This document shows positions 1-58,288 of a stretch of DNA of 58,288 nucleotides, piece after piece; the first letter of the stretch is position 1; each line of letters begins with the position of its first letter. The notes under the pieces are model-generated. The model was given only the letters and a program-made list of their open reading frames with translations, searched no databases and was not told where the DNA came from. Source of the DNA: a virus (lineage: Duplodnaviria; Caudoviricetes); the IMG/VR virus record IMGVR_UViG_3300023174_000192, positions 1 to 58,288 of that record; one strand, written 5' to 3'. Position numbers and translations under genes: made by a program.

Positions 1-480
1 AAGGAGGTGGAGAATAAGGATCCACATAAGGAGGTGGAGAATAAGGATCCACATAAGGAGGTGGAGAATAAGGATCCACATAAGGAGGTGGAGAATAAGG
101 AGGTGGAGAATAAGGATCCACATAAGGAGGTGGACCATAAGGATCTATAGGAGGCGGAGAATAAGGATCCACATAAGGAGGCGGTGATGGATCATAAGGA
201 ATAGGGGGCGGAAGCGGTGATGGATCATAAGGAGGCGGAGAATAAGGAGGCGGAGAATAAGGATCCACATAAGGAGGCGGAAGAGGCGGTGAATAGTCGT
301 CGATATCCATAGAATACGAAGGTGGACCAAAATAAGAAGGCGGATCAAAGTACGAAGGTGGATCAAAGTACGTAGGTGGACCAAAATAAGAAGGTGGGTT
401 AAAATAAGAAGGTGGATCAAAGTACGTAGGTGGAGAATAATACGAAGGTGCATCGTAGTACGAAGGTGCAGAATAGTATG
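1..480. repeat. Coding tandem repeat: 27-bp unit AAGGAGGTGGAGAATAAGGATCCACAT (PPPYVDPYS), decaying into 18-bp units (PPSYFD)
   Basis: Directly visible; the same unit occupies 58085-58288. Confidence 0.95.
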
Positions 481-691
481 AAGGGGAAGAATAAACCGAA
501 TAACCGGAGTAGTCGCCTAATCCCTCGTCAAACTGCGTCAACCCCGTTTTAGGGTTAATGTCACCTTTACCACCTATAGCTTTCAAAAAAGCTGCCTCTT
601 GCAAGGTGATATGCGCGAGTTCTGTGTCGGAACCCTGACCTTGCCGAGCTAGAATATCAGCATAATCTTTTAAGCTATAGTGGTTGCTCAT
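2..691 (-). CDS. N-terminal part (230 codons, open at window edge) of large Pro/Tyr-repeat virion protein; continues at 58288
   Basis: Not in ORF track because it has no stop. ATG at 691 overlaps the portal stop (ATGA); I read the frame open to base 2: MSNHYSLKDYADILARQGQGSDTELAHITLQEAAFLKAIGGKGDINPKTGLTQF... then PPSYFD and PPPYVDPYS repeats identical to those starting ORF 55691-58264. Confidence 0.85.
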   Translation of the reverse strand, partial: MSNHYSLKDYADILARQGQGSDTELAHITLQEAAFLKAIGGKGDINPKTGLTQFDEGLGDYSGYSVYSSPSYYSAPSYYDAPSYYSPPTYFDPPSYFNPPSYFGPPTYFDPPSYFDPPSYFGPPSYSMDIDDYSPPLPPPYVDPYSPPPYSPPPYDPSPLPPPIPYDPSPPPYVDPYSPPPIDPYGPPPYVDPYSPPPYSPPPYVDPYSPPPYVDPYSPPPYVDPYSPPP

Positions 692-3120
692 CTTAACCCC
701 GCCTTTTGGAGCTGTGCTTCTACCCGCATCTGAGCGATGTCCTCATTAGAGTGCATACGCTGGATATCCATACGGGTCTTATCGGCATTGCGCTGCTGTT
801 CAGCACTTATCTGTTGCTGTACTTCTTGTGCCCTGCGCTGACTATCCTGTTGACGGATGTCCAATTCGCGAGTTTTAAGCTCAACCAGAGGATCATCTTT
901 ATTAGAATCTTTGGTTAGCGGAGCCAGAACTTGCTGAACAAGCTGCGCTTCCATTTGAGATATTTTCTGCATAGCGATCTGCGGAGGAACCTGTTGTCCC
1001 ATCTGCTGCGCTTGCTGCATCTGCTGCTCTACTTGCTGTGTTGCAAGAGCAGTGATGTGTTCCATCACATGGCCTATTAGAATACCATACACGGGCGGAC
1101 TTGTTTGAACAATAGGCGTCTGAATAAAAGCCATATGCGCCATGATATGAGAAGCATGATCCTGATCGGGGAACACCTTCAAAGCCTTTACACCCTGCGG
1201 CATTTGCAAAGAACGACCGTTTTCTACAGGAGCCGTTTCCGGTTTCGGGGGTTGAGGAGGTGGAAGGATCGCATCGATCTCTTTTACATCAAGGGCAGCG
1301 TACATTCTGCGGTAAGCCTCGTACAGATTATGCTGGTCCGGAGCAGCCTGCGCTAACCGCAACTGCTCTTGTGCCAAAGTTATCCGTTGAGTCATACTGA
1401 AAATATTAGGATCGCTAACGGGGATGATATCCACCCGCCCATCGAAATCTTTAGCCTTAATAGTGCGCTCGCCACCAATTACATCGTAGGGGTATTCTTC
1501 TGGCAAATAGTCAGCAAATACCTGCGAAAGGAGCTGCAATTCCTGCTTTTGGGCATAGTGCATACGCTTATGGACAGCAGACATGACTCTGCTACCCCGC
1601 TCCAGCAGGGCAATGGTGGTCCCAACGGGCATTTCTTGGTTGCCATCGCTCATACCAAGGTCCGTGGTCCCAATAAACTTCTCCGCTGCCCCTACACAGA
1701 AGCCGAGGAGCTGCATCAGCGTACTAGATGGCTCTTTATAGGGCAAAGGTATCAGGTTCGCGGCAAGATCGCCTCCGGGAGCATCAACATCTCGCCATTC
1801 TCCGGGTTGTAGGGGGCTGTCTTGGTCTTGAATCCGCAACCCTTTAGATTTAAACCCTGCTGGGAGGTTGGCGAGGGTCCCTGAATCAATAAGCTGCCGC
1901 AAAATAGACGTGCTACTGCGCGAAAGGTTCCCCAACAGATGAACAAGGCCAAAACCATAGAACCCAAGTCCGGGAAGCAGCTTATAATGGACAAAATACT
2001 GCCGTTTGCGGTAAGACGGATCATCTTCTTGGTAGTTACGGCGGATAGCAAGGATCTCACCAGTGTCTGAATCCAATGTTACGATAAAGGGCAGCTTGAC
2101 ATTTTGCTTTTCTTTATCTTTTTTGTCTTTTTCAAGCCCCTTGATATCCAAATTGCAATGGCACTCATAAATAACATAGGTTTCTGGATCGCCATTGCGC
2201 TCGACACCCGTAATTTTGTCCTGACGGTCCTGAATGATGTCATCTGCTGCCTCGGCAGGCTCTGTCAAATCAACATCTTTGTAAAAACCGCTAGCCTGCT
2301 GCTTCAATAGTTCATTTTCGGACATCTGTAGAACATGCGTTACACGCTCTGCGGTACGCAAATCTCTCGCGGAGTAAGGTACTATCAGGTCTTTAGCCTG
2401 AATAAACAAACTCACCCCTCTACCGAGGACTCCGTCGTAGTAAACCTTTTTAAAGGTCGACCCACCATAGCCCAAATAGAACAGCATCTGGTCGTAATCA
2501 GGGTCATACTCTTCCATGACTTCCGTAATCTGGTAGTTCATGAAAGATCTTACGCGCTCTGCCTGTGCTTCCTTTTCAGAAGTAGACACACCAACAATCT
2601 GTGTGCGAACAGGACCACCAGCAGGAAGCATTTCCTTATAGGCTTGGGCCTGTAGCTGCGTGATAGCTTCGTTCAACAGGGGATGTGTTACACCTGTGGA
2701 CCCTTCAAACGGTTCCGAACGCTCATCGTAAGTGAGACCAAGGAGTCCCAACCCCTTTTCAAAAGTGTTTTTCCACTCTTCACGGCTGTCATCATCTTGT
2801 TTAATAAGGTCAAGCAGCTCTGAACTAATTTTGTTGAGGACACTTTCTTCCATAGATTCTGCAAGATTGTCTCCAAAGCCAAGAGAAGATAAGTCAGTAG
2901 ACGCTTCGTCTCCGAAAGTAATCGTTGCACCACCATCTGGTTCCTCTGCGATTTGAAAATTATCATCGGGTTGATCCTCGCCACTCATATCCACCGTGAC
3001 ATCTTTACCCAGCCCAGTTGGGTCCATGCCCTCGGGGTAATCGCTCATTTCGCCATCCAAAGGGAACATGCTCTCTGTGGCATTATCGCGATAAATATTA
3101 TTGTAAGAACCTTTAGCCAT
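688..3120 (-). CDS. Portal protein (P22/podovirus-like)
   Basis: 810 aa directly after TerL; motifs HPLL.EA..Q.QA, G..FKKVYYD, LRQLID.GTL.NLP, PGEWRDVD, Q-rich C-terminal coil. Confidence 0.9.
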   Translation of the reverse strand: MAKGSYNNIYRDNATESMFPLDGEMSDYPEGMDPTGLGKDVTVDMSGEDQPDDNFQIAEEPDGGATITFGDEASTDLSSLGFGDNLAESMEESVLNKISSELLDLIKQDDDSREEWKNTFEKGLGLLGLTYDERSEPFEGSTGVTHPLLNEAITQLQAQAYKEMLPAGGPVRTQIVGVSTSEKEAQAERVRSFMNYQITEVMEEYDPDYDQMLFYLGYGGSTFKKVYYDGVLGRGVSLFIQAKDLIVPYSARDLRTAERVTHVLQMSENELLKQQASGFYKDVDLTEPAEAADDIIQDRQDKITGVERNGDPETYVIYECHCNLDIKGLEKDKKDKEKQNVKLPFIVTLDSDTGEILAIRRNYQEDDPSYRKRQYFVHYKLLPGLGFYGFGLVHLLGNLSRSSTSILRQLIDSGTLANLPAGFKSKGLRIQDQDSPLQPGEWRDVDAPGGDLAANLIPLPYKEPSSTLMQLLGFCVGAAEKFIGTTDLGMSDGNQEMPVGTTIALLERGSRVMSAVHKRMHYAQKQELQLLSQVFADYLPEEYPYDVIGGERTIKAKDFDGRVDIIPVSDPNIFSMTQRITLAQEQLRLAQAAPDQHNLYEAYRRMYAALDVKEIDAILPPPQPPKPETAPVENGRSLQMPQGVKALKVFPDQDHASHIMAHMAFIQTPIVQTSPPVYGILIGHVMEHITALATQQVEQQMQQAQQMGQQVPPQIAMQKISQMEAQLVQQVLAPLTKDSNKDDPLVELKTRELDIRQQDSQRRAQEVQQQISAEQQRNADKTRMDIQRMHSNEDIAQMRVEAQLQKAGLR

Positions 3121-4580
3121 TAGTAGTACACCCTTCGTACGGGACCACCGTCGCGCTCATACACGTAATCTTCAGGGTGAGTAATAAATCCACCCTGACG
3201 GAATCGCATAAGAGCTTGCGTCATCGCGTCTACCATATCATCATGTTCCCCAAAAGGAAAGGCCGCACATTCCTCTATAACTTCTTCCGCCCAAGTCGCT
3301 TCGGGAGCCCAAACCAATCCACTTTCAAATAACGGGGCCACCGCATTCACTCGGGCATGTTTATCATTCCCACGGCTAGGGCTAAAATTTACCACAGGTA
3401 TCCCCATCTGCCGTAGTTCCTGAGTCAAAGGAATCCCCGCCGCCTTACTTTCAATCAGCACTGTATCCGGTTCCCAATAATCATACTCATCCTTAGCAAT
3501 TCGCTTTAGCTCGGGGAACTCCCAACGGCCCTTCCTCGCATCTAACAAAACAACATTAGGCGGTGAATCTTCCTTCGGGAAAAATACTCCCCACGTCTGA
3601 ATCGCACTATAATCCGCCGTCTGGCTTTTCAAAAACGCTGTATCATAACTCTGCATCACATACTGGAGCTTCGGAATTTTTTCTTTGGTCCACCGATTCC
3701 ACCACGACCGCTTGATAATACTGGACATATCAGCGGTAGGCTGCTGCATATACTGCGCCTGCCACTTACTAAGGTTAATGGAAGCCTTAACACTCTCCAG
3801 TTCCTCTAACTTCCAATACTCCGGCCACAACGCCTTACCACTCGGTAAGATCGCCGGAAACTCAACCACCTCCCACTTATCCGCCTTTGGGTCCATGGCC
3901 GACTGCTTCAACAACTTAGCCGTCAGGTCAAGTTCGGACCATCGAGTCATAACAACTACAATCGCACCTCCGGGCTGGAGACGCTGACGTGGCCCCCCCT
4001 GATACCACTCCCACGCATTTTCCAACGCCGCAGGGGACATCGCATCCTGCTCAGAATGAGGGTCATCCACAATAAACAAATCCGCACCACGGCCTGCAAT
4101 ATTACCACCCACCCCCGCAGCATAATATTCACCACCATCATTCGTCTCCCAACGGTACGCCGCCTTACTATCCGCCTTCAACGTGACACCAAAAACCTTC
4201 TGGTAATCCTCCGTCTCCATCAAAGTCTTAACCTTACGCCCAAATCGTACCGACAAATCAGCCGTATGCGTCGCCTGCATAATCTTCATATCCGGCCTAC
4301 GCCCAATCATCCACGCAGGGAACAAGAAAGACGCAAACTCCGACTTCGTATGGCGCGGCGGCATATTGATCACCAACCGCTTCAACTCACCCTTCGCCAC
4401 CAACTCCAGCTTTTCAGCAACAATCCTATGGTGTCGTCCTGCAATAAACGCAGGCCACACAAACTTTACAAACTCTAAAAAATTCATCGCCGCAAGCTCC
4501 GCCTGCGTCAACGCTCGCGCTCGCTCTACAAGTTTATAATACTTCTTAGCCACATCATCCGGTAGATTCAACTTCACCAT
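3120..4580 (-). CDS. terL: Terminase large subunit
   Basis: INMPPRHTKS Walker A, GRGADLFIVDDP Walker B, SYDTA and HDDMVDA nuclease motifs; start placed at ATG 4580 after a purine-rich RBS. Confidence 0.95.
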   Translation of the reverse strand: MVKLNLPDDVAKKYYKLVERARALTQAELAAMNFLEFVKFVWPAFIAGRHHRIVAEKLELVAKGELKRLVINMPPRHTKSEFASFLFPAWMIGRRPDMKIMQATHTADLSVRFGRKVKTLMETEDYQKVFGVTLKADSKAAYRWETNDGGEYYAAGVGGNIAGRGADLFIVDDPHSEQDAMSPAALENAWEWYQGGPRQRLQPGGAIVVVMTRWSELDLTAKLLKQSAMDPKADKWEVVEFPAILPSGKALWPEYWKLEELESVKASINLSKWQAQYMQQPTADMSSIIKRSWWNRWTKEKIPKLQYVMQSYDTAFLKSQTADYSAIQTWGVFFPKEDSPPNVVLLDARKGRWEFPELKRIAKDEYDYWEPDTVLIESKAAGIPLTQELRQMGIPVVNFSPSRGNDKHARVNAVAPLFESGLVWAPEATWAEEVIEECAAFPFGEHDDMVDAMTQALMRFRQGGFITHPEDYVYERDGGPVRRVYY

Positions 4581-5385
4581 TCGCCACCTTCTTCGGTTCT
4601 TTATCCCCATTCATAGGGCATTTTTCAGGGTTAGAATAGCTGCCACCATCAACCACTAACTTCGTCTGGTGGTCAATCGGGCACTTACCACCATCAGGGT
4701 ACAACCCACGGAAATAATGCCGCTGCCATCCAGTTTTCGTTATTTCCGGGTCACGACGGTCTAATCCAGCATTAAACGCCTTCCGCTTACTGTGGAAATC
4801 ATCCACCTGAGCCTTCAACTCCGGATGGTCCGTCAACATCTCTCGCTTAACTTCAAACTCCTCAACCTGCCTACGCTTTATGGGAAAGAAAAAACAAATA
4901 GGGTCACCCTTTCTAAACTCCACAAACCCTCGCTCATGCACCTTCCAATTCATCGTAAACGTATACGGCGACCAATCAGCCTCATACAAACCAGTCATAG
5001 GGGCAGCATTCCGTATAAAAAAATTAGGCGCACCCGTTATCCACAAATCATAATCTGGGGGCGTCCGTATCAAAGCCGGAATCAAAAAAGTCAAAATCCC
5101 ATTTCCAAATATACTAACCGTCTCACCCTTACTCCCATTCAAAATCATCAACGTCTCCTTATCACGCTCACCCGTCCACACAGCACGTACATTCTGCTTC
5201 AACGTAACCTGCCAACCACTCTGGTTAGCCATCATCAAAGGCAAACATCTGTACGCATGGCCTCGGGGGGAATTCTGCGAATGGGTATCACTCATCCACG
5301 CTCGCTCCATAGGCGCAGGCTCTACAGTAAACACATTGTTCTCATATTCATAAAACGTAAGCGACAATTTCTCGGTCACCAGCAT
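4555..5385 (-). CDS. DUF6065-family protein
   Basis: Motifs AYRCLPL..AN..GW, GILTF, DW.PYTFTMNW, WQ.HYF.G recognised from DUF6065; start uncertain (5385-5442). Confidence 0.75.
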   Translation of the reverse strand: MLVTEKLSLTFYEYENNVFTVEPAPMERAWMSDTHSQNSPRGHAYRCLPLMMANQSGWQVTLKQNVRAVWTGERDKETLMILNGSKGETVSIFGNGILTFLIPALIRTPPDYDLWITGAPNFFIRNAAPMTGLYEADWSPYTFTMNWKVHERGFVEFRKGDPICFFFPIKRRQVEEFEVKREMLTDHPELKAQVDDFHSKRKAFNAGLDRRDPEITKTGWQRHYFRGLYPDGGKCPIDHQTKLVVDGGSYSNPEKCPMNGDKEPKKVANGEVESTG

Positions 5386-5680
5386 CTCCAATAAAGCATG
5401 GTTCATCAACCACGAACAACTAACCAATATTATCATATACAAGGCGGGGCAAGGGGACCCTTCATCTAAACTAGAGAAAAAGGGGTAGGGTGATTTGGGG
5501 AAGTTACTAAGAGATTACCAAAAGTTGTGGAAAATTCTATAATTTTTGAAAATTGCCCATGAACCGTGGAAAACTTGGGTTCGGGTGTTGTGGCGGGTGC
5601 GGGAGTTCCTCAGGGGGGTTAAGAAATCGCAAGCTGCCGATGGTGCGATGCACAATAGGGCAAGGGACCCGTTGTGCGGT

Positions 5681-5792
5681 GCAACAGAAATGTTTGTTGC
5701 AACGCAACAGAAAGTTCAGTTGCACTGCAACAGAAATGTCGGTCCGTGTATGACTAACATGTTAGTCCGTGCACCACTGACATGTCAGTGTG
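5681..5792. repeat. Five imperfect palindromic units at exact 23-bp spacing (core ACTRACATGTYAGT)
   Basis: Units start at 5681, 5704, 5727, 5750, 5773; perfect 16-bp palindromes GACTAACATGTTAGTC (5752-5767) and CACTGACATGTCAGTG (5775-5790). Confidence 0.85.
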
Positions 5793-5800
5793 CGGTGCAC

Positions 5801-5829
5801 AAAAAAGCACCGCACGATTTGTGCGGTGC
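5801..5829 (-). terminator. Rho-independent terminator
   Basis: GCACCGCAC-5 nt-GTGCGGTGC 9-bp stem with T6 tail on the minus strand, just after the stop at 5852. Confidence 0.8.
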
Positions 5830-5851
5830 AATATCGCTTGGTGCTTAATTT

Positions 5852-6304
5852 TTAAGCAACGACCAAGTGGACAAATGGTGTGCCGTAGGAGGCCTGACTC
5901 GCGCTATATCCGCCGTTGAGGAGGGCTAGCAGGCAGACCGGATTATTTGGTGTGTGTTGCGCGATTGTGCCGACACCCTTCTGAGACTTGCACCAGATCC
6001 AATGCTGAGCCAAATTTTCCACCGACAGGATGTGGTTCTGCAGGATTGCGCGGGTCCCCTGCGAATTTCCATTATAACCAAATGGGACCGGACCTTTCAA
6101 TCCCTGCCCGACATAATCGGCCACGACATTCGCTTGCGGGACAATTTTCACATTGGACCAATTTCCACCAGCATTAGTGTTGACCCATGCCCGAAGAGCT
6201 TGGACCGTGACCGGAGCATTGACCGCGCCGAATAATGCGACATTTTCTGCGACCGTATTTCCTGCGACCGCGACGGGGGACTTAGTGTTTTTTGTTTTAG
6301 TCAT
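5852..6304 (-). CDS. Hypothetical protein (monocistronic, probable early gene)
   Basis: ATG 6304 with AAAGGA RBS; has its own promoter and terminator. Confidence 0.7.
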   Translation of the reverse strand: MTKTKNTKSPVAVAGNTVAENVALFGAVNAPVTVQALRAWVNTNAGGNWSNVKIVPQANVVADYVGQGLKGPVPFGYNGNSQGTRAILQNHILSVENLAQHWIWCKSQKGVGTIAQHTPNNPVCLLALLNGGYSASQASYGTPFVHLVVA

Positions 6305-6350
6305 AATCAATATCCTTTGTTTATGTTGATAACCATTTACCAACAAATTC

Positions 6351-6379
6351 ATTCTGGCATTTTTACCAAAAGATTACAA
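6351..6379 (-). promoter_or_regulatory. Sigma70-like promoter
   Basis: TTGTAA-17 bp-CAGAAT with extended TG and an AT-rich upstream tract. Confidence 0.55.
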
Positions 6380-6652
6380 ACAAAAAATGATAAGTAAAAA
6401 TACGTACGTAAAAATACGTATTCGGTCCGTCCGTCCGGTCGTCGGATCATCCAATCTTCCCCAGGTCTATTAATCAAAGTCATCGGGTCATCAAATCATC
6501 ATCGGTTCTTCCTCTCTCTAGATCGGCGGTGACGATTTGACAATAAGAATTAAAGAAGATTAGACGATTTGATGATGAAGAAAATTTGACGACGGATGAA
6601 AAGAAGATTACCCATCCTCTAAATGAGCGGTTCCAAAAAACCATTCAAGATT

Positions 6653-7144
6653 TCAAACGGCTCTCTCTGAATGAGCGGTCTCATCTTTCGGCGCAATAAT
6701 TCCCATCGTCGAATGTACGTGGTCCTTGATAAACGCTATCATACTCTCGGTCCAATCTTCCGTCTTTAAGGACGACCAGACAGGATTCACGGACCCCGAA
6801 CCTTCGTCCACTAATCGTCTCACTTGGCTACCCAAATAAATATATAGACAGCCCGACAAAGGGTGGCTGACCAAGTTGAAGACATTTGAACAAATTGACG
6901 ATCTCCTGTGTTGCCAAGCGATTTGTTGAGGACGCCACAGATTACTCGGTTTGTAGACCTTTGTTCTGCAAACCTTCAGCTCCAGCCAAAATTCAATCCC
7001 ATTTGCCGGAATCTGGGAGCCCGTGGAGACCGCTCCGTTGAGGTCAGGGATACCTGCCCCGACCCATGCTTCAATCCGCGTCCAGTGGACCTTCGTCTCC
7101 GTCTTCTTCTTCAAGTCTTGCCATAATTTCTTTTCCGGCGTCAT
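6653..7144 (-). CDS. PD-(D/E)xK nuclease (VRR-NUC / Holliday junction resolvase-like)
   Basis: E..LW, WTRIE, G.PDL, FWLELK, RP.Q.AW motifs. Confidence 0.75.
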   Translation of the reverse strand: MTPEKKLWQDLKKKTETKVHWTRIEAWVGAGIPDLNGAVSTGSQIPANGIEFWLELKVCRTKVYKPSNLWRPQQIAWQHRRSSICSNVFNLVSHPLSGCLYIYLGSQVRRLVDEGSGSVNPVWSSLKTEDWTESMIAFIKDHVHSTMGIIAPKDETAHSERAV

Positions 7145-7676
7145 CTACAATAGCCTCGTGTTCAATCATCTTTTTGGGGTTCGTATCCTGTATCAGCAGC
7201 GGGAATTCTGCTTGCAGCCTACGAATCTCAGTCATGACTTCTTCTTTAGACATTTGATCAATCTTGCCCACCAGAATTTCTTGGCGGGAGATGTACAGCC
7301 CTGCTGCCTGACCACGGGATTTTTCTGCCGAGACGGCGGCGGGGAAATTGCTTGCGAGTAATGCAGCGTCTCTGATTTCTGCCAGCTTGCGTACATGATT
7401 ATCAAACGTGACTTCGTATTTAACAGAGAGTTCTAATTTCAGTTCCTTTATACGATCAATGATGTGAGGATAATCTCTGTTGTTAAGGAATCTGCTGGCT
7501 ACCCATGCAGAATTCTTTTCGTCATACCCAGCGAGACGAGCGGCTTCTGTCTGCGTTACGTCACTGGTTGCATAAATCCTGCAGAATTTCTCTTGCTTAA
7601 CGGTAAGACCACGCTCGGTCCTAGGGTTGGCTAAGATGTTCATTAGCGGCTTATGAGTCTCTTTGGCGACTGCCAT
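7071..7676 (-). CDS. terS: Terminase small subunit
   Basis: LT.KQEKFC..Y....TQTEAARLAGY HTH and AA..AE..RG...GLY, typical of TerS. Confidence 0.85.
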   Translation of the reverse strand: MAVAKETHKPLMNILANPRTERGLTVKQEKFCRIYATSDVTQTEAARLAGYDEKNSAWVASRFLNNRDYPHIIDRIKELKLELSVKYEVTFDNHVRKLAEIRDAALLASNFPAAVSAEKSRGQAAGLYISRQEILVGKIDQMSKEEVMTEIRRLQAEFPLLIQDTNPKKMIEHEAIVDDAGKEIMARLEEEDGDEGPLDAD

Positions 7677-7748
7677 GCTTCTGCCCTTTCTGTTACGGTG
7701 AAGACCTTCTTTTTAACCTGTTTCAAAGCGTCTTACCAGTGCTTTGCA

Positions 7749-8081
7749 GACTTCTCTCTTAAGGGAGTGAAGCTATTGGATTCAATATCTCTGAAACTAG
7801 AACAAAATAAGGAAGATACGGATATACGCTGAAGTTCGCCAAGATCGTGTTTTTATTTTCTGTTTTTTCCATTTCGCGTAGCGGAAATAGTTTTGATTGA
7901 TATTGGGAGATATCGGACAGATAGTGGACTAACCTATTGGAAACGTTAGATGATACTAAATATCACAGAAAAGGACTTTCCAAAAAACAAAAATGGACTC
8001 CGCTGGAAAAACCATATCTCATATCTTTGTTGTTTTGTTCTAGTTTGCTCCTGTATCTCCATTTCCCTTAAGAGAAAAGTC
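7749..8081. repeat. Long imperfect inverted repeat (arms 7749-7825 and 8014-8081) in a ~600-bp non-coding region; candidate replication origin
   Basis: Both arms share GACTTYTCTCTTAAGGGA, AAACTAGAACAAAAYAA and AAGATAYG(A)GATAT in opposite orientation around an AT-rich core. Confidence 0.75.
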
Positions 8082-8242
8082 CGTAGTCCGTGGTCCAGCC
8101 ACCAAAAAACCCATAAGATGCCCCCAAATCACCTGTTTTGCGAGGGTTTGCGATTGCATAGAATTACTGGTTGGTGGTTAGGTATGGCTGGTAAATGGAC
8201 TAATCGCAGCCGTATGTGATGAATAGATGATTGCCGATGGTT

Positions 8243-8268
8243 AAGAAAAAGGGGAGCGATGCCCCCCC
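8243..8268 (-). terminator. Rho-independent terminator ending the early operon
   Basis: GGGGGGC-ATC-GCTCCCC stem followed by TTTTTCTT. Confidence 0.65.
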
Positions 8269-8274
8269 TAAGAT

Positions 8275-8523
8275 TTATTTTTTAACGACTTCCAGTGATT
8301 TTTCTGACATGGTGTGAGAAATAACGAGATCCCCTGCAATTTGGAGTGCGACTTGTAGCCTGATGTGGTCAGGCATTGCTGGACCACTGGCGTATTGATT
8401 TTCACCCCACTCGTTATTCCACTCTGCGTAGGTAAGATAATGATTACCTGTTTCTTTTGGAGAGAGGTCAAATTCAATGAGAGTGATTTCGCATTTAAAT
8501 TTAGTTGGATTTTGGTATTTCAT
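8275..8523 (-). CDS. Hypothetical protein
   Basis: ORF in a tightly packed minus-strand operon. Confidence 0.55.
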   Translation of the reverse strand: MKYQNPTKFKCEITLIEFDLSPKETGNHYLTYAEWNNEWGENQYASGPAMPDHIRLQVALQIAGDLVISHTMSEKSLEVVKK

Positions 8524-8534
8524 ATCGCGAGCCT

Positions 8535-8990
8535 TTACACGGTTGGATTTATGAAGAACCAAGCGGCGACGGAGGGACCGAATACCCCTATGACTTTATT
8601 GGTGTGACCGTCGTAAATTTTGACATCTTTCTCTCCGCCGTGTGCCAACACCCTGTCGGTAACCACTTCCATCGCTTCACTAAGTTCTTCACAGCCTACA
8701 GTGTCGTAGTACTTAGCCTCTGTCTCCACGATGTACTTGGGCAATGGTTGCTCTTCCGCTTTATCAAATTCTTGTATAAAGTCGGAGTAATCCCAGTTAG
8801 TGACCCTTTGGAATATCGCTGCCAGATCTTCTGGGGTGTTATTACGGCTGACGTCCCCAAGGATGTTACCGTCCATGAGGAGAGCGACTTCTGTTGTGTC
8901 GTGCGTATCTGGCACTAGGCTCAGTTCTGCGCCCCTAGTCAGTCTGATTTTAAGCTGTTGCATGGTAACCGTCCTTGTCGTAGGTTTCAA
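8535..8990 (-). CDS. Hypothetical protein
   Basis: 151-aa ORF in operon. Confidence 0.6.
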   Translation of the reverse strand: MKPTTRTVTMQQLKIRLTRGAELSLVPDTHDTTEVALLMDGNILGDVSRNNTPEDLAAIFQRVTNWDYSDFIQEFDKAEEQPLPKYIVETEAKYYDTVGCEELSEAMEVVTDRVLAHGGEKDVKIYDGHTNKVIGVFGPSVAAWFFINPTV

Positions 8991-9177
8991 TTAGAATCTC
9001 AAGACCTTTATTGGTAATATGAGACATATCCTGCGTAATACGCTCTTGTAGATAACGCTGGAGATCGTGCACATTAAGTGTCTGTATGTACTCGGCATCC
9101 TGCATACTAAGAGTACGCAGTAACTCGTTGCGATGGCGAGCTTCAAATACTTTGTCTTCCATCACACCATACTCCAC
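8950..9177 (-). CDS. Hypothetical protein
   Basis: ORF in operon. Confidence 0.5.
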   Translation of the reverse strand: MEYGVMEDKVFEARHRNELLRTLSMQDAEYIQTLNVHDLQRYLQERITQDMSHITNKGLEILIETYDKDGYHATA

Positions 9178-9256
9178 ACGATAATTGCTGCGATAAAGCA
9201 GGCGATGCCTACTAGTTCAAACAGATCTTCCAAAAAGTTTACGACGAATTGCTTAA

Positions 9257-9502
9257 TCATGCCGCCACCTCGTCACTTACAAACAAAGCTGGCATACCGT
9301 CTTCAATGCAGATTTGGTTAAACCATTCTGCGTAGTCTGCCCAGTCTGGCTCTTTGCCACCAGCTTTCCACAGGGCTGTTTCTTCTTTAACCATTGCCAT
9401 TGGTTCATGCAGCTCGCACTGCATCCAGTCGGACATATCGTCAAAGTGCATACGCAGGATGCGATAAGCCATTGTGAATTCTTGGTAAGACATCTTGGTC
9501 AT
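9257..9502 (-). CDS. Hypothetical protein
   Basis: AGAAAGGG RBS and upstream promoter. Confidence 0.65.
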   Translation of the reverse strand: MTKMSYQEFTMAYRILRMHFDDMSDWMQCELHEPMAMVKEETALWKAGGKEPDWADYAEWFNQICIEDGMPALFVSDEVAA

Positions 9503-9544
9503 TGGTCGGCCCTTTCTGTGGCTCAGACATTTATTTACAATACC

Positions 9545-9585
9545 AGTATAGCTGTAGATATTGCCCTGACAATCACTATTTTGTC
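9545..9585 (-). promoter_or_regulatory. Phage early/middle promoter (GAYAAAAT-N5-TTG class)
   Basis: GACAAAATAGTGA-TTGTCA-16 bp-TATACT. Confidence 0.65.
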
Positions 9586-9746
9586 AAGTAATTATCTCGA
9601 GTTCGTAACTATAGAATTTGACAATTTTAGTATTGATTTTCACATGGATTTTGGCGGCGATCTTCACCACCGTGCCTTTTTCGTTGGAGAGGGTGGAGAC
9701 CGAAGTCCCCACCTTGAAAATACGGAAGCTCCCGTTAGGGTCACGG

Positions 9747-10070
9747 TCAAAGGCCACTGACGCTCCTCCCAAACAGCTTTTCAAGTGTTTCGTACCGCCC
9801 GTAGGCAGACCAGCACTTGAAGTCAGCACTGCCTTTCCAGTCCCAAATGGCGCAGATGTCACCATCTATTTTAAAGGACCAGCTCCACCGCACTTTATCT
9901 TCATCGTCACTGACATTAGGCTCAAAGCCTATTGCCTTCACCATCATGGGGTAGTCGTACCCTACGATGCTGTGGGTTTTGCTACTCAGTATGGGGTGGT
10001 CACATACTTCAATAGCGGGTTTTTTGCGAAACATCAATACCGTGTTCATGTTCATCCCCTTAAATGTCAA
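9747..10070 (-). CDS. Hypothetical protein
   Basis: Contains the FG.P...DK...W......IWDWK pattern common in phage early proteins. Confidence 0.6.
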   Translation of the reverse strand: MTFKGMNMNTVLMFRKKPAIEVCDHPILSSKTHSIVGYDYPMMVKAIGFEPNVSDDEDKVRWSWSFKIDGDICAIWDWKGSADFKCWSAYGRYETLEKLFGRSVSGL

Positions 10071-10425
10071 TGGTTATTCTTGCGCCGTTGAGGGTATCGC
10101 GGATTTTGTCTGTGATACCATCTTCCGAAGCTGACTCTTCAAGGTTGTCAAGCCTGCTTTCAGTGTCCGCAACTTTGTCGTCTAGTGTAGAAAAGTCTTC
10201 TTCTAGCCTAGCTGTGCGCTCGTCAAGAATTTGCAGGCTGCTCGTTATGTTTTCAATACCTTGTAGTCCGTCAAACAAAAGCTCAAAGCGGCGCAAGCGG
10301 TTTTCTAGTTTTTCTATTTGTTCGGCTTGAGAAACAGTTTTATCTACCAGCGTACTGAAATACCGGACGGTGTTGGATATGCTGTACTCAAACTGTTCAC
10401 TTAACTTTTCATTGATGTCGGTCAT
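10060..10425 (-). CDS. Coiled-coil hypothetical protein
   Basis: Heptad-rich acidic sequence; AGGAG RBS. Confidence 0.65.
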   Translation of the reverse strand: MTDINEKLSEQFEYSISNTVRYFSTLVDKTVSQAEQIEKLENRLRRFELLFDGLQGIENITSSLQILDERTARLEEDFSTLDDKVADTESRLDNLEESASEDGITDKIRDTLNGARITIDI

Positions 10426-10505
10426 TTCCACTCTCCTGAAAAAACATAGCTGACTACGATAAATATGGCGACTGCCACTACTAGTCCGTGCATGGTTGAA
10501 GTTCC

Positions 10506-10838
10506 TTAGGTATGGATGGACCATTCGTGGTTTTCGCCATCACTGACCATGCGGACACTAAGGTTGTCTTTAGTTTGTGATGTGCCGTGATAAATTAGGC
10601 CACCGTTGAGCAAACGGCCTGTTTTATCGCTGATGGCCCAACCAAAACTATACTCTGCCCAGTCCTTGCCAATGGACAAGGTTACTTCTTCATGGCGAGG
10701 ATTGTGTGCGTAGTTTGCAGCTAGAAACGTAAGTCTAGACCATGCCTTGCTGAATTGGTCGTAAGCATCAACAGTTTCTGCAAAGCTACGAACATCGTGG
10801 AGATGTTCTAGGTCATGGATAACTACATTGCATTTCAT
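10506..10838 (-). CDS. Hypothetical protein
   Basis: AGAAAGGAG RBS; ends NGGLIYHG...WSIHT, a recurring phage motif. Confidence 0.7.
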   Translation of the reverse strand: MKCNVVIHDLEHLHDVRSFAETVDAYDQFSKAWSRLTFLAANYAHNPRHEEVTLSIGKDWAEYSFGWAISDKTGRLLNGGLIYHGTSQTKDNLSVRMVSDGENHEWSIHT

Positions 10839-10880
10839 AACGAGGCTCCTTTCTACGAGCTAATACCAGTAACAAACCCT

Positions 10881-10921
10881 ATAGTAATGTATGACTTACT
10901 ACAGACAACAGTTATTTTATC
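10881..10921 (-). promoter_or_regulatory. Phage early/middle promoter (GAYAAAAT-N5-TTG class)
   Basis: GATAAAATAACTG-TTGTCT-16 bp-TACTAT. Confidence 0.55.
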
Positions 10922-10922
10922 T

Positions 10923-11108
10923 TTATTTTTCAGTATTTTCTCGTTTGTATCGCCGTGCTTTATCAAATCCTTCGTGCACACATTCTTCGCAGATAATACC
11001 GATGTGATTTGTGTGCTCTAACACGGTGAGTTCTACGCAGAGTGCGATTTTCTGACAGCGTTCACACTCTTCGTCTACGTAAAAGAAGAAAGGAAGTTCT
11101 TTAGCCAT
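10923..11108 (-). CDS. Small Zn-finger-like protein
   Basis: CERC...CEEC pairs; start overlaps the GcrA stop. Confidence 0.55.
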   Translation of the reverse strand: MAKELPFFFYVDEECERCQKIALCVELTVLEHTNHIGIICEECVHEGFDKARRYKRENTEK

Positions 11109-11569
11109 TAGAGGATATTCTTTCTGAATACGATATCTCTGTGAGTTTGACACCAGCTCCCGAACCCGACAACTGACTCTCCACAGCAGATTGTATCTTT
11201 TCCTTGGGTCTCTCCTATCACATAGGAACATTCAAAACCTGCCCTGCGATAAATGAGCTTTACATAACTACCCTCTCTCTCTTTGAGCGGTGAGGCCATT
11301 GCAAAGTCAATTCCTGTTTCAGGCTCGATGGGAGATCGTATAATTTTCCCAAGACGAGGCACGGCTTTGGGAGCGACTTTTTTCGGGCGAGAGACAGCAG
11401 ACATAACATTTACACGGGTGAATGCCTGCTTACCACGAGCCCTAAACAACATGCCTATCACGCTGTTGCGAGTTCTCCCTAACCTTTGGGCTATAGCAGC
11501 AGCAGTAGCCCCGCGTTTGGACTCTTCGATGGCAAAGATACGGTCCTCGACACTCCAATCATTATACAT
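11108..11569 (-). CDS. gcrA: GcrA-like cell-cycle regulator
   Basis: N-terminal W......G.TA..IA..LG.TRNSVIG...R HTH and C-terminal C.Y.IG......CCG......SWC..H Zn motif. Confidence 0.85.
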   Translation of the reverse strand: MYNDWSVEDRIFAIEESKRGATAAAIAQRLGRTRNSVIGMLFRARGKQAFTRVNVMSAVSRPKKVAPKAVPRLGKIIRSPIEPETGIDFAMASPLKEREGSYVKLIYRRAGFECSYVIGETQGKDTICCGESVVGFGSWCQTHRDIVFRKNIL

Positions 11570-11795
11570 GGTGTCCTCCATTAAACAGTTCGTGCACAGA
11601 GTGGGCAATTTGTTCTTCTAACTTGTTGTGTTTGATTTCCTCGCCTACTTCCATTTCCAGCAGCTTTTTGAACTTCCGCCGAGCGAGGATTTCTGCCACA
11701 GCATACAGATCTTGTGTTTCTTGGTCCCTACGGATGTCCGCTCCAGCGGTTTCAATTTGCACCCATCTATAAGCAGCTTCTAACAGTGCACTCAT
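11562..11795 (-). CDS. Hypothetical protein
   Basis: Overlapping ORF in operon. Confidence 0.6.
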   Translation of the reverse strand: MSALLEAAYRWVQIETAGADIRRDQETQDLYAVAEILARRKFKKLLEMEVGEEIKHNKLEEQIAHSVHELFNGGHHV

Positions 11796-12004
11796 TTTCT
11801 TTCTCCTGTTTCCCTTGTTTGGTCCATTGAAATATTTTCTTGTAGCCTGACTTTTGGGTTAGGCCATGTCCAGCACTCACCCGTGTCATCTTGAAAGCAT
11901 ACCCAGAGCAGATGGTGTTCCTGCCCATAGTCAATCAGGAAGTGGGCCTTGGCTGGGCCTTTGGGCGTGTCCATTGGGATGGTTGGGGTTAGCTGGATGA
12001 TCAC
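11792..12004 (-). CDS. Conserved phage hypothetical protein
   Basis: QL.P.IP..TPKG...A...IDY..E....W......GE.W pattern. Confidence 0.7.
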   Translation of the reverse strand: MIIQLTPTIPMDTPKGPAKAHFLIDYGQEHHLLWVCFQDDTGECWTWPNPKVRLQENISMDQTRETGERK

Positions 12005-12204
12005 TCAGTCAATTCCTTTATTTCATTTTGATATTTTTCTCTTGGGCCATTAACAGACGCAGGAGGAAGCCACTCAACTGCATCGGTGGCAATCTCAGCT
12101 AATCTTTTATTGGCTTCCCGCAACCGTTCAATCTCGTCAGCGGCCGCGTCAATGTCATATCTGCCTATGACGCAAAACCGCAACTTTTCAACAATGTCCA
12201 TCAC
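12001..12204 (-). CDS. MDIVExLR/AADEIERLR-family small protein (Ead/Ea22-like)
   Basis: N-terminal 29 aa nearly identical to 12652-12858. Confidence 0.7.
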   Translation of the reverse strand: MMDIVEKLRFCVIGRYDIDAAADEIERLREANKRLAEIATDAVEWLPPASVNGPREKYQNEIKELTE

Positions 12205-12428
12205 TTAGCCCCCCGTGCTTTCATCATGGCATCGGCAATCTTGTAAGACCACACCCCCCATTGATCAAATTGATCAGTGTCAAAGTATGTTCCAGACCGA
12301 GTGATTAACCCTGTTAGTGCCGCCATTGCTAACTTGTCGCGCAGGGCTTTGCGTTCTTGCTCTTTCTCCATCCGAAAACGCATTACTGCGGGATCAGCGT
12401 CCGCCATATCAATCATATGATCCATCAC
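12201..12428 (-). CDS. Small protein with LRD.(F/L)A..A...(A/S)Y..ADAM..AR motif
   Basis: Motif widespread in phage early regions. Confidence 0.7.
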   Translation of the reverse strand: MMDHMIDMADADPAVMRFRMEKEQERKALRDKLAMAALTGLITRSGTYFDTDQFDQWGVWSYKIADAMMKARGAK

Positions 12429-12655
12429 TTTTTCTCCGCTAGTGCTTCTATTGTTTTCCTCATCTCTTCGGGCAGTAAGGCGTAATCATCATCAGGAATA
12501 ACCATGTTCAATCTGATAACAATTTTCCGCAACCGTTCAATCTCGCCTAACAACCCATCGACAAGCACGTCTGGATGCAAAGCATAACTTCTTTTGTTTT
12601 CCATAGGTGGTCGGAAGGATAGGTATTTTTTTGCGTCGTCTACGGCACTCATCAC
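12425..12655 (-). CDS. EIERLR-family small protein
   Basis: Shares the EIERLR box and 14-bp DNA core with its neighbours. Confidence 0.65.
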   Translation of the reverse strand: MMSAVDDAKKYLSFRPPMENKRSYALHPDVLVDGLLGEIERLRKIVIRLNMVIPDDDYALLPEEMRKTIEALAEKK

Positions 12656-12858
12656 TCACCTCCCGTTGCTTTGGCGATGGCGGTTTTTGCTTTGGCGATG
12701 TCGTTTGCAGAAAGCTGATCATGCCAATGCACTATGTGTTTCAGTGCACCTAACAGCTCTGCTTTATCTTGGCGCAGCCGTTCAATCTCGTCAGCGGCAG
12801 CGTTGATGTCGTATCTGCCTGTAACGTAGAATCGTAACTTTTCAACAATGTCCATCAC
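12652..12858 (-). CDS. MDIVExLR/AADEIERLR-family small protein
   Basis: Paralog of 12001-12204; C-terminus ELL.AL...A..AIAKA.G. Confidence 0.7.
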   Translation of the reverse strand: MMDIVEKLRFYVTGRYDINAAADEIERLRQDKAELLGALKHIVHWHDQLSANDIAKAKTAIAKATGGE

Positions 12859-13031
12859 TTGCCTCCCAAGGCTTCACGAGCTCTTTCTTTGTAGTCATCT
12901 ACTGAATGGTAGGTGGTGCTTGCTAACTCACGCAATGCTTCCCGCAACCGTTCAATTTCTTCCCATGCTTCGCGGTGTAAAGGGTCTCCTAAAAACCCAT
13001 GCGAGTCTTTTAATACTTCAACGATGTCCAT
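12855..13031 (-). CDS. MDIVE/EIERLR-family small protein (58 aa, below ORF-track cutoff)
   Basis: Manual translation MDIVEVLKDSHGFLGDPLHREAWEEIERLREALRELASTTYHSVDDYKERAREALGGK; GAAAGGA RBS. Confidence 0.7.
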   Translation of the reverse strand: MDIVEVLKDSHGFLGDPLHREAWEEIERLREALRELASTTYHSVDDYKERAREALGGK

Positions 13032-13159
13032 TGGATTTTCCTTTCACACTTAGGCATACTAGCGACCTTGTCGACTACGGTTACGATGGTGAACGCTATA
13101 GAAATGGTGAACACTACAGCTACAGCCCCAAGGAAAAGTGTTTCAAAGATCCTAAACAT
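13010..13159 (-). CDS. Small membrane protein (49 aa)
   Basis: Manual translation MFRIFETLFLGAVAVVFTISIAFTIVTVVDK...; fills an operon gap. Confidence 0.45.
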   Translation of the reverse strand: MFRIFETLFLGAVAVVFTISIAFTIVTVVDKVASMPKCERKIQWTSLKY

Positions 13160-13482
13160 CACGAATCCTTTAACAGCTTAGGGGCGAAGGTCCGTGGCTC
13201 GTGTTTCTTTAGCCATTTAGCTTCGTACCCGTTAGGAGTGTAGTATGGATCGTATGCGAATTTGACTTGCATCCACATCTTTCCATCTTTGGTAGATTGA
13301 AGCGGAGCGTGGTGAAGGGAGTACTTTTTAGCCAGATCTGCCATTTCTTTATTGAACGGGACGTATATGTCCCCGTTGTAAATATCCATTGGCACACCTA
13401 GTTTAAGAGCTTCGGTGTAGAAAGTTTGTTCTGTTTCAAACTTACTGTCTGCTGATCGTTTTTTGGACATCCAGCCACTCAC
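13159..13482 (-). CDS. Hypothetical protein
   Basis: 107-aa ORF in operon. Confidence 0.6.
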   Translation of the reverse strand: MSGWMSKKRSADSKFETEQTFYTEALKLGVPMDIYNGDIYVPFNKEMADLAKKYSLHHAPLQSTKDGKMWMQVKFAYDPYYTPNGYEAKWLKKHEPRTFAPKLLKDS

Positions 13483-13560
13483 GTTCGTGTGTACCCGATA
13501 TAGATAAAAATTAACAAAATAAGGATATAAACAATAGCGATTTGTACCATTGCTTTGGTA

Positions 13561-13926
13561 TCATCCTTTTGCATGTCCGTACTCCGCTATAAGTTTTTTC
13601 GTTTTCTTTTGATGTTCGGGGGTCATGTAGTACCCGTGCCCGTTGGAAGAGAGAATTTGGATGTCATGCGGTGCGAGTTTTTTCCTTATCCTGTGAATAA
13701 GGACTTTGGGCATCGAATAACTGTAGTGATCTTTCTGCCTGCCGTTAAGTGAAGCAAGCGCGTCTAAAGCATTGTTGGAAATTAAAATTCTTTCATACAA
13801 TGCTTTGAACACCGCATTTTCCTGCGGGGTTAATTCAAATATAATCGCCGCTACCTTGTCACCCCCTAGAGTTTCCTCTAGGGAGCGCAATTTCTCGCGG
13901 AGCAAATCTACTTCCGCTCTGGTCAT
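13561..13926 (-). CDS. OmpR/PhoB-type winged-helix DNA-binding protein without receiver domain (CtrA C-terminus-like)
   Basis: LTPQE..V...L and KV.IHRIRKKL.....I....G.GY match Trans_reg_C. Confidence 0.8.
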   Translation of the reverse strand: MTRAEVDLLREKLRSLEETLGGDKVAAIIFELTPQENAVFKALYERILISNNALDALASLNGRQKDHYSYSMPKVLIHRIRKKLAPHDIQILSSNGHGYYMTPEHQKKTKKLIAEYGHAKG

Positions 13927-14300
13927 GCAGGGTTTTCCCCATTGTTAGGAGCAAGTTTCTGGGCCATGTCCCGTATATCTTGGGTAAGGCGTTCTTCAAC
14001 TTCTGCTACAAACGATGGGCGACCGGATTTATCAACCACATCTGTTTTAGCATAGCCTCCAGCCAAGCTCGCAAGTGTGGCTAGGGTACTGTATGCCTGC
14101 AAATCGAGACGGTTCAAGGTCATTTGTGCTTCGGTAAAAGCCATTTGCATAATGACAATATCGTATTCTGTAACTTCTTTGCCTATTTTGACAGTGGCAC
14201 TGAGTGCTGCTTGCCGATACAGGTGATAGATACTGCCGTATGCTTCTGTGGTTTTGTTAATCCCACGGGCGGCTTCAGTTAGTACGTCTTGCATTTCCAT
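13923..14300 (-). CDS. Hypothetical protein (DUF6378-like all-alpha)
   Basis: L.EA...I.....YG pattern; weak. Confidence 0.5.
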   Translation of the reverse strand: MEMQDVLTEAARGINKTTEAYGSIYHLYRQAALSATVKIGKEVTEYDIVIMQMAFTEAQMTLNRLDLQAYSTLATLASLAGGYAKTDVVDKSGRPSFVAEVEERLTQDIRDMAQKLAPNNGENPA

Positions 14301-14806
14301 TAAATTAATCCTTTCGCTGCAAAGTCACTACGACCAGTTACGTCTTTGGCAAGGGACATCATTGCTTTTGTCCCTCTAGGTATGATGCCGCCCAGTTTTG
14401 CTACGAGTTCATAGCTAACGCTTGGCGGGACAAAAACAGTTTCATCTGTGCCTTCAACCACACCAAACATTATGGGATGCCCATTGACGCTGTGCCCATG
14501 ACGTTGAATAGCTACCAAATCCTCAACGAAAGTAGGTTTTGGCAGTCTATTAACTTGCACGGGGCTAGATTCAGCGCGGGTGAATTCGTGTTTAACAGGT
14601 GCATAGCCTATGTTTTCTATTTCTATTTCTATGCCGAGGTATTTTTGTAGCTTTTCAATGGAATACTCACTAGGGACGTTTTTAAACTTCAGCCATCCGT
14701 AAATGGTTGAAGTATCAAGGCCCGTCGCGTAAGTGAGCGGTTTAATCCCACCTGCCCTTTGTAGGGAAATAGCTATTATCATGAGTGGGGAGTCATTTAA
14801 TTTCAT
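14300..14806 (-). CDS. HTH-containing protein
   Basis: L..ATGLDTSTIYGW.....PS...IEKL Cro/XRE-like HTH. Confidence 0.55.
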   Translation of the reverse strand: MKLNDSPLMIIAISLQRAGGIKPLTYATGLDTSTIYGWLKFKNVPSEYSIEKLQKYLGIEIEIENIGYAPVKHEFTRAESSPVQVNRLPKPTFVEDLVAIQRHGHSVNGHPIMFGVVEGTDETVFVPPSVSYELVAKLGGIIPRGTKAMMSLAKDVTGRSDFAAKGLI

Positions 14807-15272
14807 GTTGTTTCTCCATAAACCACGGTACTTCACGTTTAGTCCACACAGCGATATCAGATTTTGCACCCCTGTAGTAATTGTGATATGCAAAAACTGT
14901 ATCACGATGTTTGTATTCGTCAGGCATTGCCTGCGCGAATTTAGTAAAACCCCTACTAGTAAGCCCTACGGGAGGGCACTTGACTAGCGTTAATACTTCA
15001 GCACACGCATGTATTTTTCTGTAACGATAAGTATACTCATCGCATAGAGCGCGACCTAAGTTCCAAAGCCATTTATAGTTCTCAATACTTTGTCCCGCCC
15101 ACACAGTACATGGATGGTTAGCATGAGTAGCTTTGTAAGGAGCTTCTTCGCCATAGCGATCGTACACAGCACAAAGCATCTGTGCTGTTTCCAGCGGCAT
15201 TTTAACGATGTGCTTATCGCAATGGAACTTGGCTGCTTCTACAGGTTGAGTGCTCAGAACAAATATATTCAT
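14793..15272 (-). CDS. Pyrimidine dimer DNA glycosylase / endonuclease V-like protein
   Basis: MNIF.L..A..HCDKH.VKM.LE.AQML, YK.TH.NHP...W, EYT.RY.K.H, F.QAMP motifs. Confidence 0.8.
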   Translation of the reverse strand: MNIFVLSTQPVEAAKFHCDKHIVKMPLETAQMLCAVYDRYGEEAPYKATHANHPCTVWAGQSIENYKWLWNLGRALCDEYTYRYRKIHACAEVLTLVKCPPVGLTSRGFTKFAQAMPDEYKHRDTVFAYHNYYRGAKSDIAVWTKREVPWFMEKQHEIK

Positions 15273-15508
15273 GGCACTAACGTCTGGTGGGTTGGCCCTA
15301 GTGGACCAACAACAATAGCATAGATCAGAATACGAGCATGGGGGAAAGCAGCCCGTATTTCGTCACGTTCTTCGTGTGCTTCTTTCAGGGTAGGAAAATA
15401 GTTAGTCGTGTATTTTCCAGAACCATGATACCAGCAACAGGAGTAAGCGTTAGCTTCTGCCTGAACCTGCTGGTCGAAAGTTTCACGTGTGAGTTCTGCG
15501 TACTTCAT
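15269..15508 (-). CDS. Hypothetical protein
   Basis: AGAAAGGA RBS and upstream promoter. Confidence 0.6.
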   Translation of the reverse strand: MKYAELTRETFDQQVQAEANAYSCCWYHGSGKYTTNYFPTLKEAHEERDEIRAAFPHARILIYAIVVGPLGPTHQTLVP

Positions 15509-15535
15509 AGGCGTTCCTTTCTTGAACACCTTACC

Positions 15536-15576
15536 AGTATATTACGTTACAATATCATTGCAAGCATCATTTTGTC
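15536..15576 (-). promoter_or_regulatory. Phage early/middle promoter (GAYAAAAT-N5-TTG class)
   Basis: GACAAAATGATGC-TTGCAA-16 bp-TATACT. Confidence 0.65.
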
Positions 15577-16120
15577 AAACACCCTTTAATTTTTGTCTGG
15601 TGCTTTCGATCCACTGGATCACGGGTTTTACCCTGTCAAATTCCAGTGTGCCGAGGAATTTGACATGCAGGTACTTATACGCATTGATGTATACGGGGTC
15701 AAAATAGTGGTTACCGAGTTTAATCTGCTCGGCACTGAACATAAGTAGTTCCAGCATATCGCAAATTTTTAGCTGCCGTTCTTCAATTTCGCTCAAAGCG
15801 AATTGCAGCCCCAACATTTGCTCGGCTTTCTTTTCGGCTTTTTGCAAGGCTTCTGCAAACTCAGGAAAATTCCATTTACTTGTAGAAGGGATATCTCCAA
15901 TGAGAATTTCTGCTACATCATGGTAAAGGGTTGCTAGAATAAGCTGCTTACTCGCATCCGGCCATACTTCGTTCAGCAGGGTAGCAACACCCCAAGAATG
16001 TGCGCTCACTGTTTGGCTGTCTCCCACAGTAGGTACGGTATGAAATCTTTTGATATACGCCGCCGAACGCACTGTCTGCATACGTTCAATGAGCGGCGGC
16101 TTATCCGTCGTGCTTATCAT
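15575..16120 (-). CDS. HD-domain 5'-deoxynucleotidase / dNTP hydrolase (YfbR-like)
   Basis: RFH, V..HS, L.HD.AE...GD.P...K, K..D..E motifs. Confidence 0.85.
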   Translation of the reverse strand: MISTTDKPPLIERMQTVRSAAYIKRFHTVPTVGDSQTVSAHSWGVATLLNEVWPDASKQLILATLYHDVAEILIGDIPSTSKWNFPEFAEALQKAEKKAEQMLGLQFALSEIEERQLKICDMLELLMFSAEQIKLGNHYFDPVYINAYKYLHVKFLGTLEFDRVKPVIQWIESTRQKLKGV

Positions 16121-17997
16121 TTCTTTGCCTTTTCAAAACTTAGTTTCGCTTCCCCCCAATTAGGGCCGAATTCTGCGTCCACCACACTTGGTACTGCGAG
16201 TTCCACGCAGTTTTCCATAATCTCTGCTATTTTCTTAGCTACAGCGGGATCACCCACACTAATATCCAGCTCGTCATGAACTTGGATCATGGGCATAATG
16301 CCTTGTTCATACAGCAGCACCATTGCCTGCTTTGTTTGATCGGCAGCAGACCCCTGTATGAGCCTGTTCAGAGCCTTGTAGGTAAAAGCCCTACGTATAC
16401 TAGCCCCGTGCTCTGCATGGGCGTCCTTGTAGCTTTGTGGCTTATGTATGCCATACTTCATAGGTTCCCAAAGGTCAAAGCGGCATCGCCTGCCTAGCAG
16501 TGTCCGTATAACCCCTTTAGTAGAAGCCCTGTTAGAAGTGTAGTCACTTAACTGCCGCACGAAGGGGACGCGCTCATGGTAAATTTTAAACAGTTCTTCA
16601 GCTTCCGGCAGGTCTAGCCCAAGCTGGTCCGCCAATTTATTTTTGCCCATCCCATAGAAAAGCCCTAAATTGATATCCTTAGCCTTTTTGCGTGGGACAC
16701 CCACAATATCGGCAGCAATCTGGTGGAAGTCTGAATACTTATCTTTTTGGTACTCCTCTACAAAATCGGCAGCACCCGTAAGATCTAGCAAACTCGCATA
16801 ATGAGCCACTAACCGAGGTTCTTGGCTGCTATAGTCAAAAGCCCCCCACAACTGCCCTTCTTCTGGCAGAAACAAGCTACGGATCATAGGGCCAATTTCT
16901 TGGTCACGGGCAGGCAACTGCTGTAGATTAGGGTCGCTATAGCTAAAGCGTCCTGTTACCGTGCCGCCTTCGTCGCTACGCAATGGGTGTATTTCAGCAT
17001 GGATACGGCCCTTGTGCTGATGTTTAAGGATTGCGTCGATAAAGGTAGTGTACGCCTTATTCAATTCGCGAGCCTGAACAATCATCCTAGGAAGCGGATG
17101 TTTATGGGTTTTTAAAAAGCTCTTACCAAAACTAGGTGCGTCGGTCTTAGCTGTCCTGCCGTATTCTAATTTAGCAGCATCAAAAGCGCGAGCAACACTA
17201 GCAGCAGCCCATATATCAACAGGGACACCATACTCTCGTAAAATATGACTGAGAATATCTCGCTCTTTATTCTGTAGCTCGATTTTAATTTTCTCAGCCT
17301 TTTCCAAATCAACTCGTACACCTTTTTCCCTCATCTTTATCGTGACACGTTGAACTTTGAGCTCTAACTCAACAATGCTACTGATTTCTTCCTTTATAAT
17401 CAGCCCTTTAAAATGCTGATACAACCGTAAAGTCATTGCAGCATCTTGCTCTGCGTAGGCTCCTACAAAAACGGCAGGAAGTCGGTACATCTCACTTTTA
17501 GCGTTAACCCCGAAGTCTTTAGCTGACTCGTTTAGCAAGCGTTCATCTTTACGCTCGTTTAGGTAATCCCTGCCCAGATTGTTCAAGCTGTAGCTAAAGC
17601 GGTTCTCATCTAACAAAGGTGCAATAACCATCGTATCTGCAATAAAGCCTAGGACTTCTATCCCCTCAGCTTTAAGCCAACCGACATCATATGGCGCGTT
17701 ATGGAAAACATAGGTTTTTGTAGCATCACTGCAAAGGTCTTTAACCCATGCAAGGGTGCGACGAGGATCCAGATTACCACCATTAAGATGACGGATAGGG
17801 AAGTACCAAGCATCACCGTCAACAGCAACAGCCACTCCAATAACGTGACCATCGCCGCGAGGCCAACCACTTCCACGAACAGTAAGGTGCGGATCATACG
17901 TTTCAAGGTCAATCGCCACTTCTTTTGCGTGTGATAAATTGGGGAAGCTGTCCGGCATCACCCATTCGGTCGGCTGTGTGAACAAAGGTATTTGCAT
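16117..17997 (-). CDS. polA: DNA polymerase, family A (3'-5' exonuclease + polymerase)
   Basis: AIDLET, HNA.YD, YA..DA exo motifs; TGRFS..PNLQQ, DYSSQE.R (A), K.INLGL.YGMG (B), QVHDEL (C). Confidence 0.95.
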   Translation of the reverse strand: MQIPLFTQPTEWVMPDSFPNLSHAKEVAIDLETYDPHLTVRGSGWPRGDGHVIGVAVAVDGDAWYFPIRHLNGGNLDPRRTLAWVKDLCSDATKTYVFHNAPYDVGWLKAEGIEVLGFIADTMVIAPLLDENRFSYSLNNLGRDYLNERKDERLLNESAKDFGVNAKSEMYRLPAVFVGAYAEQDAAMTLRLYQHFKGLIIKEEISSIVELELKVQRVTIKMREKGVRVDLEKAEKIKIELQNKERDILSHILREYGVPVDIWAAASVARAFDAAKLEYGRTAKTDAPSFGKSFLKTHKHPLPRMIVQARELNKAYTTFIDAILKHQHKGRIHAEIHPLRSDEGGTVTGRFSYSDPNLQQLPARDQEIGPMIRSLFLPEEGQLWGAFDYSSQEPRLVAHYASLLDLTGAADFVEEYQKDKYSDFHQIAADIVGVPRKKAKDINLGLFYGMGKNKLADQLGLDLPEAEELFKIYHERVPFVRQLSDYTSNRASTKGVIRTLLGRRCRFDLWEPMKYGIHKPQSYKDAHAEHGASIRRAFTYKALNRLIQGSAADQTKQAMVLLYEQGIMPMIQVHDELDISVGDPAVAKKIAEIMENCVELAVPSVVDAEFGPNWGEAKLSFEKAKK

Positions 17998-18127
17998 TTG
18001 ACTTCACTTTCATGGCGTGACCACACGGGCAGCGGGGCCATCTATTCTTTAGGTTTCGGAAGGTCACTGTGCGACTTTCCTTGCCACACTCACAAACCGC
18101 TTGCATTGTCTTGTTCAACAATTCCAT
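17909..18127 (-). CDS. Small Zn-ribbon protein
   Basis: CECG...CPCG; bridges Nmad1 and polA. Confidence 0.5.
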   Translation of the reverse strand: MELLNKTMQAVCECGKESRTVTFRNLKNRWPRCPCGHAMKVKSNANTFVHTADRMGDAGQLPQFITRKRSGD

Positions 18128-18416
18128 TACCGATCATCTCCGCTTCTACAAGTAGCAGATATCTACGTAGATCGCGTATATCATCAATGATGCCTGTGCT
18201 GCTAGGGTCGTCAGCAATAGTTGCAAAAACATCGTATTTCATTTTCCCAACCTGATTTTCTATGCGGTCCCATTTACGGGCAAGCATCATAAAAGCCCCT
18301 ACTCCGCCGCGACGTTTCCAGCTATTGCCATAGCTTTCTTGTGCGTGGCAGAGCTTAACGAAGTCTTCATTGGCTAAGTTCTGCACAATATTCAAATTAT
18401 GTGTAGGTTCTGTCAT
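18090..18416 (-). CDS. Nmad1/DUF1599-like all-alpha NTP pyrophosphatase
   Basis: YG.SW...G.......RK..R and D...DL..Y.LL motifs; location inside a modification cluster. Confidence 0.7.
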   Translation of the reverse strand: MTEPTHNLNIVQNLANEDFVKLCHAQESYGNSWKRRGGVGAFMMLARKWDRIENQVGKMKYDVFATIADDPSSTGIIDDIRDLRRYLLLVEAEMIGNGIVEQDNASGL

Positions 18417-19387
18417 TTTAGCCTCCGCTGCATCCATTCTACACATGCCTTACGCCAATCGAGAGATGTGATTGTTTCAGCTATGCGAATACCGTCTAGC
18501 TTGTCTCCGTTTTTCCAAACCCTGTATGCTCTACGCATGGGTCCGGCCACGCCATTGAAAAATGAATTGGAGTACAGTTCATCTTCAAAGTCTAAGAAAA
18601 AACAGCTAAGGTCAAACATAAACATTTGGGGGTCCGTAACCAGTGGTTCAGGCTTGTAGTGCCCCCCATTTTCGCCGAGATGTAGGTATGGGTCGTAATC
18701 TGGCGAGATGTTTTCTACCTTCTTAAGCGTTTCCACATAAGCATGGAAACTGTCGCTCATCTGATGGTAGTAACCGACACTAACTCCGATCATAGCTGCA
18801 ATGTATTCTTGCAGCATAGACATGTGCACAGCATTGGCTCCGTATGCCCCCCACACCATATCATTGCTGCGACAGCACACTGTCATATCCAACCTGCCTT
18901 CCCGCACTTTAAAGTAGATATGGGTATTGCACGGGATATCTTTGTAGTCGTTATCTGACCGCAGATCATGGACAGGATCCCACATAGCAAGGACCGTTCG
19001 CCTGTCATTGGGGTAGTTTTTCAACCTGTAGATAACATTAACAAGCTGGTCTTTATCAAACCAGTTACGCCATCTTGCGCCATAAGCACCGTGGAAGCTG
19101 TGCCCATTAGTAGAATATTCTTTCATACGCTTATTGTAGTAGCTAATCCACTCTACATCGTCACGACCAGCCAACATCCAAAGCCCTTCTAGGCAATGGA
19201 AAAACGGGTTAGCATCGCGTTCAGGGTAAAACAAAACGCGCTCACACGGATTTGTGTAAGTAGTGATAACAGGGCCAATCATTTCATGAACTGCCCCTGC
19301 ACGGCTTTCAGCCAAAGGAGCAGTTTTTATCATTTGTACGCCTAAGTAGAGTGCCTCAGAGACGTTTCTAGCCTGTATTGTAAACAT
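18413..19387 (-). CDS. Thymidylate synthase-family enzyme, probable dUMP hydroxymethylase
   Basis: YG.R, DQL, RR, DIPCN catalytic Cys, RSND.VWGAYGAN (Asn = uracil specificity), S.H.Y; divergent from canonical ThyA LPPCH/RS.D..LG.PFN. Confidence 0.85.
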   Translation of the reverse strand: MFTIQARNVSEALYLGVQMIKTAPLAESRAGAVHEMIGPVITTYTNPCERVLFYPERDANPFFHCLEGLWMLAGRDDVEWISYYNKRMKEYSTNGHSFHGAYGARWRNWFDKDQLVNVIYRLKNYPNDRRTVLAMWDPVHDLRSDNDYKDIPCNTHIYFKVREGRLDMTVCCRSNDMVWGAYGANAVHMSMLQEYIAAMIGVSVGYYHQMSDSFHAYVETLKKVENISPDYDPYLHLGENGGHYKPEPLVTDPQMFMFDLSCFFLDFEDELYSNSFFNGVAGPMRRAYRVWKNGDKLDGIRIAETITSLDWRKACVEWMQRRLK

Positions 19388-19394
19388 AACCCAC

Positions 19395-20363
19395 CTATAT
19401 GCTTTTAAAGAACTCGCGGTATTGCTCGCCTATTACAACGTAGTTGTGCAGATTAACTAGGGAAGTAAGCCCGTTAGCACGTATGTCGCGCAAGCCTTCT
19501 TCGCTAGGGATACTGTTAAGGATGTCGGCTAGTTCCTCAGCATTTTCTACTGCCAAGCAATTTACAAACGGGACCATATCGTCGTTGGGCCGTATCCAGC
19601 TTTTATGAATAATGTTCACACATTCAGCATCAAATGCCTCAAGGAAAGTGTACTGACTACCCCCGCCATCACCCTTAATTTGGCTCATATCTACATTGTA
19701 GTGAGACTGAAACAGTAATTCAAGGGCCGCTGTTTTTGTGCGGGGATACGCAGCTTTTGATTGAACCCATTCTGGATAATTGGGAATAATCTTAAACCGA
19801 GTATAGATACGGTTTTCAAAACCACGGATCTGTATTTTAAAGTCGTCTGGCAACAGCCTGTTTGCATCCAACAGGATATCGGTGTGCTTATCAAAATCAA
19901 TACGGCTGACGCTTATTGCATGGGTGCGTTTATCGTTAATTTCGTACACACCCCTCATCATATAGGGGTGACGGATAAAGGTAGCTTGTGGGATTGTTTC
20001 AAGCCCCACCTTACGAATAACAATGACCCGACCATCCAAAGCAGGAAGATTCTTGAGTTCCGTAGGATCATGAACAACTAATCCAGCCCCACCTTCTTTA
20101 TATAGGGTTGAACTTTCTTCTTGGAAGGTTTTTGCCGCCGCTACAATCAGTTTCTTATTAGTGCGGGATAAGGCTTCAGCCATACTAATATTACGATAAC
20201 GCTTACCGTAACCGAAATCACGGGTAGTTTTTTCAGAACGCGAACGAATTTTAAATAATTCGACTTCAACTTCTGATTCTTGCAGAACATCAATAAGATG
20301 TGATGTGTAGGTGACCCAACCCCCATAAGGATTAGGGCTAAGATAAAATAGGTCAACTTTCAT
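19395..20363 (-). CDS. GT-B fold glycosyltransferase (putative DNA glycosyltransferase)
   Basis: N-terminal YGGW.TY..HL, HD, SRIDFDKH (cf. GR....K) and GGGSQYTFLEA (cf. E.FG...LEA) of GT4-like enzymes. Confidence 0.75.
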   Translation of the reverse strand: MKVDLFYLSPNPYGGWVTYTSHLIDVLQESEVEVELFKIRSRSEKTTRDFGYGKRYRNISMAEALSRTNKKLIVAAAKTFQEESSTLYKEGGAGLVVHDPTELKNLPALDGRVIVIRKVGLETIPQATFIRHPYMMRGVYEINDKRTHAISVSRIDFDKHTDILLDANRLLPDDFKIQIRGFENRIYTRFKIIPNYPEWVQSKAAYPRTKTAALELLFQSHYNVDMSQIKGDGGGSQYTFLEAFDAECVNIIHKSWIRPNDDMVPFVNCLAVENAEELADILNSIPSEEGLRDIRANGLTSLVNLHNYVVIGEQYREFFKSI

Positions 20364-20376
20364 AGCATACCCTTTC

Positions 20377-21240
20377 TTAGGCTGATGCTTTGTATAAACT
20401 ACGGGGAGTTCCTTGGCCTAGCTTAACACGCATATATTTATCCCACTCGCACAAGCTGTGTTCAATCGTACGCATATCAACTTCATTCATCGGGACATGT
20501 GGCTCTAGGTATTCACTGCTGCATTGCAACAATTCATACATTTCTGTATTCCAGTCGCGCTTGCTAGGGGTATCTGTTAGCATACGACCATGAATACGAT
20601 TCAGCCCACGCTTTGCTCCGGGACCAGCATTAGCCCATGTCATCCTATCGTGTGCCAATGGCATGATCGTGTGGTTTAGATCTGTAACCACTTCATAAGC
20701 CATAAAGCCTCCGCCACCCCAGCCTACAAACAGACCGAGATGGTTGTGTATTTGCTGGAGGGAGTTGCTGCCCAACCCTGTTTCAGTGATTTGTTTACGA
20801 TCATTCCAAACAGGAGTGAGAAAGTAGTCTACAACCACCTGCTCTTTAGGCAAACTAAGCCCCTGATTAGTGATTATGTAGGCTCCTGTAAACACTTTTT
20901 GCTTTTTATCTAGCATAGACCTAGCAAGCTGCTTAGTGCTTTCAGGATCCCACTCTGTTACCCAGTCATGGGCCGCTGCAAATTCCATCGTACCGAACAT
21001 GCGGAAAAAGCAGCAGTTGAAAAATATTTCTTCAGGAGGCCTGTTGTGATGCGGACCCGTAAACTTCTTACGCATCCACACCGTTGTTTTATCTAACTCA
21101 CGGAAAGCATTCGTAAACTTATACGTTTGCAAGATAGTATCCGTGGTCCAAGGCTGCGGTTCCCCCGCAGCCTTTTTGAGGTAGATACGATGCCGCTCAT
21201 TGATCCAATAGAAAAACAATTCTACGTTTTCTTTGATCAT
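20377..21240 (-). CDS. 5-hmdU DNA kinase helical domain (aGPT-PPlase clade 1) protein
   Basis: F..WI.ER..I......PWT.D.IL..Y.FTN..R..D..T, F.GAY.I, G.FMAYE...DL, GPGA.RGL, EH.LCE.DKY motifs. Confidence 0.85.
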   Translation of the reverse strand: MIKENVELFFYWINERHRIYLKKAAGEPQPWTTDTILQTYKFTNAFRELDKTTVWMRKKFTGPHHNRPPEEIFFNCCFFRMFGTMEFAAAHDWVTEWDPESTKQLARSMLDKKQKVFTGAYIITNQGLSLPKEQVVVDYFLTPVWNDRKQITETGLGSNSLQQIHNHLGLFVGWGGGGFMAYEVVTDLNHTIMPLAHDRMTWANAGPGAKRGLNRIHGRMLTDTPSKRDWNTEMYELLQCSSEYLEPHVPMNEVDMRTIEHSLCEWDKYMRVKLGQGTPRSLYKASA

Positions 21241-21244
21241 AGCA

Positions 21245-21829
21245 TTAATTACCGAGTGCGATCATTTTCTGGTTAACCGCCCAACGGATAAACGTAATCG
21301 CTGTTTTACGATCACTACCGCTTTCAATGTAAGCATCTACTGCTTCACCTACAGTTTTGCTCGCATAGATCATTTCAAGGTTTTTCTTGCGGACGCTGTT
21401 GTCGCGACCGGAGATCTTTTCTACCAAGATTGTAATGGTATCTTTATCATTAGACTTAGGAGCAGGGGCCGCTTTAGGGGCTTTTTCAACTTTCGGGGTA
21501 TTTTCAACGGCGACAGCTTCGTTCATAACAGTTTCCCTTTTCTGGTGGGTGATAGCTTCTTTCCGCACATAGTCGTGCAGTTTAGAAGCGGATACTTTCT
21601 TGTTTGGAAACCCTCTTTTAAAAGACCAAAGGGGGTCACTAACAGAAAGATTCATGCTACGCCAGATGGCGTCAAGTTCTTCTTTAGAATAGTTTTCTTC
21701 TAACTGCCCTAACTCTTTGTAAACAATGCTTGAATCGTTCACGATTTTAGCTTCATGGGCCTGTTTTAAGGAAGAAAACTGATAAAACTCGTAAGGAGCT
21801 TTATCACCTTCGCAGATTATAAAGTACAT
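21245..21829 (-). CDS. Hypothetical protein within the modification cluster
   Basis: ATG 21829 with AGAAAGGAG RBS; two domains joined by a KAPKAAPAPK linker. Confidence 0.65.
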   Translation of the reverse strand: MYFIICEGDKAPYEFYQFSSLKQAHEAKIVNDSSIVYKELGQLEENYSKEELDAIWRSMNLSVSDPLWSFKRGFPNKKVSASKLHDYVRKEAITHQKRETVMNEAVAVENTPKVEKAPKAAPAPKSNDKDTITILVEKISGRDNSVRKKNLEMIYASKTVGEAVDAYIESGSDRKTAITFIRWAVNQKMIALGN

Positions 21830-21876
21830 ATTCTGTCTCCTTTCTACGACAGTTACCATACCAAGGTAAGGGGTGA

Positions 21877-22554
21877 TTATTGCACTGACAACTGCTTTTT
21901 TCTCCACCCGCCGATTGTATGCCACAATTTTTCGTTGCGCTTTGGTTCCTTCACAGTTTCCCAATTCGCGAACATTGCAGTGATCTTTAATGCTTGGTGA
22001 TACCACTTAGGGCTGGTCCCCGCAGGACAGTTGTAGTGCAGTTCCATGACGACTTGCTCGACACTTTCTGGCATACGGGTTACAAAAAAGTCGTATTCTG
22101 CACCTTCGCAATCACACTTAATGCACTGCGGTTTGACTTTATCGAGAACCTTGGAATACTGATGGGCTTTTACAGTGATTTTTTCACGACCACGGTAAGA
22201 AAACATAGAGTAGCTCCCGTGATTCGTACCCGTAGTGAGGTAAAAGTCAATGGTTGTATTTTCACCACGGATAATTGCCCCATTGAAGATCTTAGCCCGT
22301 GGGTCATCGCCCACATTCTTTTGCAGAAGGGCGAAGTTTTCTGGTTCAGGCTCAAAGGCCCAAACTTCTTTCGCGCCATTTTTCAAAGCATAAGAGGTAT
22401 ATGCTCCAAAGTTAGCACCGATATCCAGTACCACTTTGTCTTTAACATCCATCCAGCCGTAGCTACGGGCTACTTCTTTGATGATTTCAGTATCGAACGA
22501 GTTTTTCCTAATGGTCAAGCCACTAGGATGAACAACGAGTTCTTTTTCCACCAA
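21877..22554 (-). CDS. FkbM-family SAM-dependent methyltransferase
   Basis: VLDIGANFG, AFEPEPENF..L..N, IKCDCEGAEY, MELH. Confidence 0.9.
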   Translation of the reverse strand: MVEKELVVHPSGLTIRKNSFDTEIIKEVARSYGWMDVKDKVVLDIGANFGAYTSYALKNGAKEVWAFEPEPENFALLQKNVGDDPRAKIFNGAIIRGENTTIDFYLTTGTNHGSYSMFSYRGREKITVKAHQYSKVLDKVKPQCIKCDCEGAEYDFFVTRMPESVEQVVMELHYNCPAGTSPKWYHQALKITAMFANWETVKEPKRNEKLWHTIGGWRKKQLSVQ

Positions 22555-22619
22555 GCACCCTCTTTCTTAAAGTGTACGGGGACCATTTTGCACATGATCC
22601 CCGTTAAGACAAGCCCTAG

Positions 22620-23651
22620 TTAGGCGGCTTCTGCGTACTGCAGAGCTTTTTCCATTGCCTTGCGTTTCAGGTTCGCACCAGAGCCGAACCATGCGCTATA
22701 CAATGCGCTGCCTTCTGTACTAGACCGTGTGGGGTGGTCCACAACGTACGTGACAGCGTTTAGTGCACCCCACCACGTTCCTTTGGCAGAAGCCATCGTG
22801 CTTCCTGGAGAGGACTCGTAGGCTTCGGCCACCGCCAAGGCATTGCGCTTGAACTCATCGCGCAGGGGTGGCATATCGTTAGCTGCAACTGCCTTCGCCC
22901 GTTCAATAAGGGTCTGGGGCTGCAACAATTCGGCAATGAAGTTATCCACATCAAAGGTGTTTGCCCTTTTGTTGGACAGGAAGGTGCTTGCTTCCTTGAA
23001 CTTGTCCATTTGCCCTTGGCTCAGTCCCAGTGCTTCTTCGGCGGAATTAATAATGTCTTGGTCAAACATTTGTACATGCAAGACTCGGAACTTATTAGCC
23101 GCCTTGTCGTTCAAAGCAAGGGTGAGAGTATTATTGCAAACCACACGGATGGGGGTCAACATAGCTACCATTGACTTACCTACCTGATGGCTATTGTTCA
23201 ACAGCATGTAGACGTTGATTTCATCGCCACCCGCAAGCTCAAAACCAGTTTTCAACTTAGCCAATGCCCAAATTTCTTTACCGCCTTTCAGGCTACCAGC
23301 AGTTTCCATATTCATGGAACCCGCATCGGTGAACCGTTTAAAAAACGACATAATTTCAGCATTTTGGAAAGGTGTGTATCCAGTTCCACAATGGCTCAAT
23401 ACAGTGTTATCGCTATCACGCACTGTAAAGAAGCTGTCTTCTACCAACTGCATTTCGCTAGTAGCCTGCGGATTAAACAGGTTAGGAACGAAAGTATTTT
23501 TTGCAACGTACGCCGGACGCTTGCTAACGGTCCAGTCGAGACCAGCCGCTACAAGCATTTCATCGGGAGACATAGTGCTGTCAACCTTAGTGCCGAGGCC
23601 GTGCCAAGGAACTTCACCAGCGTATGCCATTGTTTCAATCAAATGTGCCAT
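22620..23651 (-). CDS. DUF932 family protein (TIGR03299-like)
   Basis: MAH...PWHGLG, AGLDW.V, ETAGSL.GG, TPIRVVCNNTL, GT.WG..NAVT...DH. Confidence 0.9.
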   Translation of the reverse strand: MAHLIETMAYAGEVPWHGLGTKVDSTMSPDEMLVAAGLDWTVSKRPAYVAKNTFVPNLFNPQATSEMQLVEDSFFTVRDSDNTVLSHCGTGYTPFQNAEIMSFFKRFTDAGSMNMETAGSLKGGKEIWALAKLKTGFELAGGDEINVYMLLNNSHQVGKSMVAMLTPIRVVCNNTLTLALNDKAANKFRVLHVQMFDQDIINSAEEALGLSQGQMDKFKEASTFLSNKRANTFDVDNFIAELLQPQTLIERAKAVAANDMPPLRDEFKRNALAVAEAYESSPGSTMASAKGTWWGALNAVTYVVDHPTRSSTEGSALYSAWFGSGANLKRKAMEKALQYAEAA

Positions 23652-23680
23652 GATCTTTCTCCTTCTATGGCGGGTTATTT

Positions 23681-23968
23681 TCAGTGGATAGTGGTAGGTA
23701 TTTCACAAACTAAGGATGGAAGTTTTTGCAGGTATTCCCACGTAACATCCAACCAGCCTTCATCACCTTGTGCGTTAAAAACAATTTTCAAACGCGCATG
23801 GGTATCGTGTTCATACACATCGGCTATAGGGTATTTAACCCCTGCTTCCAGTGCAGATTCTAGTGTGCTTGGTGCGAAACAACGGTTGAAACCTTTTGCA
23901 ATAGCTTCATCGTTGGCTTGCAACATGCTTTCTTTGGTAAAGTACGGGACGCTAACTTCCTGCAACAC
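23681..23968 (-). CDS. Hypothetical protein
   Basis: GGAGG RBS and upstream promoter. Confidence 0.65.
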   Translation of the reverse strand: MLQEVSVPYFTKESMLQANDEAIAKGFNRCFAPSTLESALEAGVKYPIADVYEHDTHARLKIVFNAQGDEGWLDVTWEYLQKLPSLVCEIPTTIH

Positions 23969-23993
23969 AAGACCTCCTAAACAACTTACAACC

Positions 23994-24036
23994 TATTAAG
24001 CCACTGGATATTGTTGTTGACTACAACTATTTTATC
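23994..24036 (-). promoter_or_regulatory. Phage early/middle promoter (GAYAAAAT class, variant -35)
   Basis: GATAAAATAGTTG-TAGTCA...CTTAAT. Confidence 0.45.
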
Positions 24037-25564
24037 AATGGGGTATCAAATAACCTCGGGTACGCATTGGGTGCACTAGATGCAGCCCATACTTAGCCCG
24101 AGTTAATCCTACGTAAAACACCCGTGTTTCATCTTCATCTGATGTTCCTGTTTTACGCCACATGCTTTGAGTACTACCGCTAGAATCAGTGGTCAGTAGT
24201 ACATTTTCCGCCTCACGCCCTTTAGAAGCATGGATAGTGGAAATCGTTATACGGGGCTTTGTATCCAGCGTCTGGCCTTTTTTCATACAGGCTACAAGAT
24301 ACCTACGGTCCCTGTCTGTAATGCGACCTAATCCATCTTCCCAAGAGAGGGTGTGCATCAACCCGTGGTGTTCCATCAGGTCTTCAATACCTAAATACGA
24401 TTCCTCACGTACATTGGGGAGGGTCTTATACCCGTATTGAACCTGCGTATTTAGCAGCATGTATTTATATACGGTACGAATATCTACAGGCCGTGCTTTT
24501 TCGCCATTACGGAGAGCTTCCCAAATACGTACTGCGTGTAGCACATCACTGTCTATCGAACGGCTTGCGTTATGCGTGTAGAGCAACCCTCGTTGCCTGA
24601 CTTCTTCCTCTAGTTTAGCCGCGCCTTTCCTAGTGCGACTAAGCAGCAGCCACTCTCCCTTTTCTAAATTCACTTCTTCACTATGGCGATGCCACTGAAC
24701 TTCGCCATTTTCTAGGCGGGGCTTAAACAGTTTTTGTCTGCGCTTAGGTATTCTTTCTACAACCTTTTGGCTAACGAGATGATGGCTTATGGGCATCCTG
24801 TAACTTTGCCCTAGAACTTCTGTATTGCCCTCAAGATTAATGAACTGTTCAATATCTGCACCAGCCCATCTGTAAATAGCTTGGTCATCGTCGCCTGCTA
24901 CGTAGGCGTGGTCTGCCTTGGCTATAATTTTACGGACCATTAACCACTGTAAGGCTGAAAGATCTTGGGCTTCATCAATGAATACGACTTCTAATTTCGG
25001 GGATAAATCTCTTGTGACAAATTCGCTGATAAGGTCTGTGTAATCAAATAAGTTTAGGTTATCTTTGTAATGCTGTAATCCTCGATTTACGTAGTCTACC
25101 CTTTGCCAGTCTGTTTTGAGCGGTACGGTGGAATAATTGTAAATTTCACGTAGCGGCTTACACATGATCCTAGACATATTTATTAATTCTAAAAATTTAT
25201 CCCCGTAACCAAAATCCAACTGCAATACGTTTTCTGAGTGCAGCATCCCTTCAGAGGTGCTTACAAATCCACCGACCTTTAGCCAGCTCGCCACTTCGCC
25301 ATAATGGTCAGAGGTCATTACCTGTTGGCGCGTAATCCCGATTTGACCATACGCTAGGCTATGCAATGTTTTGAAATACGGTAACTCTTTCTCGCTAATA
25401 CGAAACTTGTACATCGCCCGCATCATCGCTTCGTTTGCTGCCGCTCGCGTAAAAGCGAAGTAACCTATTTTATCTGGGGCTACTCCGCTTTCCATGTAGT
25501 GTTCAACAAGGGATAAAAGCCTCGTTGTTTTCCCTGTTCCCGGAGGACCAAGGATAATATTCAT
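24035..25564 (-). CDS. UvrD/Rep-like SF1 helicase
   Basis: GPPGTGKT, IDEAQD, GDDDQAIY.WAGA, QSYR, STIHASKG.E, YVGLTRAK. Confidence 0.93.
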   Translation of the reverse strand: MNIILGPPGTGKTTRLLSLVEHYMESGVAPDKIGYFAFTRAAANEAMMRAMYKFRISEKELPYFKTLHSLAYGQIGITRQQVMTSDHYGEVASWLKVGGFVSTSEGMLHSENVLQLDFGYGDKFLELINMSRIMCKPLREIYNYSTVPLKTDWQRVDYVNRGLQHYKDNLNLFDYTDLISEFVTRDLSPKLEVVFIDEAQDLSALQWLMVRKIIAKADHAYVAGDDDQAIYRWAGADIEQFINLEGNTEVLGQSYRMPISHHLVSQKVVERIPKRRQKLFKPRLENGEVQWHRHSEEVNLEKGEWLLLSRTRKGAAKLEEEVRQRGLLYTHNASRSIDSDVLHAVRIWEALRNGEKARPVDIRTVYKYMLLNTQVQYGYKTLPNVREESYLGIEDLMEHHGLMHTLSWEDGLGRITDRDRRYLVACMKKGQTLDTKPRITISTIHASKGREAENVLLTTDSSGSTQSMWRKTGTSDEDETRVFYVGLTRAKYGLHLVHPMRTRGYLIPH

Positions 25565-25565
25565 A

Positions 25566-27095
25566 TCACAACACATCTTTCCCCCGCTTTAGCTCAGGTA
25601 AATCAATTTGTTCTTCTGGCTGCAATGGTCCTGTAAAGTATTCCTGTGGCAAGCTCCAAACATGGATCCCCTTACCTTTGATGCGCCAAAACATTTTTTC
25701 AGCACTAAGGTCGGTTAGCCGTAGCGTGACACGATTTGAAGTGTAGTGGTTAAAGTTATTCACAGACAAATGTTTTTTAATGTCTTTGATCTGAAAATAA
25801 ACTTTTCCCTCTAGCCATACTGCAATCCCCTGCAAAATATCGTCACGTGTTTCACCACGTGCCCTATCACAGCAGAAAGAAAACAACAGGTCTTCAAACT
25901 CACCCTTATGCGTAGCGTCTGGCGGCACTTCCACAATAGTGACATTATCCAGCAACATCTGCATACGTGTTTGCCATGCCCGACCATTAACCGTGATAGG
26001 AAACTTATTGATTTGAGACACACACTCCCTTTGGAACTGAGACTGCGTAACCAAAGCCTCCGTGCTTAACTCTACACGCTTACTGTCTACAGTAAGGATC
26101 CAGATGGGTGGGTCGCCATCAATTTTGGTTAAGCTGGAAAGGTCATTGTTCGTTTGTCCAGGACCAACCCCAAACTTACGTGTCAAGCACATACTTTTGT
26201 TGCAGAAACTAGCAATAGGTTGATCTTCACACTTGTAGAAATAATCTTTTTTCTGCAACTGCTTTATGATGGTTCCTACTTCTGCATGGCCCAATGGCGG
26301 CTTGAGGTACTCCAGATTGTATTTAGCAATGAGCTGTTCCCAGTTATCGGGATCGGAAAGCCGAGCATACACCCCTAAACTAAAAAGGGAGTTGTTACGA
26401 CTGCCTTCACCAAAACCCTGAGCACATAGCTGTTGCAAGCATGGCGGACCGTCTGGCAGCAGTTCTTGTGCCTTGGAGGGGGCTATCTTAGTGGCTAGGA
26501 ACTTAGCGGGGTCTGATACCCGTTTGGTAGCAAAAGCTATGAATTCTTCAACCCCTAGCGAATTGCCTTCCAAATCAAACCCGTAGCGTGTAGTCCTGTC
26601 TCCAGCGAAATAAGGCATATTCAAGAAATTGCCTGTATCACCACGATCTACAAGCAGGTGTGTTTGTTTTGGAAACACTTCGCAACCAGCGGACCCAAGA
26701 GCAGCGGCAATTTCTGTCAGCTTTGGTTGAAGGTCCTCGGCAGGTATTTCTTTCTTAAAGAAAAAGAAAATATGCGCCCCGCCACTCTTACTACGGCAAA
26801 CCACTGCGGGGAGATTATACTTTTCTAGGCGTTTGGTATAATCCGCATGATTGATATTATACTCATCTATATCAATAGCACCCCAATGGCATGAGTTATT
26901 ATCTTTGATAGGGATAATGCCCAGCCCAACTTCACCATCTAAATGCTTTTGCCAATGTTCAATGGTGGTTTGTTCACGCAGAACTCTTGCAGCACCTTTT
27001 TTCTTGCCTTCTGCGTCTGAATTAGAAACTTGGAATGTACCATGTGCACGGTCATTGCCTGCGAAAAGTTCAAATAACTTTTGAGCATTCTTCAT
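25566..27095 (-). CDS. Archaeo-eukaryotic primase (AEP) with PriCT-like domain
   Basis: W..HL.G..GLG, AIDID, RSKSGGAH, GN..N.PY, PPCL, EGSRNN.LF; start at ATG 27095. Confidence 0.85.
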   Translation of the reverse strand: MKNAQKLFELFAGNDRAHGTFQVSNSDAEGKKKGAARVLREQTTIEHWQKHLDGEVGLGIIPIKDNNSCHWGAIDIDEYNINHADYTKRLEKYNLPAVVCRSKSGGAHIFFFFKKEIPAEDLQPKLTEIAAALGSAGCEVFPKQTHLLVDRGDTGNFLNMPYFAGDRTTRYGFDLEGNSLGVEEFIAFATKRVSDPAKFLATKIAPSKAQELLPDGPPCLQQLCAQGFGEGSRNNSLFSLGVYARLSDPDNWEQLIAKYNLEYLKPPLGHAEVGTIIKQLQKKDYFYKCEDQPIASFCNKSMCLTRKFGVGPGQTNNDLSSLTKIDGDPPIWILTVDSKRVELSTEALVTQSQFQRECVSQINKFPITVNGRAWQTRMQMLLDNVTIVEVPPDATHKGEFEDLLFSFCCDRARGETRDDILQGIAVWLEGKVYFQIKDIKKHLSVNNFNHYTSNRVTLRLTDLSAEKMFWRIKGKGIHVWSLPQEYFTGPLQPEEQIDLPELKRGKDVL

Positions 27096-27106
27096 AACTA
27101 CCCCAT

Positions 27107-27137
27107 AAAACAAAAGGGGACGGCACAATGCCGCCCC
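27107..27137 (-). terminator. Rho-independent terminator between SSB and primase
   Basis: GGGGCGGCA-TTG-TGCCGTCCCC followed by TTTTGTTTT. Confidence 0.7.
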
Positions 27138-27152
27138 CTACTTCCTCACTTA

Positions 27153-27953
27153 TTAGAAAGGAACATTATCGCTTGCTTCACGGAGTTCTTCAGTAGGCTC
27201 TTTAACCTTAACTTCACCCGCACGAACGGATTGGCTGAAAGCCACTGCCATTTGGAAAAGTTCTACATCTTCCTCTGCTTTTTCATCAAGCATACGACCA
27301 CGGGTAATTTCCCACCCGAACCAATTACCCTTATCATTGCTTTCAGGGACAGTGCGGAGGTCGTATACGTGTGACATCATAGGCAGAGTGTACAACTTAC
27401 CTTCGCTATTACGCGCTGTAAGTGACTGCATATTGGTAGTCCAAACACGAGCCTTTTTAAGCTGAGTGCTTGTCATTGTAATCAGGCAACGCTGTGGTCC
27501 AAGTTCAGGATGCAGGAGCAATACGAAATACTGCGCCGTATTAGTCAACAAGTTACCGTTAGGAAGGATATCGTTGTTACGATCATCCTTACGGGTAGTG
27601 TGGACAGCATGGTCGTCTGGGCCATAGCTTGTAACATAGCCACCACCCTTTTCACGAGGTGTCCACTCAACATAGCGGCGATTGTAGTAGCAAGGGATTA
27701 CAGAAACCCCCACAGTACCATCGTACGCTTCGTTAAGTACCGTGTTGTACATCATGCCTGCTTCAGCATCCTTCACATAAGCCCCATCACGCTTATTAAC
27801 CTGTGGCGACAACTGCCCCAGAATACGCAGGAAGGGGATAGCTAAGTCTTGAGTGCTGACATCTTCTAGCCCGACACCAGCAAAGTTTTCAAAACTCATC
27901 GGTGAAACAGTGGTTAAAGCTGTTTCTTTTTTAGCAACCATATCTTTCGCCAT
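27153..27953 (-). CDS. Putative single-stranded DNA-binding protein
   Basis: G.E....DL.IPFL..LQ..SP, M.STQLK..R.W, N.KG.W.GW, acidic tail ending VPF. Confidence 0.7.
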   Translation of the reverse strand: MAKDMVAKKETALTTVSPMSFENFAGVGLEDVSTQDLAIPFLRILGQLSPQVNKRDGAYVKDAEAGMMYNTVLNEAYDGTVGVSVIPCYYNRRYVEWTPREKGGGYVTSYGPDDHAVHTTRKDDRNNDILPNGNLLTNTAQYFVLLLHPELGPQRCLITMTSTQLKKARVWTTNMQSLTARNSEGKLYTLPMMSHVYDLRTVPESNDKGNWFGWEITRGRMLDEKAEEDVELFQMAVAFSQSVRAGEVKVKEPTEELREASDNVPF

Positions 27954-27956
27954 GAC

Positions 27957-28499
27957 TCATTTTCCTTTGATCTTTGTTTTACGCCCAGTGAAAACACCGA
28001 ACAAATCTTGAGGTACTGGACGCCCTGCCTCGATTTGCTCTTTTACAAACGCCTTTAAAGTCATAGGTTCTACCCATTCTTTTTGTGACGTATTGTAACC
28101 CTTGTCGGAAAGATCATTTATAAGATCTTTCGCTACATTGTCTTCGTTACGCCCGAAGCCAATGGAAACTACGTTTTTAATCAGGTCACCAAAACTGTTA
28201 GACCGCAGCCAATTAAAGGCATCTTGTGTGCGGTCTTTTGGAATATTGGCCCCATAAAAAGGTGTGACAGTAACAATAGAACCATCCGCCATGCGAAGCT
28301 CACGCAACCCGTGCTCTTCCAAAGCGGCGGGAAGCAGGTCTTCCGAAACTTTACGGAGTTCTTCCTTTTTGGCTTTTGCGAGGTAGTCAAGTGATTCTAT
28401 TTCATGCTCCAGATCCAACTGCCTACGGACCAAATTAGCGACACCTTTTAAATCCCCTTCGCCAAGCGACGAAAGGCTAGTAGCTGCTTGTTCAAACAT
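27957..28499 (-). CDS. Conserved replication-module protein
   Basis: AF.WLR....GD.IKN and V.P.TLKAFVKE motifs, typically found upstream of this SSB type. Confidence 0.7.
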   Translation of the reverse strand: MFEQAATSLSSLGEGDLKGVANLVRRQLDLEHEIESLDYLAKAKKEELRKVSEDLLPAALEEHGLRELRMADGSIVTVTPFYGANIPKDRTQDAFNWLRSNSFGDLIKNVVSIGFGRNEDNVAKDLINDLSDKGYNTSQKEWVEPMTLKAFVKEQIEAGRPVPQDLFGVFTGRKTKIKGK

Positions 28500-28508
28500 A
28501 CTGCTCTC

Positions 28509-28823
28509 CTATACTTTCTGATATAGATCTATGCTTATTGGAAGATACCTGTTTTCCAACCTGTCCCACTTCAATACTTTAAACTTCCCATTATTACTTA
28601 GTGCAGCGATAGCACAGGAAATACCTATGCACACGGGGTCGCCTGAAAGTATAAGGAAATCGTTATCCGTAAACTTACTCAGCTTACGTTCTATGCGCCT
28701 AACAGTAGGCATTGCAGACAAAGCAATTTGGTCTTTGGCAGGGACAAGTATATCAAGGTCGCCGAAACTAGCGGCATCGGATATATCCCGTCCACGCATT
28801 TCCTGAGTAATATAAACTGTCAC
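28509..28823 (-). CDS. Conserved hypothetical protein
   Basis: VY..Q, A..FG, D.L...GDP, L.WDR....Y.P. Confidence 0.7.
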   Translation of the reverse strand: MTVYITQEMRGRDISDAASFGDLDILVPAKDQIALSAMPTVRRIERKLSKFTDNDFLILSGDPVCIGISCAIAALSNNGKFKVLKWDRLENRYLPISIDLYQKV

Positions 28824-28849
28824 GGCTTTCTCCCCGTTATTGGAAACCT

Positions 28850-29055
28850 ATAATGCCCGTGCCAAAAATATAAGACAAGCACTATTTTATCTTACTTTTA
28901 CTAATAGGGGGGGTTTTGGCAAACGGATGCAATAAAAATATTTACACGCCAATATCTGATATCCCGCTATCCCACTATATTTAGTTTTTCCGTCGGCGCA
29001 ATTTTTGTCCGATGAGAAAATAGTTTTTGTTTTTTGCCCAGCCCCCCTATATAGT
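28850..29055. promoter_or_regulatory. Divergent promoter pair
   Basis: Minus: GATAAAATAGTGC-TTGTCT-17-CATTAT (28850-28891). Plus: GAGAAAATAGTTT-TTGTTT-17-TATAGT (29014-29055). Confidence 0.6.
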
Positions 29056-29088
29056 AAAGTTCCAGCCAACAGAAAGGGCAGTGGTCAA

Positions 29089-30534
29089 ATGTTAAGATAT
29101 AATTTCAAACTCAAGCCGTTTCAGCATCAAATGGACGCGCTAGTTAAGTCCCATGACAAGCAAGAGTATGCTTTGTTTTGTGAGATGGGCACAGGTAAGT
29201 CTAAAATACTTATTGATACAATGTGTATGCTTTACGATTCTGGTAAAATCCGAGGTGCTTTAATCATTGCACCTAAAGGGGTTTATAGAAATTGGGAACG
29301 TAACGAGCTACCCACGCACATGCCAGACCACGTGCAGTATGAAATTATTGTATGGTCGCCCTCGCAAACACAGCGTCAGTTAAAAGAACTGGACCGTGCC
29401 TTTGTCACAGATGATGACCTACTAAAAATTGTTGTCATGAACATTGAAGCCTTTAGCACGGACAAAGGCACTGCTTTCGCCAACAACTTTACGCGAAGAG
29501 TGCCATGTTTAATGGTCGTTGATGAAAGTACCACAATTAAATCGCGTAAGGCTAAACGCACTAAGAATGTGGTAAAGGTCGGGCAAAACGCAGCGTACCG
29601 CAGGATCATGACGGGTTCGCCCATTACCCAATCACCATTGGACCTTTACAGCCAATGTGAATTCTTGGGTGACTATTTGTTAGGGTTTCAATCCTATTGG
29701 TCTTTTCAAAACAGGTATGCTGTTATGGTCAGGCGCAGCATAGGATCACACAGTTTTAATAAAATCACGGGCTTCCAAAACTTGTCCGAGCTCACAGAAC
29801 TTATTGAAAAGTTTAGTTTCAGAGTCCGTAAGGAAGACTGTTTAGATCTACCACCCAAGCTGTACACCAAGCGTACCGTAGAACTTACAGATGAGCAGCT
29901 TAAAATCTATAGTCAGCTAAAACGCCTAGCCCTAGCAGAACTTGAAAATGGCGAAACCGTCACAGCCCAAAACATCCTTACTCAGTTGCTACGCCTGCAA
30001 CAGGTATGCTCTGGCTTTGTGAAACTCGACACAGGGGAAATACAGGAAATACCCTCCAATAAGCTAAACGAGCTTATGGAAACTTTGGAAGAAGTTACAG
30101 GGAAAGTTATCATTTGGGCTAACTACACCCACGATATCCTCATGATTGAAAAAGCTATTGCTGAGGTATATGGTAAAGACTCTTGCAATACCTACTACGG
30201 TGCTACAGGAGATAAAGAACGCCCTGAGATTGTAAAAAACTTCCAAGATATGGACCACCCACTGCGTTTTTTCATTGGTCAACCGCGCACGGGGGGTTAT
30301 GGTCTCACCCTGACTGCCGCTACAACAATGATCTACTTCAGTAATGGATACGATTTGGAAGTGCGGCTACAAAGCGAAGATCGCGCACATAGAATCGGAC
30401 AAACTAAAAATGTTACTTATATTGATATTGTCGTTGAGAAAACTGTGGATGAAAAAATCTTGGTGGCCCTGCGTAACAAGATAAATATTGCTACGCAGGT
30501 ATTGGCAGAAGATTATAAACAGTGGTTGATTTAG
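29089..30534 (+). CDS. SNF2-family (SF2) helicase
   Basis: EMGTGKS, VDEST.IK, MTGSP, LLRLQQ, GG.GLTLTAA, QSEDRAHRIGQ; start ATG 29089 after AGAAAGGG. Confidence 0.93.
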   Translation: MLRYNFKLKPFQHQMDALVKSHDKQEYALFCEMGTGKSKILIDTMCMLYDSGKIRGALIIAPKGVYRNWERNELPTHMPDHVQYEIIVWSPSQTQRQLKELDRAFVTDDDLLKIVVMNIEAFSTDKGTAFANNFTRRVPCLMVVDESTTIKSRKAKRTKNVVKVGQNAAYRRIMTGSPITQSPLDLYSQCEFLGDYLLGFQSYWSFQNRYAVMVRRSIGSHSFNKITGFQNLSELTELIEKFSFRVRKEDCLDLPPKLYTKRTVELTDEQLKIYSQLKRLALAELENGETVTAQNILTQLLRLQQVCSGFVKLDTGEIQEIPSNKLNELMETLEEVTGKVIIWANYTHDILMIEKAIAEVYGKDSCNTYYGATGDKERPEIVKNFQDMDHPLRFFIGQPRTGGYGLTLTAATTMIYFSNGYDLEVRLQSEDRAHRIGQTKNVTYIDIVVEKTVDEKILVALRNKINIATQVLAEDYKQWLI

Positions 30535-31046
30535 GCGGTAGCCATTTGGAAAGCGTGTTTTTCAACTTCTGAAACACGCGCTGTCCAACCTTTCCCAAAC
30601 GTAGGGAAAATTGGCAATGATTCAAGGAACTTCTGCCGTTCTTCACACAGTTCTGTTACCAGTTCACTTGCGTTGCAGGCTTCAAGAGCTTTCAACGTAG
30701 CTGGTCCTATTGCACCATCTTGGTTAGCACCAACGATGCGCTGCAAGAACTTGGCTGCACGACCTGTGCCGCTGTTTACAGAAAAATCAAACGCAGCGTA
30801 ATCTAGTCCTTCGGGAAGATCGTCACCACGGATTTTGTCCCAATACAGTTTCTTGTAAAGGGGCTTTACGTCATCTATTGAAAGATGGCGCATTGTCATC
30901 TCATCAATTTCATGTCCTACGTATTCTTCCCAAACTTTTTTAGTTACCCCAAGGTTTGTCATGCCTCCGGGATCTTTTGGGTTATTTACGTAACCACCTT
31001 CGTGTTTGATAACCAACGAGAAGGCTTCATCAAAATTCTCTCTCAC
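30531..31046 (-). CDS. Endolysin, glycoside hydrolase family 108 with peptidoglycan-binding domain
   Basis: HEGGYVN.P.DPGG.TN.GVT, FD..VNSG, DG.IGP.T, FGKGW..R. Confidence 0.93.
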   Translation of the reverse strand: MRENFDEAFSLVIKHEGGYVNNPKDPGGMTNLGVTKKVWEEYVGHEIDEMTMRHLSIDDVKPLYKKLYWDKIRGDDLPEGLDYAAFDFSVNSGTGRAAKFLQRIVGANQDGAIGPATLKALEACNASELVTELCEERQKFLESLPIFPTFGKGWTARVSEVEKHAFQMATA

Positions 31047-34000
31047 CCTGCTCTCCTTTGTGCGAGAATTGCCCCCAACGGGTCGTTAGGGAACAAGTTT
31101 TGGTATTCCATGGAACTGCGTTTTTGAGGAGCGGCTGGTCCTACGGGAGGGGCAGCAGGAGTAGGGTAGCCAGTTCCGGGTCTTGGATTAACTGTGATGG
31201 TATTCCCACTTACCCCTGATTCAGGGTTAGTGGTGGGTGTGCTAGGCACAACAACAGGTGCTCCACGAGTATCTACAGGGGTCGGAGATACCTGTGGGAT
31301 AACCAAGGGCTTGTTTTGTATGGCAGGCATCTCTTTAAAAGTACGAGGCTGCTTAGGGGCAGGCAATTGATTAGAGGGCAGCACCGAAGAAGGTTCTACA
31401 GGAGTTTCTTCAGGTTTTTCTTCTTTTGCATACGGACGTCCATCAGGACGTAGCCCTAAATTGTACATATACCCCTGAAGTTTATCCTGCTGGCGTTTAG
31501 TAGGAGTACCGTTTGCCCCTGCTTTTTCAGCAAGAAGTTTTGCAAAATCTGAATCATACATAACTTTTTCCATGACCTGATCAAATGCCGCCCGTTGGCG
31601 AGCATTGATGAACCTTCCGCCGAAAGCAAAAGCGAGATACTCTGGAGAAACTTGTTTTTGACCTGCGGAACGGACAGCATTAAATAAACTTGGAAGAGTA
31701 ATGCCCGTGTACCGTTCAAATTTATCAACTCCCGTAAGAGTTTGCATAGCAGAACCCTGTGCTCCTGCATCTGCATAGAGTGCTAATCCCATCCCCTTCG
31801 CAGCAGTCTCTAAGTTTTTAAGATGCTCTTTTCCCAAAGACATTTCAAGAGCTCTGCGGTTATCGTTAATTGCTTGCAGGAACCCTCCTGGATTAGAAAT
31901 ATCATTTGTCTCCCGTAAACGGGTCCAAACAGCTTGATTAAAAGCCTCTTTAAGTCCAGAATCATTAGCTGCATCTATTTTACTGACTATGGCCTTCATA
32001 TCTGCTGGTCTAGAAATAAGCTGGTCAATGTACTGTTCCGGAGAGAGCTCGGCAGATTTAACTCTATCCAACAGTTTATTTACCCTATCGCTATTAATAG
32101 CTGCCTGACGAGCTTTTAATTCAACCTGCCTTTCAGCCATAGCAGAAGCAGCAGATTGCACATTAGACAATTCGTCGTGCAAACCGAGAGTTGTTAAAAT
32201 CTCTCTATTCTTAGTGATAAATGTTTCTAGTTTACTAGGAATAATGACACCATCTTTCACAGCGGTATCTTTAGCCCCATCTAAAATAACATTTCTCATA
32301 GAAGCAACAGCTTCTGGTTTATCTTTATAAAGATTTAAAAAGTCTGTAGCATTTTCAACATTTTTCGTGAAAGATTTCGCAACAGCCTCATCACTCGTTA
32401 CGTAACGAATGTCATTGGGCCGTGAGGCACTGCTAGGAGATAAAACTTGATAGGCTATCCCACGTTCAAAAGGCAGGGCATACTCTTCGCGATATCGATC
32501 TTTAAACTTCACCCAATTTTCATTGGTAGAATAATACAAATTACCAAATGTATCCAACCGTTCTTTAAACTCGGCAAGATGTTTAATATCACTGCCTTGA
32601 TTATTCGCAATAGCAGCAGAAAGTTCATCGCCTACCTTATCGCGATATTTTTTCCAAGTTTGAAAATTTATGACGCTAGCTTGATCGTTCACAAAATCAC
32701 GAATGACTTTTGGCAAATAACGATCTACATCATTAGGTTTATCAACTGTTCCTTCAAAAAAGGCTTCTCTAATCGCTTTTTTCACAGGATTAAACAAGGC
32801 TCCAGGATTAGCCTCGTCAAGACCAATATCCGTCGCTAATTTATCTAATTCAACCTTTTTATCGTCTTTTGCTTTTTGCAAAGCACGACGAATATTAGCA
32901 CCCTCTGTAGCCCTATTTTCTACATTAGGGAATGTACCAGCGAGTCCTTCTGATTCTTCGCGAAGAGCGCGTTGTGCAGCAGATAAAGCTCCTTGTTCGC
33001 CTTCTGTGATGCTATGGAGCTGAGAAACTACTGCTGTAGGAGCGGCTTCTTTATAAGGGTTTTTCAAATCAAGAAAATTTTGTACGGTTTCTATGTTCGT
33101 ATTAATACGTTCCACATTCCTACGCGCAGATTCTCCGGAAGCAGCGCGTTGTGATGCTTCTTGGCCTAACCGCAAAGTAGTATCTTGCGATAATTCAGCA
33201 GGAGTCAGGGTTAAAGGAGTCCCTGCTTTTTTAAATTCTTCGGCAATCCGCTGGGCTTCTTGCAAATTACCATTTTTCATCGCGCTGTCAAATGCTTTTT
33301 GCATTTCAACACCGATAGTTTCTTGCGCTTTATCTTCTAGAGCTTGTTTACCAGAACCAAAAGGCAAAGACTCATGCGCCCACGAAAGTAAATTACGAGT
33401 AGGAGACCATTTATAAAGCAGTTTTGCTCCTGCTACTGCCAGAGTAGGGAGAGTGCCCCCTGCAATATCTCCCACACCTGTGCGGTGACCTGTGAATTCT
33501 TCTTCAGCAGTACCCGTTGCTCCAGAAGCAGCATTAGAAAGTAACTCTGCCAAAGTTACTCGTGCTGGATTTGCTGCGAAAGCATTAAGTCCTTCATTAG
33601 CAGCACCGACTAAAGCGCGACCTGCGTAATCTAAACTACCTCTAATCCCAGGAACTGCAGGAATAAGAGCATCGCGTTGTATCGCCTCACGAGCAGCGGT
33701 ACCTGAACCAGTACCTATTTCTTGCAAAACACCATTTCTGTTCACAACAATAGCAGGGGTAAACGGACGTTGCCCTGCTATCATGTACGGAACATACGCT
33801 GACGCTTCACCTGCTCCAGCCAAAACTTTTTCACCAAAAGTTGTCGGTTTCCTAGGTTCTCCTGCGCCCATACTGACACTACCAAGACCAAAAGGAAGAG
33901 ACAACAACTCCTGTTTTTGTTTATAATCGGCAGCGTTAAAAAACCGAGTAAGGATATTTCGGTTTGCCTGCGGATCATCAGAAGCCTCGAGCAGCCCAGA

Positions 34001-34306
34001 TTTTTCTGCCCCGTATGCTAAAGCATTGATAGCTATGTCGGGGAGTGCGAGCAACGTCTTATTGAAACTACCGAAATAAGCACTCGTAAGACCAGTTCCT
34101 TCATCGGGAACCTTTTTAGAATACAAAGTATCTTGATTAGCCGCATCAGGAAGGACCATAGTCCGTTGTCCTGCCGCCGTCATTCCAGGAGACTGAACAT
34201 CAATAGAACGTGCAGGGGTAGGTTTTCCCGAGTCAGAGCTGGATACGGGAACTCCCCCAAGCTGCTCGGAAAGATCAGGTGTCTCCACTGTATCTTGTTT
34301 CGACAT
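31043..34306 (-). CDS. Large internal virion / DNA ejection protein
   Basis: 1087 aa, helical, last of four large genes after the tail genes; C-terminal Y..LFPND motif. Call is positional. Confidence 0.65.
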   Translation of the reverse strand: MSKQDTVETPDLSEQLGGVPVSSSDSGKPTPARSIDVQSPGMTAAGQRTMVLPDAANQDTLYSKKVPDEGTGLTSAYFGSFNKTLLALPDIAINALAYGAEKSGLLEASDDPQANRNILTRFFNAADYKQKQELLSLPFGLGSVSMGAGEPRKPTTFGEKVLAGAGEASAYVPYMIAGQRPFTPAIVVNRNGVLQEIGTGSGTAAREAIQRDALIPAVPGIRGSLDYAGRALVGAANEGLNAFAANPARVTLAELLSNAASGATGTAEEEFTGHRTGVGDIAGGTLPTLAVAGAKLLYKWSPTRNLLSWAHESLPFGSGKQALEDKAQETIGVEMQKAFDSAMKNGNLQEAQRIAEEFKKAGTPLTLTPAELSQDTTLRLGQEASQRAASGESARRNVERINTNIETVQNFLDLKNPYKEAAPTAVVSQLHSITEGEQGALSAAQRALREESEGLAGTFPNVENRATEGANIRRALQKAKDDKKVELDKLATDIGLDEANPGALFNPVKKAIREAFFEGTVDKPNDVDRYLPKVIRDFVNDQASVINFQTWKKYRDKVGDELSAAIANNQGSDIKHLAEFKERLDTFGNLYYSTNENWVKFKDRYREEYALPFERGIAYQVLSPSSASRPNDIRYVTSDEAVAKSFTKNVENATDFLNLYKDKPEAVASMRNVILDGAKDTAVKDGVIIPSKLETFITKNREILTTLGLHDELSNVQSAASAMAERQVELKARQAAINSDRVNKLLDRVKSAELSPEQYIDQLISRPADMKAIVSKIDAANDSGLKEAFNQAVWTRLRETNDISNPGGFLQAINDNRRALEMSLGKEHLKNLETAAKGMGLALYADAGAQGSAMQTLTGVDKFERYTGITLPSLFNAVRSAGQKQVSPEYLAFAFGGRFINARQRAAFDQVMEKVMYDSDFAKLLAEKAGANGTPTKRQQDKLQGYMYNLGLRPDGRPYAKEEKPEETPVEPSSVLPSNQLPAPKQPRTFKEMPAIQNKPLVIPQVSPTPVDTRGAPVVVPSTPTTNPESGVSGNTITVNPRPGTGYPTPAAPPVGPAAPQKRSSMEYQNLFPNDPLGAILAQRRAG

Positions 34307-34321
34307 AGTTTTCCACCTTTA

Positions 34322-36466
34322 TCACTGGATGACTCTTAGTCCATCTTTAGTACGGTAATGTACGCCATTCAAATTAATACCATTATTTTTGAGTTCCAAC
34401 AAATAACCCTGTTTATCAGCAGGAAACGGATCGTTTTCTGTCCCTGTTGGAATACGCTCTAAATACAAAGGAGGCCTATTTTCTTGGCGAGCCCGTTCAA
34501 ATTCAATTTGATTACGTAGTTCCCTACCAAGTGTTTGAATTCTGACCATTGCCTCTTTAGGATTTTGAAAAAACTTTTCTGGTTGAGCGACAAGATCATC
34601 GGTAATTTTAATTTCACCGAGCGGATGTCTATCGTTTTGAGAAAAGGCTTCTCTAACCTGTTGACGAGCAATTTTCATTTGCTCTACAGCAGCGGCATTA
34701 TTATAAAATTCAGTCCAACCACTAAACTTTTCAGGGGTGAATGTTCCAAGATACCGAGTAGACAGGCTTTTCATTGTACCCACTGGACCCGTTGCGTTGG
34801 AAGTAGCTGCTAAAAGATCGTCCAAACTACGCAGGTATTTCTGACCAGCATCGATTTTATTATTGGATTCTTCCAACTGTTTATCCGTCATTTTGCTATA
34901 TGTGACGAAAGGTTTGTCATCTTTTTTAACAAAATAGCGTTCCGGACCATCCCCTGTAATCGCACCGATAGTACGTGCGGGGTTATTAGCAGCCCTTTGA
35001 ACAGTAGCGTTCTGAGCTTGTGCGACAGCTTGCGACAACTCATCGCCACCGCCTGCTGCCGTGGTAGCTGCTGCCATTGTAGTGGTCGCCGCAGGTGCTC
35101 CCGCAGCCGCCTGCTTCCTAAGAATTTCCTCTGCCAACTTAGGATCACTGTTTGGAATAGGTATTTTATCCCCAGCACCAGTCGGCTCATTAGGAAACTT
35201 AAAGTTTTGACCTTGATACGGGCCAAAGGTCGGTGTTTGAATAGTAGCATTACCATCTTGACGAGTTTTAAGAACATCAGTAAGTTTGCCTTGAATCCCT
35301 TTGCCAGAATCAAAGAAAACTTTCATCCCACCTTCAACATAGAAATTCTGTTTACTGACTGGGTCAGTAAAGCCGATAACTTCTCTGATACCGAAATTAC
35401 TATTCGGATCCAAAATAACGAATGGATTAGATGTACCGCCTGCTGTTTCCATTTTCTCATTAAAGAGTCGGAACGGTGCTGTGATCGGCTTGCCATTAGT
35501 AGCATCGTGGAAAGTTTGGCCTTTCTGTACGGCTGTTGTACGAGGGCCATATGTTCCATCTGGTTGCATGATCTGAATATCAACAGCCGCTTTAACATCT
35601 TTATCACGCAAACTGGCGAGGAAGGTAGGATCAGCAGGGAAAGCACCTTGAGGAAGAGGCTTACCATCCAACCCAACAATACCATTTTCTGTTCTACGCG
35701 CACCCATAATAGTGTAACCAAGCGGAGCAGATGAGTCAGGCACGGCAAAGGAATCAGTACCCGTAACCCCATACTGAGCAGCAATAGTACGAGTTAGGCG
35801 ATCTTCTCCAGCAGCTTCAGTGAAAGCTGTTTTCAATGCGTCAAGACCAACTGTCTGGCGTTGTAGTTTATCACGCTCATAAGTATCCATGGCCGAAGCA
35901 CGAATCTGCTGCCGCAGCTTTTGTTCTTCACTAGAAATTTTGCCCATAGTAGCAGCAAACTCTGGCAACGCAGCACCAATAGCAGAGCCGACACTTCCTG
36001 GAGTAGACATGATCCTACCACCAAGGGCCATGATCCCCAAAGCCTGCTGGAATTTAGTGTCCTGTGGACCAATGATCTTTTCGCGCTGTGCAACCAAATC
36101 TTCATAACTACGCTCTGGACCAAGGGCTTTATTAGCTAGACCCTGATACCGTGCAAGAATATTCTCATAGTTGGAAGGACCAACTGCGCCTTTAGCACTC
36201 ATAGTAGCGGTGGGAGCATTTGTGATCTTTTGCCCTGTAATAGCATCGTACTGATCAGAAGGCAGACCAACATCCTGTACGTCATTATTTTCAGCATAAA
36301 CAGAATTATCAGGTGTTGCAGCAACAACACCCTGTGGACCAGTACCCCCTGCAAGATGCTGAGCACCCTCATCATCCACAACAAGTTTGGTTATCCCAGT
36401 ACCATGAGCACGGGCTTTAGGGGTGTATTTTGAAAACAGGTTGCGAGCTAAAACCTTATTCATCAC
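34322..36466 (-). CDS. Internal virion / DNA ejection protein
   Basis: 714 aa; N-terminal VL.R.LF motif; position. Confidence 0.6.
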   Translation of the reverse strand: MMNKVLARNLFSKYTPKARAHGTGITKLVVDDEGAQHLAGGTGPQGVVAATPDNSVYAENNDVQDVGLPSDQYDAITGQKITNAPTATMSAKGAVGPSNYENILARYQGLANKALGPERSYEDLVAQREKIIGPQDTKFQQALGIMALGGRIMSTPGSVGSAIGAALPEFAATMGKISSEEQKLRQQIRASAMDTYERDKLQRQTVGLDALKTAFTEAAGEDRLTRTIAAQYGVTGTDSFAVPDSSAPLGYTIMGARRTENGIVGLDGKPLPQGAFPADPTFLASLRDKDVKAAVDIQIMQPDGTYGPRTTAVQKGQTFHDATNGKPITAPFRLFNEKMETAGGTSNPFVILDPNSNFGIREVIGFTDPVSKQNFYVEGGMKVFFDSGKGIQGKLTDVLKTRQDGNATIQTPTFGPYQGQNFKFPNEPTGAGDKIPIPNSDPKLAEEILRKQAAAGAPAATTTMAAATTAAGGGDELSQAVAQAQNATVQRAANNPARTIGAITGDGPERYFVKKDDKPFVTYSKMTDKQLEESNNKIDAGQKYLRSLDDLLAATSNATGPVGTMKSLSTRYLGTFTPEKFSGWTEFYNNAAAVEQMKIARQQVREAFSQNDRHPLGEIKITDDLVAQPEKFFQNPKEAMVRIQTLGRELRNQIEFERARQENRPPLYLERIPTGTENDPFPADKQGYLLELKNNGINLNGVHYRTKDGLRVIQ

Positions 36467-37530
36467 GCAGTACCACCTAGCTTATTAAGAGCTGCCGCCC
36501 CACCGAGGGCCGCGATGCCGCCACCAATAACCTGAGAACCGATAGAAGCAGAAGGAGCACTTGCAGATGTAAGTGTCTGCTGAGAAGTAGGAACTCCTTT
36601 GTAGATATCAGAACGGAAGCCGAGGCGTTGGTAAGGCTCATACATCTGCTGTAAAGTAGATTGACGTTGAGCATCCAAAACCTGTTGCTGTTGTTTTTGT
36701 TGGGCTTCGCCAATCTGGTACAGCTGATTAACCTCGTTACCGCGCAGTTTAGATTGCAGTTCGCCAAGAGCAGCTTGCTGCACTCCGAGTTTACCGAATT
36801 CAGTACCAATACTGCCTATGCCAAGACCCAATGATCGACTAATTTCAGCTTGCTGCGCTGCAAGACTACCACCCATTTGGGCAGTTGCTAAGTAACCTTG
36901 GGCCGCTTGACCTTGACGAGACATTTGGTTTTGAAAATTCTGCATAGAAGCCTGCTGGGCAGCATTATAATCACGCCCATAGGCTTCACCAATACTGTTT
37001 CCAAGATTACGTTGATTTTCTGCTGTCTGAACACCGAATCTGCTGCCGCCAAAAGCTCCCGCCTTAGTGGCTGCTCCAGCATTATTTAAATTGTTTTGAG
37101 CATATTGCCGACGGATAGCATCTTCAACATAGCTTTGATAAGGGTTAAGGAACCCCTGAACAGAGTTAGGATCATACTGTTGAGTCATGCCTTGGAAGGC
37201 TTGTCCACCTCTTTGTGCGTAATCCATCGCTCCTGGAAATGCAGATAAAGAACTTAACCCGCCTGCAATAACATCCCGCCCTTCGCCTAACGTCGAAGCA
37301 GAACCCGTAAGAGCACTAGCCCCTGCATTAATAAAAGGTAAAAAAGAACCCACACCAGAAGCAGCTAACTCACCTGCTTGAGTCTGCAAAGGAGATACTG
37401 CTGCCGTATTATAAGTAGGAAGCTGAAGCGGAGTGCTTGTAAGGGCGGTAGCATCCTCCAAAATACCAAGACGTTTGGCTTCTACATCAGGGGCTTCCCT
37501 GACAATTGACTCTGTGGTTGTATTTGCCAT
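36463..37530 (-). CDS. Internal virion / DNA pilot-like protein
   Basis: Gln/Gly/Ala-rich with NPY, AGAFGGSR, PYQRL motifs and a hydrophobic Gly-rich C-terminus. Confidence 0.7.
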   Translation of the reverse strand: MANTTTESIVREAPDVEAKRLGILEDATALTSTPLQLPTYNTAAVSPLQTQAGELAASGVGSFLPFINAGASALTGSASTLGEGRDVIAGGLSSLSAFPGAMDYAQRGGQAFQGMTQQYDPNSVQGFLNPYQSYVEDAIRRQYAQNNLNNAGAATKAGAFGGSRFGVQTAENQRNLGNSIGEAYGRDYNAAQQASMQNFQNQMSRQGQAAQGYLATAQMGGSLAAQQAEISRSLGLGIGSIGTEFGKLGVQQAALGELQSKLRGNEVNQLYQIGEAQQKQQQQVLDAQRQSTLQQMYEPYQRLGFRSDIYKGVPTSQQTLTSASAPSASIGSQVIGGGIAALGGAAALNKLGGTA

Positions 37531-39479
37531 TATGCCCTAGCCTCTAATTTGTGCATCAGCTTGTACATTTTTTTCGCACCTTGAATGCGACTTCCGTTGC
37601 CCATACCACGAACAGCTTTAGCAGTCATAACAAACTCGCCATCGCTTAGTTTAGCAGGAATAGAATCACTGGTCCCTGTTCCAGGACCATTTAAATGGCC
37701 CCCTGACATACGAAGATCTGTAATCCCACCTTTAGCTGCCCGCATGGGGGAGCGCAGTTTAGGATTATTAAAATATTTATTCAGATCTTCTACCGTCATA
37801 ATCGGCGAATTAGCTGTTCTCACAGGGGTGTAATTAGCTCCTGCAACCTGCTTACTCGTAGGGGTAAAGTTTTCTTGGTACGGGATGAACTGGTAAGGGT
37901 TAAATCCGGCATCCCTTTTAGCTGCGTCCGGTAGATTATTCCCAGGACCAGTCACATACTTTTCTGGGTTTGCCGCTATCAACTCATTAGCTGTCGGACC
38001 TGAAAACTGTGGACTCGCAGCGGTAGGAACTGCCGTAGTTTTAGGAGTATCGAACAACCCAAACGCCGCCGCTCCGCCAGCCGCGACTGCCGCGAGTGGA
38101 AGGTAACTCATAAGTCCTGGAGTAGCCTGCTTCATAGCTAAAGCTAAGGCTTGATTAGCAGTAACCCCTGTAGATTCTGCAATAGCTTTTGCTTTTGCAA
38201 TGATAGCCGGATCCGTAGGGCTTGGGTCGGACGGGAGAAGAATATTTTTAATTTTATCGGTAGCACTGTCAAGAGCAGAAGGCACACCTGTTTTTGGAGC
38301 TCCGCCACCACCGCCCGCCGCCTGTTGTTGCGGGGCAGGAGCTCCACCGCTATTTGCTGTGGTATCGGCAACCCCACGGGTAGCGTCTCCCGGATCATAA
38401 GAAATAGGTTTAGAAGATTCAACAGGTTGTCCCATTACCTGTTTAACAGGTTGATCCGTACGGGGCGTTTCTGTAAGCGGCGTTTCCGCAGGAGTTCCAA
38501 TAGTTTTAGCTTCTGACCCACCCAAGAAAGAAGGTAGAATAGAACGTTCCATGGCGTATTGTCCGGAAAGCCCGAGGCCCGAAGGAAGTCCTGCCTGAAT
38601 ACCTGCCAAGAACCCCTCGCCAGAAGCAGAACCGACATTGGGCAAAATACCTTTGAAAGCCCCCGTGATGCCTGTGGCGTCACTAGAAATCATACCACTA
38701 ATACCAGACAACGCTGCCCCTGTAGCACCACCAATCAAAGCAGATTTAAGTGCATCGGCAGGTTTATCACCATTGATTAAAGAAGCTAGTCCAGAGCCAA
38801 CCGCTGCCCCTGCGATCGGGCCAAGACCAGAAGCTCCAAACACCACAGGAAGAATAATTTGAGTAGCAACTTTAAAAACACTTTTAAAGTTAAAAAACTC
38901 ATGAAGACCTGTTTTAGGGTTAATTGTCCCACTACCCCCACGTGCACGAAGCATCGCCATTTCTTGAGGGTTAACATGGGCCAAAACTGTATCACCATAC
39001 CTGCCTGCGTCTTGCAGCTTCTGGGCCATTTGCGGAAGGTTCGCGATGCCTCCCTGTGCCATCCCGATAGGTGGCTGCATTTGGGCCATAGGAGGGGCCA
39101 TAGGTGGCTGCATTGGAGCGGTAGCCCCCTGCATTTGCTTTTTCACCACATTAGATAAAACAGAAAGATATTCCGCACTATACTCAGGAGGGAGATCTCC
39201 TTGATTAACCATTCCTTGTGCAATAAGTTGTTGCACTGCTTGAGCATAGTTTTGTTTGTTCTGACGCAAAAATTCAATAATCTGCAATAGTTTGTTTAGT
39301 TCTTCCGGAGGAAGTTGAGAAATCATTTCTGAAATAGATTTAAGTTGTTGAGTCAGTTCAGGAGTAAGACCTCTGAACATAGAGTCAACAGCTTTAACCG
39401 CTGCCATAGGCACTTGCGGTTCTTGCTGCGGAGGAGCCGCCATATTCATTTGTGGAGCGAGTGTCTCAATGCCCTGCAT
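37530..39479 (-). CDS. Internal virion protein with xAxGG motifs and GPGTGTSDSIPA.LSDGEFV domain
   Basis: Motifs visible in the translation; Gly-rich hydrophobic segments. Confidence 0.65.
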   Translation of the reverse strand: MQGIETLAPQMNMAAPPQQEPQVPMAAVKAVDSMFRGLTPELTQQLKSISEMISQLPPEELNKLLQIIEFLRQNKQNYAQAVQQLIAQGMVNQGDLPPEYSAEYLSVLSNVVKKQMQGATAPMQPPMAPPMAQMQPPIGMAQGGIANLPQMAQKLQDAGRYGDTVLAHVNPQEMAMLRARGGSGTINPKTGLHEFFNFKSVFKVATQIILPVVFGASGLGPIAGAAVGSGLASLINGDKPADALKSALIGGATGAALSGISGMISSDATGITGAFKGILPNVGSASGEGFLAGIQAGLPSGLGLSGQYAMERSILPSFLGGSEAKTIGTPAETPLTETPRTDQPVKQVMGQPVESSKPISYDPGDATRGVADTTANSGGAPAPQQQAAGGGGGAPKTGVPSALDSATDKIKNILLPSDPSPTDPAIIAKAKAIAESTGVTANQALALAMKQATPGLMSYLPLAAVAAGGAAAFGLFDTPKTTAVPTAASPQFSGPTANELIAANPEKYVTGPGNNLPDAAKRDAGFNPYQFIPYQENFTPTSKQVAGANYTPVRTANSPIMTVEDLNKYFNNPKLRSPMRAAKGGITDLRMSGGHLNGPGTGTSDSIPAKLSDGEFVMTAKAVRGMGNGSRIQGAKKMYKLMHKLEARA

Positions 39480-39572
39480 AGCGCGTCCCTACGATACGTA
39501 TATTCACTTTGGCAGGGCCAGAGCCTGATACTGGCAACTGACAACTTACCCGTTTATGTTTAAAAAAACAAG

Positions 39573-39872
39573 TCACACAGTAGTCACAGAAACAGAGCCA
39601 ACTGTTCCGGTAGCGAAAAGACCTCGAACGTAAGACGAATTAAGTTGCGGGATACGCAAAGCTCCTGCCGCCTGAAAGATAGTCCCTACTTCTAAACCAT
39701 ACTCATCGCTTTGAAGGTTAGTCAGAACAATAGTTGTCTGGCGACCTTCTCCAGGATTTCTAATGGCAACCACCAAGGCATCTAATGCTCTGATTAAATC
39801 TTGAAAATACCGTTGATCGTACGCTTCAGGGGGACGAGAAAAAGCAGGGAATATACCACCATAATCCATCAA
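39573..39872 (-). CDS. Small tail-associated protein
   Basis: P..Y...Y...L.R.L motif directly after the nozzle gene. Confidence 0.6.
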   Translation of the reverse strand: MMDYGGIFPAFSRPPEAYDQRYFQDLIRALDALVVAIRNPGEGRQTTIVLTNLQSDEYGLEVGTIFQAAGALRIPQLNSSYVRGLFATGTVGSVSVTTV

Positions 39873-41986
39873 CGACCCCCATCTGGACTTACATCAATAC
39901 GGGGAGACCCAAGACCCCAACGAGTCCCGACCTTGTTACTTTCGATACGAAAAATTAAAGAGCGACCCCGAACACGAACATTCGCAACCGTAGTATACTG
40001 GTCTACTGGAACTGTCGATGTCCTAGTTACGGCAGAAGTAGAGCCACTAACATAGTTTGAACCCGTGTAATTTTGAGTTTTCAAAATCATAGAAACTTCA
40101 GGATTGTTCACGGAGTTGAAAAACTTTATATCGGGGACTAATCGGCGAACAAAAGTAAATTTATCCCCATCAGCAATGTCAACCGGAGAAGCCTCAATGT
40201 AAGCGTTTAGTGCGGAAGGCGGAGTTGTGCTCCCATCATCCGTCCCGTATTCGTGATTATAGAGGTATTTATCTGTACTAGCAGCTATCGAAAGTTGGCG
40301 TACACCATCATCAAGCCATGCTGTACGAGCTAGTATCCCATACGACCATACCTTATCGACGTAGTTATATGTCACATAACGGTCATTTTCACTTGAGGCA
40401 GCGGAAGGATATAGCCAGCTAACCTCGTTGAATTGGGCGGTCAGGTACGCGAAAACTTTATCTGATTGATCTGCATTAAAATCTCCAAAAACATAAGATT
40501 GAATAGGGCAGGGCATCGGTTGAGTTTGTCCTGCATAAACATAAAAATTACTATGCCCCATCCAAAAAACTGCATCATCAACAGCCACGGCAGAGTTATA
40601 TCCCATGATCGTAGTATTTGCGGCAAGCTGCTGCAATCCAAAAGTATAGGGAGGCCCAAGATACTGCATGGAGTAGACCGCCGTATCCGAGAAGATGACG
40701 ATTTCGCGCTTGGTTTCAACGGCCTTAACGATCTTGGTCCCCGAACCAATACGAAGATCACCTGCCGTATTTGTAGAAGTAGGATACCAAGTGAAGGGGT
40801 CTTCCCCGTCGCTGAACCGAACAAGCAGTGGATCAGGGGTAGCCCCTCCTCCTAAATTTGCTCCGAAAGCGATAACATGCCGATCACGGTCCGAGACCAT
40901 GATTTGGGTAACAACGTCTGGTGTCGTTAGGTCCGTGGACAACGAGCTTAGGGTAACGGCTCTAGTTGTGATGCTCCCACCGCCATACCAATAGTAAACC
41001 CCACCATTCCGGACGTTAAAGATAAGGTCTTCACCATAGTTGTCTTGTGACCACAGCCGAAGGCTATTACCTACCGAGATAGTAGTGCCAGAACCCCAGC
41101 CGCGACTGCCGTTCTGATAGAAGGCGGTCACCGTTCCGCCACCCGTAGCTGTGGACGTAGCTGTGGACGTGGTAGTTATCGTATAACTATTAGCGTTAAG
41201 GACAGTCACTTGAAAAGTAGATTGCAACGCACTAGCTGGAATACCACCAACAGAAGAAGCCGCAGAGTAGGAGACATACTGCCCTGTGGAAAGTCCGTGA
41301 GAGGTATGTGTAACGGTCACAACGGCACTGCTGCTACTAGTCGTAAAAGGTCCAGACAACGTGTATGAAAGCAGGGTGGAAAAGGTTCCCGCACCCCAGC
41401 CGATACCGCCAACTTGGGTATCAAGACCCGTATTGATTTGATAGGCCGCAGTAATAGTCGTGCCGCCATGAGCTGTATCGGAACCATTGGCAGTCACAGG
41501 AACTGTAATGCTGTAGCTGTTTGGATCAATGTAGGTAATCTGGTACTCAGCATTGAGGACGGTAGCAGTAACATTCCCACCAAGAGAAGTAGCACCACTA
41601 AAGGTGACAAAGTCGCCAGTGACGCATCCGTGACTGGTATCTGCCACTACAACCGTAGAAAGACCGTTTGTAGCAGTGAATGCCCCGTTTAGGACAACGG
41701 TTCTACGAATTGGGGTGATGTCATAGTACCCACCGCTCTTCTCTATATAGAACTTTAGGTTAGTCCCAAGCGAAAGGTAATTGTTACCGTTAAGAGTTAC
41801 CCATGCCAAAAGGGTACGAGCAGAACCGAGAAAGGTGCTGCTCGATAGTTTCTCCCAACCGCCAATTGATTCCGGAAACCCCAAGCGGAAACGAACGAGA
41901 TTGCAGTCAAACCAACCGCCCTCGTTTGTGTACCCTGTGACATCACGAACGACTCCAGGAGTAAACCGGAATTTTTGAAAAGGCAT
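39869..41986 (-). CDS. Tail nozzle / stabilisation protein (tail tubular B-like)
   Basis: F.PG, W.D...VRFR.G.PE.IGGW, DP.L.RFSD.E, NTAG.LR, W.LG..R.D..PDG.R; two inserted beta-rich repeats. Confidence 0.75.
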   Translation of the reverse strand: MPFQKFRFTPGVVRDVTGYTNEGGWFDCNLVRFRLGFPESIGGWEKLSSSTFLGSARTLLAWVTLNGNNYLSLGTNLKFYIEKSGGYYDITPIRRTVVLNGAFTATNGLSTVVVADTSHGCVTGDFVTFSGATSLGGNVTATVLNAEYQITYIDPNSYSITVPVTANGSDTAHGGTTITAAYQINTGLDTQVGGIGWGAGTFSTLLSYTLSGPFTTSSSSAVVTVTHTSHGLSTGQYVSYSAASSVGGIPASALQSTFQVTVLNANSYTITTTSTATSTATGGGTVTAFYQNGSRGWGSGTTISVGNSLRLWSQDNYGEDLIFNVRNGGVYYWYGGGSITTRAVTLSSLSTDLTTPDVVTQIMVSDRDRHVIAFGANLGGGATPDPLLVRFSDGEDPFTWYPTSTNTAGDLRIGSGTKIVKAVETKREIVIFSDTAVYSMQYLGPPYTFGLQQLAANTTIMGYNSAVAVDDAVFWMGHSNFYVYAGQTQPMPCPIQSYVFGDFNADQSDKVFAYLTAQFNEVSWLYPSAASSENDRYVTYNYVDKVWSYGILARTAWLDDGVRQLSIAASTDKYLYNHEYGTDDGSTTPPSALNAYIEASPVDIADGDKFTFVRRLVPDIKFFNSVNNPEVSMILKTQNYTGSNYVSGSTSAVTRTSTVPVDQYTTVANVRVRGRSLIFRIESNKVGTRWGLGSPRIDVSPDGGR

Positions 41987-41995
41987 GTCGATCCT

Positions 41996-42169
41996 TTATT
42001 GATCAGCAGAAGCCTCAATAGGGGCAACCAAATCGGAAGCCTGTAGTTGTGATTGTGCTGAAGCCTTAACCTTTGCGATAAGATCTACCACTTCTCCAAA
42101 AGGACGCTGGGACAAAGCCATCAGTACATAGTTCACTTCGTCAACAGAAAATTCCAACGTAACTTTCAT
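41996..42169 (-). CDS. Small conserved protein (57 aa, below ORF-track cutoff)
   Basis: Manual translation MKVTLEFSVDEVNYVLMALSQRPFGEVVDLIAKVKASAQSQL...; GAGGA RBS. Confidence 0.7.
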   Translation of the reverse strand: MKVTLEFSVDEVNYVLMALSQRPFGEVVDLIAKVKASAQSQLQASDLVAPIEASADQ

Positions 42170-42187
42170 ATTCTTTCTTCCTCTGGT

Positions 42188-42520
42188 TTATGCTGCCCAA
42201 GGTGGCGGCAAGTTGACAACGGTAGGTGATACCTGCTGCTGAATTTGATTGTCAATATTTGCTTGCAGTTCCGCAACACGATCTGCACCAAGACTTTCGG
42301 TGGTCCATGCGATGACCTGAGATTCAGTTAGGCTTGCGTAAGGCGTGAATGGGCTACCAGCGGCATATGTCACGCCTACCGTGCCGTAGACAGAACCGTT
42401 ATGACCATTGCCGTCGGTGCCATTCAGCACCCAATGAACGGTGAACACAACATCGGTTTCGCCTTCATGGGAAGGATAGGCAGACAGCGTGGGAAAAAAC
42501 CAAGTGTAAGTGTTGGACAT
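42188..42520 (-). CDS. Tail fiber-associated protein
   Basis: VHW, GSVYG, F.PY..LT...V..W, LP.PW motifs, commonly seen after tail fibers. Confidence 0.7.
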   Translation of the reverse strand: MSNTYTWFFPTLSAYPSHEGETDVVFTVHWVLNGTDGNGHNGSVYGTVGVTYAAGSPFTPYASLTESQVIAWTTESLGADRVAELQANIDNQIQQQVSPTVVNLPPPWAA

Positions 42521-44433
42521 TATCTTGACTCCAGTGCGGTAACTTTTGCGGATAGTTCTTTGATGGCGGCAACGAGAAGCGGGATGACATCCGTATATTG
42601 AACGCCCAGCTTATCAGGATTGTTTGCATCAACAGCTTCTGGAAGCACTGCCTGAACGTCCTGCGCGATCAGAAATGCGCGGCTTGTGCCTTCTTCATCG
42701 GTTTTGAACCGACCTGTGACTGCGCGAAGCGACGATACTTTTGACGCGGCATTTTCAATAGGTATAAGGTCTGTTTTTAACCGTTCATCCGAATTTGCTG
42801 TCCATGCGATATTACCGTAAAGCATATACATACCTAAAGAGGCATCCGTAAGGACTAAAAAGTTACCATTTTCATCTGGCCCGGTAGACCATTTTTTGGT
42901 TGATTGACTTGTGTTTACAAGTGATACAACGCCAACACCAACAACGGATGCCCCACTAATACCGACCCTTGAAGTTGAAATTGGCAAGGTTGTCGTCCCC
43001 ACCAGCAGATTGCCGCCAGCTTCATTCAATGTGATGTTATAAGCCGTTGCACTGCCGTCAGTGCGCTGTGCTTGCAACCATACATGCCCGTCAGAAGCAT
43101 TTGTCCCAACCAGCAAACCATAAGAAGGATCACTATTTGTTACATAAAACGGCGCACTTGTTGCGCTGCCCAAAGACGGAGCATTCAATGTCGTTGCTGC
43201 TGTAGACTGCAACCTTGTTTTGGGCGAACTCGTCCCAATCCCCACGTTGCCGGAGGAGTCGATACGCATACGTTCTGACGAGTTTGTAAATATAGACCAG
43301 TAGTTTGGTGCTACCAAAAAACTTCCGCCATTTCCATCTTGGCGCATATAGGCGGTATTAGAACCAGCTTGAGCTATTACGAATGCCTGATCTGACCCAG
43401 TCGACCCAGCCACGCGAACAGTCAAACCGAGGACACCGCTTGCCGCATATACGTCAAATTTTTGCGTGGGCGAACTTGTCCCAATCCCCACGTTGCCGGA
43501 GGAGTCGATTCTTAAACGCTCCGTCATAGATGTATCTGAAGTTGCATTGCGTGTGTATGCAGCTAAGTAGCCAACAGTATTGGATGTTCCGTCATTTAAA
43601 CCGCCTTTCCAAGCCGCAAAAGTTGTAGAGGTTTGACCCCCAAATTCAATAGCACCGCCGCAATTTGTAGAATTTTGGTTAGCTGTCGCATAAATAGTTG
43701 CTGTTTTTGCTCCACTAGTGGAAGGCGCAGCAGTTTCCCCAATACCATTGACATGCAATTTTGTGCTTATCGAGCTTGTCCCAATCCCTACGTTGCCGGA
43801 GGAGTCGATAGTTGCGCGGACGGCATTGTTTGTTACAATGGTAAGTGCATATGCCCCAGTTGAACCAACATACATTGAGTTAGGGGAGTAAATAAAGCTA
43901 TTTGTAGCGTCTGTGCTCAAATATAATGGAACAGAAGATGCCGTAGACCCAACAATCGCAAGCCTATAGCCACTGTTCGAAGTCGTCCCAATCCCTACGT
44001 TGCCGCTGGAGTCAACGGTGATGTTGGAGAGGACATTACGAACATCGGTACCGTCGCAATAGACAATGGCCTTGGTACCGTTGGGAATAGATACACCTGT
44101 TTGCCCAGTCACTTTTACCGTGACAGCAAAACCACCTGTGGTAGTGTTATAGAAAATGTAGGATTTTGTTTTGGCGGGGACTTCAACCACACGGGCAAGA
44201 GTCAACGCCCCAGTAAGAACGATCACCGCATTACGGCCCGTGGACGACGCACCGTTGGAAATGGTCAAGACGGTAGGAGATGCCGAATCGGCTACAGCCT
44301 GAGAACCATAACCGGCAATGGCCTGTTCCAACAGGGTACCAAGATTGGTATTGGTCGTAGCACCCCATGTACCGGACTGATCGCCAGTCCCCATGAGTTC
44401 GATACCAAGATTCGTTGAATAAGTGCTAGCCAT
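42520..44433 (-). CDS. Tail fiber with C-terminal intramolecular chaperone (peptidase S74)
   Basis: MASTYS...G..SGTWG..TN N-terminus, four DSSGNVGIGT repeats, SDERLK..I, IAQDV..V.PEAV, Y...IP.LV.AIKEL. Confidence 0.9.
   Translation of the reverse strand: MASTYSTNLGIELMGTGDQSGTWGATTNTNLGTLLEQAIAGYGSQAVADSASPTVLTISNGASSTGRNAVIVLTGALTLARVVEVPAKTKSYIFYNTTTGGFAVTVKVTGQTGVSIPNGTKAIVYCDGTDVRNVLSNITVDSSGNVGIGTTSNSGYRLAIVGSTASSVPLYLSTDATNSFIYSPNSMYVGSTGAYALTIVTNNAVRATIDSSGNVGIGTSSISTKLHVNGIGETAAPSTSGAKTATIYATANQNSTNCGGAIEFGGQTSTTFAAWKGGLNDGTSNTVGYLAAYTRNATSDTSMTERLRIDSSGNVGIGTSSPTQKFDVYAASGVLGLTVRVAGSTGSDQAFVIAQAGSNTAYMRQDGNGGSFLVAPNYWSIFTNSSERMRIDSSGNVGIGTSSPKTRLQSTAATTLNAPSLGSATSAPFYVTNSDPSYGLLVGTNASDGHVWLQAQRTDGSATAYNITLNEAGGNLLVGTTTLPISTSRVGISGASVVGVGVVSLVNTSQSTKKWSTGPDENGNFLVLTDASLGMYMLYGNIAWTANSDERLKTDLIPIENAASKVSSLRAVTGRFKTDEEGTSRAFLIAQDVQAVLPEAVDANNPDKLGVQYTDVIPLLVAAIKELSAKVTALESR
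43221..44013. repeat. Four dispersed ~30-43 bp direct repeats in the tail fiber gene
   Basis: GTCCCAATCCCYACGTTGCCGGAGGAGTC at about 43232, 43478, 43778 and (with variation) 43985. Confidence 0.9.
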
Positions 44434-44444
44434 TTATCTGCCTC

Positions 44445-45356
44445 CTACGCGGCAACTTGATTCCAGTTGGGGGTCTGAGATGGAGAGGTGGGGGTCCAAG
44501 CAGGGCTTCCACTTGGGACCACTTGTGTCCAACTAGGCGTTTGACTCGGGACAATATTTCCCCAAACGAGAACTTGCCCACCATATCCTATTGCGGAAAC
44601 CCCCGCAAGGCTGACATTGGCATCTGCTGTGATGGTGACTGAGCCAGCACTGCCCGTGGCCTCTAGGCCCGTGACATCGATCAAGTTGACCGAGGTAATG
44701 TCTACTTGACCAACCGAACCTGACCCAGATACACCTGTTACAGAAACATTTGGACTCTGGATGAAGTCAACTGTTCCAATATATCCGGTGGCTTCAACTC
44801 CAGTCAGATTGATATTGGCATCTGCCGTAACAGTAGCAGCCCCAACACTCCCCGTAGAAGTAAGACCAGTCGGGCTGACATTGGCATCCGCCGTAACCGT
44901 AGCAGAAGATCCAACATCCCCAGTAGCAGAAACCCCCGTTGGACTGATATTGGGGCTCAGTATAAAATCAACTGTCCCAATACCACCTGTTGCCTCAACG
45001 CCCGTTGGGCTAACATTGGCATCTGCCGTGACCGTAGCAGAGCCCACACTTCCAGTGGAAGAAAGGCCGGTTGGGCTAACATTGGCATCTGCCGTAACTA
45101 TGGCGGAGGACGCCACATCCCCCGTAGCTGATACTCCCGTCAGATTGATGCTGACATCAACTACTGCTACAACAGAGCCCACACTTGCTGTTGCCTCAAC
45201 GCCCGTTGGACTGACGTTAGCATCTGCAACAACGGTAGCTGACGAAGCTACATCACCGGTAGCCAGACCGATAGCAATCGCACCCGTGCCAAATGCGCCC
45301 AGTCCCCAACCTTGGGACCGGTCCCATCCTTCAAAGGCTACGATTGCATCGGTCAT
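44445..45356 (-). CDS. Repetitive beta-rich virion protein
   Basis: About ten 23-24 aa repeats VTADANVSPTG..ATG.VG. Confidence 0.75.
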   Translation of the reverse strand: MTDAIVAFEGWDRSQGWGLGAFGTGAIAIGLATGDVASSATVVADANVSPTGVEATASVGSVVAVVDVSINLTGVSATGDVASSAIVTADANVSPTGLSSTGSVGSATVTADANVSPTGVEATGGIGTVDFILSPNISPTGVSATGDVGSSATVTADANVSPTGLTSTGSVGAATVTADANINLTGVEATGYIGTVDFIQSPNVSVTGVSGSGSVGQVDITSVNLIDVTGLEATGSAGSVTITADANVSLAGVSAIGYGGQVLVWGNIVPSQTPSWTQVVPSGSPAWTPTSPSQTPNWNQVAA

Positions 45357-45814
45357 TACGCAATACGAATGATAGCGTTGGAAGCGTCGGCGGTGGGGAA
45401 TACAACCGTGAATGTACCGGCTGAAGCGGTTTTATCCGCACCGAAATCCAGCACAACCACTGCTTTATTGCCTTGGGTTGAGTTATAGATTAACGCACCA
45501 CGAGCCGTGAAAGATGCTGTGGTCCACGAGCTATCGGCAAAATCTGCCCAAGCCGTTGTGCCACTTGAAGAAGTGGTTGGGCTTGTCAGCGTATTACCAC
45601 CAGCCGTGTAGGCAGAACCCGCCGTATTGGTTGTTTCGTTGGTCGAGGAGTATACCGTCGTCGAGGCATCAAGAGTTGCCGAAGATGTGTATAGTGCAAT
45701 CTTAAAGGTATCCGCGCCCGTACCCGCACGAATGACGGAAGTGTTGAAAGCATGGATACCGCTCAACAACTGCAACTTGAAGGAAGTTGCCATGAAATTG
45801 CCAGTGAATGCCAT
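45356..45814 (-). CDS. Virion structural protein
   Basis: TSFK..LL.G.H, FKIALYT, Y.AGG.TL, ARGALIYN, VLDFG.DK motifs. Confidence 0.75.
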   Translation of the reverse strand: MAFTGNFMATSFKLQLLSGIHAFNTSVIRAGTGADTFKIALYTSSATLDASTTVYSSTNETTNTAGSAYTAGGNTLTSPTTSSSGTTAWADFADSSWTTASFTARGALIYNSTQGNKAVVVLDFGADKTASAGTFTVVFPTADASNAIIRIA

Positions 45815-46104
45815 TATGGCCTCCTTAAAAGTTCAGCTAATTGTGGGTGACCAGCTTCTGTCACCAGATGACTGACCGTGGTCCTGTCACAGGATATAGC
45901 ACGTTTCATATGATCAAGCACTACTTGTTCTACCAAATCCTTGAAGGCTACAGCCTGTTCACGGATAGCGGGATGCGCTGTTTCGGAAACAGAAACAATG
46001 CGGTCAGCGGCCCGCTTTGCCCAAAACTCGGGGGGGTGACCACCGTTAGAAGAGGTTTCAACATCAACTCTAAACCCCCCTGTAGTGCCTTGACTGCCAA
46101 CCAT
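45814..46104 (-). CDS. Conserved hypothetical protein
   Basis: G..PE.WA......I..VS..A.P.IR.QA.AF. Confidence 0.7.
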   Translation of the reverse strand: MVGSQGTTGGFRVDVETSSNGGHPPEFWAKRAADRIVSVSETAHPAIREQAVAFKDLVEQVVLDHMKRAISCDRTTVSHLVTEAGHPQLAELLRRP

Positions 46105-46105
46105 T

Positions 46106-46741
46106 CTATGTTGCCTTTACCTTTACCAAACCGTCCCGATAAGCATCTTCATCCTCAAGACCCTCACCATAATTTTTCAAACGAGATAACGCCTCCATAA
46201 ACCTTTGATTATAAAGGTTCAACAAATCTTGCTCGCCCTTCATAAAGGTATAAGCCTCAAACAACGTCCCGTAAAGGAGTGCTTGCTCTGCATTATCTCC
46301 TAGCCATGAAGTTCCTGAAGTTACAATAGATGCAGGTTGATAAAAATAATGCAGTTCTACCGAATACGCTCCTGCCGGAGTAGGAGCTAACAAAAAATTA
46401 TTTTTATCATACAAAGCATAATATTTTGGGGTTCCTGTGGTTCCTGAAGGATTATACTCTTGAAGAAATTCAACATCTTTGTTCAAAAGGAAAGAAGTGG
46501 TACTACCCACTGTCACACTTAATGAATAAGAAGATAAAAAATCAGTAGGGGCTGCAAGAAACTTATTACTAGCCGTAGTTGTCCCAGACACATTCTGACG
46601 AAAATCAACTAATTGAACAGAGAATAAAATTCGCTCTTCACAGTTACGAATAAACGTATCGATGTACGAATTAAAAGTTGTTTCATCGTATTCAGTGAAA
46701 TCTTTTACCGCTTGTACCAGCGTCGCATACGTCCAAGCCAT
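46106..46741 (-). CDS. Head-tail connector / adaptor protein
   Basis: Y..L......Y.E, FI...E.RI, G.PKYYA, APTP, LLYG.L.EA..FMK. Confidence 0.75.
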   Translation of the reverse strand: MAWTYATLVQAVKDFTEYDETTFNSYIDTFIRNCEERILFSVQLVDFRQNVSGTTTASNKFLAAPTDFLSSYSLSVTVGSTTSFLLNKDVEFLQEYNPSGTTGTPKYYALYDKNNFLLAPTPAGAYSVELHYFYQPASIVTSGTSWLGDNAEQALLYGTLFEAYTFMKGEQDLLNLYNQRFMEALSRLKNYGEGLEDEDAYRDGLVKVKAT

Positions 46742-47046
46742 TAGCTAATCTCCACCCTAACGATTCCGATTTGCATAACACCTTGAGTACTGATGTTTTC
46801 CAAAAAGGGAAAAATATCTTGTCCAACAGGAACACTCATGACTTCTTTATTGGCTGGACGCGGTTGATACAAGGCTTGTGGCTCAGGAGGCGGATAAATG
46901 GGGTCTAATTGCGGGTGTTTAGCTTCCCAACATTCTGGGCAAACACGAAGACCAGTCCATAGTTTAGATATTTGATTATAGGGGTACTGTAACCCACAAC
47001 GGTCGCATATGGCTATTGCTCGGCTACCGCTCGCATATCTAGCCAT
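46741..47046 (-). CDS. Conserved Cys-motif protein
   Basis: CDRCG..Y, G.RVCPEC.E.KHPQL, AL..PRP. Confidence 0.75.
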   Translation of the reverse strand: MARYASGSRAIAICDRCGLQYPYNQISKLWTGLRVCPECWEAKHPQLDPIYPPPEPQALYQPRPANKEVMSVPVGQDIFPFLENISTQGVMQIGIVRVEIS

Positions 47047-47047
47047 A

Positions 47048-47731
47048 TCACACCCTGTAAAAGTCTCTTGTAGGCGTAAGCATGAGAGAAGCTCTATCAC
47101 GATCTTCGCCCTTAGCCCTATCGAACTCTTCTTCGTAGGCAGCTTTCAAAAGTTGAATCCGCTCAGGAGCCTTTTTCATAGCAATATAATAAGCAAGACC
47201 AGCCGCCAAACAAGGATAGAACCTGAAAGGCATCTGCAAGGTATTCATACCAGAACTAGCGTCATCCATGCGAACCAATTTATCTACAACTAATGTGTAG
47301 CTTTGATCTGGTTTAGGCCAAACGTATAAGATTGGCACAACTCGCCTATCTACATAATACTGCGTAGGACGTGCCTGTGCCAGTTTAGCAGGAATAGTCA
47401 AATAATAATCTCTGCTAATGCGCTCAATCACAAGATCCGACTGTGAAGCAGTACCTACTCCCGTAGGGAGTCTCACTGCTGCTGAAATGATATCGATCGT
47501 AGATTCTGGTAAGGTATACGTCACATTCGAAGAATCTAAGGCAATTTCAACACGCTCAATAGTCCACTGGTTTAACCCACGGTTAGCCCATTCCGCCAAC
47601 AAAAGATTCAAGCTGCGTCTAGCTGTGCGTTGGTCGTAACCTGTACGAACTTCCAACCCACAGCGTTCAAACGCTTCTTCGATGTATTCTACAACATCTA
47701 GCTCAAATGTTTTTGTACCGGATGTGGTCAT
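47048..47731 (-). CDS. Head-tail adaptor / tail tubular A-like protein
   Basis: TSGT..F.L, EEA.ERCG, ARRSLNL...WANRG.N.W, P.RF.PCL.AGLAY. Confidence 0.75.
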
Positions 47732-47994
47732 GTGATTTTACAGCTCTTGTAACGGGAAGCCCCAAATCCACGGACAGCAACTTCACCACCTGCTTTATAC
47801 ATACCACCCTTATTGAGACCTTTCATAGATTTTTGGGTATCGTGTTTTTCATCCTCAGCAGAGGATTCCCATTCGGCTTTAGACATACCACGCTTTGCAG
47901 CCAGTTTTTTGTCTTGAGCATTATCTTTTTTAGAACCTTCCCACATACCGATATTCATCAGTCCTGCGGAAGAACGATTACTAGTTCTAGCCAT
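47728..47994 (-). CDS. Small basic protein with KGG/AGG motifs
   Basis: Operon position; LNKGG, YKAGGEV. Confidence 0.7.
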
Positions 47995-48360
47995 TTACTT
48001 CTTCCTTCCTTTAGATTTTCCTGCTTCGGAAAGAGCGATTGCAATAGCTTGTTTACGAGAGGTTACTGTTGGGCCTTTTTTGCTAGTAGAATGCAATTTA
48101 CCCGCTTTAAACTCTTTCATAACTTTTTCAACTTTGCCACCCTTTTTCATTTTCCCAGCAGGGGCAATCTTACTCGGCATTGTCATACGCCCCATTTTCA
48201 TAGGATCCGTATTTTTCATAGCCGTATCAGACATGCCCGTAGAACCCATAGTAGCCGAATCCATAGAGGAATTTAGGTTATCGTATGAAACTTTCATTCC
48301 CTTAAGAGCAGATTCTCTAGCACTACGTGTGTCCTCGGAGGTGTCACGAAGTTTTGCCAT
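47995..48360 (-). CDS. Small basic protein (DUF6496-like C-terminus)
   Basis: MKKGG; KV.KVM.EFK.GKLHS...V.SRKQAIAIALSEAG. Confidence 0.75.
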   Translation of the reverse strand: MAKLRDTSEDTRSARESALKGMKVSYDNLNSSMDSATMGSTGMSDTAMKNTDPMKMGRMTMPSKIAPAGKMKKGGKVEKVMKEFKAGKLHSTSKKGPTVTSRKQAIAIALSEAGKSKGRKK

Positions 48361-48654
48361 TTATTTGCCCTTCTTTTTCCCGAGAGCAATTACAACCATA
48401 AGACCACCCTTCTTACGGCTTCCTTCTTTAGACTCCATTTGGCGGCTTTCTTTTTTCTCGTGTTTACGGCCTTCTTCTTTAACACGACCACCTTTTTTCA
48501 TTGCAGGGGCCATTGCCCCCATAGAAGCAGGTGAAGGAGCCATCATAGGTGCAGGAGGAACTTTGGTAGCCATCATAGTAGCAGGGGCTTCTGAGGCCAT
48601 TCTGCGACGCTTTGGCATCATCTGACTAGCTTTAGGACCACGCATCATAGCCAT
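48361..48654 (-). CDS. Small basic Met/Lys-rich protein
   Basis: MKKGGRV, RKKGG. Confidence 0.7.
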   Translation of the reverse strand: MAMMRGPKASQMMPKRRRMASEAPATMMATKVPPAPMMAPSPASMGAMAPAMKKGGRVKEEGRKHEKKESRQMESKEGSRKKGGLMVVIALGKKKGK

Positions 48655-48655
48655 T

Positions 48656-48805
48656 TTAGCAACCTTTCCCGCTGGACATACCGCCTTTTTTCATAGCGAT
48701 GCCCTTACCTTTAACAGCAATACCACCACCTTTAAGAGCCATCCCTTTGCCCTTAACAGCAATACCACCACCTTTTTTAGCCATAGGCTTCATCATTTTA
48801 GCCAT
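48656..48805 (-). CDS. 49-aa Lys/Gly-rich peptide (below ORF-track cutoff)
   Basis: Manual translation MAKMMKPMAKKGGGIAVKGKGMALKGGGIAVKGKGIAMKKGGMSSGKGC; GGAG RBS. Confidence 0.75.
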   Translation of the reverse strand: MAKMMKPMAKKGGGIAVKGKGMALKGGGIAVKGKGIAMKKGGMSSGKGC

Positions 48806-48808
48806 AAC

Positions 48809-49069
48809 TTATCTCCGTGTTTGTTGCAGTTGATCTGCAATAAGACGATCTATTTTCTCTTCTAGCCGATCAAACCGCTTATGGATGTTAGCTAAATCGT
48901 TATGCAAGTCGGCTTTAGTAACGTACATTTTAGGCATTTCTTCTCTGGTGTCTGAAACAGATTTCCAAAGATTATTGATATGCGAGTTCAGATAAATCAA
49001 AGCCCACGCCATAGGCATAAGGATCAAGCTGTGGATGATATTCCAAATGAAATTCATATCTACCGACAT
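48809..49069 (-). CDS. Single-TM coiled-coil protein
   Basis: N-terminal TM, TREE....YVTK, RLEEKIDRL. Confidence 0.7.
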   Translation of the reverse strand: MSVDMNFIWNIIHSLILMPMAWALIYLNSHINNLWKSVSDTREEMPKMYVTKADLHNDLANIHKRFDRLEEKIDRLIADQLQQTRR

Positions 49070-49080
49070 CGGAATACCAC

Positions 49081-49479
49081 TCAGTACAATTTACGCATGA
49101 CAAGGATGATTGTGTAGGCATCCCCCGAACTAGCATCTAAGGTTGAAAACAAGATATTACCCGTTTTCCCAGTTGTAGTGTTGTTGTCCAACCCGCCAAA
49201 GTCATCAAACGACATTGTTTGCATAACATTTTGTGGGACAGTCAAGATGGTTCCGTTTGCAGTGGCTTCCCAAAACAAACGTACTTCCATCCCATGCGTA
49301 AGAGCGTAGATGCGGTCAATCTGGACAGCCGAACACGCTTTCCCCAGATATGAGGAAAGTGTTGTCACGTCGACCTTCTTAACGGTGGTTTCGCCAGTGC
49401 CATCCGAGGCATTGGTAAACTTCATGATGGCTTGTTTTGCGCCATCATAGAGCAGTTGTGTTGCTACTGTGTCAGCCAT
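49081..49479 (-). CDS. Virion structural protein
   Basis: MAD.V..Q...DG, FTN.SDGTGE...KVDV, FGG, GD.Y.I.L...K.Y. Confidence 0.7.
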   Translation of the reverse strand: MADTVATQLLYDGAKQAIMKFTNASDGTGETTVKKVDVTTLSSYLGKACSAVQIDRIYALTHGMEVRLFWEATANGTILTVPQNVMQTMSFDDFGGLDNNTTTGKTGNILFSTLDASSGDAYTIILVMRKLY

Positions 49480-49521
49480 AATTATCTCCCTGTAAGAGGA
49501 GCGGGATTTCTCCCGCCCGAC

Positions 49522-49995
49522 TTATGATACGGCAGCACTGAATGGGGTGACAACTGTTCCCGAACCAAGGAGATTGGCGCGAACAACAAACACACCGGCA
49601 GCAACATCCATGATTTCAACATAGGACCCAGCAAGTCCGCCTTGCGTAGTGCCATTCATCGTAAGCGTGTCGGAAGCTGGAACTGTCCCGAAGACCGTGC
49701 CCGTTGTACCTGCAACACTTGCAGTCCCAACCATCACGTCTGTGGCGTTTGCCACCTGAACCTTGTAGCTGTTGCTTGTAACGCTTGTTGAAATAACAAA
49801 ACGGTAGATTGCATTAGTACCTGTAGCCGCAGGAAGAGTAGCGGTGATACCAGTAGCAAGGCTAAGGTTAATGATCTGACCGTTGTAGGTAGAGTCTACC
49901 GTAAGGGTAGCTGCGGTAACGGTTGTGTTGGCATCTGTGCCAGTGATAAAGCCAGCTTTCGACGTAACTGGACCTGAAAAGGTAGTTGAACCCAT
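49522..49995 (-). CDS. Virion structural / capsid decoration protein
   Basis: TTFSGPV N-terminus, TLPAATG; Thr/Gly-rich; follows MCP. Confidence 0.7.
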   Translation of the reverse strand: MGSTTFSGPVTSKAGFITGTDANTTVTAATLTVDSTYNGQIINLSLATGITATLPAATGTNAIYRFVISTSVTSNSYKVQVANATDVMVGTASVAGTTGTVFGTVPASDTLTMNGTTQGGLAGSYVEIMDVAAGVFVVRANLLGSGTVVTPFSAAVS

Positions 49996-50003
49996 AATAC
50001 GCA

Positions 50004-50076
50004 CTCCCGCACGATGTAAGCTATGTTGTCTGTGCAGCGTCCGCCGGAACGGTCAACATAGCCGGAAATTCCGGAC
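50004..50076 (-). ncRNA. Structured RNA downstream of the gpT-like capsid gene (Mu-gpT-DE motif-like)
   Basis: 9-bp stem GCUAUGUUG/CAACAUAGC whose loop can pair with 5' CCGGAA and with GUGCG next to the SD; location matches the described Mu-gpT-DE motif. No covariance search was run. Confidence 0.6.
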
Positions 50077-50093
50077 TGATTCTAACTTATACG

Positions 50094-50120
50094 AAAAAAA
50101 GGGCCAGCACAAGCTGACCC
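50094..50120 (-). terminator. Rho-independent terminator after the major capsid gene
   Basis: GGGTCAGC-TTGT-GCTGGCCC-T7. Confidence 0.85.
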
Positions 50121-50145
50121 CTCTATTTTTCACCAACTGCTCAAT

Positions 50146-51054
50146 TTACGCGCCTTGCGAGCCGTAAAGTGTGCGTGGATCAGACCAACCGAAGCTGTAA
50201 CGCTCACGAGCCTTATAACGGACGTTGCCCGTTTCAAAGTCGCCTTCCATTGAAGTTTTGATCGGCGAGCGAACAAAATGCTTCAGACCATTTGGTGCAT
50301 CCGTTTTAATGAAGAAAGCATCAGGGTCGGTCAGGAAGTGGTTAACAGTGAAGCCGCTTGGCAGATAACCACCAGAACGCAGAGCGTTGATGTCGTTATC
50401 CGCTGTCGAGACACGCTGTTCTGACTTCAAAATACGCTCGGCAGTGAACTGAAGGGCTGGGTTGATAATCAACTTCATACCACGAAGAGCGATTTTGAGA
50501 CCGCGTTCGTCGATGAAAGCTGCAATATCAATCAGAGCCTGTTCGAGCGAAGTTTCGTTCAAATCAGATTGAGTAGTTGGAGTGTTCGAGAAGTTACCAC
50601 CACCAACGGTAGGATGTGCGCTGTTGACCAACGACACGCCGTCACCGCCCAGAAAGGACGAAGAGAAAGCGTTGTTGAGAACAGCCGCACCTTTGACCTG
50701 TTTGGTGTTGGACATGGAACGAGCCAACGCACGGGTATAGCGAGAGCTGAGTTTGTCGTAGAGGTTATCCTCAACGGCTTCTTCAGTGATCGCAAAAGCC
50801 AGTGCAATGGTGTCATGGGTGTAACGAGCAGTAAAGGATTCACCAGACGTATCGTACGTGATGGCAGCACCTTCTCCCTTAATGGGAGCCTGACCAAAGC
50901 CCGAAAGCATGACCTCTTCTTCAAACGCACGGTCCGAAGATTCGGTATCAAAGATTTCAGTATGCTCGTTATCATAACGATCATATTCAAGGCCAAACAA
51001 GGCATTGAGTCCGGGTTCAAGCTCTTTGAGGAGTTGTGAACGTGTAATAGCCAT
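50146..51054 (-). CDS. Major capsid protein (Mu gpT-like, HK97 fold)
   Basis: MAI.R.QL.KELEPGLNALFG.EY, SDRAFEEE, ITEEA.EDNLY, GGDGVSL...HP, YKARERYSFG.SDPR. Confidence 0.92.
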   Translation of the reverse strand: MAITRSQLLKELEPGLNALFGLEYDRYDNEHTEIFDTESSDRAFEEEVMLSGFGQAPIKGEGAAITYDTSGESFTARYTHDTIALAFAITEEAVEDNLYDKLSSRYTRALARSMSNTKQVKGAAVLNNAFSSSFLGGDGVSLVNSAHPTVGGGNFSNTPTTQSDLNETSLEQALIDIAAFIDERGLKIALRGMKLIINPALQFTAERILKSEQRVSTADNDINALRSGGYLPSGFTVNHFLTDPDAFFIKTDAPNGLKHFVRSPIKTSMEGDFETGNVRYKARERYSFGWSDPRTLYGSQGA

Positions 51055-51067
51055 TGTTCTTTACTCC

Positions 51068-51685
51068 TTAAATACCCGCGCCAGTGCCATTGGCATTGTA
51101 GCGGTAGAAGTGATTGTTAAGCATGACGAGAGCCAAACGACCCGCAACCGTTGCATCTGCGTTTGAAGGAGTATCTTCAAAACCTGTGATACGAAGGTTG
51201 AGTGTGTTAGTCGTAGTAGCTGTCGACACCGCCAACACGCCCGCAGATTGACCAGTAACAGTGCTACCAGTAGTTGCAGTGGCGAAATTAGCGTTAGCGT
51301 GAATGATACTATCTGCCGCTGCTGCATCACAGTTGATCAAAAACACCTGATCTGGGTTAGTGACCAAAAATGCCGTAGCAGGAGTACTAGATTTTACAGC
51401 AGCAGTTCCGGGCCAATACGGTGACCAACGAGGCTTGCCCGTCAAATCCGTATAGTTACAGCCCAAGAAAACACCCAGAATTGGAACAGTACCACCCGTA
51501 GCAGTGCCGACAATGTCGATCATGCCATTGGTCAATGGAATAACAGGAGAACCCTGATAAATCACACTGGACGTACCCGCTGTAGCAGCCGTTTGGATGC
51601 TCATAACAGTATCGCCGTTGGTATTCGCACCGCTTCCAAGCATACGATACGGGCGAAGCCCGAATGCGGCATTAATATTTGCCAT
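51068..51685 (-). CDS. Minor capsid / cement protein
   Basis: MAN...FGLRP, I.QG..V, GVF.GC.Y.D motifs; directly upstream of MCP. Confidence 0.7.
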   Translation of the reverse strand: MANINAAFGLRPYRMLGSGANTNGDTVMSIQTAATAGTSSVIYQGSPVIPLTNGMIDIVGTATGGTVPILGVFLGCNYTDLTGKPRWSPYWPGTAAVKSSTPATAFLVTNPDQVFLINCDAAAADSIIHANANFATATTGSTVTGQSAGVLAVSTATTTNTLNLRITGFEDTPSNADATVAGRLALVMLNNHFYRYNANGTGAGI

Positions 51686-51702
51686 TGCTTAGATCCTTTA
51701 CA

Positions 51703-52161
51703 TTATTCGGAGGAACGATTTCCACCGAAAGTGACTCGAGATTGCCGTTCTGGTTTGATGATCGGCATTGAAGGATGCTGATCCCGCATCAAATCATTAT
51801 CAACAGCATCCATCTGCTGTTGTGACTGCTTGCGGTAATAAGCACTACGCTGTTTTACAAGATCAATAGGAATACGAGCAAGGATCAAACCACCAACAGC
51901 TATGACTCCGGCATGTTTGCCATCGTTAATAGTGGGCAAATCCCAATCGGGGTATTCCTCGGCGCGAACGAGCTCAAAGCCTTCGCGTAATCGTGCGGAC
52001 AGATTCTTCCGATCATCATACCCATTGGTTTCTACTCGAATCCAACGGTGTGAATACCCCTCAGGTGCAGGGGGTGCGTCCAAAGAGGACGGAGGCTTCC
52101 ACGTTTGTACACGGGAAGTGGAACTGCGTGAATCAGCGGAACGGGGTGTCTTATCTACCAT
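51703..52161 (-). CDS. Conserved head-module protein
   Basis: W.PPS.LDAP..P.G...RWIR, REG.E.V, GGL.LARIP, VDNDLM. Confidence 0.75.
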   Translation of the reverse strand: MVDKTPRSADSRSSTSRVQTWKPPSSLDAPPAPEGYSHRWIRVETNGYDDRKNLSARLREGFELVRAEEYPDWDLPTINDGKHAGVIAVGGLILARIPIDLVKQRSAYYRKQSQQQMDAVDNDLMRDQHPSMPIIKPERQSRVTFGGNRSSE

Positions 52162-52173
52162 AGCTAATACTCC

Positions 52174-53076
52174 TTAACCGTTCATACGCTGAAGCTGCCG
52201 TGCATAATCTTTTAAACTAACTCCTAGGCGTTTGGCAATAGCTACCTGACTAGGAGTCAATTTAACTTGTCTTTGGCCACCTGCATTGGAGGTGGAATTA
52301 GCGGAGGCAACCATCGTAGTCGGCCTTTTTGCTTGATCCTGTTGGAACTTGTGGGGGAACTCTTTACGAATACGTTTATCCAGTTCTTGGTAATAATCTT
52401 CAGACGCAGGGTCAAAACCCTCGTTTTCTACCAAAGATTTATGAAGGCTAAACGCAGTATATGTCATAGGTTCATCAACACCGAACCATACATTTTTCTC
52501 TGCCCAATCCTGAGCCTTAGGATCAGGTTGCACAGGGGTAGGCGCAGGAACAAATTCTGGTACACGGCGTGACTCTTGTACTTCTTGCTCACGACGATAA
52601 GTAGCTACTCGCAATCGTTCATTTTCAATGGCAAGCGATGCCATTTCTTTTTGGGCCGCGATCTGAGTATCAATGTCTCCGCGATCAATAGCCGTCCGCA
52701 GACGATCATTAATCAACTGCTCTTGAGTCTTAAGTCTATGACCTGATTCTGAAATCAAAGACTGATCGAGCATGGAACTTCTATGTTTAGAGGCTTCCAA
52801 CTCTGCTTTGACACCTTTAGCGAAATCTAACGCCGCTTGCTCGCGTCGCTCTGCCTCGCGAAATTTAAACGTAAGTTTTTCTATGCGCTTACGAACCGAT
52901 TCACGGTAAGCCGACAAATCTTCTTCATCATCTTCACCCGTAGCAGGTGCTTTCTTTTCGACAAACTCTCGTGGAGACGAGGTTTCAACTTTTACTTCGA
53001 CTTCAGCAGGCGAATCGATATCTACTTCGATGCCGACTTCATCTTCTCCGATGGTGATATTTTTTTCTTCAGCCAT
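52174..53076 (-). CDS. Capsid scaffolding protein
   Basis: Acidic N-terminus, coiled coil, DPKA..WA..N.WFG, LT.SQVAIAK.LGV....YA. Confidence 0.75.
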   Translation of the reverse strand: MAEEKNITIGEDEVGIEVDIDSPAEVEVKVETSSPREFVEKKAPATGEDDEEDLSAYRESVRKRIEKLTFKFREAERREQAALDFAKGVKAELEASKHRSSMLDQSLISESGHRLKTQEQLINDRLRTAIDRGDIDTQIAAQKEMASLAIENERLRVATYRREQEVQESRRVPEFVPAPTPVQPDPKAQDWAEKNVWFGVDEPMTYTAFSLHKSLVENEGFDPASEDYYQELDKRIRKEFPHKFQQDQAKRPTTMVASANSTSNAGGQRQVKLTPSQVAIAKRLGVSLKDYARQLQRMNG

Positions 53077-53098
53077 AATATTTCTCCTGTTGCGCTGC

Positions 53099-53575
53099 TC
53101 AAAGACTCATAACGTCATCTGGGCTTGCGATGGTTGCGATGATTTCATCATCGTTAATAATACGAACTTCTCCACCTTCAATACGGAAACGCGCCCCCGC
53201 ATATCGGCCGATCATTACCCAATCCCCTTTTTTACACCACGGACCAGCAGAAAACTTTTTTGTATCAAAGTAAGCATCTGGACCAACCACCAAAACATAC
53301 GCAACAACAGTCGCAAGAGACTGACGTTCAACGTATTCTTCAGGAAGATAAACATCCCCCTTAGTTTTTGCTTTTCCACGATAAGGTAGAACAAGAATTC
53401 GCCATCCAGTAGGTTGGGGCAGGCGTTCCAACGCTGATTTATCTAAAAGGGTTGGATCTAATACTCGCTCTTCAGGGGCAATATAGGCTTGCTCTAGGAC
53501 AAGTTTTTCTTCTTCTTTAGGAGGCATAGCTTTAATTTTACGAGCGACATGCTCGGGCAGAATGAGATCAGTCAT
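53099..53575 (-). CDS. groES: Co-chaperonin GroES-like protein
   Basis: P.G.RILV, TKG...LP, V..VGP..Y, GD.V...YAG, R.INDDEI.A. Confidence 0.88.
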   Translation of the reverse strand: MTDLILPEHVARKIKAMPPKEEEKLVLEQAYIAPEERVLDPTLLDKSALERLPQPTGWRILVLPYRGKAKTKGDVYLPEEYVERQSLATVVAYVLVVGPDAYFDTKKFSAGPWCKKGDWVMIGRYAGARFRIEGGEVRIINDDEIIATIASPDDVMSL

Positions 53576-53762
53576 CTAAATCTTCCTGTTTGTGCAGAGA
53601 ACGAACAATTTCTTCCAACTCATTCCACACTTCGAATTTACCTCGTAAGTGCCGGAATGCGGCGAAATCAGAAATAACACCCTCTGTTAGTGCCTCTCTG
53701 ACTACTTCCCGCCGTTCGCGGACGATTTTTAGCAGTTTTTCAACCGTGTAGTGGTCTGTCAC
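53568..53762 (-). CDS. Conserved small protein
   Basis: L..G...D...(Y/F)....G pattern upstream of GroES. Confidence 0.65.
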   Translation of the reverse strand: MTDHYTVEKLLKIVRERREVVREALTEGVISDFAAFRHLRGKFEVWNELEEIVRSLHKQEDLDD

Positions 53763-54283
53763 TTTTTCTCCTTCATATCGGCTAATTGATCTGTTTTAGC
53801 TTTCGAGCCAGCCGAAGACCCATAGTAAAAATTCACAACACCTGTCCATGCAGTGCCTAGCGCACCGAGCATCATCAGCAGGGCTTCTGTCCCTGTTGGC
53901 GGCATACCTTTTAAAAGCATCCATACAAGGATACCAAAAAAGCCGATTGTGATCATAATAGCAAGAACACGAGGTATCCAGTCGTTAGTATGAATCTGCA
54001 TATTACGGGCAGAATCACGGTCTCCCGCAGAGATCTTTTCAAGATCGATATCAAGTTCCTTCATTCGTGTTTTGAAAGATGCGTCGATTTCTTTCAGCTT
54101 CTGCAATTGCTCTGGCGTGGCGTTCATTAGAGCGGCTGACACATCGGATTCGCTTCCGTCCTGATGTCCAAACAATGCTTCTGAAAGAGTTTTCACCGCG
54201 AGGCCCGCTAGGGGACCACCAAGTGCTGTCGCTACTGTTGGTGCTACTTGAGCCAAAAGGCCACCGATCTTTGAAAGGTCCAT
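53759..54283 (-). CDS. Putative holin (GTA 3-TM holin-like)
   Basis: APT.ATALGGP.AG, DR.SAR, two TM segments, ..FYYGSS.GS..K. Confidence 0.75.
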   Translation of the reverse strand: MDLSKIGGLLAQVAPTVATALGGPLAGLAVKTLSEALFGHQDGSESDVSAALMNATPEQLQKLKEIDASFKTRMKELDIDLEKISAGDRDSARNMQIHTNDWIPRVLAIMITIGFFGILVWMLLKGMPPTGTEALLMMLGALGTAWTGVVNFYYGSSAGSKAKTDQLADMKEKK

Positions 54284-54760
54284 TCACTTTATCCTCGCTT
54301 CAATGAGTGCAATTCGTTTGTCCAGTTCTGCGCGGGCAGCGGCAGCGTCAGCTCGAATTGCTGCACGAGCTATTGAGGCATCCGCGTTCATTTCAAGACG
54401 TTGCCGGTCAATAGCAGCCATCGACTTCTCGCGGTCTAGCGTCATAGCCGCCCGAGCCAGTGCCGCATCCCGTTCAACTTTGTCAATCTTGTCATTCAAC
54501 TGCTCACGGATTTGAGCCATGTCTATAGTTGTTCCTTGCGGCGGAATAGCCTTGTTTTCGCTATTCACCACAATGGCAACTCTGGATTTCAGTTGGATGA
54601 TTTCATTGTTTGCAGTGCTAAGAGCGGTCATAAGATAGACCACGCAAGAGAACAAGATCGGGATACCCGCAAACACAATTTTCTCAATCAATGCCCCTTT
54701 GCTTGCAGCAGCAGCAAGGACTTCTTGCATTTTGACCTGAGCTGTTTCTGTCTCGTTCAT
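54284..54760 (-). CDS. Single-TM coiled-coil protein
   Basis: One hydrophobic segment followed by a coiled coil. Confidence 0.65.
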   Translation of the reverse strand: MNETETAQVKMQEVLAAAASKGALIEKIVFAGIPILFSCVVYLMTALSTANNEIIQLKSRVAIVVNSENKAIPPQGTTIDMAQIREQLNDKIDKVERDAALARAAMTLDREKSMAAIDRQRLEMNADASIARAAIRADAAAARAELDKRIALIEARIK

Positions 54761-55230
54761 GGTTTAAACCCTAGAAAAGCAACACCAACCAATAAAATAA
54801 GACCTAAAATAGACATTACGATAACAGTGACTACTGTCGCTTCTTTGATTTCTTCCATTTTAGCCCTACGTAGCTTATCTTGTTCCCACTTTTCCCGCTC
54901 AATTTCTTTACGGATATTGATCACTTCTCTTTGTACCTGATCCCATGCAGATAAGCCATACTGACCCACGAACAAATTTCTAGCTTTTAACGCTAAATCT
55001 TGCGCTTCCGCCTTAGCTGTGTAGCGTTCTACCGCGATTTGCTCTGGGCTTTTATTGGAGAAAAAAACTTTCTTAGGGGGTTCGGCAGCTATTTGCGTTA
55101 GTTTGGCAAGACTCCCCCAAAGATCGGATAAGTCTTTCGCCATGTGTTGAATTTCTTTACCCGCAGCAATGCCTGCCTTCACCCCCGCGAAAGCTGTTTG
55201 CGCTAGTGCCAAAATTGTCAACGGATCCAT
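54757..55230 (-). CDS. Membrane protein
   Basis: MDP.T N-terminus, YG...W, C-terminal TM. Confidence 0.7.
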   Translation of the reverse strand: MDPLTILALAQTAFAGVKAGIAAGKEIQHMAKDLSDLWGSLAKLTQIAAEPPKKVFFSNKSPEQIAVERYTAKAEAQDLALKARNLFVGQYGLSAWDQVQREVINIRKEIEREKWEQDKLRRAKMEEIKEATVVTVIVMSILGLILLVGVAFLGFKP

Positions 55231-55231
55231 A

Positions 55232-55390
55232 TTATTTTTTCTTTGCAGCTCGCATATTATCTACGAGATTAGGGTAAGGGCGACCTGCCGCCTTAGCCGC
55301 AGCTTTGGCAGAAGATTTTTGTTTAGAAGACAACGCTTTAGATTTACCTAACCCTTTAGGGCGAGGTTTGTCCCAAACATCTTTTTTCAT
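55232..55390 (-). CDS. 52-aa basic peptide (below ORF-track cutoff)
   Basis: Manual translation MKKDVWDKPRPKGLGKSKALSSKQKSSAKAAAKAAGRPYPNLVDNMRAAKKK. Confidence 0.75.
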   Translation of the reverse strand: MKKDVWDKPRPKGLGKSKALSSKQKSSAKAAAKAAGRPYPNLVDNMRAAKKK

Positions 55391-55686
55391 TTACCCTTAT
55401 TCCTTTTGCTGATAGCCGCAGCCTTTGCCTTGGCATCCGCCTTGGAAGAAGCACCCCACACCTGAAGAGACTTCAGCAAACGAGTCGGCCTGCCCTTTTC
55501 ATCGTGTTCTGGACCATTCATACCGCCCATACGCGCAAGGAAACTTGCCCTACGAGGATTATCCCCTTTAGGAACAGGCGGCTTCAAGTTATGCCCTTGC
55601 GCTTTAGCAGAAGCGCGACCTTTAGCATTAAGACCACCTTTTGGGTTCTTGCCTTCAGATCGTGCCCAAGCAGGAGATTTTGCCAT
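55387..55686 (-). CDS. Small basic protein (DUF6321-like)
   Basis: PAW.R.EGKNP.GGLNAKGRAS, RR.SF.ARM, L..W. Confidence 0.75.
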   Translation of the reverse strand: MAKSPAWARSEGKNPKGGLNAKGRASAKAQGHNLKPPVPKGDNPRRASFLARMGGMNGPEHDEKGRPTRLLKSLQVWGASSKADAKAKAAAISKRNKGK

Positions 55687-55690
55687 GAAC

Positions 55691-58288
55691 CTACCCTTTT
55701 TTCAAAGAAGCTATCCCACCTTGTGCATAGGGTCTAAATCCGGAGTAACTATAACGCGGATTACTGCCTTGCAACTGAGCTGCTTGATAAGCTCTGGTGA
55801 ATTGCGTCGGAATATTTTGTAACGAAGAATAATCAATAGAAGAAGTTTGCGTATAAGGAGAAGTAGGATTGCTCATTTTCCCTAGGGGGGCAGAACCTAT
55901 ATAACCTAGTGATGGAGTAACTGATTGGCCGAAGTTAGGATCATTAACATCGACCACATTTGTCGTGCCTGTCGTGCCTGTCGTGCCTGTCGTGCCTGTC
56001 GTACCTGTCGTACCTGTCGTGCCTGTCGTGCCTGTCGTGCCTGTCGTGCCTGTCGTGCCTGTCGTGCCTGTTGTAGTAGGAACAACAGTGCCCGCAATGT
56101 TCGTACGAGCGACTGTAGCAGGAGCTCCGCCGCCGCCGCCTCCGCCTCCGCCTCCGCCACCGCCACCGCCACCGCTACTTTTTACGACAGATGATCCCCC
56201 CCCACCTTCAATACGAGAGACAAAAGGAGAAATCGGATAACCGAATGAAAAATCATTTGAAAGTATTTTACTACCTCCGCCGAAATTACTCGGTAATGTT
56301 TGTCCTGGAGTAAAGGGGATCCCAGCCAGTACGTTTCCATCATCAAACCTATCTTGCCCAAAAAATTCTGCACGTGCTTCATCGGAAAGTAGGTCATCTA
56401 TTCTAGCAACGTCATCGTAGTTAGTGTTAAGGAAATGATCGGGGATAGCAACGGTACTCCCTGTTTGTTCAATAGGGTCAGTCGCTTCCTTAAACATATC
56501 CGAAACAATACCCATCGTGCTAGAACCTACAGATTCTCCCCCCAGCATTCGACTAGCAGCAGAGCCAAGGGTGTACGCCGCCGCCATCAAAGGACCAGCA
56601 ACAGGTCCACCTGCTATGCCTAAGATACCTGCGGTAGTGTAGTCAATAGCCCCTGTTCCTACCTGTTTTGTGATATTTTCAGGAGTAAATGTTTTCGCAG
56701 CCTTATCTGCAAGGTAATCATACCCCTGTGTCGCAGTATCTATCGGATTCTGTGTCAGCACCTTACCAATGGTACTTCCTACATCTTTAGCACCCTGAAC
56801 AGTGCTATCTATAAGACCTTGGCCCTTCATACCTGCATATTCGGTGAAGCTCACAGGCTTTTGGGGAGTATCACCCGCTACGGTAGTGCCTGCCATAGGA
56901 GCACTGCCAACATTCCCATAGATAGAAGTAAGCGCAGGATTAGCTCCTGCTTGCAACGTACCACCTCTGCCTGCGGAGGGGCCAGTATCGAAGTGCATCA
57001 AATCAAGAGCATTCTTACCGCCCAAGAAATACCCGCCCCAATTTAATGGGGTATTAGGAAAGTTTTCGGTTTGGTATTGTTTAGCTGTTTGAGCAAAATT
57101 CTCATAAAGCCTAAAATTATTACTTTTAGGATCATAACCCATATTAGGCACAGGAATGCCTTTAGGGTCATAAATTTGAATATCTACAGCCTTACCATAG
57201 CCATGTTGAGAAGGTGTGTCCGTACCAGAAATTATCGCTCCGGGACGGTAACTAGAAATAATCCCTGCCGTATATCCGGGAGGCAGAGCTCCTGTCAAAG
57301 CAGCATCCTTAACTGTTTGCTGTACAATGGCAGAGAGAGACTGCTCTGTTCGTGGATCTACCGTCAAAGCCTTGGTCTGAGCTTCGCGGCCTTCCGGAGT
57401 GTACCGACTGAACAAGTAATCAGCAATGCCCTTAGCTTCTGGGCTTGCATGATATACCCCCTGCCTATCTGTGTACCCTGTGTCTTTAGCCGAAATAATC
57501 GGGTCACGAACATCCGTCAAAACAGAATTTTGAGCGGCGGCATACTGCCCACCCAATCCCGTGTTAAGGATACTGGAAACATCCGTTTCAGAAGAAGGCG
57601 GCGAGAAAAACCCATACGGAGAAAGCTGCGGGGTATCTGTTAAAGGATCAACCTTCTCTGATGCAAAAAGTGCAGGATTTACCGCAGGTGATAACGATTC
57701 TTCAAAAGGATTTGCAATATCAAGAAAAGCCATCCTATTGGCTAACGACCCCGTATCTGCGTAAGAAGGCGTAACATTACTAGGAGATGAAAATGAAGAA
57801 ATCATGTCCGAAGGGGAATACGAAGTTGGGTAATTACTTTCGTAAGGAGAATCCGAAATTTGGGAAGCGCGTTCATAATTAGGAACACTATAAGATCCCG
57901 GAGATTGAGGAAAAGCAGCAGGTCCCATGATTTTTGCTTGTGCAAAGTCAGGAAGGGTGAAACTACCGTTGTAAAGATTACTGGGAGAATAACCAGAATC
58001 TAAAAAGCTAATATAGTTACTCGCGTCAGGAAGCGTTACCGTCCCATAGGGCAGTGGCGAGTAAAGATCTGGAAGCGGTAACGGTGGAGAATAAGGATCC
58101 ACATAAGGAGGCGGAGAATAAGGATCCACATAAGGAGGTGGCGAATAAGGATCCACATAAGGAGGCGGAGAATAAGGATCCACATAAGGAGGTGGAGAAT
58201 AAGGATCCACATAAGGAGGTGGAGAATAAGGATCCACATAAGGAGGTGGAGAATAAGGATCCACATAAGGAGGAGGAGAATAAGGATC
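55691..58288 (-). CDS. C-terminal part of large virion protein with peptidase M15-like domain and low-complexity repeats (begins at 691 across the junction)
   Basis: Frame open to the window end; SSYR...SQH..G.AVDI...WGG.F...D..HF Zn-peptidase motifs; PPPYVDPYS, poly-Gly and Thr-Thr-Gly repeats; ends YAQGGIASLKKG. Confidence 0.8.
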   Translation of the reverse strand, partial: DPYSPPPYVDPYSPPPYVDPYSPPPYVDPYSPPPYVDPYSPPPYVDPYSPPPYVDPYSPPPYVDPYSPPLPLPDLYSPLPYGTVTLPDASNYISFLDSGYSPSNLYNGSFTLPDFAQAKIMGPAAFPQSPGSYSVPNYERASQISDSPYESNYPTSYSPSDMISSFSSPSNVTPSYADTGSLANRMAFLDIANPFEESLSPAVNPALFASEKVDPLTDTPQLSPYGFFSPPSSETDVSSILNTGLGGQYAAAQNSVLTDVRDPIISAKDTGYTDRQGVYHASPEAKGIADYLFSRYTPEGREAQTKALTVDPRTEQSLSAIVQQTVKDAALTGALPPGYTAGIISSYRPGAIISGTDTPSQHGYGKAVDIQIYDPKGIPVPNMGYDPKSNNFRLYENFAQTAKQYQTENFPNTPLNWGGYFLGGKNALDLMHFDTGPSAGRGGTLQAGANPALTSIYGNVGSAPMAGTTVAGDTPQKPVSFTEYAGMKGQGLIDSTVQGAKDVGSTIGKVLTQNPIDTATQGYDYLADKAAKTFTPENITKQVGTGAIDYTTAGILGIAGGPVAGPLMAAAYTLGSAASRMLGGESVGSSTMGIVSDMFKEATDPIEQTGSTVAIPDHFLNTNYDDVARIDDLLSDEARAEFFGQDRFDDGNVLAGIPFTPGQTLPSNFGGGSKILSNDFSFGYPISPFVSRIEGGGGSSVVKSSGGGGGGGGGGGGGGGGAPATVARTNIAGTVVPTTTGTTGTTGTTGTTGTTGTTGTTGTTGTTGTTGTTGTTNVVDVNDPNFGQSVTPSLGYIGSAPLGKMSNPTSPYTQTSSIDYSSLQNIPTQFTRAYQAAQLQGSNPRYSYSGFRPYAQGGIASLKKG
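55961..56068. repeat. 12 x 9-bp tandem repeat (TGTCGTRCC; Thr-Thr-Gly)
   Basis: Directly visible. Confidence 0.95.
58085..58288. repeat. 27-bp coding tandem repeat, same unit as the window start
   Basis: Directly visible. Confidence 0.95.

Follow-up and report, generated by a model that had tools for sequence, protein, structure and literature searches.

A predicted kinase-less thymidine-hypermodification cassette in a near-complete siphophage genome

We analyzed the virus record IMGVR_UViG_3300023174_000192, a near-complete genome (completeness 98%) of an uncultured phage, whose whole length of 58,288 nucleotides is called the window here. A gene cluster lies on its minus strand at the coordinates given by the initial annotation, which had proposed that the phage makes glycosylated and possibly O-methylated 5-hydroxymethyluracil (hmU). 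Family searches bore out the calls of an HD nucleotidase, a polA gene, a thymidylate-synthase (TS) family enzyme, an HMUDK_hel protein and an FkbM methyltransferase. Two sets of contigs were compared, one centered on the glycosyltransferase (GT) family of the window (n = 79) and one centered on the HMUDK_hel (hel) gene (n = 79), together with 69 intervals running from the hel gene to the synthase gene.

The HD-domain 5'-deoxynucleotidase (YfbR-like; 15575-16120, PF12917 4.5e-14) is 38% identical to M6 gp59, and its gene is found beside that of the TS homolog in 26 of the 79 GT loci and 41 of the 79 hel loci. It probably removes the competing canonical dNMP, a form of dTMP/dUMP pool control. 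The adjacent gene encodes a family A DNA polymerase with a 3'-5' exonuclease (16117-17997; PF00476 6e-61, PF01612 2e-10), which is 36% identical to M6 gp62 and must accept a modified dNTP. The small conserved protein at 18090-18446 had been named Nmad1, which Pfam did not confirm: there was no Pfam match even at E ≤ 1, and no PHROG match. A possible relationship to DUF1599/Nmad1 comes as an Atlas lead, as the nearest Atlas cluster carries PF07659 on 11% of its members and the DUF1599-cluster structure rows give TM values of 0.64-0.67. The Atlas entry of this protein begins at residue 11, and the product is probably 108 aa long, starting from an internal Met. It is present in 71/79 hel loci.

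The TS homolog (18413-19387; PF00303 5.3e-21) is a predicted dUMP hydroxymethylase (5-hmdUMP synthase). It matches phrog_5131 at 8.6e-107 and scores under every NCBIfam ThyA cut-off. Its closest solved relative is the CMP hydroxymethylase MilA (1.6e-22), while true thymidylate synthases match at about 1e-12. In the alignment, the catalytic Cys is retained and an Asp stands three residues N-terminal of it, as in MilA. The account of MilA in PMC13326640 places this residue at the E. coli L143 position, where Asp or Glu is the hydroxymethylase signature; by that account and the MilA alignment, the TS homolog carries Asp at the E. coli L143 position. It also retains Asp169 and is therefore, on the criteria described in the same source, not a 5-hydroxylase (PMC13326640). 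An Asn aligns with N177 of T4 thymidylate synthase and is predicted to select dUMP. The motifs DIPCN and RSND.VWGAYGAN, read earlier, are both present. The enzyme is 44% identical to M6 gp58 and 43% identical to PaMx11 gp51; both of these and PhiJL001 gp24 have the two motifs (D-I-P-C-N and RSND..WGAYGAN), as do 87 of 89 distinct TS homologs. The signature Asp, the catalytic Cys, Asp169, the Asn177 position and the identity to M6 gp58 all uphold the earlier claim that hmU is made at the nucleotide level.

Next comes the gene for a GT-B (GT4-like) glycosyltransferase of 322 aa (19395-20363), the predicted 5-hmU DNA glycosyltransferase. Nothing matched it in Pfam, PHROG or NCBIfam, and the GT-B call was borne out only by structure. 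The AlphaFold2 model has a mean pLDDT of 93.7, and Foldseek returned at least 484 PDB matches at E ≤ 0.001, of which the best 50 are nearly all named GT-B-type glycosyltransferases. The matches include GlgM, HepE, BshA and MshA, as well as T4 alpha-glucosyltransferase with hmU DNA (1y6g, TMq 0.70; also 1xv5), to which sequence identity is about 13%. Two glycosyltransferases of Bacillus phage SP-15 ranked 4 and 14 among the viral structural matches. The EX7E-type motif is deviant (D232-x9-E242). The family has 447 homolog clusters, with no homolog among 50,697 deposited phage records and 3 MAG contigs among 185,579 species genomes by a peptide-pattern scan of limited sensitivity. On these searches, it is an uncatalogued family almost confined to viral contigs. 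No NDP-sugar synthesis genes were recognized among the window ORFs scanned.

HMUDK_hel (formerly aGPT-Pplase1; 20377-21240, PF18723 5.2e-50) scored 170.8 bits against a cut-off of 25 and is 35% identical to M6 gp55 and 33% identical to PaMx11 gp50. It is classed as a clade-1 relative of the amino acid:DNA transferases. Its AlphaFold2 model (pLDDT 92.7) has a helix-hairpin-helix (HhH) glycosylase-like fold with a conserved Cys, and the top structural match of the model is the solved glycine transferase PUGT (8z2m; Z 11.1, 222 residues). E260-x3-C264-x-W corresponds to E243-x3-C247-x-W of PUGT, which holds the catalytic Glu-x3-Cys, and C264 is invariant in 20/20 sequences. Since this clade-2 C6-attack motif is kept, HMUDK_hel is probably catalytic on hmU or a derivative in DNA. 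It may thus bring chemistry absent from the first reading and possibly alter the final base. The identity given to this helical domain stood, while a passive role did not, since the catalytic Glu-x3-Cys of the amino acid:DNA transferases is retained. The description of the in vitro reaction in PMC8989533 has M6 gp55, the ortholog of HMUDK_hel, as dispensable. Tet/JBP-linked operons with the GT have no hel gene (0/18), so the GT family does not need hel as such. HMUDK_hel and the synthase together are part of a conserved core.

The gene of unknown function that had been placed between the FkbM and hel genes is real. Its product is more likely the 194-aa form (21245-21829) than a 253-aa GTG-extended frame overlapping FkbM; the 194-aa form stands letter for letter in the protein Atlas, and its relatives have 197-213 aa. 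Pfam, PHROGs and NCBIfam gave no family and the Atlas leads are weak. The C-terminal third is possibly winged-helix-like. Homologs occupy the same place in 14/79 loci by tblastn and in 16 loci at the ORF level, and in close relatives the gene keeps its place, with DUF932/FkbM genes on one side and hel on the other.

The last gene encodes an FkbM-family SAM-dependent methyltransferase (21877-22554; PF05050 4.3e-12; TIGR01444, 79.1 bits against a cut-off of 37.7). In the window, it lies 1.5 kb from the GT gene with two genes between. FkbM homologs are rare, occurring in 4/79 GT loci and 6/79 hel loci; within the GT slot between hel and synthase, they were found in 4/69 loci, alongside TAGT or the window's GT family. 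A GT accompanies every FkbM homolog found in or beside the module, and three differing GT families are involved: that of the window (the window, L009/L037, L028 and L095), TAGT (L144, L152 and L157) and the GT1 type (L117). In L028, the FkbM gene overlaps the start of the GT gene. FkbM is most likely an accessory tailoring enzyme that O-methylates the sugar; sugar methylation is put forward as a guess.

The synteny was sought in other phage genomes and is found again in dozens of viral contigs whose backbones differ, which is far beyond chance. Among the 79 contigs with the GT family, the hel gene was found in 33 and the synthase gene in 31. These contigs show several backbones and gene orders, and stop and start codons often overlap. 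The slot between hel and synthase (n = 69) holds TAGT in 39 loci, a GT1-type GT-B in 9 and the window's GT family in 10, so that one of three unrelated GT families fills it in 58/69; an unknown 338-aa protein fills 8 more and 3 are empty. Tailoring genes, namely radical SAM/SPASM (21 loci), FkbM (4 loci) and second GTs, share this slot, which speaks for a sugar that remains on the base. A Tet/JBP dioxygenase gene lies directly upstream of the window's GT family in 18/79 contigs, with ParB too in 13. ParB with Tet/JBP is the thymine-dioxygenase arrangement described in PMC13229309. No hmU-making gene was present within 10 kb on either side in 25/79 GT contigs. In the GT tree, gene context tracks the clades, with 7 label changes compared to a shuffled mean of 32. 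The GT-B fold, the interchangeable slot and the adjacency to ParB-Tet/JBP genes support glycosylation on DNA, as had been proposed.

The initial annotation had also held that no amino acid is added, and this was supported. M6 gp51-gp54 gave no homolog in the window by tblastn (best E = 0.33) and no match in the GT-centered and hel-centered sets (n = 79 each). PaMx11 gp46 and gp49 had no match in the hel-centered set (n = 79), the sole set searched with them. The near-complete genome is without a 5-hmdU DNA kinase, a clade-2 amino acid:DNA transferase, a PLP gene or a radical SAM gene. Within the window, canonical Walker A motifs are confined to the UvrD helicase and to one site, residue 109, in a 121-aa ORF (47995-48360). 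The window ORFs scanned yielded no candidate for a donor-handling enzyme (PLP, ATP-grasp or amidotransferase).

Taken as a pathway, the TS homolog would turn dUMP into 5-hydroxymethyl-dUMP, as its active-site residues and orthology suggest. The HD nucleotidase would trim the canonical pool and the phage polymerase would place hmU in DNA instead of thymine. From the fold and gene context, we infer that the GT-B enzyme would then use a host NDP-sugar to glycosylate the 5-hydroxymethyl of hmU in DNA. The product would be base-J-like glycosyl-hmU, made with no phosphorylation step. Retaining GT4 enzymes have the closest folds, which makes an alpha linkage probable. Where FkbM is encoded, as it is in a minority of the phages, it might O-methylate the sugar. 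HMUDK_hel would probably act on hmU, or its derivative, in the same DNA.

The possible activity of HMUDK_hel raises an alternative in which the sugar is a transient activator: the Cys attacks C6, the sugar leaves, another nucleophile is installed and the final base is sugar-free. Phosphate is the group expelled in the M6/PaMx11 route, and no kinase is present here to provide that usual leaving group. The invariant Cys in its PUGT-type E-x3-C-x-W and the match to PUGT agree with this alternative, as do the hel and GT genes, which adjoin and often overlap in several lineages. However, glycosides leave poorly in comparison with phosphate. The FkbM, radical SAM/SPASM and second GT genes in the slot only make sense if the sugar stays, the GT family occurs without hel in the 18 Tet/JBP loci, and the window has no donor-handling candidate. 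We regard a transient sugar as quite improbable.

A different possibility is that the DNA contains plain or hel-altered hmU, and that the GT and FkbM decorate virion proteins, host envelope glycans or a small molecule. FkbM enzymes are known for natural-product and glycan methylation, and, by the match descriptions, the acceptors of GT4-like enzymes are mostly metabolites or parts of the cell envelope. The 25/79 GT contigs with no nearby hmU gene and the 3/69 empty intervals also fit. Against this, the GT gene sits within a replication and nucleotide module, flanked by the hel and synthase genes, where unrelated GT families, TAGT included, swap at the exact slot; the family also follows ParB-Tet/JBP genes, and its scarcity in MAG contigs, by a scan of limited sensitivity, argues against an origin in a cell-envelope cluster. 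Decoration away from DNA is thus rather unlikely. The target of FkbM could also be something other than the sugar: a protein, some further position on DNA or RNA, or the 5-hydroxymethyl oxygen itself, which would yield 5-methoxymethyluracil at a subset of sites. Its weak secondary NCBIfam matches are to RNA 2'-O- and base methyltransferases (TlyA at 1.4e-7, far under cut-off), and its gene does not adjoin the GT gene in the window. The constant presence of a GT where FkbM is found in or beside the module, and the overlap in L028, make a non-sugar target a doubtful reading.

Glycosyl-hmU as the end product can be compared with several known systems. T-even glucosyl-hydroxymethylcytosine follows the same logic, with a nucleotide-level synthase-family hydroxymethylase and then a GT-B enzyme on DNA. 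The T-even set comprises a dCMP hydroxymethylase and alpha- and beta-glucosyltransferases, with a TAGT in T6. The predicted base of the window is uracil (Asn at the N177 position) rather than cytosine (Asp), and the window has the extra conserved HhH/Cys protein that T-even phages lack. Kinetoplastid base J (JBP1/2 and the J glucosyltransferase) should share the end chemistry predicted here, in which the hydroxymethyl of hmU in DNA bears a sugar. In that system and with Tet/JBP, thymine is oxidized in DNA, whereas in the window hmU would be made before replication by the synthase homolog; the window has no Tet/JBP or ParB genes. The base J linkage is given as beta in PMC13229309, while the GT4-like enzyme of the window is probably retaining (alpha). 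For phage ParB/Tet-JBP operons, the results described there show 5hmU formation and no glycosylated product (PMC13229309). Bacillus phage SP-15 has a glucosylated, phosphoglucuronolated dihydroxypentyluracil, as described in PMC5977210, and resembles the prediction for the window in having a thymine-derived base that bears sugars. It differs in its dihydroxypentyl side chain and phage type, and the likeness of the GTs is structural only.

The claim of novelty has to be tempered. The pathway architecture is already present in the cultured Alphaproteobacteria phage PhiJL001 (AY576273; 2005), whose gp19-gp25 region has hel (gp19, 37% identity), a GT, the synthase homolog (gp24, 43%) and an HD protein (gp25), as in the window. 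Where the window has its GT-B family, PhiJL001 has a TAGT (PF20691, 2.7e-53); it also encodes an Nmad5 protein (gp23), and FkbM is absent from the region examined. GTs adjoining thymidylate-synthase homologs and T-dioxygenases also appear in the surveys of bioRxiv 10.1101/2023.12.21.572611 and PMC13229309. We found no published measurement of glycosylated hmU in phage DNA, though the chemistry has long been expected in phages.

The phage type is that of M6/PaMx11 (PMC5889632, PMC8989533, PMC11472151). The window shares with these phages an orthologous dUMP hydroxymethylase and the clade-1 HMUDK_hel, and with M6 the HD nucleotidase and polymerase, and modification is likewise predicted to take place after replication on 5-hmdU in DNA. 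Unlike M6/PaMx11, the window has no P-loop 5-hmdU DNA kinase, clade-2 transferase, PLP, radical SAM, FAD or acetyltransferase genes. A glycosyltransferase and a methyltransferase replace these kinase-route genes, so the hydroxyl would be the nucleophile and not the leaving group. We favor, with some reserve, reading the cluster as a thymidine-hypermodification cassette that dispenses with a kinase and belongs to a marine siphophage of the M6/PhiJL001 kind, whose DNA would carry glycosyl-hmU with the sugar optionally O-methylated.

Every gene that the initial annotation named in this cassette was recovered on the minus strand at its assigned position. Family searches bore out five of the identities: an HD/YfbR-like nucleotidase (15575-16120), a family A polymerase (16117-17997), a thymidylate-synthase homolog (18413-19387), an HMUDK_hel protein (formerly aGPT-Pplase1; 20377-21240, hereafter hel) and an FkbM methyltransferase (21877-22554). 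The gene described as "unknown" is also present, most likely as a 194-aa form (21245-21829). A 118-aa protein (18090-18446, minus strand) had been labeled Nmad1, and this label was not upheld: PF07659 gave no match at E ≤ 1, and what the label has is an Atlas lead to DUF1599 clusters. Neither the 194-aa nor the 118-aa protein had a match in Pfam, PHROGs or NCBIfam. Between the polymerase and 118-aa genes lies a 72-aa minus-strand ORF (17909-18127) with weak zinc-ribbon-like matches (DUF1922, E 0.0094).

The synthase homolog matches the thymidylate synthase family (PF00303, 5.3e-21; phrog_5131, 8.6e-107) and 109 PDB sequences at E ≤ 0.001. By sequence, its closest solved relative is MilA, a CMP hydroxymethylase (1.6e-22), with true thymidylate synthases at about 1e-12. 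All six NCBIfam ThyA models scored below cut-off, so by NCBIfam the protein is not a true ThyA. According to section 24 of PMC13326640, dUMP is selected by Asn at position 177 (E. coli numbering) and dCMP by Asp. Sections 24 and 28 of the same paper state that the bulk of L143 keeps water out, that Asp or Glu at 143 is the mark of a hydroxymethylase and that D169N marks the 5-hydroxylases. The catalytic Cys (E. coli C146) is kept in the synthase homolog, where the Cys of DIPCN aligns with the PCH Cys of T4 thymidylate synthase. The Asn of its GAN motif aligns with the PFN Asn of the T4 enzyme at the N177 position, where MilA has Asp. Three residues before the Cys, an Asp aligns with the corresponding Asp of MilA and makes the L143 position acidic; this equivalence comes from the MilA alignment, and HMMER leaves a gap there when it aligns the protein with T4 thymidylate synthase. 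Asp169 is kept (in RSND), which speaks against a 5-hydroxylase. The homolog is 44% identical to gp58 of M6, a Pseudomonas phage with kinase-based thymidine hypermodification. Of the 89 distinct homologs from all loci, 87 carry the two motifs D-x-[PS]-C-N and RS.D..G..G.N, among them M6 gp58, gp51 of PaMx11 (a second such Pseudomonas phage) and PhiJL001 gp24. PMC5889632 and PMC8989533 give 5-hmdU as the precursor of the M6 and PaMx11 DNA modifications. Because of the residue signature, the identity to M6 gp58, the shared motifs and the 5-hmdU origin of the M6 and PaMx11 modifications, we read the synthase homolog as a predicted dUMP hydroxymethylase.

The cassette had been supposed to work without a kinase, and our searches agree. 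When M6 gp51 (clade-2 transferase), gp52 (PLP), gp53 (radical SAM) and gp54 (5-hmdU DNA kinase) were compared with the window by tblastn, the best E value was 0.33. Canonical Walker A motifs in the window are confined to a UvrD helicase and a 121-aa ORF of the structural region, which has one close to its end. Since there are no homologs of M6 gp51-54 and no Walker-A kinase candidate in the window, the cassette is, judged from its sequence, kinase-less. M6 gp54 carries a small-terminase annotation, and for this reason a 201-aa "Terminase_2" protein (7071-7676) was considered as a hidden kinase. It was rejected, with no similarity to gp54 (E = 14) and no Walker A.

The putative glycosyltransferase (GT) is a 322-aa protein encoded at 19395-20363 on the minus strand. 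Its AlphaFold2 model, built from an alignment of 42 homologs (mean pLDDT 93.7, pTM 0.91), has a predicted GT-B fold with two Rossmann domains. Foldseek matches to this model at E ≤ 0.001 numbered no fewer than 484 PDB chains, headed by the GT4-type enzymes GlgM, HepE, BshA, MshA and TarM (E 1e-10 to 1e-8, TMq 0.6-0.72). T4 AGT with hmU-containing DNA (1y6g_A) was found at rank 21 amid generic GT4 enzymes (E 6.3e-9, TMq 0.70, 13% identity). Matches among viral models included two phage SP-15 glycosyltransferases and several "DNA alpha-GT" entries. The initial GT-B call thus stands for the fold and fails for the sequence family, as the protein matched no curated GT family in Pfam (even at E ≤ 1), PHROGs or NCBIfam. 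PF13524 was present on just 3 of 120 GT homologs listed. The canonical EX7E motif is absent, and invariant D232, G233, G234 and E242 form a D-x9-E pattern. GT homologs make up 447 clusters at E ≤ 0.001 in a metagenome protein collection. A tblastn search of 50,697 deposited phage records found none at E ≤ 0.01, and a pattern-based scan of limited sensitivity found three matching MAG contigs in a set of 185,579 species genomes of cellular organisms. We argue for DNA as the acceptor on the basis of gene context, the fold being uninformative on this point. Co-folding of GT with hel, run without controls, scored 0.01 and has no bearing on binding.

To define this context, the window proteins were searched against 79 related viral contigs that encode the GT family (numbered here with the prefix L). 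The hel gene was found in 33 of them and the synthase gene in 31. Where one is missing, this is mostly at a contig end; L059 and L063 are clear exceptions, with hel present and no synthase gene in the flank examined. The hel- or synthase-linked contigs include backbones in which the polymerase is 24-34% identical or absent. Gene order is GT-hel-synthase-HD in L025, L027, L033 and L038 and hel-GT in L023, L024, L029 and L030, and overlapping stop and start codons are frequent in these linked loci. L059 has tandem GT-family paralogs before the hel gene (8566-9558 and 9902-11050; 28% identity to each other's query match), an arrangement that hints at either a disaccharide or a choice between two sugars.

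A second context is provided by 18 contigs in which a Tet/JBP dioxygenase gene (PF12851; representative 6.7e-22) lies directly upstream of the GT gene, preceded in 13 of the 18 by a gene for a ParB_N protein. Compact ParB-Tet/JBP-GT operons are found within L034-L080, for example at L035:8462-9097, 9057-9986 and 9983-10987. From their gene content, these operons resemble an entire "base J" pathway of a phage, in which a ParB-dependent thymine dioxygenase would be followed by a glycosyltransferase. The ParB/Tet-JBP arrangement is that of phage thymine dioxygenases shown to yield 5hmU (PMC13229309 abstract, sections 5, 12), and section 12 names 5hmU as the probable product of many 5mYOX pathways. 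In that paper, glycosyltransferases are the commonest co-occurring domain (31%) and O-methyltransferases are mentioned; its sections 5, 12 and 13 show 5hmU formation and no glycosylated product.

Neither gene set was found in 25 GT contigs, and 16 of the 21 of these that are in the GT tree are large-virus-like contigs that carry genes for RNase HII and FEN. This third clade (L043-L082, GVMAG and other large contigs) has its GT gene beside genes for RNase HII, a FEN-type nuclease and an unknown protein of 500-650 aa. Also encoded beside it is a protein that reaches 2208 aa in the representative (cluster median 1232 aa). No hmU-making gene was found near the large-virus GTs in the flanks examined. 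In a quick maximum-likelihood tree, 25 synthase- or hel-linked GTs fall on one side, and the Tet/ParB-linked and large-virus GTs fall on the other. The tree requires 7 changes of context, compared with a mean of 32 after shuffling, and none of 200 shuffles was as low.

A second set of loci was centered on hel. The scan found at least 585 relatives, and the best 80 were kept, from which 79 loci (41-65% identity) were analyzed; nine of these are contigs also in the GT-centered set. Of the 79 loci, 76 have the synthase gene, 73 that for the polymerase, 71 that for the 118-aa protein and just 10 a member of the window's GT family. None of the 79 encodes the kinase or the clade-2 enzymes of M6/PaMx11, in a sample that excludes the remoter, kinase-linked members of M6 type because the best 80 relatives were kept. 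Tet/JBP and ParB homologs were likewise absent from all 79. The hel gene precedes the synthase gene in 69 loci, and the interval between the two, which we call the slot, varies in content. It holds a TET-associated glycosyltransferase (TAGT, PF20691) in 39 loci, a GT1-type GT-B enzyme (PF13692/PF00534) in 9, a member of the window's GT-B family in 10 and an unknown 338-aa protein in 8, and it is empty in 3. A glycosyltransferase therefore occupies 58 of the 69 slots, drawn from three families that have no curated family match in common, the window's family having no Pfam match at all. The 338-aa protein may be a fourth transferase family; its profile comparison with the GT family was not significant. 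A radical SAM/SPASM gene is also found in the slot in 21 loci and an FkbM gene in 4 (3 with TAGT, 1 with the window's GT family).

Our main argument for a GT that would act on DNA hmU and leave its sugar on the base combines three points: the swapping of GT families at a fixed place within a nucleotide-metabolism module, the use of the window's GT family downstream of thymine dioxygenases as well, and the sugar-tailoring genes that occupy the same slot. The glycosyl-hmU interpretation put forward in the initial annotation thus gains support from comparative genomics.

As an observation on the loci themselves, the slot is a hot spot of GT-family replacement across L084-L162 (e.g. L086:8202-8987, L117:7891-9195, L118:7889-8905, L091:7706-8740). 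An NrdR-type zinc-ribbon protein is encoded inside it in 9 related loci (e.g. L085:7903-8211).

The FkbM protein passes the family cut-offs of both PF05050 (46.9 bits vs 22.7) and TIGR01444 (79.1 vs 37.7). FkbM genes were found in 4 of the 79 GT contigs and 6 of the 79 hel contigs, and Pfam added one more copy in L095. Whenever such a gene is in or beside the module, a GT accompanies it. The partner belongs to the window's GT family in the window, L009/L037, L028 (where FkbM overlaps the GT start) and L095; it is a TAGT in L144, L152 and L157 and a GT1-type enzyme in L117. In L077, a GT-family gene linked to ParB has FkbM 2.3 kb downstream. The constant partner of FkbM is thus a GT and not any single GT family, and its occurrence with three GT families is consistent with sugar tailoring. 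It is possible, and we propose it tentatively from this co-occurrence, that FkbM O-methylates a hydroxyl of the sugar.

The hel protein matches PF18723 at 170.8 bits (cut-off 25) over positions 3-276 of the 281-position profile. What it constantly accompanies is the synthase homolog and not GT: it occurs in contigs of the synthase route whichever GT family they carry, and in none of the 18 Tet/JBP-linked GT operons. Orthologs are also found within kinase-based clusters, as M6 gp55 and PaMx11 gp50, and M6 gp55 is dispensable for glycinyl-thymidine formation in lysates according to section 16 of PMC8989533. In L029 and L023 the hel ORFs are extended at the N terminus, but the extensions contain no domain and look like over-extended Arg/Gly-rich frames.

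Sequence search at E ≤ 1 found no solved structure for hel, and Foldseek against the PDB found none at E ≤ 0.001, with PUGT, the glycine transferase of PaMx11, in its first two places at E 0.5-0.6. With an exhaustive aligner, the one method to rank structures usably here, the best match of the AlphaFold2 model (pLDDT 92.7) was also PUGT (8z2m, 5-PmdU glycinyltransferase; rmsd 4.2, 222 residues), with a Z of 11.1, where for helical proteins a Z below about 13 may reflect a common arrangement. Next came a queuine salvage enzyme (DUF2419) and then helix-hairpin-helix (HhH) DNA glycosylases. PUGT is proposed to attack C6 through Cys247, and its metal at O4 is bound by Glu243 and Thr244 (PMC11472151 sections 14, 22). 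When matched by eye (TIEHSLCEW vs VETILCKW), E260-H-S-L-C264-E-W of hel corresponds to E243-T-I-L-C247-K-W of PUGT. The model thus has a predicted HhH glycosylase-like fold with a PUGT-type Cys and Glu. All 20 hel family members compared, which come from a wide range of backbones, have C264, and their residue 260 is either Glu or Gln. Because of the PUGT-like fold, the E-x3-C motif and the invariant C264, we think that hel would be catalytic on a C5-substituted uracil in DNA. At the sequence level, profile comparison did not place the hel family with the clade-2 amino acid:DNA transferases (PaMx11 gp46: hhalign probability 1%, E 0.052), and the window has no match to M6 gp51 and no partner 5-hmdU DNA kinase for supply of 5-PmdU. 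A different outcome for the base would follow if hel, like PUGT, were a transferase and displaced the sugar. We consider such a displacement very unlikely and keep to the reading in which the sugar would remain on hmU.

The cassette can be compared with several known systems. With the thymidine hypermodification of M6, PaMx11 and ViI it has the first step and the HhH protein in common, and it follows the same logic as T-even hmC glucosylation. The expected product is similar to base J; the window resembles the second step of that pathway only, as no Tet_JBP match was found among the window proteins scanned. The cultured phage PhiJL001 has the same plan, with gp19 as hel, gp22 as TAGT (2.7e-53), gp23 as Nmad5, gp24 as the synthase homolog and gp25 as HD. 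A sugar on a cytosine derivative is well documented in the glucosyl-hmC of T-even phages. To our knowledge, kinetoplastid base J is the sole case of a sugar on plain hmU. In phages, a sugar on plain hmU is predicted and is unreported as a measured product in the papers searched. The literature searched, to which subscription journals and supplements did not belong, held predictions and surveys only and no report of glycosylated phage hmU or of the hel-GT-synthase slot. Iyer et al. in 2013 reportedly defined TAGT, the Nmad domains and aGPT-Pplase, and may describe such neighborhoods. According to section 9 of bioRxiv 10.1101/2023.12.21.572611, phage enzymes of GT-B-like type frequently (about 28%) lie close to homologs of thymidylate synthase. 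Also documented in phages are arabinosyl-5-hydroxycytosine, another sugar on a cytosine derivative (PMC13326640), and thymine derivatives with amino acids and amines (PMC8989533).

The window, a whole IMG/VR virus record of 58,288 bases, is estimated to be 98% complete. Megablast of the region against 50,697 deposited phage records gave zero matches, so there is no near relative at the DNA level in that collection. At the protein level, the replication module is similar to those of M6/YuA/PaMx11 and PhiJL001 siphophages (Mesyanzhinovviridae). It includes a TOTE-type archaeo-eukaryotic primase (PF22548, 1.1e-15) and Pam3 gp34- and gp33-like proteins (25566-28499, minus strand). An SNF2-family helicase (29005-30534) is the sole large plus-strand gene. 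The minus strand also encodes a DUF6065 protein (4555-5442; PF19541, 6.5e-76), located between the large terminase (3120-4610) and the small-terminase region (7071-7676), and a GcrA-like cell-cycle regulator (11108-11608; PF07750, 5.3e-9). Because of the GcrA-like gene and because the nearest cultured relative, PhiJL001, is an alphaproteobacterial phage, we infer that the host is an alphaproteobacterium. The GcrA-like gene is also a hint that the phage interferes with cell-cycle control in its host. Just downstream of the HD gene, a T4 endonuclease V-like pyrimidine-dimer DNA glycosylase is encoded on the minus strand (14793-15272; PF03013, 2.1e-6), and this gene is kept in 18 of the 79 GT contigs. 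Such a glycosylase may have an altered role where the phage thymine is modified.

From the genomic comparisons, the virion DNA probably contains glycosylated hmU. A fuller version is doubtful: that the virion DNA carries an O-methylated glycosyl-5-hydroxymethyluracil, which is undescribed in viruses and would be made without phosphorylation, and that hel is a second Cys-dependent catalyst on hmU DNA. The four or five genes involved form a compact testable set with a cultured relative in PhiJL001, and they should yield glycosyl-hmU DNA from a nucleotide-level precursor. In practical terms, new DNA glycosyltransferases could serve as tools for 5hmU labeling, and glycosyl-hmU DNA would bear on resistance to restriction and CRISPR enzymes and on sequencing artefacts in marine viromes. 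The cassette also connects clade-1 "aGPT-Pplase" proteins, TET-associated and GT-B DNA glycosyltransferases and ParB/Tet-JBP operons, which are treated separately in the literature examined. If the fuller version is true, the amino acid:DNA transferase superfamily would gain a new reaction in that of hel, and the retention of a "dispensable" gp55 by M6-type phages would be explained. The interchangeable GT slot would then be a natural combinatorial library for the thymine glycoforms of marine phages.
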